Shown here: positions 1 through 32,000 of the stretch, one piece after another
Layout of the letters: every line of letters starts with the position of its first letter
Position numbering within the stretch: position 1 is the stretch's first letter
Assembly (NCBI RefSeq): GCF_000012925.1
Contig: NC_007517.1
Location: 1,470,001 to 1,502,000 of the forward strand
Source: Geobacter metallireducens GS-15
Lineage (GTDB): Bacteria > Desulfobacterota > Desulfuromonadia > Geobacterales > Geobacteraceae
Length of the DNA: 32,000 nucleotides
Direction: 5' to 3'
The notes under the pieces: generated by a model
Told to the model about the DNA's origin: nothing
What the model saw: only the letters and a program-made list of their open reading frames with translations
The model's database searches: none
Translations under genes and position numbers: made by a program

Positions 1-1
1 G

Positions 2-598
2 GTTGGGTGTTCGGTCTTTCTCTACGGCTATTTTGATATTGACGTGGTCGAAGCTCCCCATGGCCGGGCTCCGGCGGTGGCCACCGGCGTCAAGCGTGCC
101 CGGCCCGACGCCTTTGTCTTCACCTACCAGGGTGACGGCGACCTGGCCGCCATCGGCACCTCCGAGATCATCCACGCCGCCAACCGTGGCGAGGACATGA
201 CGGTCATCTTCGTCAACAACACCACCTATGGCATGACCGGTGGCCAGATGGCCCCCACTACCCTTGTGGGGCAGAGGACTTCAACCTCTCCCTACGGGAG
301 GAACCAGGGGAAGGATGGCGCCCCCATCAGGATGGCCGAGCTCCTTGCCCAACTCGAGGGGGTTGCCTTCTCGGCCAGGGTGGCGGTCAACAATCCCAAG
401 AACCTCATGGACGCCAAGCGGCAGATCAAGAAGGCGTTCCGGTACCAGGCGGAGGGGAAAGGGTTCTCCTTCATCGAAGCCCTCTCGTCTTGCCCCACCA
501 ACTGGGGGATGGATCCGATCAAGGCAAACGAGCGCGTTGGTACTGAAATGTGCGCCTATTTTCCGCTTGGAGTATTCAAGAACGCTGCTGACCTCTAG
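2..598 (+). CDS. korB: 2-oxoacid (probably 2-oxoglutarate):ferredoxin oxidoreductase beta (TPP-binding) subunit; 5' end lies outside the window
   Basis: The frame is open from nt 2 (VGCSVFLYGYFDID precedes the listed GTG at 44). HGRAPAVATG...YQGDGD...NNTTYGMTGGQMAPTT is the thiamine-diphosphate-binding signature of KorB/OorB-type beta subunits. The gamma subunit follows 43 nt later. Confidence 0.85.
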   Translation, partial: VGCSVFLYGYFDIDVVEAPHGRAPAVATGVKRARPDAFVFTYQGDGDLAAIGTSEIIHAANRGEDMTVIFVNNTTYGMTGGQMAPTTLVGQRTSTSPYGRNQGKDGAPIRMAELLAQLEGVAFSARVAVNNPKNLMDAKRQIKKAFRYQAEGKGFSFIEALSSCPTNWGMDPIKANERVGTEMCAYFPLGVFKNAADL

Positions 599-640
599 CG
601 GACTGCGGCAATCTAGAAATTCTCAAGGAGTTGTGTTCCC

Positions 641-1195
641 ATGCGTCATGACGTTTTTATTTCCGGTTTCGGTGGCCAGGGAGTTCTTTTGGCCGGAAAC
701 CTCCTTGGTTACGCAGCAATGGGGGAGGGGAAGAATGTTTCCTTTTACCCCTCCTACGGGGTCGAGAAGCGCGGCGGTGCCGCCATGTGCACCGTTGTCA
801 TCGCTGACGGCGAGGTGGGCTCGCCGGTTGTTGGCAATCCATCGGTCTCCGTCATCCTTAACCAGACTTCCTTCGATAAATACGCCTCCCGGGTGAAGCC
901 GGGCGGCGTCTGCATCGTCAACACCTCTCTTGTGGAAATAGGCGATTTTTCGAGGTCGGATATCGAACTGATCCCCATCCCCATGAACGAAATTGCCATG
1001 CAGTTGGGAGATCTTCGGATGGTCAATATGGTCGCCGTGGGGGCCTACGCCGCAAAGACCGGTGCCGTATCGCTGCAATCCCTTGAAGGTGCCCTGCGCA
1101 AGACGCTCCCCGAGCGCAATCACCGATTCATCCCGGCAAACGTCAGGGCCATCGAAGCCGGTGCTCAGCGGAGCGGAAGTCACTTTTTAAAATAA
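641..1195 (+). CDS. korC: 2-oxoacid:ferredoxin oxidoreductase gamma subunit
   Basis: 184-aa ORF with AAGGAG (625-630) 10 nt before the ATG. N-terminal ISGFGGQGVLLAGNLLG is the GxGGQG motif of the gamma-subunit family. It sits directly after the beta subunit. Confidence 0.85.
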   Translation: MRHDVFISGFGGQGVLLAGNLLGYAAMGEGKNVSFYPSYGVEKRGGAAMCTVVIADGEVGSPVVGNPSVSVILNQTSFDKYASRVKPGGVCIVNTSLVEIGDFSRSDIELIPIPMNEIAMQLGDLRMVNMVAVGAYAAKTGAVSLQSLEGALRKTLPERNHRFIPANVRAIEAGAQRSGSHFLK

Positions 1196-1208
1196 TCTGA
1201 AAAAACCG

Positions 1209-1238
1209 TTGACAGGGTTCGGGATCGTTTGCTATAAG
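1209..1238 (+). promoter_or_regulatory. sigma70-like promoter for the tRNA-Gln/tRNA-Glu pair
   Basis: Perfect TTGACA (1209-1214), 18-nt spacer, TATAAG (1233-1238), ending 16 nt before the mature tRNA-Gln 5' end. Sequence match only. Confidence 0.4.
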
Positions 1239-1253
1239 GATGATCCTTGCTCT

Positions 1254-1328
1254 TGGGGTGTCGCCAAGCGGTAAGGCACCGGATTTTGATTCCGGCATTC
1301 CCAGGTTCGAATCCTGGCACCCCAGCCA
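1254..1328 (+). tRNA. tRNA-Gln (anticodon UUG), CCA encoded
   Basis: Cloverleaf folded by hand. Acceptor TGGGGTG/CACCCCA, D arm GCC-AAGCGGTAA-GGC, anticodon stem CCGGA/TCCGG with loop TTTTGAT (TTG), T arm CCAGG-TTCGAAT-CCTGG, discriminator G plus CCA. Confidence 0.93.
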
Positions 1329-1389
1329 CTACCAACACATGCAAGCGAGGGTGGAAGATAATCCGGCGCAGCACGCGAAATACAGTTTC

Positions 1390-1464
1390 GGTCCCATCGT
1401 CTAGCGGTTAGGACACCGGCCTTTCACGTCGGTAACAGGGGTTCAAGTCCCCTTGGGATCACCA
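1390..1464 (+). tRNA. tRNA-Glu (anticodon UUC), CCA encoded
   Basis: Acceptor GGTCCCA/TGGGATC (one G-T pair), D arm GTC-TAGCGGTTA-GGAC, anticodon stem CCGGC/GTCGG with loop CTTTCAC (TTC), T arm AGGGG-TTCAAGT-CCCCT, then ACCA. Close to canonical bacterial tRNA-Glu. Confidence 0.93.
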
Positions 1465-1470
1465 TACGAA

Positions 1471-1505
1471 GCGGCAAACCTTTTTGAAGGGTTGCCGCTT
1501 TTTTT
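1471..1505 (+). terminator. Rho-independent terminator after tRNA-Glu
   Basis: GCGGCAAACC (1471-1480) pairs with GGGTTGCCGC (1489-1498), one mismatch, and is followed by a run of 7 T. Confidence 0.7.
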
Positions 1506-1506
1506 A

Positions 1507-2832
1507 GGTTCTTCAGGGAATTCCGGGGAAGATTAATAAACAACAACGGCAGCACTGCGGTATCTTGATGGTTCCCCAACCAAAAAAGATCGCAGGAGGC
1601 TGCCGTTGTCGTATTCCGATGTTATCGCAATTGCGGGAGGGTGGGAAGGATATCGTGTTGCTGGGGCACGCACTATCGTCACAAGTGATGCCAAACGGAT
1701 CGAGGTAGAACTGATTGCCCTGTCCCAGGATGAGATGGTGTGTGGCTCGTGCGGTGGGCGTTGCACAAGCGTCCATGAAACGACCAAGCGCGTAATTCGA
1801 GATTTGCCGATTCTCGATGCTCAGACTTATCTGATCGTTCACCGCCGCAGGCTGCTGTGCCCTCAGTGTGGGCCAACGCTGGAGCGTCTGTCATGGCTGG
1901 CGAAATACGCCCGCGTGACGCGCAGGCTTGCAGAGAGCGTAGCGCGACTGTGTGGTGTCGTGTCTGTGAAGCACGTGGCGCAGTATCTGGGGCTTTCTTG
2001 GGACCAGGTGAAGGAAATCGACAAGCGCTCACTCACAGAGCGGGTCGGCACCGTCGACCTCTCAAACATCGAAGTTCTCGGGATGGATGAGTTCGCCCTT
2101 CACAAGGGGCACCGCTATGCGACGGTTATCATCGAGCCATACCGTAAGGAAGTCTTATGGATCGGCAAAGGCAGGAGTCGCGAGAGTATCCGTCCTTTCT
2201 TCACGCAGCTTGGCCCACATGGCTGTAAACGGCTCAAAGCGGTCGTGATGGATATGAACGCATCATATGAGGAGGAAATCAAGCAGCACTCGCCCCAGGC
2301 AGACATAGTCTACGACCTGTTCCATGTGGTGGCGAAGTATGGCAGGGAAGTGATCGACAGGGTGCGAGTCGATGAGGCAAACCGCCTGAAGGAAGACAAG
2401 AAGGCACGGAAGGTAGTCAAAACATCGCGGTGGTTGCTGCTACGAAACAGCGAGAACGTCAAGGGCGACGACATGCTTCGCCTCCAGGAACTGTTGGAGG
2501 CAAACCGCAGCCTCCTTACGGTCTACCTGCTCAAAGACGATCTGAAGCAACTGTGGAAGTTTACCTGCATTGAAGAGGCGGGACTATTCTGGGAGCAGTG
2601 GCACCAAAGGGCGATGGAGAGTGGAATACCGCCACTCATCCTGTTTGCCCGCCGGCTAAAGGGCTATCTCCAAGGAATCCTCAATCACTGCCTCTGGCCC
2701 CTTCACACCGGAATCCTCGAAGGCATCAATAACAAGATCAAGGTGATCAAAAGAATGGCCTACGGCTTCCGGGATCACGAATACTTCTTTCTCAAGATCA
2801 GGGCCGCTTTCCCCGGAATTCCCGGATGAACC
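1507..2832 (+). mobile_element. ISL3-family insertion sequence (copy 1), about 1.33 kb
   Basis: Terminal inverted repeats GGTTCTTCAGGGAATTCCGGGGAA (1507-1530) and the reverse complement of 2809-2832 (GGTTCATCCGGGAATTCCGGGGAA) match 22/24. A single transposase ORF fills the element. T-rich flanking duplication TTTTTTTA (1499-1506 vs about 2834-2841); the boundary is ambiguous by 1 nt because of the T run. Confidence 0.85.
1606..2829 (+). CDS. ISL3-family transposase
   Basis: 407 aa. TTG start 6 nt after AGGAGG (1594-1599). N-terminal Cys-pair zinc-finger region (CGSCGG...CPQCG) and the conserved ISL3 C-terminal motif NNKIKVIKRMAYGFRD. The stop lies inside the right IR. Confidence 0.9.
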   Translation: MSYSDVIAIAGGWEGYRVAGARTIVTSDAKRIEVELIALSQDEMVCGSCGGRCTSVHETTKRVIRDLPILDAQTYLIVHRRRLLCPQCGPTLERLSWLAKYARVTRRLAESVARLCGVVSVKHVAQYLGLSWDQVKEIDKRSLTERVGTVDLSNIEVLGMDEFALHKGHRYATVIIEPYRKEVLWIGKGRSRESIRPFFTQLGPHGCKRLKAVVMDMNASYEEEIKQHSPQADIVYDLFHVVAKYGREVIDRVRVDEANRLKEDKKARKVVKTSRWLLLRNSENVKGDDMLRLQELLEANRSLLTVYLLKDDLKQLWKFTCIEEAGLFWEQWHQRAMESGIPPLILFARRLKGYLQGILNHCLWPLHTGILEGINNKIKVIKRMAYGFRDHEYFFLKIRAAFPGIPG

Positions 2833-3045
2833 TTTTTTTTATCCCCATTGATTGCATTGTGTAGGCATAAACCCCTTTAATTTTCCGGCGGCGTTTGCTA
2901 TTGTTACTACCTTGAAATTTGGTGATTGGAGGGTCCTTACCCCAGCATCTTCACGGGCTTCCCTCAATGGCTGCCATGGAGAAGGCGAGGGCGTTGTTTA
3001 TCGATTGACTTGAATATGAAAAATTCAATGGAGATTGGTTACGGA

Positions 3046-4128
3046 ATGAAAAAAGCTCTCATTACCGGTATTACCGGACAGGATGGATCGTACCTCGCAG
3101 AACTGTTGCTGGAAAAAGGTTACGAGGTCCACGGCGTCAAGCGCAGGGCCTCTCTGTTTAACACGGATCGGATTGACCACCTCTACCAGGACCCCCACGA
3201 AACAGGGCGGCGTTTCGTGCTTCACTATGGCGACATGACCGATTCCACCAACCTGATCAGAATCATCCAGTCGGTCCAACCCGACGAGATATACAATCTG
3301 GCAGCACAATCCCACGTGGCGGTATCGTTTGAAACGCCGGAATACACCGCCAATGCCGATGCCATCGGCCCCCTGCGGATCCTCGAAGCGATTCGCATCC
3401 TCGGCCTGGAAAAGAAGACCCGCTTTTACCAGGCATCAACGTCCGAACTGTACGGTCTGGTTCAGGAAATCCCCCAGAAAGAGACGACCCCCTTCTACCC
3501 CCGCTCTCCCTATGCCGTTGCCAAGCTCTACGCCTACTGGATCACCGTCAACTACCGCGAATCATACGGTATCTATGGCTGCAACGGCATCCTGTTCAAT
3601 CACGAATCACCGGTGAGGGGGGAGACCTTCGTCACCCGCAAGATTACCCGCGCCTTGGCTCGCATCAAGCTGGGATTGCAGGAGTGCCTCTATCTGGGCA
3701 ACCTTGACGCAAAGCGCGACTGGGGGCATGCCCGGGATTATGTTGAAATGCAGTGGCTCCTGATGCAGCAGGATGAGCCTGAAGACTGGGTCATTGCCAC
3801 CGGTATCCAGTACAGCGTCCGTGACTTTGTCAACGCCGCTGCCGAAGAGTTGGGGATGAAGATAGCGTGGCAAGGGGCGGGAGTCAATGAGACCGGAACC
3901 GATCACTCCGGCAAGGTCATGGTCAAGGTCGATCCGCGCTATTTCCGCCCCACCGAGGTGGAGACCCTCCTGGGCGACGCGGCCAAGGCCAGGGAGAAAC
4001 TGGGGTGGGCTCCAAAAATCAGTTTCAGGGAACTGGTGTCCGAGATGGTGCGCGAGGACCTGAGAGCCGCCGAACGTGATGAGTTGGTAAAGAAACACGG
4101 CTACAAGGCGTTTGACCACCATGAATAA
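3046..4128 (+). CDS. gmd: GDP-mannose 4,6-dehydratase
   Basis: [30 protein letters not shown]..., [18 protein letters not shown] and [17 protein letters not shown] are collinear with bacterial Gmd. I chose ATG 3046 (GGAG 14 nt upstream) rather than the upstream ORF start at 2926. Confidence 0.93.
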
Positions 4129-5086
4129 GGATTCGCGAATCTTCGTTGCCGGGTCCCATGGGCTCGTGGGTTCCGCACTTGTCAGGCAATTGCGGTCCCG
4201 TGGGTATGTCAATCTCTTGCTTCCCGAGAAGAGGGAACTTGACCTGGCCCATCAGCAGGCCGTGGCGGACTTCTTTGCAAGTCAAAAACCCGACTACGTA
4301 TTCCTTGCTGCTGCCAAGGTCGGCGGCATCCATGCCAATAACACCTATCCTGCCGACTTCATCTACACCAACCTGATGATTCAGAACAACGTCATTCACC
4401 ACGCCTGGCTGAACGGCGTCAAACGGCTCCTCTTCCTCGGCTCATCCTGCATCTATCCGAAGCACGCACCGCAGCCCATGCAAGAGGAGCATCTCCTGAC
4501 CGGTCCCCTGGAACCCACCAACGAGCCCTACGCCATAGCGAAAATTGCCGGCATCAAGATGTGCGAATCCTACAACCGACAATATGGCACCAAATTTGTA
4601 GCAGTCATGCCTACCAATCTCTATGGTCCCGGCGACAACTTCCACCCCGAGAACAGCCATGTCCTCCCCGCGCTGATCCGGCGGTTCCACGAAGCCAAGA
4701 GGCAGAACGCTTCATCGGTTGTTGTCTGGGGAAGCGGCACACCTCGCCGGGAGCTGCTCTATGTTGATGACATGGCGGAGGGGTGTCTTCATGTCATGGA
4801 TTTAACGGATGATCAGCTTGCTTCGGAGCTGTTGAGCTACCCCAAGCCGTGTTTCGTGAATCTCGGCACGGGGCATGATGTCACCATCCGTGAACTGGCA
4901 GAAACAGTCCGTAATGTAGTCGGGTTTTCCGGCGACCTGGTATTCGATGCATCAAAACCCGATGGAACTCCCCGCAAGCTTCAAGACATCTCACGGATGC
5001 ACGGTCTAGGATGGCGGCACAGGGTGGAGCTTGAAGAGGGGATTCGGCGCACGTATCAGTGGTATGTGGAAAATTACGCAAAGTGA
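4121..5086 (+). CDS. fcl: GDP-L-fucose synthase (GDP-4-keto-6-deoxymannose 3,5-epimerase/4-reductase)
   Basis: [35 protein letters not shown] and [11 protein letters not shown] are collinear with Fcl/WcaG. ATG 4121 overlaps the gmd stop (ATGAATAA). The listed ORF start at 4112 is a TTG. Confidence 0.92.
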
Positions 5087-5098
5087 GGAAGTCGAACG

Positions 5099-5500
5099 TT
5101 GCGATCCGATCTTTCTGCATCTGTCGTAGATACCTTGAGGGCGGCGCTCGAGGATGAACCGCTGCTAGAACTGGCAGTACTGATCGGGAGTGGGGCAACG
5201 GGCCGCCGAGGCTTGGAAAGCGACTGGGACATCGCTATTCAGTGGGATCGGGATGTTTCCCTTCTTGGGCACCTGGGGCGAACCGAAAGCCTCCGAAGGC
5301 GGCTGGCGTCCATCCTTGGTATAACAGAAGACACCGTCGACCTGATCGACCTCCCCTCGGCCCGCTTGGCCATGCGCGCTGTGGTCGCAGAAGAGGGGAT
5401 CCCTCTTAAAGGGGAAGACGGACTTCCCTGGCAGCATTTTCTCCGACGAACCTGGCGCGATCTTGAAGATTACTACTGGGAGCAGACCTATGCGGCTTGA
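5099..5500 (+). CDS. MNT-type nucleotidyltransferase (antitoxin of HepT/MNT module 1)
   Basis: 133 aa. TTG start 7 nt after GAGGAAG. GSGATGR...SDWDIAI matches the GSxxxG...DxD minimal nucleotidyltransferase motif. It overlaps the downstream DUF86/HepT gene by 11 nt. Confidence 0.75.
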   Translation: MRSDLSASVVDTLRAALEDEPLLELAVLIGSGATGRRGLESDWDIAIQWDRDVSLLGHLGRTESLRRRLASILGITEDTVDLIDLPSARLAMRAVVAEEGIPLKGEDGLPWQHFLRRTWRDLEDYYWEQTYAA

Positions 5501-5918
5501 CCTGTACCAGGCTGAAACGGCATATATCGCCCAGGAACAAACGGCGCTGCTGGATGAGGCCCGTGCTATTTTGCTTTCTGAAAGGCCCCTGTCACGTCTT
5601 GAAGAGAACGGTGTACTCCATGCCATACAGGTGCTTGTAGAGAATGCCATCGGCAAGGCAAAGCAGTTGCTCAAGGCAAGCGGAAAGCAGGTGCCTGTAT
5701 CGGCATATGACAGCTTTCATGCCCTGGCTGACCTGGGGGTGATCAAGGTCAGCTCCCTTGCTGCGTGGAATGCCACCATAGGATTGCGTAACCGGCTAGT
5801 CCATGACTACATGAATATCGACATGGGCCGGATTTTAGAACTTGTCAGAAATGAACAGTACCGGTTTGTGACGGAGTTCCTCATGTCGCCTGTGCAGGAA
5901 GTGAGTGATAAAGCGTAA
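5490..5918 (+). CDS. HepT (DUF86/HEPN) toxin of module 1
   Basis: The RNRLVHDY match to the HEPN Rx4HxY motif is near the C-terminus. Start taken at the ATG overlapping the MNT stop (ATGCGGCTTGA); the ORF track start at 5463 is also possible. Confidence 0.8.
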   Translation: MRLDLYQAETAYIAQEQTALLDEARAILLSERPLSRLEENGVLHAIQVLVENAIGKAKQLLKASGKQVPVSAYDSFHALADLGVIKVSSLAAWNATIGLRNRLVHDYMNIDMGRILELVRNEQYRFVTEFLMSPVQEVSDKA

Positions 5919-5956
5919 ACGCTTTTGCGAGAATGAGAGAATTTCCTATTTTGGAT

Positions 5957-7270
5957 CACTACTGTCCGGTTAATAGTTGAATAAGTTCAGTTGGTTGCGC
6001 TCAGGATAATCAGCATTTCGCTTGAGAGCCTCCGCAACCAGCGATGAAATGGGCTTTTTCTCGAACAAGTTGACCTCCAGAATCTGTAGAAAAGTGTAGA
6101 GCGAACACGGAACCCCCAACTTCTTTTTCGTGATCGCCACCAGCAGATAGATGCACAAGGCAACCCATATCTGGCTCTTCACGGCATTGACTGACGTTCC
6201 GATGAACGACTTGATCCGCAGGTGCTGTTTGATCCATTTGAAAAACAGCTCCACCTGCCAGCGCTGCTTGTAAATCGCAGCCACCGTCGCTGCCGGAATC
6301 TCGAAGTTGTTCGTGAGAAATACGAGTCGCTTGTTCCGTTCTTTGTCAACATAGCTGACCCGGCGCAGTTTCTCCGGATACCCCTTTTTCGACTTCTGCG
6401 TCACCAGGGTGATAATCTGGTCTGCCCGTACACCTGATTCCTTGTCCTTCGGATGGGAATATAACCGCTGGCATTTCAGGTTGTCCTTTGCCCGAACTAC
6501 GAAGAATGCTCCCTGCTTGTGGATGGAGTGGAGCCGGGCAAAATCGACATACCCTCTGTCCATCGTGTAAATGGCATCCTTTGCAACCGGCAGATGGTCC
6601 AGCATCCTGACATCGTGGACCTTGCCAGTGGTAATAGTGACCCAGGTTGGAATGGGACCACGCAGATCAATGAGCGTATGCATCTTGACCGCCGCCTTGG
6701 TTTTGCGGAACTCGGCCCATGGGAACAGCGTAAGGCACAGGTCGATAGTGGTCGAGTCAAAGGCGTAGAGCGGTTGCGTAAGCTCAACGGCGATGGCATC
6801 AGCCTGGTACAGCTGCTGAGCTATGCCGATCAGTACATGACCGAAGTCTTGGAAGATACGCCAGTCCCTGCGCTCGTTCGCGTCGGCAAGGGTCGTGCGG
6901 GAGACATCACCACGAAAGCCGATGTGGTACAGCTTCTCCTGGTGGGAGTTCAGGCAGGTCTCGATATCCCGCAAGCTCTCACGGCCAGCCATCTGGGCAT
7001 AAGCCAGGCAGAGGAACTGGTCATAGGTCGAGAACTTCTTCTCCCGATACTCGCCACGGTGTCGGCGAACGCAGAGATTGAATTCGTACCGGGGCAGAAA
7101 CTGCAGAAGTTGTTTGAAAACGGTCGGACCGGTGTGCATTGCTCCCCTCCTGTAAAGGGAGGAAGGCTACACCCAGAACGAATTCATGTCGAAAAAAGAA
7201 CAATTGTGCCAAAGAGCAATAAAGTTCAACAAGTTACAGCTGTACAATCAAAGTTTACCGGACAGTAGTA
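5957..7270 (-). mobile_element. IS4-family insertion sequence, about 1.31 kb
   Basis: Terminal inverted repeats CACTACTGTCCGGT (5957-5970) and ACCGGACAGTAGTA (7257-7270) match 13/14. Perfect 9-bp direct duplication ATTTTGGAT (5948-5956 and 7271-7279). One DDE transposase ORF inside. Confidence 0.85.
5970..7139 (-). CDS. IS4-family DDE transposase
   Basis: 389 aa. The N-terminal FKQLLQFLPRYEF...DQFLCLAYAQMAGRESLRDIE region (DUF4372-like) and C-terminal YKQRWQVELFFKWIKQHLRIKSF are typical of IS4/IS5-superfamily DDE_Tnp_1 enzymes. Confidence 0.9.
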   Translation of the reverse strand: MHTGPTVFKQLLQFLPRYEFNLCVRRHRGEYREKKFSTYDQFLCLAYAQMAGRESLRDIETCLNSHQEKLYHIGFRGDVSRTTLADANERRDWRIFQDFGHVLIGIAQQLYQADAIAVELTQPLYAFDSTTIDLCLTLFPWAEFRKTKAAVKMHTLIDLRGPIPTWVTITTGKVHDVRMLDHLPVAKDAIYTMDRGYVDFARLHSIHKQGAFFVVRAKDNLKCQRLYSHPKDKESGVRADQIITLVTQKSKKGYPEKLRRVSYVDKERNKRLVFLTNNFEIPAATVAAIYKQRWQVELFFKWIKQHLRIKSFIGTSVNAVKSQIWVALCIYLLVAITKKKLGVPCSLYTFLQILEVNLFEKKPISSLVAEALKRNADYPERNQLNLFNY

Positions 7271-7274
7271 ATTT

Positions 7275-7299
7275 TGGATAACGATTCGGTCAGAAGGAT
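7275..7299 (+). pseudogene. 5' stub of the small coiled-coil (cc) gene family
   Basis: 25 nt are identical to 8218-8242 (TGGATAACGATTCGGTCAGAAGGAT), the first codons of the cc copy at 8217. Homology ends abruptly at 7300, and the IS4 element is inserted at its start. Confidence 0.6.
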
Positions 7300-7335
7300 A
7301 GGGCGGACGTATCAGTGGTATGTGGAAAATGTGAG
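7297..7335 (+). repeat. Duplicate of the fcl 3' end
   Basis: 24 nt are exact (7307-7330 = 5051-5074, ACGTATCAGTGGTATGTGGAAAAT), with weaker similarity on both sides. It would encode RTYQWYVEN, the fcl C-terminus. Confidence 0.85.
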
Positions 7336-7371
7336 CAAGGATTCCCGCCGGTCAACTTGATGGATTGCGAT

Positions 7372-7761
7372 ATGGAACAGTTGAAGACTGAGCTTGCACC
7401 GATTTTCGCAAAATACCATGACGAGATTGTCGCCGCCTATCTTTTCGGTTCGACTGCCAGTGGGCTGACATCCTCTTTAAGCGATATTGATATTGCAGTG
7501 TTGCCGCGCAACACGGATAAAGTGAGTGGAGCAACACTGAAATTTCATCTATACGCAGACCTGTGCCGAAAACTGAACAGAAACGATATCGATTTGATGA
7601 TGATGGGGCTTTCAGGCAATCTTATCTTGAATGATGAGATTCTCCGGAATGGGAAACTTCTCTACGTGACCGACCATGATGCCCGAGACGACTTTGAGCT
7701 CAAGGTTCTCCATAGGTGCACGGATTTCAAATTTCAGCGTCGATACGCCATGGGGGTTTAG
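7372..7761 (+). CDS. MNT-type nucleotidyltransferase (antitoxin of module 2)
   Basis: LFGSTASG...SDIDIAV motif. Start taken at MEQLK (ATG 7372); ATG 7360 is an alternative, and the ORF-track start at 7315 reads through the fcl-end duplicate. The stop overlaps the HepT GTG by 1 nt. Confidence 0.75.
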   Translation: MEQLKTELAPIFAKYHDEIVAAYLFGSTASGLTSSLSDIDIAVLPRNTDKVSGATLKFHLYADLCRKLNRNDIDLMMMGLSGNLILNDEILRNGKLLYVTDHDARDDFELKVLHRCTDFKFQRRYAMGV

Positions 7762-8177
7762 TGGAGCGCATACGGCAGAAGATAGGAAGAATCAACGAAC
7801 ATCTTTCTATAATTCGCGCAATCAAGGATGATTGCAGTCGCAAATTTGCTGTTGATCCGATATATCGCGGTGCATTGCTCCACTATCTCTATCTGCTTTC
7901 TGATGGTTGCATCGTGCTGGCAGAGTTGGTAATAAAGCATAAAGGGTTACGACTCCCTCAGTCTTATGCGGAATCGTTCGATATCCTCGGTGAGAGCAAG
8001 GTACTTGATGAGGACTTCGCTTATCGTTTTGCGAGTATTGCCGGTTTCCGTAACTTTCTCGCCCATGACTATGAAAAGATTGATCAGGAAGTAATTTGTG
8101 GCGCGATAATGAACAGCCTGAATGATGTAGATATCTTCCTGCAACATATTCGTAAGTCAATGGGGTTAGTTGGTTGA
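7761..8177 (+). CDS. HepT (DUF86/HEPN) toxin of module 2
   Basis: FRNFLAHDY matches Rx4HxY. An in-frame GTG at 7761 overlaps the MNT stop (TAGTG). The ORF-track ATG at 7716 lies inside the MNT gene. Confidence 0.8.
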   Translation: MERIRQKIGRINEHLSIIRAIKDDCSRKFAVDPIYRGALLHYLYLLSDGCIVLAELVIKHKGLRLPQSYAESFDILGESKVLDEDFAYRFASIAGFRNFLAHDYEKIDQEVICGAIMNSLNDVDIFLQHIRKSMGLVG

Positions 8178-8216
8178 TTAAATTGCTCAAGAGCAGTTGG
8201 AAGAGAATATTGCATC

Positions 8217-8481
8217 ATGGATAACGATTCGGTCAGAAGGATTGAGGAACAGTTCAAGCATCACATTGGTGTTCTTTTCTGAAGATTGTCAGAGCAAGCT
8301 CGATCTGGTGGTTGAAGGACAGCAGATGATTGTGGAGAAGGTAGACCGACTGGGAACCCGGATGGATCGTCTTGACACCAAGGTTGATACGTCGGATGTC
8401 AAAGTAGATGTTGTATTTGCCGATCTTTGCGTCCACCGGGCCGACACTGCGGTCCATCACGGGGTGTATCGGGTGAAGTAA
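8217..8481 (+). pseudogene. cc-family gene, frameshifted
   Basis: ATG 8217 gives MDNDSVRRIEEQFKHHIGVLF then a stop at 8280. The rest (EDCQSKLDLVVEGQQMIVEKVDRLGTRMDRLDTKVD...HRADTAVHHGVYRVK) continues in another frame and is collinear with the intact copy at 8531. The shift maps to the T run at 8275-8278. Confidence 0.65.
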
Positions 8482-8530
8482 GGGTAATTCCCGGGCTTTA
8501 AACCGGCATCTGGCACAATGGAGATGATAA

Positions 8531-8806
8531 ATGGCACTTGACGAAATTGACCTGAAAAAGATAGAGGAGCTGTTTAAGCATCAGATCGGCATACTGAATG
8601 AGAGTTTTCAGCACAAACTCGACATCGTCGTTGAGGGACATCAGATGCTGAACGAAAAGGCCGACCGCCTGGAAGGGCGGATGGACCGATTGGAAGGACG
8701 GATGGACCGATTGGAGGTCAAGCTCGATGCTGTTGCTACCGACCTTGCCGCCCACCGCGCCGACACCGAGGCGCATCATGGGGTGTATCGGGTGAAGGAA
8801 GGGTAA
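8531..8806 (+). CDS. Small coiled-coil protein (cc family), unknown function
   Basis: 91 aa. GGAG 7 nt before the ATG. LEGRMDR heptad repeats and a C-terminal AHRADTEAHHGVYRVKEG. Paralogous pieces lie at 7275, 8217, 9196 and 9941. I cannot assign a family name. Confidence 0.6.
   Translation: MALDEIDLKKIEELFKHQIGILNESFQHKLDIVVEGHQMLNEKADRLEGRMDRLEGRMDRLEVKLDAVATDLAAHRADTEAHHGVYRVKEG
8669..8710 (+). repeat. 21-bp tandem repeat inside the cc gene
   Basis: CTGGAAGGGCGGATGGACCGA (8669-8689) and TTGGAAGGACGGATGGACCGA (8690-8710) match 19/21, followed by a degenerate third unit. Each unit encodes one LEGRMDR heptad. Confidence 0.75.
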
Positions 8807-8865
8807 TAGGGAAAGAGTGGAAGTGCCTCTCATTCTCCTAATTGATCAAAGGTTGCGGAGATGTT

Positions 8866-9162
8866 ATGAGACCGACAAAAGAAGAACTTTTAGCTTTTTT
8901 GCAGAGCAAGAAAACAGATTTTCGCCAGGAATTTACCATACAGAAACTAGGTGTCTTTGGCTCATTTGCCCGCGGTACGGCCACTGATGAAAGTGATATT
9001 GATCTTGTCGTAGAACTTGAGAAACCAGACTTATACAATCTGATCGGCATCAAACAAGCGGTTGAAGAGGAGTTCGGAGGAAAGGTCGATGTGGTACGAC
9101 TGCGTCCTCATATGAACAGCATGCTCAAAAAGCGGATTGAACAGGATGCTATTTATGTTTGA
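8866..9162 (+). CDS. MNT-type nucleotidyltransferase (module 3, no intact toxin partner)
   Basis: GSFARGTATDESDIDLVVEL motif. ATG 8866 follows GGAGATG. The usual overlapping HepT start follows, but only as a stub. Confidence 0.75.
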   Translation: MRPTKEELLAFLQSKKTDFRQEFTIQKLGVFGSFARGTATDESDIDLVVELEKPDLYNLIGIKQAVEEEFGGKVDVVRLRPHMNSMLKKRIEQDAIYV

Positions 9163-9289
9163 CCGCGAGCTGCTGGTAGCTGACATCACCAACATCATCT
9201 GGGATCGACGCCGTTGCGGCCTACCTTTCCGCCCACAGGGCCGACACACCGAGGCGCATCATGGAGTGTATCGGGTGAAGGAAGGGTAG
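9155..9289 (+). pseudogene. Chimera of a HepT 5' stub and a cc-family 3' end
   Basis: The ATG overlaps the MNT3 stop (ATGTTTGA), as in HepT genes, and gives MFDRELLVADITNIIWD. From about 9196 the DNA is homologous to the cc 3' block, with a 1-nt insertion in GACACACCGAGG. The 44-codon ORF ends in TEAHHGVYRVKEG. Confidence 0.6.
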
Positions 9290-9366
9290 GGGGGGGCTCC
9301 GCAGCTGCCAGTTCTCTGAAATGGATCCAGAACCGTTACGAAGGGGCACCGGAAAGGTCAAGTATC

Positions 9367-9597
9367 ATGGAACGCATGATTCAGATTCATATCGAGAAAT
9401 TGCCTGAAGGGGTGTATCTAGCGACGTCAGATGACATTCAGGGACTCGTTGTCCAAGGTCGTACCGTCAGTGAAACATTGGAAATTGCTCGTGACGTGGC
9501 ACGACGCTTGATTGAAGCGCAGACGGAACGAAAAAAAACCATAAAGCTGAAACCCATCAGAAAGAGTTTTGATCTGGATTTGGTAGTCGGAAACTGA
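9367..9597 (+). CDS. hicB: HicB-family antitoxin (short form)
   Basis: MERMIQIHIEKLPEGVYLATSDDIQGLVVQGRTVSETLEIARDVARRLIE matches the HicB/UPF0150 fold pattern (...PG...G.T.eEa...a.eai). It ends 1 nt before hicA. The long N-terminal extension in the ORF track (from 9214) runs through the cc remnant. Confidence 0.75.
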   Translation: MERMIQIHIEKLPEGVYLATSDDIQGLVVQGRTVSETLEIARDVARRLIEAQTERKKTIKLKPIRKSFDLDLVVGN

Positions 9598-9598
9598 T

Positions 9599-9829
9599 AT
9601 GGGGCGCCTGTCGGGATTTCGTTATCGTGAGATTATCAAACGTCTCAAGGCCTTCGGATTCGTTTTCGATCGACAGGCGGCAGGGAGTCACGAGATTTGG
9701 TACAACCCTGATAAAGACAAGTATACGACGATTCCGAACCACGCCGGCGACATGCCTGAAGGGACTCTTAGGGCGATACTGAAACAGGCTGAAATAGATC
9801 CTGAAGATTTTCTGAAAACCGGCAAGTAA
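9599..9829 (+). CDS. hicA: HicA-family mRNA interferase toxin
   Basis: 76 aa. KRLKAFGFVFDRQAAGSHEIW...TIPNHAGDMPEGTLRAILKQAEI is the YcfA/HicA signature (GSH...P.H...l..GTl..IlkQagl). Confidence 0.85.
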   Translation: MGRLSGFRYREIIKRLKAFGFVFDRQAAGSHEIWYNPDKDKYTTIPNHAGDMPEGTLRAILKQAEIDPEDFLKTGK

Positions 9830-9882
9830 GATGATGCTGTTATTTTCCGAGTGAAGGGCGAAGTGGGAGCTTTTTTTGCCGG

Positions 9883-9932
9883 GAAATATGGGGAGTGTCC
9901 CTCATTTCCCCTCCTCATTTCCCCTCATTTCC
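9883..9932. repeat. Repeat A: 26-bp imperfect palindrome followed by CTCATTTCC units
   Basis: GAAATATGGGGAGTGTCCCTCAT (9883-9905) is identical over 23 nt to 10162-10184. GAAAT...ATTTC and GGG...CCC arms pair. CTCATTTCC recurs at 9901, 9914 and 9924. Confidence 0.75.
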
Positions 9933-9940
9933 CCCAGACT

Positions 9941-10075
9941 GATGATCGTTTTGATCTTGTTGACCTGAAGATCGAGACTCTGAACAAGAAGATCAGCGCC
10001 GTTGCAGCTGATCTTTCCGCCCACCGGTGCGACGCCGAGGCGCATCATGGGGTGTGTTGGGTGAAGGAAGGATAA
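9941..10075 (+). pseudogene. cc-family 3' fragment
   Basis: DDRFDLVDLKIETLNKKISAVAADLSAHRCDAEAHHGVCWVKEG aligns with the last third of the 8531 protein. There is no N-terminal part. The upstream portion of ORF 9851-10075 is a translation of repeat A. Confidence 0.6.
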
Positions 10076-10161
10076 CAGGTGTGGATTGAGGGTACGTTTT
10101 TCCGCGTGCTGCCCGTTTCTATATGACGTAGCACGTAGCAAAAGCGGACATGTGGCAATGA

Positions 10162-10199
10162 GAAATATGGGGAGTGTCCCTCATCTCCTCATCTCCCTC
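10162..10199. repeat. Repeat B (same family as repeat A)
   Basis: 23-nt exact match to repeat A, then CTCATCTCC variants of the 9-mer. Confidence 0.75.
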
Positions 10200-10208
10200 T
10201 TTATTGTC

Positions 10209-10273
10209 GGAAAAAATGGAGAGAGTCCCTCGTTTCCCCCCCTCATTTCCTCCCATTTCCTCCTCATTTCCCT
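10209..10273. repeat. Repeat C (diverged copy of repeats A/B)
   Basis: GGAAAAAATGGAGAGAGTCCCTCGTTTCC followed by CTCATTTCC / CCCATTTCC / CTCATTTCC units. It ends 13 nt before the first AT-rich glycan gene. Confidence 0.65.
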
Positions 10274-10285
10274 CATGACAGCATA

Positions 10286-11251
10286 ATGAGAACTGACAAT
10301 AATACTTTGTGGGAGTGTCTTTTGAAAATCCATCCACTTTCCGACGTGCAGGCAAAGCAGATCGGCCAGGGCACCAGTATCTGGCAGTATGTAGTGGTGT
10401 TGCCGGGTGCTGTGATTGGTTCAGATTGTAATATCTGTTCACATTGTTTCATTGAAAATGCCGTAGTTATCGGTGATCGGGTCACGATCAAGTGTGGTGT
10501 GCAGATCTGGGATGGGTTGCGTGTTGAGGATGACGTGTTCATTGGCCCCAATGTCACGTTTACCAACGATCTGTTTCCAAGGAGCAAGCAACACCCTAAA
10601 GAGTTTGCCAAAACAGTCATTCAAAAGGGCGCTTCTATAGGTGCCAATGCCACTATCCTTGCCGGTAGCACAATTGGCAGGAATGCCATGGTTGGCGCGG
10701 GTGCTGTGGTTACGAAAAGCGTCCCGCCAAATGCCATCGTGGTGGGGAACCCAGCACGAATAACCGGTTATGTTTCGACGATTCCTGCTCAGCAAAAGCA
10801 TTCCGAGATTGAAGTAGGTGAGAATATAGGAACTGTTGGTCAGTCGGCAATTCCGGGCGTGCAGTTTGTCCGTTTGCCTATCATCCCTGACCTGCGGGGC
10901 AGTCTCTCCTTTGCAGAATTCGGTCAATATCTCCCTTTTATCCCTAAACGCTATTTTCTTGTCTTTGACGTGCAGAGTCGTGAAGTGCGCGGCGAGCATG
11001 CACACAAGGAACTGCACCAGTTCCTGGTTTGTGTCAAGGGGGCCTGTTCGGTCATGGTTGATGACGGTAACTGTCGCGAAGAATATATCCTCAATACGCC
11101 AGGCGCGGCTTTGCATATCCCTCCTCTGGTCTGGGGCGTACAGTACAAATATTCTCCAGATGCAGTTCTGATGGTGCTTGCTTCGGATGTCTACAAACCT
11201 GAAGATTACATTAGGGATTATGACCAGTTTATTGCCTTGGTGAAGAAATGA
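10286..11251 (+). CDS. WxcM-like bifunctional protein: N-terminal hexapeptide-repeat N-acetyltransferase (FdtC-like) fused to C-terminal dTDP-4-keto-6-deoxyhexose 3,4-ketoisomerase (FdtA-like)
   Basis: The N-terminal half has left-handed beta-helix repeats ([42 protein letters not shown]). The C-terminal half (RGSLSFAEF...[29 protein letters not shown]...YIRDYDQF) is a cupin of the FdtA/WxcM C-terminal type. Confidence 0.8.
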
Positions 11252-12354
11252 TTATTCCCTTCCTCGATCTAAAATCCCCCTATCTTGAACTGCAAGCAGA
11301 GCTGGACGATGCCTATCGGCGTGTCATGGAATCGGGGTGGTACATACTAGGCAAAGAGGTTGAAGCGTTCGAGGCAGAGTTTGCAGAGTACTGTCAGGTT
11401 AAGCACTGTATCGGTGTGGGGAATGGCCTTGAAGCCCTACATCTTATTCTGCGGGCCATGGATATCGGACCAGGCGATGAAGTCATTGTTCCATCCAACA
11501 CCTATATTGCAACATGGCTTGCCGTCTCATATACGGGCGCCACTCCGGTACCAGTTGAACCAGATGTAATTACATATAATCTCAACCCGGTCTTGATTGA
11601 AGTAGCAATAACTAAAAACACCAAGGCGATACTTCCGGTCCACCTTTACGGCCAAACCGCCGATATGGATCCGATAAATGCGATTGCTGCTCGGTACGGC
11701 CTTAAGGTTGTAGAAGATGTTGCACAATCACATGGCGCACGCTACAAGGGTCGACGCGCCGGTTCATTGGGTGACGCAGCCGGGTTCAGTTTCTACCCCG
11801 GGAAAAACATGGGCGCCTTTGGTGATGGCGGCGCGATCACCACAAATGATGATCAATTAGCAAAAAAAATACGGGTGTTGCGCAACTATGGTTCACAAAT
11901 AAAATATCATAATGAGATCAAAGGTTATAATTCACGACTTGATGAACTGCAGGCAGCATTTTTGAGAGTGAAGTTGACAAAACTGGACGAATGGAATGAA
12001 AGGCGTAAGCAGATTGCTGCTAGTTATCTGGATGGTTTGAAATCGAATGAGCATCTTGTTTTGCCACATGTTCCTGAATGGGCGGATCCTGTCTGGCACC
12101 TCTTTGTATTAAGGTGCAAAAATAGGGATGTTTTGCAAAGACAGTTAAACGAAGCAGGAATCGGCACGATGATTCACTATCCGATCCCTCCGCATCTTCA
12201 GCCAGCGTATTCAGAGCTTGGTTTCTCTGAAGGAACATTTCCAATTTCGGAAAACATTCATGTTGAGGTGCTTAGCCTTCCAATGGGACCGTCGATGTCA
12301 AAAGCACAAGCGGAATTTGTTATAAAAACAATGAATCGGATTTTAATACCTTGA
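11248..12354 (+). CDS. DegT/DnrJ/EryC1/StrS-family PLP-dependent sugar aminotransferase (FdtB/WecE-like)
   Basis: [33 protein letters not shown] and [21 protein letters not shown] (PLP lysine context). The start overlaps the previous stop (ATGA). Confidence 0.88.
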
Positions 12355-13619
12355 ATCTCATCAAAACAAGTCTGCTCAATGGTATTGCTGTTGTAATTAG
12401 ATTGTTTACTTCTATTGGCCTGAACAAGGTTCTTGCATTATATGTGGGGCCTGCAGGTTATGCAGTTATCGGTCAATTCCAGAATGCTATGGGCATGTTA
12501 ACCTCCTTCGCCAGTGCTGGAATAACTACCGGTGTAACCAAGTATACTGCCGAATATTTTGATGATGAGGAGCAGCAGCACACAGTATGGCGCACTGCAG
12601 GAACTATAGTTTTCTGCGGTTCATTGTTTGCCTCACTCGGCATTGCACTTTTTCACCGTTCACTAGCCCGAATGTTTCTTAAGGATGAAGCCTACGCAGG
12701 TGTATTCCTCTGGCTGGCTGCTACGCTGATTCTTATGGTTTTTAATGGGCTTCTTTTAGCTATTTTGAACGGTAAGAAAGATATTCGCCGTTATGTAACG
12801 GTAAATATTACTGGAAGCTTGGTATCGTTGATAGTAACTGGCATCTTGGCCAAAGTTTGGGGATTGTATGGCGCGCTGGTTGCCTTAGCCATCAATCAGT
12901 CAATTGTTTTTATAGTCACGTTTGCAATGTGCCAACGAGCGGCTTGGTTTCGTGTTGCCCATATCATCGGTCCTATAGACCTGATAGCAGCACGTAACTT
13001 GGGCAAATTCATGCTCATGGCGCTTACCACTGCTGCTGTTGGCCCAACGAGCCAAATCATCGTTCGGGATCATCTGGCAACAAAATTCGGTTGGACAAGT
13101 GCAGGCCACTGGCAGGCAGTAACAAAAATTAGCGATATTTATTTGATGCTTATAACAACAACTCTTAGTGTTTATTATCTCCCGAAGCTGTCTGAGATCA
13201 GAGATATTACAGAGATAAAGAAAGAAATCCTGCGAGGATATAAACTTATTCTTCCTCTTACTGTAAGTGGGGCTAGTATTATTTATTTATTACGAGACTG
13301 GATAGTTGAAATATTGTTTACAAAAGACTTTTATCCAATGACTGAGTTGTTTGCATGGCAACTTTCCGGGGATGTTGTTAAAATTTGCAGTTGGTTGCTG
13401 GCTTATGTAATGTTAGGCCGGGCTTTGGTGAGAACCTTTATTTTTACTGAGATTCTATTCGGCACTACATTTATTGGGTTTACTTTTGTTTTTACGAAAT
13501 ATGTTGGGCTAAAAGGTGCAACTGTAGGGTATTTTATCAATTATGTTGTGTACTGGATTACCATGATATATTTAATACCAAAGTTCATAAATGGACGAAG
13601 GCACATATCAGCAATTTGA
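12351..13619 (+). CDS. wzx: Wzx-type lipid-linked oligosaccharide flippase, WzxE-like
   Basis: 422 aa and polytopic. [13 protein letters not shown]...[21 protein letters not shown]...[10 protein letters not shown] and [12 protein letters not shown] are collinear with enterobacterial WzxE as I recall it. The TTG start overlaps the upstream stop. Confidence 0.8.
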
Positions 13620-13640
13620 CGGTATATTGGTCGTAAACAC

Positions 13641-14876
13641 ATGAGAGATACGGTAATAATATTTTGTAAATGTATGAATATGGGAGGGACAGAAACCCTG
13701 ACCATTCGTCTATTAAATTGGTATAGACAAAATAATTACAGATCAATACTTCTTACATTAGACGAAATAACAAGCATGACATTGCTAGAAGATATAAAAA
13801 AAATTAATATAGAACATTATGTTTATAATCACAATAAAAGAGAATTTTATTCGTGCAAATCTAACAAATTGACATTTAATTCAAAAGACAATTGTTTGAT
13901 AATAACTCATTTTATGCCAGAGTTTTTTGAATGTTTTTCTATGTTAACAGAATCAAAATATAGTTGTAAATTTAGACACACTATCTACATTGTACATCCG
14001 TATTCCACTTATATGGTTAGTAAGAAAATTGCTTTTATTGGGAAAGGATTGATAGACTATTTGTTGAAAAAAAATGTTATAGTTTTTATGGATGAAACTT
14101 GCATTGAAAAATGTGTGAATTATTACGGACTGATACCTGAAGAGTATGATCTAACAGTACTCAGGCTTCCCATATCAGTGAACTGTGAAAATATAATTGC
14201 AAATAGAAATAAAATATTTAATATATTAACTGTTTCACGATTCGAATTCCCTTTTAAGGGTTATGTTATCGGGTTGATAAAATCATTTGAAAAACTCTAT
14301 ACCGTTAACAATAACATATCATTAACAATCATTGGTTATGGGGAGGGAAAGGATTCTGTGCTTAGGGCAATCCGTGACATGCAGCCAGTGGTTGCAGAAA
14401 AAATTAGTGTTATAGACCAAGTCCCTTATAGTAAGTTGAATGAATATATTTTGAAATCTGACGTTTTTGTGGGTATGGGTACAACCATTCTTGATGCTGC
14501 TCAGATGAGTAAAATTTGCATAGTTGCTATTGCATACCAAATGTCTGATCATGCAGCTGGCTTTCTCCATGATAATTATAAAAACATTGGAGAGATATAC
14601 GATAAAAGTAATAATTACCCCTCTATTTATAACTTATTGAATAAAGCACTAGATTTCAATAATGATGAATTTAAATATTATTCTGATTACACGTATAGAA
14701 TAATAAAGGAATGCTATAATATTGATGTCATAGCGCCAAAACTATGGCAAAACACTTCATATTTATTTACAATAAATGCATATTTACTTGTCAAATTATT
14801 AGCAGCGTTAAATGTCCTAATTACGCTTATAGCTAAGAAGTTTATTAAACGTGAATATAATGCGAATGGTAATTAA
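13641..14876 (+). CDS. Putative GT-B fold glycosyltransferase (GT4-like), weak assignment
   Basis: 411 aa and very AT-rich. It has an N-terminal MGGTETLTIRLL and a C-terminal-domain pattern ILTVSRFEFPFKGY...LTIIGYGEGK...DVFVGMGTTILDAAQMSKICIV resembling GT4 enzymes. It lacks a clean ExxxxxxxE motif. A hydrophobic C-terminal tail is present. Confidence 0.45.
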   Translation: MRDTVIIFCKCMNMGGTETLTIRLLNWYRQNNYRSILLTLDEITSMTLLEDIKKINIEHYVYNHNKREFYSCKSNKLTFNSKDNCLIITHFMPEFFECFSMLTESKYSCKFRHTIYIVHPYSTYMVSKKIAFIGKGLIDYLLKKNVIVFMDETCIEKCVNYYGLIPEEYDLTVLRLPISVNCENIIANRNKIFNILTVSRFEFPFKGYVIGLIKSFEKLYTVNNNISLTIIGYGEGKDSVLRAIRDMQPVVAEKISVIDQVPYSKLNEYILKSDVFVGMGTTILDAAQMSKICIVAIAYQMSDHAAGFLHDNYKNIGEIYDKSNNYPSIYNLLNKALDFNNDEFKYYSDYTYRIIKECYNIDVIAPKLWQNTSYLFTINAYLLVKLLAALNVLITLIAKKFIKREYNANGN

Positions 14877-15078
14877 TGTCGGTTTATGATATTGGCATTT
14901 ATAACTGCTCATTTCTGAATTAAGTAGTTTTAAATTACATATTTTGAACGATTTGCATACCTTTTTTTCATCAACATCGTAACAACATAACTTAACTATA
15001 TTAGCACTTTATATTGAATTTATTGTTTTATCATATATATAATACTCATCTCTAAGGATTCTGTGCAGAGTTTACTAA

Positions 15079-15963
15079 ATGGACATTCACGTATTATCCT
15101 ACGGATTGGGCAATCAGCTTTCTCAATACGCTTTTTTCATTAACAGGCGACAACTAATGCAGCGTGCTTATGCTTTTTACGCGTTTAAGCAACACAACGG
15201 ATACGAGCTTGATCGTATATTCGGTCTTAAAGAAGGACTGCCTTGGTATTTGCAATTTGTACGAGTTGTATTCCGTCTTGGAATATCCCGCCGATTCTAC
15301 TCTAAGCGAACGGCCGATTTTGTACTTTCACTCTTCCGTATAAAAGTCATAGATGAAGCGTACAATTATGAATTCGATCCTTCACTACTAAAGCCTTGGT
15401 TTGGAATACGTATACTTTATGGTGGATGGCACGACTCCCGTTATTTTCACCCTTCTGAAGCTGCTGTGCGTACTGCTTTCTCATTCCCGCCACTCGATGA
15501 TGTAAACGATGCTATCCTTCAGCAAATTGATGCCGTTTACGGTGTTTCTATTCACGTGCGTCGCGGGGACTATTTGAAGGGGATAAACTCGAATCTTTTT
15601 GGAGGTATTGCTACTCTTGAATATTACAGGAATGCAATAGGTTGGGCCATTACTTATTGTAAGCATAGAAGTTTAGAGATTAAATTTTATGTCTTCTCTG
15701 ACGATATTGACTGGTGTAAGCAAAATCTTGGATTAAGGGATGCCGTTTATGTTAGCGGTAACAGCAAGACTGATTCGTGGAAAGATATCTTACTTATGTC
15801 TCACTGTCGTGCCAATATTATTGCAAATAGTACTTTCAGTTGGTGGGCAGCATGGTTAAATCAGCAGCCAAATAAAGTAGTAATTTGTCCAACAAAATTT
15901 ATTAACACAGATTCTCCAAATCAAACAATTTATCCAGCTGCTTGGCATCAAATAGAAGGTTGA
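15079..15963 (+). CDS. GT11-family alpha-1,2-fucosyltransferase
   Basis: GLGNQLSQYAF, IHVRRGDY and ANSTFSWWAAWLN are the three conserved motifs of bacterial alpha-1,2-fucosyltransferases (FutC/WbgL type). Confidence 0.88.
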   Translation: MDIHVLSYGLGNQLSQYAFFINRRQLMQRAYAFYAFKQHNGYELDRIFGLKEGLPWYLQFVRVVFRLGISRRFYSKRTADFVLSLFRIKVIDEAYNYEFDPSLLKPWFGIRILYGGWHDSRYFHPSEAAVRTAFSFPPLDDVNDAILQQIDAVYGVSIHVRRGDYLKGINSNLFGGIATLEYYRNAIGWAITYCKHRSLEIKFYVFSDDIDWCKQNLGLRDAVYVSGNSKTDSWKDILLMSHCRANIIANSTFSWWAAWLNQQPNKVVICPTKFINTDSPNQTIYPAAWHQIEG

Positions 15964-15971
15964 ATCCAGCT

Positions 15972-17294
15972 ATGGTTATTAAAAAAATTATATTTACTAT
16001 AGTTGCTCGTAATTATTATGGTCTTGCACAGGTGTTGCGGCAATCTATTATCAAATACAACGATGACATAACATTCTATGCATTTATTGCTGATGGTATT
16101 CCTAGTGATAATCGTGCACTGTTCAGTGCTGATGCTATTGATGTAAATGTAGTAATGCAGCACTTTGTTGCTCCTGAAAAGTTACAGGAGATGGCTTTTA
16201 AATACAACCTTACTGAATACTGTACTGCTATTAAACCGTTCTGTTTTGAGTACCTTTTTAACCAAACAGATGTTGATCAAATTATTTATCTAGATCCAGA
16301 TATTTTAGTTTTTTCTTCACTGACTCCCGTTTTTGATTGTCTGCAATATGCCTCAATCGTGCTGACCCCACACATTTTATTCCCATCCTCGCTTGAGGGC
16401 AAACGGTCTGATAGAGGGATTATGGCCACTGGTATTTACAACCTCGGCTTTATAGGGGTTTGTCGATCTAATACTGGATTTACATTTATTAGATGGTGGA
16501 GGCAGCGGCTTCTTGATCAGTGTTTCATTGACAGCCATGACGCTTTATTTACTGACCAAAAATGGGCTGATTTTATTCCAGGACTCTTCCCTAGCGAAGA
16601 TGTTTGTGTGCTAAGGCATTCTGGCACAAACATTGCTCCTTGGAATTTTCATGAGAGGGAAGTATTGATTACAGAAGAGGATAGTCTAGTTGTACGACGT
16701 CGACTAGATCCAAATGAATCATTGTTACTTAATAATGAGTGTAAGCAGGAACCAATTATATTTGTGCATTTCTCTGGTTTTGACTACACTTTGTTATGTA
16801 AAGGCGAGGCAGTTCAGTATAACATCAGTGGCTTAAGTATATATAATGATCTTCAGTCGTTAATTGATATATATGTGGCATCTATCCAAGCACAAAAGGA
16901 AACAGTCCTCAAGTTTTTAGGCATGACCTATGGCTACGAATCATTTCAAGATGGCAGCCTAATAATTTCTTTTCATCGTCGCTTATATCGTTCAGCTGTT
17001 GAGTCTGGGCACAATGTCGGCAACCCATTTAGCACTGATAATCATAGTTTTCATAGTCAGCTTGTTAAACATAAACTTTTATTAAACAGGGCCGTGGTTA
17101 AGAAATCTGATCGATCTAATAAATATAATTATCCGAATCTAAGCGATAAATTGATTATAATTAATAGAATGATGAGAGTAATTAGAAAAATCATTGGTTT
17201 AGAAAACTTTCTTTTGTTGTTGCGTTTAATGCGCCCGTATTCTCGAGCAGAGGCACAACTTCATAATGTTTATCAGAATATGAATAAATTATAG
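15972..17294 (+). CDS. Putative GT-A fold (GT8-like) glycosyltransferase with an uncharacterised C-terminal extension
   Basis: N-terminal IIFTIVARNYYGLAQVLRQSI... and the DxD-type motif YLDPDILVF suggest a nucleotide-diphospho-sugar transferase fold. I recognise nothing in the C-terminal 150 aa or so. Start taken at ATG 15972 (MVIKK), just after the GT11 stop. Confidence 0.5.
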   Translation: MVIKKIIFTIVARNYYGLAQVLRQSIIKYNDDITFYAFIADGIPSDNRALFSADAIDVNVVMQHFVAPEKLQEMAFKYNLTEYCTAIKPFCFEYLFNQTDVDQIIYLDPDILVFSSLTPVFDCLQYASIVLTPHILFPSSLEGKRSDRGIMATGIYNLGFIGVCRSNTGFTFIRWWRQRLLDQCFIDSHDALFTDQKWADFIPGLFPSEDVCVLRHSGTNIAPWNFHEREVLITEEDSLVVRRRLDPNESLLLNNECKQEPIIFVHFSGFDYTLLCKGEAVQYNISGLSIYNDLQSLIDIYVASIQAQKETVLKFLGMTYGYESFQDGSLIISFHRRLYRSAVESGHNVGNPFSTDNHSFHSQLVKHKLLLNRAVVKKSDRSNKYNYPNLSDKLIIINRMMRVIRKIIGLENFLLLLRLMRPYSRAEAQLHNVYQNMNKL

Positions 17295-17377
17295 CAATCT
17301 ATTATAGTTTCTTGATGTTACCTTGTCGAATTGATAACAATGATAGTTGATTGTATTATATATAATAGTTGGTTGAT

Positions 17378-18487
17378 ATGCATGATATAGTATATATATT
17401 ACTATTTGTATTTGTTGCTGTCTCTGCGTTTGTTAGCAGTCTATGCCAAGATAAGGCTCTTAAATTTATACTGTTTTCAGCATCGACATTTTTTATGAGT
17501 GCTATAATAGCATTCCGATGGGAAATAGGTACAGATTGGAATTCGTACTACGAATATTTTGTAGGAATAAAAAATGGGTCAGGAAGTTCATATGATAATC
17601 ATTTTGATATAGGATTTTATTTGCTTAACTTTGTTATTGCAAATATAAACGGGAATTACACAATATTTTTAATAGTAACTACAGTTTTATCCACCGTTTT
17701 GGTGAACTATATCATTTATAAAAAATCGAATAATCCGCATCTTGGTCAATTGATTTTCTTGGGAAACTATTTACCAATCCATTTTATGGGAAGTATAAGA
17801 AGGTCGATAGCGATTACATTCGTATTCTTATTTCTTATTTATTCAATACAATATAAAAATAAGATCAAATCTTATATCATTATGATGTTCGCTTTTGCCC
17901 AGCATAAAACGTCTATAATAGGAATAACTAAATTAATTGTGCCAAAGAAACGTTTTTCTGTAAAGGTTATAATTGCTTTAATTGGTGCTGCATATTTTAT
18001 CAACTATATTGGTTTAATTGACCTTATCTTGGAAAAATTATTAATGATTACCGTTGGAGGTCCTGATATTGGGCTTGTGAAAACTATAGCGAACTATTCA
18101 GGTGAAAACTATAAATTATACTCTCCAGAAAATGTAAATCCACAGATGCAATCATTATTATCCATGATAAAAAAAATAATTTATTTATTCTTTTTCACAA
18201 GAGGATTAGCTCGCAATTCAAATTCGTTAGATGATATTTCACTCAACATATATGTAATTGGAATTATGATTTATACACTTTTTATTGGTGCTATGGTTAT
18301 ACAGGTTTTGTCAGTGTATTTTCTATTTATGGAAGTTCTATTAGCTTCTCGTGTGTACAGTAAATTGCGTTTATATGAGAAGAGAGTTTTTCTAATTTAC
18401 ATATTAGTAATATCGTATGCATCCTACGATTCCAATCTTTCAGTGTTCCCAGAATTGTTTAGCCCATATAGGAGTGTTTTATTTTAG
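17378..18487 (+). CDS. wzy: EpsG-family O-antigen/exopolysaccharide polymerase (Wzy-type)
   Basis: About 369 aa, about 10 predicted hydrophobic helices. AFRWEIGTDWNSYYEYF matches the EpsG-family signature (R..vG.D...Y). Extreme AT richness is typical of wzy genes. ATG 17378 preferred over TTG 17369. Confidence 0.7.
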   Translation: MHDIVYILLFVFVAVSAFVSSLCQDKALKFILFSASTFFMSAIIAFRWEIGTDWNSYYEYFVGIKNGSGSSYDNHFDIGFYLLNFVIANINGNYTIFLIVTTVLSTVLVNYIIYKKSNNPHLGQLIFLGNYLPIHFMGSIRRSIAITFVFLFLIYSIQYKNKIKSYIIMMFAFAQHKTSIIGITKLIVPKKRFSVKVIIALIGAAYFINYIGLIDLILEKLLMITVGGPDIGLVKTIANYSGENYKLYSPENVNPQMQSLLSMIKKIIYLFFFTRGLARNSNSLDDISLNIYVIGIMIYTLFIGAMVIQVLSVYFLFMEVLLASRVYSKLRLYEKRVFLIYILVISYASYDSNLSVFPELFSPYRSVLF

Positions 18488-18569
18488 CAGGTTGTCGAAA
18501 AACTAAACCGCTTTGATTCTGATCTCAGAGCCTTTTATTTATTCAACTAAACTATGGGACAGCAGTGAG

Positions 18570-19592
18570 ATGAAAAACATATTAATTATAACTGGGGTAT
18601 TGCCCCCCAAAGTTTGTGGTGTTGGTGATTATACAAAAAACTTACTAGACACTGAAATAGGTAAATTATGGTCACCTTATGTCGCAGAATCTTGGAGATT
18701 TAGAAAACTATCATTCATACTTAAATCGATTGATCAAAGAAAGCCAGACGTAATATTTATGCAATATCCAGCCGAGGGTTATGGGTGGTCACTTGTCCCT
18801 CATATGCTTTTAATTTACTATGTATTTATAAAAAAAATAAAATTCATTACTGTATTGCATGAATATTCAAGTCTTTCATGGAAAAGTCGTTTTTTTATCA
18901 GGAACATTCTTTCTAAATCGTCACAGCTTATATTTACTACAAACTTTGAGTTGAATAACTTAGCTAAACATGTTCCAGGCATATTATCAAAAGCAAATGT
19001 ATTACCGATTCTTTCCAATATTCCTAACCCAAAAGAAATAAAACAAATTTCAGATAGATCGATAGATATTCTATACTTTGGTCATATTCGTCCCAATAAA
19101 GGTATCGAAGATTTCCTTAGAGTTATATGCTCGAGCAAAATAGTAAACAAAAATCTAAGTATTAAGTTAGTTGGGCAAATTCCAAAAGGCTATGAAAATT
19201 ATATAAAATCGCTTCAGGCTATTTATCCTCAAGTTATGAACATCACTACTTTAAATGCAGATCTTGACTTGGTTCATACCATGCTTGGTGAAGCTAAAAT
19301 TTGTTTTCTTCCTTATCCAGATGGTATTTCAGAACGACGTGGATCATTTTTGGCAGCAATTCAACATGGATCTGTAGTGGCTTCATACGTTGGGACATGG
19401 ACTCCTAGCGGATTAACAAGTGCATTCATTCCACTGGAAAGAGGTCATGAGGCTGAAAAGATTTTATATTTCCTATCAAACAATGAATTGTTAACTAGTC
19501 AACAACTTAATTCAATTTCCTACCATAATGAATCTGGGATCACAAATTGGAATGAGCTATCAAATGCATATTTAAAAATATCTGAATTATAG
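18570..19592 (+). CDS. GT4-family (group 1) glycosyltransferase
   Basis: MKNILIITGVLPPKVCGVGDYTKNL N-terminus and a C-terminal Rossmann-like half (ILYFGHIRPNKGIEDF...). Start moved to ATG 18570. Confidence 0.65.
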   Translation: MKNILIITGVLPPKVCGVGDYTKNLLDTEIGKLWSPYVAESWRFRKLSFILKSIDQRKPDVIFMQYPAEGYGWSLVPHMLLIYYVFIKKIKFITVLHEYSSLSWKSRFFIRNILSKSSQLIFTTNFELNNLAKHVPGILSKANVLPILSNIPNPKEIKQISDRSIDILYFGHIRPNKGIEDFLRVICSSKIVNKNLSIKLVGQIPKGYENYIKSLQAIYPQVMNITTLNADLDLVHTMLGEAKICFLPYPDGISERRGSFLAAIQHGSVVASYVGTWTPSGLTSAFIPLERGHEAEKILYFLSNNELLTSQQLNSISYHNESGITNWNELSNAYLKISEL

Positions 19593-19651
19593 GCGAAATT
19601 ATTAATATCTGCTTTGCAAATGAGTGCAAACTTTATACTGAGTAGGTTATA

Positions 19652-20641
19652 ATGAAGGTTATCGTTAATTTATATCATATAAAATCAACTAATGGACTTT
19701 ATTTCTATGCTCTTGATTATATCAAACAGTTAGATGGTAGAATATTAAAAATACTTGTCAGGCCTAAGCTGTACGAGCATATAATTAATACTTTTCCAGC
19801 TCTTACAGTAAAAATATGTAGTTGGGTAAGCTTGGTGAGAGAGTTGTTTTCAGCAGATGAAACTAATATGCTGATCTATACTCCAACGCCACACCCGATG
19901 CCTTTTTTAAACAATCAGTTAATTGTAATGCACGATTTTTATCCGTTTAATTATGGTAAGTATTCAACCTTAAAGAAACTACTTTTAAAAATATCACTAG
20001 CAAGTTCAAACTGTCGCGTTGCGTATATTAATAAATCTGAAATGCTTCCATCCATACTAAGCATGGGCATTGAGGAGAAAAGATGTTTGTTTGCACCGAA
20101 TAGATTTCCATCTAAATTGGATATTGAAACTAGATCTAACTATAAACGGGGGGCAATTCTAAAAGTAGCGCTTGTGGGTACGGATTCACCCAAAAAAAAT
20201 TACGATGAACTATTTCATATGATTGTAGATTATAATGTAACTGATAAATTCATTTTTTATATATATGGACATGAAAACAAGTACTATCACGATCTTTGCG
20301 CTGATTTTAAATCAATAAATATCTCGATCATTAATAGTGATACTGTGACGCTAGAGCAGTTTTTTGTAAACATCGATATTCTTGTTTCTGTTGCTAACCA
20401 TGAAGGTTTTGGTCGCCCAATAGCCGTTGCTTTATTGCTAGGTGTTCCTTGTTTTCTGCTTGAACGTAAAGTATTTAAGGAGTTTTTTGATCCTGGCGCT
20501 ATTTTCTATGAAACAGTATCCGAGATGGTGCTTGAGATGATATCTTATACAACAAAGGAACTACCTGAAGTTAATTTTCTACCTTCGTCTGAATATATTA
20601 TGGCTTACGAGAATGCACTTGCTGTACTATCCCAAAATTAA
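19652..20641 (+). CDS. GT-B fold glycosyltransferase (GT4-like)
   Basis: 329 aa. SVANHEGFGRPIAVALLLGVPCF resembles the EGFG...EAma.G.P donor-binding motif of GT4 enzymes. Confidence 0.6.
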   Translation: MKVIVNLYHIKSTNGLYFYALDYIKQLDGRILKILVRPKLYEHIINTFPALTVKICSWVSLVRELFSADETNMLIYTPTPHPMPFLNNQLIVMHDFYPFNYGKYSTLKKLLLKISLASSNCRVAYINKSEMLPSILSMGIEEKRCLFAPNRFPSKLDIETRSNYKRGAILKVALVGTDSPKKNYDELFHMIVDYNVTDKFIFYIYGHENKYYHDLCADFKSINISIINSDTVTLEQFFVNIDILVSVANHEGFGRPIAVALLLGVPCFLLERKVFKEFFDPGAIFYETVSEMVLEMISYTTKELPEVNFLPSSEYIMAYENALAVLSQN

Positions 20642-20652
20642 CATGTTGCATT

Positions 20653-20770
20653 ACTGCTGCCTCAGAAAAGCATACGGTTTTAAATCGATCAAGTGCCTAC
20701 AACGGCTCTATATCATACACTTGGCGAATTGCCGGAACCTGTTGTAATCCACAGATTCAGATGAAGTCTC
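20653..20770 (+). mobile_element. Remnant: 3'-terminal 115 bp or so of a related ISL3 element
   Basis: Collinear with 22035-22150 of the adjacent full element at roughly 80 percent identity by eye (e.g. ATCAAGTGCCT, CTATATCA.ACACTTGGCGA.TTGCC.GAACC, CCACAGATTC). It includes a right-IR-like end and begins 12 nt after the glycosyltransferase stop. Confidence 0.75.
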
Positions 20771-20778
20771 ATATTTAT

Positions 20779-22150
20779 GCCTCGTCCGCAGAATCTGTGG
20801 GTAGTTGGCTGAAAAAATAAGGGCATTGCCCCTCCGTGAAGGATAAGATTGTTTTTGCGAGAAACGATCAAGTCCGACACGGGAGAAGCAATGCTTATCA
20901 AGACTGTACTGAACAAGTTCGAGCGTTTCAAGTCCTTCATTTACGGAGATTGCCGACTGGCGAAAGTCGGCGGCTCAGAAGCACTGGTCATTGACATCAA
21001 GGCTCGTCGCAACAGCAAGCCCGAATGCCCGGAATGTGGCAAGCGAGGCAAGACATACGACACGCAACCGGCCCGACTGTTCGAGTATGTGCCGATCTGG
21101 GCGTTCAAGGTCTTCTTTCGCTACGCTCCCCGTCGGGTTCTGTGCCCAATCCATGGGGTAAAGGTTGAATCCCTCCCCTGGGGGTATGGCAAAGAGCAAA
21201 TGACGATCTCGTACCAGGTCTATCTTGCCCGGTGGGCTCGGCGACTCTCCTGGAAGGAAGTTGCCGAAATCTTTAAGACCAGTTGGGACAGCATCTTTCG
21301 GGCGGTGCAGTATGCTGTCGATTACGGCCTGGCAAACAGAAACCTTGATGGCGTTACGGAAATCGGTGTTGATGAAATTGCCGTCTTCAAGGGCCATCAG
21401 TATCTTACGATGGTCTATCAGCTCAATGCCGGCGTCAGGCGTCTTCTCTGGTGTGGTCCGCAACGTCGGATAAGAACGCTACTGCGCTTCTTTCGGGAAT
21501 TCGGCAAAGAACGCAGCGCCAAGCTCAAGTATGTCTGCAGCGACATGTGGGCACCGTATCTCAAGGTTATCGCCAAGCGGGCACCCAATGCCGTGAACAT
21601 CCTCGACCGCTTCCACATCATGCGGAAGTTTAACGAAGCGATTGACGAGGTTCGGCGCACCGAAGCCAAGGAGTTCAAGGCCGCCAAGCAGGAGAACGTC
21701 CTGGAAAAGGGCCGTTGGTTGCTGCTGAAACGGCCGGAAAATCTGTCCGAGAAGCAGACGTCACGATTGGGAGATTTGCTCAAGCTCAACCTCTCATCAA
21801 TCAAGGCATATCTGCTGCGCGAGGACTTTCAGCAGTTCTGGGACTACCAGCGGTCTGACTTTGCTGGCAAGTTCCTCGACGACTGGGTCATCAGGACAAT
21901 GCAAACTGACCTGGAACCGATGAAGAAGGTTGCCAGGATGTTACGCAACCACAAACCGATGATTCTCAACTGGTTCAAGGCAAAAGGCCGACTTTCCAGC
22001 GGCGCGGTAGAGGGTCTGAACCTCAAAGCAAAACTGACTATCAGAAAAGCGTACGGTTTCCGAACCATCAAGTGCCTGCAAGTGGCGCTATATCACACAC
22101 TTGGCGACTTGCCAGAACCCCTGTGTCACCACAGATTCTGCTAAAGAGCC
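20779..22150 (+). mobile_element. ISL3-family insertion sequence (copy 2, different from copy 1)
   Basis: IRL GCCTCGTCCGCAGAATCTGTGG (20779-20800) vs the reverse complement of 22129-22150 (GGCTCTTTAGCAGAATCTGTGG) match 18/22. Perfect 8-bp direct duplication ATATTTAT (20771-20778 and 22151-22158). Confidence 0.85.
20891..22144 (+). CDS. ISL3-family transposase
   Basis: ATG 20891 follows GGGAGAAG. Zinc-finger region CPECG...CP.HG, then the ISL3 DDE region, and C-terminal GLNLKAKLTIRKAYGFR. The stop lies inside the right IR. The ORF-track start at 20849 is a TTG. Confidence 0.9.
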   Translation: MLIKTVLNKFERFKSFIYGDCRLAKVGGSEALVIDIKARRNSKPECPECGKRGKTYDTQPARLFEYVPIWAFKVFFRYAPRRVLCPIHGVKVESLPWGYGKEQMTISYQVYLARWARRLSWKEVAEIFKTSWDSIFRAVQYAVDYGLANRNLDGVTEIGVDEIAVFKGHQYLTMVYQLNAGVRRLLWCGPQRRIRTLLRFFREFGKERSAKLKYVCSDMWAPYLKVIAKRAPNAVNILDRFHIMRKFNEAIDEVRRTEAKEFKAAKQENVLEKGRWLLLKRPENLSEKQTSRLGDLLKLNLSSIKAYLLREDFQQFWDYQRSDFAGKFLDDWVIRTMQTDLEPMKKVARMLRNHKPMILNWFKAKGRLSSGAVEGLNLKAKLTIRKAYGFRTIKCLQVALYHTLGDLPEPLCHHRFC

Positions 22151-22252
22151 ATATTTATTGACCTAATCATATAAGTGGACGTAGTTTCCATTAAATTACA
22201 GTTGCTGGTATACCAAGGATATGGCTTCTAAATTGTATATGAAACTATAATC

Positions 22253-23155
22253 ATGACTAATAACAGTACAAAAGTGTGTGTATTACTTGCTACCTACAAT
22301 GGTACGAAATGGTGTCTCGATCAGGTCAAATCAATATTAAATCAAGAAGATGTTAACTTAGAAGTTTTTGTCAGCGATGATCTTTCTTCCGATTCAACAA
22401 CTGATTTACTAGCTTTATTGAATGATTCTCGTATTCATATTCTAGCTAGTTCATACAAGTTTGGTTCAGCTTGCCAAAACTTTTTCAGATTAGTTAGAGA
22501 TGTTGACTTTTCTGAATATGACTATATAGCTTTTGCTGACCAAGATGATCTTTGGAACCCAAATAAGCTTTCTTATTCAATTGAGCAATTGAACGCACAT
22601 TGCGCGGATGCGTTTTCTTCCAATGTTACTGCTTTTTGGCCTGATGGTAGAGCTAGATTGATTGTTAAGGATCAGCCCCAAAGAGAGTGGGATTTTTTGT
22701 TTGAGTCAGCTGGGCCAGGCTGTACTTTTGTTCTTACCAAAAAGCTTGCGTGTAATTTGGCTAATTTTTTACACAATAATTATGAAAAGACAAAAGGTGT
22801 AGCTTTGCACGACTGGTTTACCTATGCTTTTGCGCGCAGCAATTCTTATAGTTGGTGGATTGATTCTCAACCAACTATGATGTATCGACAACATGAGTCT
22901 AACGAGTTTGGTGTTAATAGCGGTGTTACAGCGGCACTGTCACGATTTAGGAAAACAAGTAATGGCTGGTATCGCAATCAGGTGATTCTTATCGGTGATC
23001 TTGTCGGAGCGGAGGATTCCTGGCCAATTAAGCGTATGAGACGATTTTCTCTTTTGGACAGAATGTTGCTGCTTTTTAATGTCTTTGCATTCCGTAGGTC
23101 GTTTCGGGATCGAATAGCATTATTTTTTTTACTATTGTTGCCGCAGAAAAAATAG
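22253..23155 (+). CDS. GT2-family glycosyltransferase
   Basis: VCVLLATYNGTKWCLDQVKSILNQ...VFVSDDLSSDST and FADQDDLWNPNKL are classic GT2 (GT-A, DxD) motifs of rhamnosyl/hexosyl transferases in O-antigen loci. Confidence 0.8.
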   Translation: MTNNSTKVCVLLATYNGTKWCLDQVKSILNQEDVNLEVFVSDDLSSDSTTDLLALLNDSRIHILASSYKFGSACQNFFRLVRDVDFSEYDYIAFADQDDLWNPNKLSYSIEQLNAHCADAFSSNVTAFWPDGRARLIVKDQPQREWDFLFESAGPGCTFVLTKKLACNLANFLHNNYEKTKGVALHDWFTYAFARSNSYSWWIDSQPTMMYRQHESNEFGVNSGVTAALSRFRKTSNGWYRNQVILIGDLVGAEDSWPIKRMRRFSLLDRMLLLFNVFAFRRSFRDRIALFFLLLLPQKK

Positions 23156-23176
23156 CTTTACCGCGGAATATTCAAC

Positions 23177-24193
23177 ATGCAACCAAATACCTATTTTCTG
23201 CATAACATCCTCGTTACCGGCGCAACCGGCTTTGTAGGTAGTTTTCTCTGCTCGCGTCTGCTTGCCGAAGGGATGTCTGTCCGTGGAACCTTTCTAGTTA
23301 CTGAAAATCCCGATTCTCTTGTCAAGGGCACTGAACAGGCATTGATCGAACCAATTGGGCCTGCCACATTCTGGGGCCATGCGCTTGCTGGTGCTGGCAC
23401 GGTTATCCACCTGGCGGCTCGTGTGCATGTGATGCGGGAGCGTGCTGCTGATCCGTTGAAAGAGTTCCGGTTTGTAAATACAGAGGGGACTGCACACCTT
23501 GCACGGGAAGCTGCCAAAGCCGGCGTCAAACGTTTCGTCTTTATGGGCACGATAGGTGTCAATGGCGACAACTCGGGAGATGCCCCTTACATTGAATCCA
23601 GCCCGCCATATCCCCACAACCCTTATTCTGTTTCGAAATATGAAGCCGAACAACTGTTGCGGCAGATATCTTCCGAGACAGGCATGGAGGTTGTGATAAT
23701 CCGTGCACCCCTCGTCTATGGGCCGGGAAATCCTGGTAATTTCCTCTCTCTGCTGAAGGCTGTCAACGGCGATTATGGATTCAAAACTTTGAATTTTGGA
23801 TTGAAAGTCTTACCCCTCCCACTTGCCTCAATCAATAACAAACGTAGCCTGATCTATGTCGGCAACCTTGTTGATGCACTGGTAACTTGCGCAACACATC
23901 CTGCCGCAGTTGGGCAGACATACCTCGTCAGTGATGGTGAAGATGTTTCTACTCCCGAACTTATCCGTCGTACGGCCGCGGCTCTTGGGGTGCCGGCACG
24001 ACTGTTCCCATTCCCAGTTCCTCTTATGAAGCTTGCTGGTAAACTGATTGACAAGAGTGCTGCGGTCAATCGGCTGACCGGTTCTCTGACTGTTGATAGC
24101 TCCAAAATCAGGCGGGAGCTTGGCTGGCAACCGCCGTTTACCATGGAAGAGGGATTGCAGGAGACTGCAAAATGGTTCGAAAAGCAAGGTTGA
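23177..24193 (+). CDS. NAD-dependent SDR epimerase/reductase (WbpV/WbpK-like UDP-sugar 4-epimerase or 4-keto reductase)
   Basis: ILVTGATGFVGSFLCSRLL Rossmann motif and YSVSKYEAE catalytic YxxxK. Position next to a phosphoglycosyl transferase and a CapD-type dehydratase. It contains an anomalous AT-rich 39-nt in-frame segment (23771-23809). Confidence 0.8.
   Translation: MQPNTYFLHNILVTGATGFVGSFLCSRLLAEGMSVRGTFLVTENPDSLVKGTEQALIEPIGPATFWGHALAGAGTVIHLAARVHVMRERAADPLKEFRFVNTEGTAHLAREAAKAGVKRFVFMGTIGVNGDNSGDAPYIESSPPYPHNPYSVSKYEAEQLLRQISSETGMEVVIIRAPLVYGPGNPGNFLSLLKAVNGDYGFKTLNFGLKVLPLPLASINNKRSLIYVGNLVDALVTCATHPAAVGQTYLVSDGEDVSTPELIRRTAAALGVPARLFPFPVPLMKLAGKLIDKSAAVNRLTGSLTVDSSKIRRELGWQPPFTMEEGLQETAKWFEKQG
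23777..23804. repeat. GAATTTTGRAT motif, inverted pair inside the SDR gene
   Basis: GAATTTTGGATTGA (23791-23804) is preceded by GGATTCAAAACTTT (23777-23790), whose reverse complement AAAGTTTTGAATCC resembles the same unit. TTGAATTTTGGAT (23789-23801) is identical to 24190-24202. Confidence 0.6.
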
Positions 24194-24219
24194 ATTTTGG
24201 ATGTCGAATTCTGGATGAC
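24192..24219. repeat. Tandem pair of the 14-bp GAATTTTGRATGNN motif
   Basis: GAATTTTGGATGTC (24192-24205) plus GAATTCTGGATGAC (24206-24219), overlapping the last two bases of the SDR stop codon (TGA, 24191-24193) and running downstream. Confidence 0.7.
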
Positions 24220-24287
24220 TGGCAAAAGAGCAGATTTGGCATGTTTTATCCTTGCAAATCATGGAGTGATATTCCAAAATTACAAAT

Positions 24288-25472
24288 ATGATATCCCGCG
24301 CACTTTATCCATTCCTGTCAGAGGCGCTTGACTCTTCACCTGCCGTCGCGTTGCTGGGGCCACGCCAGGTCGGCAAGACCACCCTGGCCCTTGAGATAGG
24401 CAAGGTGCGCGGCGCACTGTATCTGGACCTTGAATCCGAGCAGGATCTCGCCAAGCTTGCCCAGCCCGAATTGTATCTTGAGGATCATCAGGACAGGCTG
24501 GTGATCTTTGATGAAGTGCATCGTCTGCCAGGATTATTCCCTGTATTGCGTGGATTTATTGACAAGGGGCGCCGTGCCGGATTGCGCACGGGGCGCTTTC
24601 TTCTGCTTGGTTCTGCTTCGCTTGATTTGCTGAAACAGTCCGGCGAAACATTGGCCGGGAGGATTTCCTACCTTGAGTTATCCCCTTTTAATATCCTTGA
24701 AACAGGCGAGAGGACATCAGAAGATCTCTGGGTTGCAGGCGGGTTCCCGGAAAGCCTGCTGGCGAAAAACCCGCGCCAGAGCCTGCGCTGGAGACAGGAT
24801 TTCATCCGCACCTATCTTGAACGCGATATTCCGCAGTTCGGCCCGCGGATAGCCGCAGAAGCGTTGCGCCGTTTTTGGGTAATGCTGGCCCATAATCAAG
24901 GGGGGGTACTGAATGCGGCTCAATTTTCACGCAATCTGGGTGTGGATGTAAAAACCGTCACTAATTACCTTGATCTGCTTGTTGATCTGATGCTGGTCCG
25001 TCGTCTCCCACCCTGGCACGGCAATATCGGGAAGAGGCTGGTCAAGTCACCAAAGGTGTATGTGCGTGACAGCGGCCTTGTGCATGCATTGCTCGGCATA
25101 CAGGATAAAGAGGGTTTGCTGGCGCACCCGGTTGTCGGGCAGAGCTGGGAGTGTTTTGTGGTGGAAAATCTCCTTGGGGCAGGGATTGGGGCTCCGCAGG
25201 GTTTTTTCTACCGGACCGGCGGAGGTGCTGAAATAGATCTGCTGCTGACATGGCCTGACGAGGAGATATGGGCTGTGGAGATCAAGAGAAGCCTCAGCCC
25301 CAGGCCTGAACGGGGATTTTACTCGGCCTGTTCCGATCTGGCCCCGGCGAAAAAATATGTCGTGTACCCTGGTGCCGAACGCTATCGAATTGCACCTGAC
25401 ATAGAGGCGATTCCACTCCCGCAGCTGGCTGCCGAAATTCACGCAAAGGCAATTTTGAATGTTGAATTTTGA
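24288..25472 (+). CDS. AAA+ ATPase with DUF4143-type C-terminal domain
   Basis: Walker A LLGPRQVGKTTLA and Walker B LVIFDEVH. The overall 394-aa architecture is typical of the ATP-binding protein / DUF4143 family. It is unrelated to glycan synthesis. Confidence 0.8.
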   Translation: MISRALYPFLSEALDSSPAVALLGPRQVGKTTLALEIGKVRGALYLDLESEQDLAKLAQPELYLEDHQDRLVIFDEVHRLPGLFPVLRGFIDKGRRAGLRTGRFLLLGSASLDLLKQSGETLAGRISYLELSPFNILETGERTSEDLWVAGGFPESLLAKNPRQSLRWRQDFIRTYLERDIPQFGPRIAAEALRRFWVMLAHNQGGVLNAAQFSRNLGVDVKTVTNYLDLLVDLMLVRRLPPWHGNIGKRLVKSPKVYVRDSGLVHALLGIQDKEGLLAHPVVGQSWECFVVENLLGAGIGAPQGFFYRTGGGAEIDLLLTWPDEEIWAVEIKRSLSPRPERGFYSACSDLAPAKKYVVYPGAERYRIAPDIEAIPLPQLAAEIHAKAILNVEF

Positions 25473-25478
25473 ATTTGT
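25451..25478. repeat. Tandem pair of the 14-bp motif (second site)
   Basis: CAATTTTGAATGTT (25451-25464) plus GAATTTTGAATTTG (25465-25478), overlapping the last codons and stop of the ATPase gene. Confidence 0.7.
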
Positions 25479-25497
25479 CTCACGGGCAGGATCCCAC

Positions 25498-26058
25498 ATG
25501 AAAAGAGTATTCGATTTAGTTCTGTCATTTCTGCTGATGCTGGTTTTTTCTCTTCCGATGCTCGTGACGGCTCTCCTGGTGAAATTGACCTCAAGGGGGC
25601 CGATACTCTACTGGTCAGACCGGGTGGGTAGGAACAACGCCATCTTCAGAATGCCCAAATTCCGCACTATGCGCACTGATACCCCGGCAGTGGCAACCCA
25701 TCTCCTCAGCGACCCTGACCGCTGGCTGACCCCCATCGGTAAATTCCTCCGCAAAACCAGCCTTGACGAATTACCGCAGCTGTATAGCATTCTGAGGGGG
25801 GACATGAGTTTTGTCGGCCCAAGACCTGCATTGTTCAATCAGGACGATCTCGTTGCCCTGCGGACCGAGAAGGGGGTTCATCGGCTTACCCCTGGCCTGA
25901 CCGGCTGGGCACAGATCAATGGCCGCGATGAATTGCCCATACCTGTCAAGGTCGAGTACGACGCATACTATTTGCAGAACCGCTCTCTTTTCTTCGACCT
26001 GAAAATAATGATTTTGACTGCAATCAAGGTGTTACGCCGCGATGGTGTGACCCACTAA
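25498..26058 (+). CDS. Small monotopic phosphoglycosyl transferase (bacterial sugar transferase family; PglC/WbaP C-terminal type)
   Basis: MKRVFDLVLSFLLMLVFSLPMLV re-entrant helix, PKFRTM, and DELPQLYSILRGDMSFVGPRP are the family signature. Start moved to ATG 25498. Confidence 0.88.
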   Translation: MKRVFDLVLSFLLMLVFSLPMLVTALLVKLTSRGPILYWSDRVGRNNAIFRMPKFRTMRTDTPAVATHLLSDPDRWLTPIGKFLRKTSLDELPQLYSILRGDMSFVGPRPALFNQDDLVALRTEKGVHRLTPGLTGWAQINGRDELPIPVKVEYDAYYLQNRSLFFDLKIMILTAIKVLRRDGVTH

Positions 26059-26099
26059 GTTTATACAAATACAAGCAAGTGAAGGGACCGCCGTCAACC

Positions 26100-28040
26100 A
26101 TGCTCAAACCATTCACCTTCATGCTCTCCCAACGTCGCCTGATGGTCTTCGCCCTCGATACGGCGTCCATCGCTGCGTCGTTCCTCCTCGCCTTCCTCCT
26201 CCGCTTCGACTTCACCTTTCCGCCGTTGTACCACGAAATTATCAAGGACGGCCTGCTGGTTGTCCTGCTTGTAAAGCCTCTGGTTTTCCTTTTTTCGGGC
26301 ATGTACCGCAGTATCTGGAAATACGCTTCATTACAGGACGGCATCGAAATTTTCAAGGTAGTAACCCTTTCCACGCTCATCACCTCCTTTGTCCTTTTTT
26401 TCCTGCATGATACCAGTGCCATGCCCCGTTCCATCTATGTGCTCGACTGGGTTCTGCTCTTTGCCATGGTATCGACGTCACGGCTTCTGTGGCGGGTCTA
26501 CCGTGAGACCTACATCATCCCCCGCTACCATACCGGCAAGCGGACGCTGATCGTCGGAGCCGGCGAGGCGGGCAACCTGCTATTGAAGGAAATAAGAAAG
26601 CAGAAAAATCCAGCAAACCAGGTCATCGGATTCCTCGACGACGACCCGGCAAAGCAGGGGATGCGCCTGGGAGGGATTCCGGTTATGGGTGATCTCGGCC
26701 GCCTTCGGGCCGCCATCCGGAAGCACCGGATTGAAGAGGTCATTATCGCCATCGCGACTGCCCAGGGTGCTCTAACGCGCCAGGTTGTCTCCTGCTGCAA
26801 GGAGACCAAGGTCAGGTTCAAGACCCTGCCGGGGATCAAGGATATCATCGATGGCACGGTCTCCATCTCCCAGATCAAGGATGTGGAGATCGAGGACATT
26901 CTCGGCCGTGAGCCGGTGAAGCTGGACCTGGAAACCATCCGGGGATACCTGACCAACAAGCGCGTACTGGTGACCGGCGCGGCGGGGAGCATCGGCAGCG
27001 AAATCTGCCGCCAGGTGGCAGCGTTCTCCCCCTACAAGCTGCTCCTCTTCGAGAGCGCGGAAACCCCCCTCTACCAGATCGAAAAAGAGCTTACGGCCAG
27101 CCACCCTGATCTCCGGATCATTCCGGTCATCGGCGACGTGCGGGACCAGGCCAGGGTCGAGATGGTTTTTGACGAGTTCCAGCCCGAGGTGGTCTTTCAC
27201 GCGGCAGCCTACAAGCATGTGCCGATGATGGAGTATAACCCGGTGGAAGCGGTTACCAACAATATCGGCGGTACTCGAACGCTGGCGAATGCAGCCCATC
27301 GGTTCGGGGTTAAGAATTTCGTCATGATCTCCACCGACAAGGCGGTGAACCCGACCAACATCATGGGGGCTTCGAAGCGGGTTGCGGAGATGTATGTCCA
27401 GGGCCTGGCGAGGAAGAGCCGGACAAATTTTACCACTGTCCGTTTTGGTAACGTGCTGGGGAGCAACGGGAGCGTGATCCCGCTCTTCAAGGAGCAGATC
27501 AAGGCGGGAGGGCCGGTTACGGTCACCGACCCCAAGGTGATCCGCTACTTCATGACCATCCCCGAGGCGTGCCAGCTGGTGCTCCAGGCAGGGTGCATCG
27601 GCAACGGCGGCGAGATCTTCGTACTCGACATGGGGGAGCCGGTCCGCATCCTTGACCTGGCGGAAGAGCTGATCAGGCTTTCGGGGTTTGTTCCCCATGA
27701 GGAGATTGATATCGTTTTCACGGGATTGCGGCCCGGCGAGAAGCTTTTTGAGGAACTGCTCATCGACGGCGAGGGGATCAAGCCGACACGGCACGGGAAG
27801 ATCAAGGTTCTTGCGGCTATGGATTCCGATTTCGATGCCGTTGAAAGGAATCTGGGCGTTCTCTTTGCCATGGCCGGGAACGCCGACATCGCGGGTATCG
27901 TGAAGCAGCTTCGGGTGCTTATCCCGGAATTCTCGCCCCAGTATTCTTTCAACGGTCCGGCCCCCATTGCGTTCCAGCGGGTCCGTCCCGATCTTTTCCC
28001 GCCCCCGTCTTCGAAGGTGGTCAAGTTGCAGAAGTCGTGA
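26100..28040 (+). CDS. Membrane-anchored UDP-GlcNAc 4,6-dehydratase-type protein (CapD/PglF/WbpM family)
   Basis: Four N-terminal hydrophobic helices, then two Rossmann regions (LIVGAGEAGNLL; VLVTGAAGSIGSEICRQV) and FHAAAYKHVPMME. ATG 26100 preferred; GTG 26079 is possible. Confidence 0.88.
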   Translation: MLKPFTFMLSQRRLMVFALDTASIAASFLLAFLLRFDFTFPPLYHEIIKDGLLVVLLVKPLVFLFSGMYRSIWKYASLQDGIEIFKVVTLSTLITSFVLFFLHDTSAMPRSIYVLDWVLLFAMVSTSRLLWRVYRETYIIPRYHTGKRTLIVGAGEAGNLLLKEIRKQKNPANQVIGFLDDDPAKQGMRLGGIPVMGDLGRLRAAIRKHRIEEVIIAIATAQGALTRQVVSCCKETKVRFKTLPGIKDIIDGTVSISQIKDVEIEDILGREPVKLDLETIRGYLTNKRVLVTGAAGSIGSEICRQVAAFSPYKLLLFESAETPLYQIEKELTASHPDLRIIPVIGDVRDQARVEMVFDEFQPEVVFHAAAYKHVPMMEYNPVEAVTNNIGGTRTLANAAHRFGVKNFVMISTDKAVNPTNIMGASKRVAEMYVQGLARKSRTNFTTVRFGNVLGSNGSVIPLFKEQIKAGGPVTVTDPKVIRYFMTIPEACQLVLQAGCIGNGGEIFVLDMGEPVRILDLAEELIRLSGFVPHEEIDIVFTGLRPGEKLFEELLIDGEGIKPTRHGKIKVLAAMDSDFDAVERNLGVLFAMAGNADIAGIVKQLRVLIPEFSPQYSFNGPAPIAFQRVRPDLFPPPSSKVVKLQKS

Positions 28041-28083
28041 AGATAACGCAACCTGGAGGGGGGCAATTCAGGGTACGCGTTGA

Positions 28084-28112
28084 TTGACCATCATTTCAAC
28101 TCCTGCTATCAT
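28084..28112 (+). promoter_or_regulatory. sigma70-like promoter for vapBC
   Basis: TTGACC (28084-28089), 17-nt spacer, TATCAT (28107-28112), 31 nt before the vapB ATG. A small palindrome TTACC-TGA-GGGTAA lies between promoter and start. Sequence match only. Confidence 0.4.
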
Positions 28113-28143
28113 GTCTTACTAAATCTTACCTGAGGGTAACCGT

Positions 28144-28413
28144 ATGGAAACGAGTAAACTGTCCAGCAAGGGACAGATAATTATTCCAAAACAGGTGCGA
28201 GAGGCCCATCATTGGCAGACCGGTATGGAGTTCGTTATAGAGAGCGTAGGCGACGGCATCCTTCTCAGGCCGCGCAAACCGTTTCCTCCTACTCGACTTG
28301 AGGATGGCCTCGGCTGTGCGGGCTACAGTGGGCCTGCCAAGACTCTGGCGGAAATGGAGCAGGGCATCCTCGAAGATCTGAAGCGGAAGTGGCTGAAGGG
28401 AGTGAATCGGTGA
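28144..28413 (+). CDS. vapB: AbrB/MazE/SpoVT-type antitoxin (VapB)
   Basis: 89 aa. The N-terminal SKLSSKGQIIIPKQVRE swapped-hairpin motif is typical of AbrB-fold antitoxins. Its stop overlaps the start of the PIN gene. Confidence 0.8.
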   Translation: METSKLSSKGQIIIPKQVREAHHWQTGMEFVIESVGDGILLRPRKPFPPTRLEDGLGCAGYSGPAKTLAEMEQGILEDLKRKWLKGVNR

Positions 28414-28799
28414 TCGCTGTCGATACGAATATCCTGGTGCGTTACGTAACTAATGACGATCCGCTCCAGGCAAGGCGAGCGCTCGCTATTCTTGCAAGAC
28501 AAGAAGATATCTTCATTCCCAAAACGGTCCTTCTGGAGACGGAGTGGGTGTTGCGTGCTGTCTATGAATTGCCGGTTGAGTCTATCCTGAAAGCGCTTCT
28601 CCATATTCTCGGACTCCCTAACGTTGTCGCGGAAAATCCGGAAGAGGTGTCACTGGCTCTTGATTATTACAGCCGGCGGCTTGACTTCGCTGATGCCCTG
28701 CATCTTGCGTCCAGTTGTCATGCTGATTCTTTTTTCAGCTTTGATGCTGCATTTGTCAAAAGGGGGAAAAAGATTGGTGCCCGGGTGGAGAAGGGGTAG
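28410..28799 (+). CDS. vapC: PIN-domain toxin (VapC)
   Basis: GTG 28410 gives VIAVDTNILVRY... (first acidic PIN residue), then ...ETEWVL... and ...FADALHLA... acidic positions. GTGA overlap with vapB. Confidence 0.82.
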   Translation: MIAVDTNILVRYVTNDDPLQARRALAILARQEDIFIPKTVLLETEWVLRAVYELPVESILKALLHILGLPNVVAENPEEVSLALDYYSRRLDFADALHLASSCHADSFFSFDAAFVKRGKKIGARVEKG

Positions 28800-28800
28800 C

Positions 28801-28832
28801 ATCTGCTTCCCTCTTCGAAGGTGTTCAAGCTG
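28801..28832. repeat. Imperfect duplicate of the capD-family gene 3' end
   Basis: ATCTGCTTCCC-TCTTCGAAGGTGTTCAAGCTG (28801-28832) vs ATCTTTTCCCGCCCCCGTCTTCGAAGGTGGTCAAGTTG (27991-28028). A 12-nt exact core is followed by 7 of 9 further matches. It begins 2 nt after the vapC stop codon. Confidence 0.6.
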
Positions 28833-28837
28833 TTCCG

Positions 28838-29029
28838 GTGCTGCACGTGCGGTGGGTGGACAGTACGTTGCACAATGCCGCCATGGCTATTCTGCTTGCG
28901 GTTGCCCGTCGTAAATCGAGCTTGGTGGACTGTGTGAGTTTCGAGCTCATGCGCATGGAAGGGATTGTGTCGGCCTTTACTTTTGACAGGCATTTCAAGG
29001 AACAGGGGTTCATCTGTGTCCCAGCATGA
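28838..29029 (+). pseudogene. C-terminal fragment of a second PIN-domain (VapC-like) gene
   Basis: LVDCVSFELMRMEGIVSAFTFDRHFKEQGF matches the C-terminal third of VapC toxins (..D..sf.lM...gi..a.tfD.hF...Gf). The N-terminal catalytic part and any antitoxin partner are absent. Confidence 0.6.
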
Positions 29030-29054
29030 TTCATTGTTTTTTCCCGGTACCAGG

Positions 29055-30695
29055 ATGCTTCGCGCAGTTTTGCTTGCGATCCTGGCTCTTCCGATGCTTG
29101 CTTCAAGCGCATCGGCACTTTCTTCCCCCAACATCCCCCTGGACAGCCCCGTCTATTCCTATCTTGAAAAGCTGGCCGGTTTCGGACTGGTGCAATCAGA
29201 CGTGGCGGGGATCAAGCCTTTTTCCCGGGCCGAGGCTGCGCGGCTTCTGCTGGAGGCGGAGTGGGCCCTGGAGGCGGGGGGGGGCTCCGGTGATCCGGCG
29301 TTTGCCCGGTCGATCATGGAGGAGTTGCGCCGGAAGATTCCCCGCGAAGCGGCTCTTTACACGGAACCCGACAAGGCGTCGGCCGTGGATGTGAACCCCC
29401 TGTCGAGCGCCCGGATCAGGTATGTGTACCTGGATGGCAAACCCCGCTCCTACGAGCGGCCGGTCCACGACCCGGGCAACGACGGGGTGTTCGGCATCGG
29501 CTCGGGGCTTCGGCCCGCCAATCCCTATCCTTCTCCCATACAGCAGCACGGCACCGAGGGAACGCCCCTCATGGAGAACAACGAGGGGATCATCTACCGG
29601 GACGGCCACAATGCCGAGCTGCGGTTCAGCGCCGAGGCCCACGTGAAGAGCGTGGCGTCCGCCCTGGTGGAGCCGCAGCTTTCCTATAGCAGGGGAGGGG
29701 ACGGGGCTACGGTGAAGCTCGTCAAGGGGTACCTGAAGCTCGGCGGCGGTGGGCTGGAGCTGGAGGTGGGGCGGGATGCCAACTGGCTGGGGCTCGGGAA
29801 CCGCGGAACGGTGACCCTGACCAACAACGCCGAGAACTTCGACCTGGTGAAGCTATCGAGCCCCGAGCCCATTCAACTGAAGTATATCGGCGCCATCAAG
29901 TATACCTTCATCGGCTCCCGCTTCGATGCCACCGTGACCAACGGCGTGGAGCGCCGTCCCTGGTTTCTCGGCGCGAAACTGTCGGTGAAGCCCGTTGATA
30001 TCTTTGAATTGGGGATCAACCTGGGGAAGGAGTTCGGCGGGCCAGGGGTGAACAACAGCTTCGGTGATTACGTGCGGGGGATTGTCGGCGGCACGAGCGC
30101 GGATAATACCAACAACCTGGCCGGGGTGGAGATGCGATTGAGGCTCCCGTTCCTGCGCAATACCGAGATCTACGGCGAGTTCTCCGGGGAGGATTCGGCC
30201 TCATTCTGGCCCATCGTGGAGAGCTACGTGGCCGGCTTCTTCATCCCCCGTCTCACTGCCGGCGGCAGGGACGACCTCCGCTTCGAGTTCTTCAAGGGGA
30301 ACAACATCCTCTACACCAGCGGCACATTCCCGGAGGGATACCTCTATAAGGGGATGCCTATCGGCCACTCCCAGGGGGGAGCGGTCATCGAGTTCTATCT
30401 CCGCTACAGCCACTGGTTCTCGGCGCGGAACAATCTGGCGCTGGAGTTCTACCGCACCGACCGGGGCCACGAGGGGAGGGTGAAGGTGGACGCCGCAGGC
30501 AACTTTGATCCGAATGGCGTCATGCAGGCCATCGAGAAAAAGCATGCTGGCCGGATTTCCTGGACCCTCCCGGTCCATGGCGATCTGGACATGAACCTTC
30601 TATACGGCATCGAGAAGGTCGAAAATGTTGACCTGCGGTCAGGAAATGACCGCACCAACCAGCTCTTCAAGGCGGAGTTGCGGTATCGGTATTGA
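29055..30695 (+). CDS. wzi: Wzi-like capsule-assembly outer-membrane protein
   Basis: Signal peptide MLRAVLLAILALPMLASSASA. LDSPVYSYLEKLAGFGLV...IKPFSRAEAARLL matches the N-terminal helical motif of the Caps_assemb_Wzi family as I recall it. Alternating beta-strand-like sequence follows, and the protein ends in an aromatic residue (RYRY). Confidence 0.6.
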   Translation: MLRAVLLAILALPMLASSASALSSPNIPLDSPVYSYLEKLAGFGLVQSDVAGIKPFSRAEAARLLLEAEWALEAGGGSGDPAFARSIMEELRRKIPREAALYTEPDKASAVDVNPLSSARIRYVYLDGKPRSYERPVHDPGNDGVFGIGSGLRPANPYPSPIQQHGTEGTPLMENNEGIIYRDGHNAELRFSAEAHVKSVASALVEPQLSYSRGGDGATVKLVKGYLKLGGGGLELEVGRDANWLGLGNRGTVTLTNNAENFDLVKLSSPEPIQLKYIGAIKYTFIGSRFDATVTNGVERRPWFLGAKLSVKPVDIFELGINLGKEFGGPGVNNSFGDYVRGIVGGTSADNTNNLAGVEMRLRLPFLRNTEIYGEFSGEDSASFWPIVESYVAGFFIPRLTAGGRDDLRFEFFKGNNILYTSGTFPEGYLYKGMPIGHSQGGAVIEFYLRYSHWFSARNNLALEFYRTDRGHEGRVKVDAAGNFDPNGVMQAIEKKHAGRISWTLPVHGDLDMNLLYGIEKVENVDLRSGNDRTNQLFKAELRYRY

Positions 30696-30700
30696 GTGAG

Positions 30701-30727
30701 ATAGCGAGGAGCGAGGTAGTGAGGTAG
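30701..30727. repeat. GCGAGGTA-type short tandem repeats forming the left arm of an inverted repeat
   Basis: ATAGCGAGGAGCGAGGTAGTGAGGTAGC. Positions 30710-30723 (AGCGAGGTAGTGAG) are complementary in 13/14 positions to 30960-30973 (CTCGCTACCTCGCT). Confidence 0.6.
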
Positions 30728-30776
30728 CAAAAAGAAAGAAGCAAGTGCTGAGGAGTAAGACGGTGGGAGGACTGGA

Positions 30777-30959
30777 TTGGAGAAGCCGCATAGGAAATTG
30801 TTAGTATGGGAGAAATCCGTAGAACTGGCGGCGACGGTGTATAGGGTTACAGATGGTTTCCCACGACATGAGCAATTTGGCATCTCCAGCCAGATGCGGC
30901 GTTCGGCAGTGAGCGTTCCTTCAAATATAGCTGAGGGTGCGGCAAGAAAAGGAGGTCAT
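30777..30959 (+). pseudogene. Truncated four-helix-bundle protein gene (23S rRNA intervening-sequence protein family), 5' half only
   Basis: TTG start. LLVWEKSVELAATVYRVTDGFPRHEQFGISSQMRRSAVSVPSNIAEGAARKG matches the first two helices of the family. Homology stops near 30955, and the ORF then runs antisense into the convergent gene. Confidence 0.6.
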
Positions 30960-30963
30960 CTCG

Positions 30964-32000
30964 CTACCTCGCTATTCCTAATGCTCCCTCCAACGCCTTT
31001 CGCGCCTTTTCCTCCCCATGCACCAGACGGATGGATCGGGGCGCCACGGGAATTCCGCGCACGAAATTGACCAGATCTCTCTGGTCGGCGTGGGCCGAGT
31101 AGCCGCTGATACTGTGGACCGTGGCCCTGAGGGGATAGCTGCCGCCATCCAGATCGATGCTGGTATGTTCCCCAGTGCCGGTACGCGTTTGCGCTGCCTC
31201 AAGGATTCCTCTCCCCGGCGTCCCGTGGGCCTGGTAACCGACAAAGAGAATGTCGGTGCGTGGGTCACCCATGAGGGCTTTGAGGTAGTTGACGATGCGT
31301 CCTCCGGCGCACATGCCGCCGGCGGCGATGACTACGCAGGGGCGGGCGGTCCCGCGGAGGTAGTCCACGGTGGCCCGGTGGTCGTTGTGGTTTTCGATGA
31401 CCGTCATCTGCTCGAAGGAGAGGGGATGGCGCCCCTGGGAGACGACCTCTGTCGCTTCCTGGTCCCAGAGATGGCGGAGCCGGTCGTAGACCTCGGTGAC
31501 GCGGAGGGCCAGGGGAGAGTCGACAATGATTTCAAGGTCGTCCCAGGGGAGGTTCGTGGCCGCCTCGTCATTCCTGTGTTCGGCGATGAGAGATTCAATC
31601 TCGTAGAGGAGTTCCTGGGTTCTGCCGATGCTGAAGGCAGGGACGAGGAGGGCTCCCCGGTTTTCCAGCGCCCGGATGATGACCTGCCGCAGTTTTTCCC
31701 GCCGCTGTTCCCGCCCTTCATGGAGGCGGTCGCCGTAGGTTGACTCCAGCACCAGGATATCGGCCCGCTCCGGTGGTGCCGGGTCGGGGAGGAGCGGTGT
31801 GAAGGGGGCTCCGAGGTCGCCGGAGAAAACCACGACCGTTTCGTTGTCGTGTCGCGATGCAGTTGTTTCCTGTACCGATGGGCGGGCGACGCTGAGTTCC
31901 GCATAGGCCGAGCCGAGGATGTGCCCCGCCTGCTGAAGGCGGAGCGATACATCCATGCCGTCCCAGGTACCGAGCTTGCGCCACGTGCCGTAGGGGAGGG
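30964..32000 (-). CDS. MBL-fold metallo-hydrolase of the beta-CASP RNA-processing type; N-terminus lies outside the window
   Basis: GHILGSAY, ESTYG, beta-CASP region and C-terminal ISGYSAHADQRDL...VHGE motifs. The frame stays open upstream of the listed Met to nt 32000. Confidence 0.8.
   Translation of the reverse strand, partial: LPYGTWRKLGTWDGMDVSLRLQQAGHILGSAYAELSVARPSVQETTASRHDNETVVVFSGDLGAPFTPLLPDPAPPERADILVLESTYGDRLHEGREQRREKLRQVIIRALENRGALLVPAFSIGRTQELLYEIESLIAEHRNDEAATNLPWDDLEIIVDSPLALRVTEVYDRLRHLWDQEATEVVSQGRHPLSFEQMTVIENHNDHRATVDYLRGTARPCVVIAAGGMCAGGRIVNYLKALMGDPRTDILFVGYQAHGTPGRGILEAAQTRTGTGEHTSIDLDGGSYPLRATVHSISGYSAHADQRDLVNFVRGIPVAPRSIRLVHGEEKARKALEGALGIAR

Follow-up and report, generated by a model that had tools for sequence, protein, structure and literature searches.

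Background

SecB-like chaperones are part of the toxin-antitoxin (TA) systems known as TAC. The HEPN/MNT pair is reported to be a type II TA system in Shewanella oneidensis and E. coli (PMC4621449). For Geobacter metallireducens, Aklujkar et al. (2009) listed four "predicted short RNAs" (Gmet_R8001-8004), the only copies that they found in that genome; as sharers of these sequences they named only G. uraniireducens and G. bemidjiensis, and not their comparison genome G. sulfurreducens. The four sequences turn out to be the 3' ends of pieces of a coiled-coil gene, here called cc, that alternate with TA modules.

Organization of the array

The window, i.e. the whole stretch of 32,000 nucleotides that was analysed, contains an array (Gmet_1311-1324) in which three MNT/HepT modules and one HicAB module alternate with cc pieces downstream of fcl. 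All features given below lie on the forward strand, with the exception of an insertion sequence, and every piece that the preliminary description had placed in the 5.1-10.1 kb region was recovered, with small corrections. A tRNA-Gln(UUG) and tRNA-Glu(UUC) pair (1254-1464), also present in the loci L010, L002, L085 and L086, identifies the locus as syntenic and flexible; elsewhere in Geobacter the cc/TA array begins immediately past tRNA-Glu. The left border is formed by fcl (4112-5086; Epimerase/GDP_Man_Dehyd match), encoding a GDP-fucose synthase-type epimerase with a 77% identical orthologue in L044, and the right border by a wxcM/FdtA-type gene (Gmet_1324; 10286-11251), where the low-GC O-antigen genes begin.

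The modules comprise: MNT1 (5099-5500; Polbeta, 4.9e-8; GSxxxG...DxD motif), a nucleotidyltransferase antitoxin with 77% identical orthologues in L010 and L002, which overlaps by 11 nt with HepT1 (5490-5918; HepT-like, 8e-20; RNRLVH motif; gene call in L080), a HEPN RNase toxin; MNT2 (Gmet_1316; 7372-7761), with a 78% identical orthologue in L010, and HepT2 (Gmet_1317, DUF86; 7761-8177), with orthologues in L010 (88%) and L042 (71%), the latter directly 3' of fcl; MNT3 (Gmet_1320; 8866-9162), an orphan antitoxin; and a HicB-like antitoxin (Gmet_1321; 9367-9597), with a 71% identical orthologue in L038, followed by the toxin HicA (Gmet_1322; 9599-9829; Pfam, 1e-21). The Pfam cut-offs were passed by MNT1, HepT1, MNT2, HepT2, MNT3 and HicA, and HicB scored 23 bits against DUF1902 (cut-off 22). 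The paralogues are strongly diverged, as had been noticed: the likeness of the MNT proteins is limited to a catalytic motif of ~20 aa, and HepT1 and HepT2 are 30% identical. An IS4-family insertion sequence with an inverted repeat (5957-7270, reverse strand; transposase at 5970-7139, with DDE_Tnp_1 and DUF4372 matches) is flanked by a 9-bp target duplication, ATTTTGGAT (5948-5956 and 7271-7279), and its insertion point is the start of a cc stub.

The cc inventory amounts to one intact gene, one pseudogene, two 3' fragments and one 5' stub. The intact gene (8531-8806; 91 aa) is preceded by a GGAG ribosome-binding site and ends in Gmet_R8002. The pseudogene (8217-8484), whose 3' end is Gmet_R8001, shares 61% identity over 69 aa with the intact copy and carries a frameshift near 8276 and a premature TAA in place of the penultimate Glu codon. 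The stub (7275-7299) is the 25-nt exact repeat of 8218-8242 reported before; it ends at codon 9 and runs into a duplicate of the fcl 3' end (7296-7330; 32/35 positions match 5040-5074). By our own arithmetic about 1e-8 exact 25-mers are expected by chance in 5.6 kb, and the clustering of cc copies is far from chance. The first 3' fragment (9203-9289), of which the last 43 nt are 98% identical to the intact copy and which has a 2-nt AC insertion at about 9246, closes a short ORF (9155-9289; Gmet_R8003) that opens with 17 other codons. The length of this 17-codon stretch is insufficient for identification as HepT; its origin from a toxin is nevertheless plausible, the grounds being just that it overlaps MNT3 by ATG-TGA and that in L002 an in-frame fusion joins MNT, HEPN positions 2-57 of 117 and a cc tail. 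The last fragment (9941-10075; E = 1e-11; Gmet_R8004) belongs to a second cc subtype (ERFDLVDLKI...) and is bracketed by local direct repeats (9872-9935, 10162-10195 and 10200-10263, together spanning 9872-10263) with the core ATGGGGAGTGTCCCTCAT followed by C/T-rich pentamers.

The cc gene encodes an unnamed protein family

The products of cc (~85-150 aa) form one long coiled-coil helix, in which the number of heptads varies; they share a conserved N-terminal block and an invariant AHRxDTExH motif and carry a basic disordered tail. Length variation falls in repeat units, i.e. heptads of the central block and ~11 residues at the N-terminus. AlphaFold2 predicts a single long helix (residues 5-81, pLDDT 92) plus the disordered tail. 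We recovered 573 relatives at 90% clustering. A search at E < 1e-10, clustered at 50% identity, gave 268 clusters, each of small proteins that stand alone, and no relative was found in Pfam, NCBIfam, PDB, PADLOC or PHROG. The preliminary description could not assign the protein to a named family, and the existence of a real, unnamed family is supported. The gene is protein-coding and under purifying selection: the median dN/dS is 0.13 (41 inter-locus pairs), conservation has a period of 3 with variation at the wobble positions, and every synonymous codon is in use at the invariant residues.

Association with toxin-antitoxin modules across genomes

Our census yielded 126 cc units in 79 genome loci, among them 12 3' fragments and 13 5' fragments. 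Within every locus the units share one strand; 25 loci contain multiple units (2-6 each), and L054 and L035 are tandems of cc only. Type II TA families predominate upstream of, downstream of and between the units. The 51 ORFs between units included six for MNT, three for HepT and two for PIN, and also HEPN, HicA, BrnT, ParE, DUF433/DUF5615 and Mut7-C; TA matches were found for at least 22 of the 139 ORFs upstream and at least 14 of the 133 ORFs downstream, and for none of the 134 ORFs in 87 control windows at 3.5-4.6 kb from cc. The link persists in 23 loci that their record titles place elsewhere, among others in Nitrospirota, Syntrophia and Acidobacteria. The positional link between cc and TA modules that had been proposed is real, and the statistical association with type II modules extends over many genomes and phyla. 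Yet cc is neither an obligate nor a positionally fixed TA partner. A cc piece 3' of each module, as seen in the preliminary description, is found in the window, L010 and L042 but is not a general rule.

Probable recombination at cc copies

Related genomes differ by cassette blocks with boundaries inside cc copies, in line with what had been anticipated. A cc-TA-cc-cc block distinguishes two related Geobacter genomes: in G. benzoatilyticus the order is tRNA-Glu, cc1, MNT/HEPN fusion, cc2, cc3 and cc4, whereas a relative whose flanks are 96% and 88% identical carries one cc, of which the body resembles cc1/cc2 and the stop-proximal end and downstream flank resemble cc4. A chimeric cc is thus located at a cassette-block indel. 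The array of L042 is bracketed by a 92% identical duplication of the fcl 3' end and the adjacent MNT/HEPN-fusion gene, with an internal deletion in the left copy, and in L010 two near-identical cc copies with unequal numbers of heptads flank a decayed block; L010 further contains a truncated HepT1 and a HepT with an in-frame stop. When the window is compared with L010/L002, synonymous identity of cc reaches 0.75-0.79 in the 3' block and 0.45-0.55 in the 5' block; the family-wide values are 0.44 and 0.43, respectively.

In the window, the GC content changes from 0.54-0.56 to 0.47-0.50 at the stub/fcl junction, and the cc stub with the fcl 3' duplicate is, to judge from the sequence, an illegitimate-recombination scar; this junction and one in L086 were joined illegitimately at microhomology rather than by homologous crossover. 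Several truncated cc tails start within 5 nt of GACAC|CGAGGCG, which hints at a process more site-specific than random breakage. The reconstruction of these events draws on a small number of genome comparisons.

Alternative explanations

The annotation by Aklujkar et al. (2009) would make the repeats short regulatory RNAs and the cc ORF incidental. This is exceedingly improbable, and largely refuted by the dN/dS value, which holds across the full ORF, by the period-3 wobble variation and by the lack of conserved RNA structure: RNAalifold found 0 consensus pairs in 35 cc sequences, fold z-scores were +0.3 to -1.6, Rfam gave no match, and homology spans the whole ORF of 250-450 nt in hundreds of genomes. 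Another proposal, that cc is a functional third component of type II TA modules, possibly as a scaffold, regulator or chaperone of a generic kind that serves many antitoxin families, with the SecB-like chaperones as the model, could draw on a local association that is strong and crosses phyla, on the co-orientation of cc with TA modules at 19-136 nt without predicted terminators in between, and on the disordered C-terminal tail being twice in frame with truncated toxin ORFs. We nonetheless regard this role as distinctly unlikely, since TA genes lie on either side without preference (upstream 30% versus downstream 25% by a small-ORF-pair proxy, p = 0.56), a Pfam TA match occurs in only about one fifth of the scanned flanking windows per side, the partners belong to mutually unrelated families (MNT/HepT, HicAB, PIN, ParE, BrnT, Phd, RelB and DUF433), cc-only tandems occur, the cc subtype next to the orthologous MNT2-HepT2 pairs is not the same in the window as in L010, and the gaps to cc leave no translational coupling; moreover, HEPN/MNT is reported to be a type II pair and G. 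sulfurreducens is not named among the carriers of cc sequences.

The co-oriented arrays with a repeated element between small cassettes also recall an integron-like platform, in which a dedicated site-specific recombinase would act at the cc 3' end or at a box downstream. Such a platform would fit the conserved box 3' of the cc stop codon in Geobacter arrays, the clustering of three truncated tails and the 2-nt insertion at GACAC|CGAGGCG, and the unusual similarity of the 3' ends at synonymous sites within the Geobacter clade. It is highly improbable all the same: the window revealed no integrase or other recombinase, either among the gene calls with Pfam matches in the part shared with L080 or in Pfam searches with the ten largest ORFs from the final 13.5 kb, inter-cassette regions yielded no attC-like hairpins and folded no better than shuffled sequence, except for one 9-bp hairpin, no tRNA-Glu 3'-end repeats were found, the box is lineage-specific (8-15 of 108 downstream flanks), fragment starts range across HMM positions 45-80, the cc 3' end is conserved family-wide as protein and not as DNA, and the resolved junctions are crossovers within shared sequence or microhomology joins. 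The suggestion that cc is a recombination joint fits a repeated gene that serves homologous and illegitimate recombination; a dedicated site seems improbable, given the freely varying 3' synonymous sites family-wide and the missing hairpins and integrase. Finally, cc might be an autonomous selfish or defence-type gene, e.g. a solo toxin-like or abortive-infection factor, that accumulates in TA stress/defence islets. This reading addresses the role of the protein and is compatible with a recombination model; it would agree with the co-localisation of cc with diverse TA, PD-(D/E)XK nuclease and 23S-rRNA-IVP/bAvd-like genes, with the several diverged paralogues, each under purifying selection, and with tRNA-proximal, low-GC and IS-rich surroundings. 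We hold it to be unlikely, as PADLOC and PHROGs returned coiled-coil noise only, cc was not found in IMG/VR viral contigs or PLSDB plasmids, and the model predicts a single helix without an enzymatic or membrane domain.

A model for the cc/TA islets

The account that we consider probable takes cc for an independent gene family. Its repeats would mediate recombination, both homologous and illegitimate, and TA cassettes, which are addictive, would persist between them. By multiplication, the gene would have given rise to co-oriented copies within small, flexible islets in the genomes of anaerobic bacteria, the Geobacter islet adjoining tRNA-Gln/tRNA-Glu and the gmd-fcl polysaccharide genes. As direct repeats whose 3' ends are especially alike in the Geobacter clade, the copies would be substrates for homologous (unequal) recombination, presumably of the recA type, and gene conversion, and they may also be frequent end-points of illegitimate deletions; both would leave chimeric copies, 3' and 5' stubs and a gain or loss of intervening DNA, a direction that we infer. 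At 7296-7299 a lower-GC segment (MNT2-HepT2-cc...O-antigen genes) would have been joined to the resident fcl-MNT1-HepT1-cc. Decay of the modules appears to proceed toxin-first and to leave orphan antitoxins fused to cc tails, as suggested by MNT3 with its stub in the window, the L002 fusion and the truncated or interrupted HepTs of L010. A functional relation between cc and TA would likewise yield co-localisation across phyla; we think that the cc protein acts independently of the TA pairs, and that TA cassettes are found between and beside cc copies because they probably enter the same islets and may, through their addictive nature, withstand the deletions that the repeats promote.

Organization of the array

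The region from 5.0 to 10.3 kb was mapped from ORF lists, repeat finding and a tblastn search of the 91-aa coiled-coil protein (cc) against the window, which reproduced the order of cc pieces and toxin-antitoxin (TA) modules given in the preliminary description. On the forward strand, fcl (4112-5086) is followed by: the nucleotidyltransferase antitoxin gene MNT1 (5099-5500) and the HEPN toxin gene HepT1 (5490-5918); an IS4-family element (5957-7270, transposase on the reverse strand); a 25-nt cc 5' stub (7275-7299) that is an exact copy of the cc gene start at 8218-8242; and, abutting this stub, a 35-nt copy of the fcl 3' end (7296-7330, 32/35 match). The forward strand then carries MNT2 (7372-7761) and HepT2 (7761-8177). 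Next come two cc copies, first a pseudogene (8217-8484) that is frameshifted near 8276 and ends early at a TAA, then the intact gene (8531-8806); after these lie MNT3 (8866-9162), a cc 3' fragment with a 2-nt insertion (9203-9289), HicB (9367-9597), HicA (9599-9829) and a last cc 3' fragment (9941-10075). An ORF that opens within the end of MNT3, overlapping its stop, reads for 17 codons before it enters the fragment at 9203-9289; a HepT origin, as initially proposed for this short start, was sought and no assignment to HepT was obtained. The IS4-family element encodes a DDE_Tnp_1 transposase, ends in inverted repeats and is flanked by a 9-bp target duplication, ATTTTGGAT.

Every TA assignment in the window is backed by Pfam (MNT1, HepT1, MNT2, HepT2 and MNT3 above cut-off; the 76-aa HicB by DUF1902, HicB-like, with 23 bits vs a cut-off of 22; HicA by HicA_toxin, E = 1e-21) and the assignments agree with the genes called independently for a public contig from this species (L080), where MNT1 and HepT1 overlap by 11 nt and MNT2 and HepT2 by 1 nt. 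The MNT/HepT pairs have the domains, the overlapping arrangement and the catalytic motifs of type II/VII TA modules (FGSTASG..SDIDIAV in MNT, of the GSxxxG...DxD type; RNRLVH and RNFLAH in HepT, of the Rx4-6H type), with the third module devoid of a toxin. The fourth consists of a HicA_toxin domain gene adjoining a HicB-type antitoxin gene, with orthologues 68-71% identical in L038, a cc-bearing locus of another genome. The strong divergence between paralogues that had been noticed from the sequence was confirmed: the three MNTs have only the catalytic motif in common, and the identity between HepT1 and HepT2 is 30%. Contigs of GCA_018531165.1, GCA_000243475.2 and many sequencing-run assemblies also encode the exact cc protein.

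Several other elements were observed in the window. Direct repeats (9872-9935, 10162-10195 and 10200-10263; longest pair 64 nt, 83% identity) bracket the last cc fragment and consist of a core, ATGGGGAGTGTCCCTCAT, followed by C/T-rich pentamers. These pentamers are reminiscent of a pentanucleotide repeat, CCYTC, that Aklujkar et al. 2009 describe in G. metallireducens as "class 4 global regulator sites". Among 84 loci the exact ATGGGGAGTGTCCCTCAT core was found in this genome only; a similar sequence, GGGGGAGTGTCCCT, follows the cc copies in locus L035. Two ISL3-family transposase genes are present, at 1606-2829 (element 1506-2833) and at 20849-22144. The first element lies between tRNA-Glu and gmd, has inverted repeats at ~1506-1530 and 2809-2833, and is extra in the window with respect to GCA_018531165.1, and thus represents a strain polymorphism. 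An AAA_14/DUF4143 ATPase gene is found at 24288-25472, amid polysaccharide-synthesis genes. The O-antigen and glycosyltransferase genes at 13000-21000 have a GC content of 0.30-0.38 vs 0.56-0.64 in the flanks, and this composition indicates that the polysaccharide cluster was acquired horizontally.

The cc gene encodes a family of small proteins with a predicted helical fold

The locus appears in the supplementary tables of Aklujkar et al. 2009 (PMC2700814) as Gmet_1316/1317 (nucleotidyltransferase/DUF86), 1320, 1321, 1322 and 1324 (WxcM), with Gmet_1316-1321 listed as atypical in GC. The same source contains Gmet_R8001-R8004, "predicted short RNAs, group 8" (Table S4 and Fig. S8f), present as four copies in the whole G. 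metallireducens genome, all at this locus. These are the identical four sequences at the identical positions, 3' of Gmet_1317, 1320 and 1322, but they were read as non-coding RNAs in 2009 (PMC2700814), whereas here they are the 3' ends of protein-gene copies, namely of one intact and three broken cc copies. The repeat was already noticed in 2009, as a nucleotide repeat; its protein identity is new here. Literature searches on the locus tags and on a TA-associated coiled-coil family returned no description.

The cc gene is a protein gene, and neither an RNA nor a DNA site. In an alignment of 28 sequences both ends are conserved, the N-terminal block and the C-terminal ...AVAADLxAHRADTEAHHGVYRVKE, with heptads in varying number between them. 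Residues that are invariant in 68 intact copies use all synonymous codons (His: CAC 44, CAT 24; Arg: six codons), and family-wide the codon identity, counted where the amino acid is the same, is 0.43 (N-terminal block) vs 0.44 (C-terminal block). The median dN/dS over 41 inter-locus pairs is 0.13 (range 0.06-0.43), with 0.07 in one clean pair, and the conservation in 35 aligned cc 3' ends has a wobble period. RNAalifold yielded no predicted pair for these 35 ends, single-sequence folds were no better than those of shuffles, and Rfam had no match here, whether the gathering score or E <= 1 was applied. We therefore reject the small non-coding RNA reading of Gmet_R8001-R8004: codon usage, dN/dS and wobble-period conservation provide a coding signal, and neither a consensus structure nor an Rfam match was obtained.

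AlphaFold2 (82 sequences) predicted a single continuous helix for residues 5-81 (pLDDT 92), followed by a disordered tail. The view that the protein belongs to no named family held after profile-HMM and structure-prediction searches: no match above cut-off was recovered from Pfam or NCBIfam, no relative was found by PDB sequence profile or by Foldseek of the AlphaFold2 model against the PDB, and PADLOC and PHROGs returned coiled-coil noise only. The matches to named coiled-coil families, DUF7310 (20.8 bits vs a Pfam gathering threshold of 40) and XhlA (15.5 vs 34.7), are confined to the heptad region, and membership of either family was rejected for being sub-threshold and heptad-only. The family itself is large: 573 matches in 90% clusters, mostly from Geobacter and Geobacteraceae, and at least 268 clusters at 50% identity (E < 1e-10) in a profile search of 1.84 billion representatives. 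Essentially all clusters are stand-alone proteins of 60-220 aa, and no domain fusion hinting at a function was found in that search. Relatives were found neither in the viral contigs of IMG/VR nor in the plasmids of PLSDB, and a phage- or plasmid-borne nature was rejected on account of this absence. Length varies between paralogues: cc3 of G. benzoatilyticus-type strains measures 126, 159 or 118 aa (L085 6502-6882, L087 4403-4882 and L093 1173-1529), that of L085 has tandem ~11-residue N-terminal repeats (SDDFSRKLDAQ), and a change in repeat number is the likely source of the length differences between strains.

Genomic association with toxin-antitoxin modules

A census was made on one genome per species, in which cc units were located by HMM search of six-frame translations. 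It recovered 126 units in 79 loci from Geobacteraceae, other Desulfuromonadales, Syntrophia, Nitrospirota, Acidobacteria, Binatia and others, with co-orientation within every locus; 25 loci hold more than one unit (2-6 each), and the fragments comprise 12 3' and 13 5' pieces. Neighbouring same-strand ORFs (>= 55 aa) were compared with Pfam: i) the 51 ORFs between cc units included MNT (6), HepT (3), PIN (2) and also HEPN, HicA, BrnT, ParE, DUF433/DUF5615 and Mut7-C; ii) the 139 ORFs up to 1.1 kb upstream of the first unit (69 windows) included MNT (8), HepT (4), HEPN (2), Phd (2), UPF0175 (2), DUF3368 (2) and Unstab_antitox (2); and iii) the 133 ORFs up to 1.1 kb downstream of the last unit (59 windows) included MNT (4), HicA (3), HicB (2), HepT (2), RelB and UPF0175. 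Identically constructed control windows, 3.5-4.6 kb off (87 windows, 134 ORFs), contained no TA-family match. The 23 loci titled as other lineages (Nitrospirota, Syntrophia, Acidobacteria and others) likewise had TA neighbours (HEPN 3, MNT 2, DUF433 2, DUF5615 2, PIN 2, Phd 2, RelB, HicA, VapB, ParE and more). From the neighbour counts, the empty controls and these other lineages it follows that the TA link is real, local and family-wide. The suspected positional link was thus borne out across several phyla, yet it is by no means universal: on either side, a Pfam TA match was obtained in only about one flanking window in five, and cc-only tandems occur (L054, L035).

Other neighbours recur as well. 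Proteins of the 23S-rRNA-intervening-sequence type (bAvd-like, four-helix) and PDDEXK_3 (PD-(D/E)XK) nucleases are found repeatedly beside cc and TA genes, and one such bAvd-like/PDDEXK_3-type neighbour sits between gmd and fcl in L042 (3297-3659), a locus described below. L012 (4179-7806), from a Geobacteraceae MAG, has no TA pair: there, two cc copies come after a large ORF and are separated from a third cc by a GDP-mannose-dehydratase/epimerase-family gene (42% identity with the gmd of the window); cc therefore also inserts alone between polysaccharide genes.

A probable recombination hot spot in Geobacter

In Geobacter the locus is a hot spot. Four cc-bearing loci of other genomes (L010, L002, L085 and L086) likewise have, upstream of their arrays and after the same kor operon, the tRNA-Gln/tRNA-Glu pair that the window carries at 1254-1464. 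The L010 array starts ~200 nt past tRNA-Glu and contains, in order: a cc 3' fragment, a cc, MNT and HepT with an in-frame stop, a cc, the MNT1 orthologue with a HepT1 cut after 36 aa and joined to another ORF remnant, a 40-nt cc tail, a cc, the MNT2/HepT2 orthologues (78%/88% identical) and two further cc. Two of its cc copies are near-identical, including ~35 nt upstream and ~100 nt downstream, and differ in heptad number alone. In L042 the MNT2/HepT2 orthologues lie directly 3' of fcl, and on both sides of the whole array stand copies, 92% identical, of the fcl 3' end with the adjoining MNT/HEPN-fusion gene; the left copy has an internal deletion. No tRNA-Glu 3'-end repeats were found at the locus, and a tRNA-targeting island with att repeats was rejected on this ground. 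Promoter and terminator scans gave counts equal to those of shuffled controls and nothing tied to the cc pieces.

A direct comparison of related genomes was possible between L085 and L086. In G. benzoatilyticus (CP071382, L085) the order is tRNA-Glu, cc1, an MNT/HEPN fusion, cc2 (5'-truncated), cc3, cc4 and a 1086-aa gene; L086 has flanks that are 96% (left) and 88% (right) identical, but a single cc. The body of this cc matches cc1/cc2 at 0.97-1.00 (40-nt windows) and its last bases and downstream flank match cc4. It is the product expected of a direct-repeat crossover that would remove or, in reverse, insert the cc-TA-cc-cc block. The anticipated difference in cassette content with a boundary in cc copies was thereby encountered. 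At a TTTCA microhomology, a deletion of ~100 nt has moreover removed the leader of the L086 cc together with its first 11 codons. The synonymous likeness within the Geobacter clade is 0.75-0.79 for the cc 3' block vs 0.45-0.55 for the N-terminal block, a difference compatible with gene conversion or with recurrent exchange between 3' ends. The junctions that could be resolved were homologous or illegitimate, and none was site-specific.

These comparisons provide a reading of the window. When the IS4 element is mentally excised, a cc copy follows ~40 nt past HepT1, in the same arrangement as at HepT2; this copy breaks off at codon 9, where the final 12 codons of a non-resident fcl (3 mismatches in 35 nt) are attached. 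At the joint of stub and fcl the GC content falls: gmd, fcl, MNT1 and HepT1 have 0.54-0.56, the part after the joint 0.47-0.50 and the O-antigen genes beyond it 0.30-0.38. We infer that a foreign segment with an L042-like order (fcl'-MNT2-HepT2-cc...O-antigen) may have been joined illegitimately to the resident fcl-MNT1-HepT1-cc. The toxin of MNT3 would have been lost through a deletion ending within a cc; the counterpart in L002 fuses MNT, HEPN (positions 2-57 of a 117-position profile) and a cc tail in one reading frame. Addictive modules are expected to decay toxin first.

Two further sequence features were observed at the cc ends. The truncated cc tails at L002 6791, L010 8205 and L042 ~7130 start within 5 nt of the GACAC/CGAGGCG junction, with left sequences that are all different (n=3), and the 2-nt insertion of the window fragment (~9246) lies exactly at this junction. 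A conserved non-coding box, GGGGAAGTTAGTCAACAAATTAACAACGTCCCC, with a 9-bp imperfect hairpin follows each cc stop codon in the L010 and L002 arrays (in L010 within 5857-5988, 7341-7410, 8245-8367, 8682-8802 and 10056-10165). By k-mer enrichment it occurs in 8-15 of 108 downstream flanks and is lineage-specific, not a feature of the family.

Comparison with known systems and possible roles of cc

The closest parallel is provided by the TA cassettes of sedentary chromosomal integrons such as the Vibrio superintegron (e.g. Richard et al. 2024, PMC13108822). Chromosomal integron arrays are likewise long, co-oriented and rich in type II TA modules, with small, mostly promoterless cassettes and a repeated element between them; co-oriented small cassettes with a repeated element between them are also what the cc arrays consist of. 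TA modules in integrons are thought to limit cassette loss. Integrons differ in having IntI, attI and attC hairpins, whereas the cc array lacks these and its repeated element is a translated gene under purifying selection. No integrase was found among the L080 gene calls with Pfam (shared part) or the ten largest ORFs of the last 13.5 kb of the window, and no IntI with an adjacent attI, the L010 array starting right after tRNA-Glu. Single-stranded DNA folds of nine inter-cassette segments (z +1.4 to -2.9) shared only a 9-bp hairpin and included no attC-like one. The integron reading was rejected for want of an integrase and of attC-like hairpins.

TA "islands", clustered TA pairs of different classes that are explained by preferential incorporation or by transfer of multi-TA cassettes, also resemble the array in having closely spaced TA pairs of different families at one chromosomal spot (searched passages of Makarova, Wolf and Koonin 2009, PMC2701414). 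Those passages contain no occurrence of "coiled-coil" and no conserved non-TA separator gene (PMC2701414), whereas here a specific small gene family alternates with TA pairs and marks breakpoints. A likeness also exists to Bdr-type families of Borrelia plasmids: both are multi-copy small proteins with conserved ends and variable internal repeats, in recombination-prone, paralogue-rich DNA. The Bdr proteins are paralogous repeat proteins that are membrane-anchored and plasmid-borne; cc is chromosomal, has no membrane segment and shows no sequence relationship to them.

The preliminary description had offered two roles for cc, a third component of the TA modules or a recombination joint. A third component would resemble TAC systems (toxin-antitoxin-SecB-like chaperone), in which an additional small gene also adjoins TA pairs of several families. 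In TAC the chaperone is required by an antitoxin extension and the three genes have a fixed order in one operon, whereas cc has no fixed side, is not coupled and often occurs without a TA pair. TA genes were found on either side of cc at similar frequency (30% vs 25%, p = 0.56) with a proxy of overlapping small-ORF pairs that is noisy (15% of control windows positive), which is why the Pfam-based control was used in its place. The gaps to cc are 19-136 nt, whereas TA partners overlap each other. The TA neighbours belong to more than ten unrelated families, Pfam matches to them are confined to that minority of flanking windows, cc-only tandems exist, and orthologous TA modules adjoin different cc subtypes. 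Neither the fixed order and tight spacing nor the constant single TA family of three-component systems was seen, and a HEPN/MNT pair is reported as a two-gene TA system in Shewanella (PMC4621449). A third component of type II TA modules is therefore an unlikely role for cc.

The recombination joint is supported in a modest form only: cc is a repeated, co-oriented gene that recombines, as proposed, but it is not a dedicated site. The TA enrichment is, in our analysis, best explained by shared islets together with addictive cassettes that would resist repeat-mediated deletion. Stronger roles appear rather improbable, namely that cc and the post-stop box form the repeat unit of an unrecognised, integrase-less TA-collecting platform, or that the cc protein is a generic trans-acting antitoxin partner. 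Either would explain the cc-TA link from Geobacter to Nitrospirota and Acidobacteria, and the start of several truncated tails at the same few bases; the clustering of the tails, the post-stop box and the upkeep of diverged paralogues keep these two readings alive, at a low probability.

Significance

The analysis assigns to a protein gene the sequences listed since 2009 as putative small RNAs, and defines a widespread, unnamed small-protein family under purifying selection that has a significant and specific co-location with type II TA modules over several phyla. It provides a testable picture in which TA islands can be built, scrambled and eroded without an integron, via small-gene repeats that serve as recombination substrates, and in which addictive cassettes would survive between the repeated cc copies. 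An interaction of cc with TA systems, or a part in marking a dedicated platform for cassettes, would add a new element to TA biology; otherwise the locus would be a tidy case of repeat-driven islet dynamics next to an O-antigen locus.
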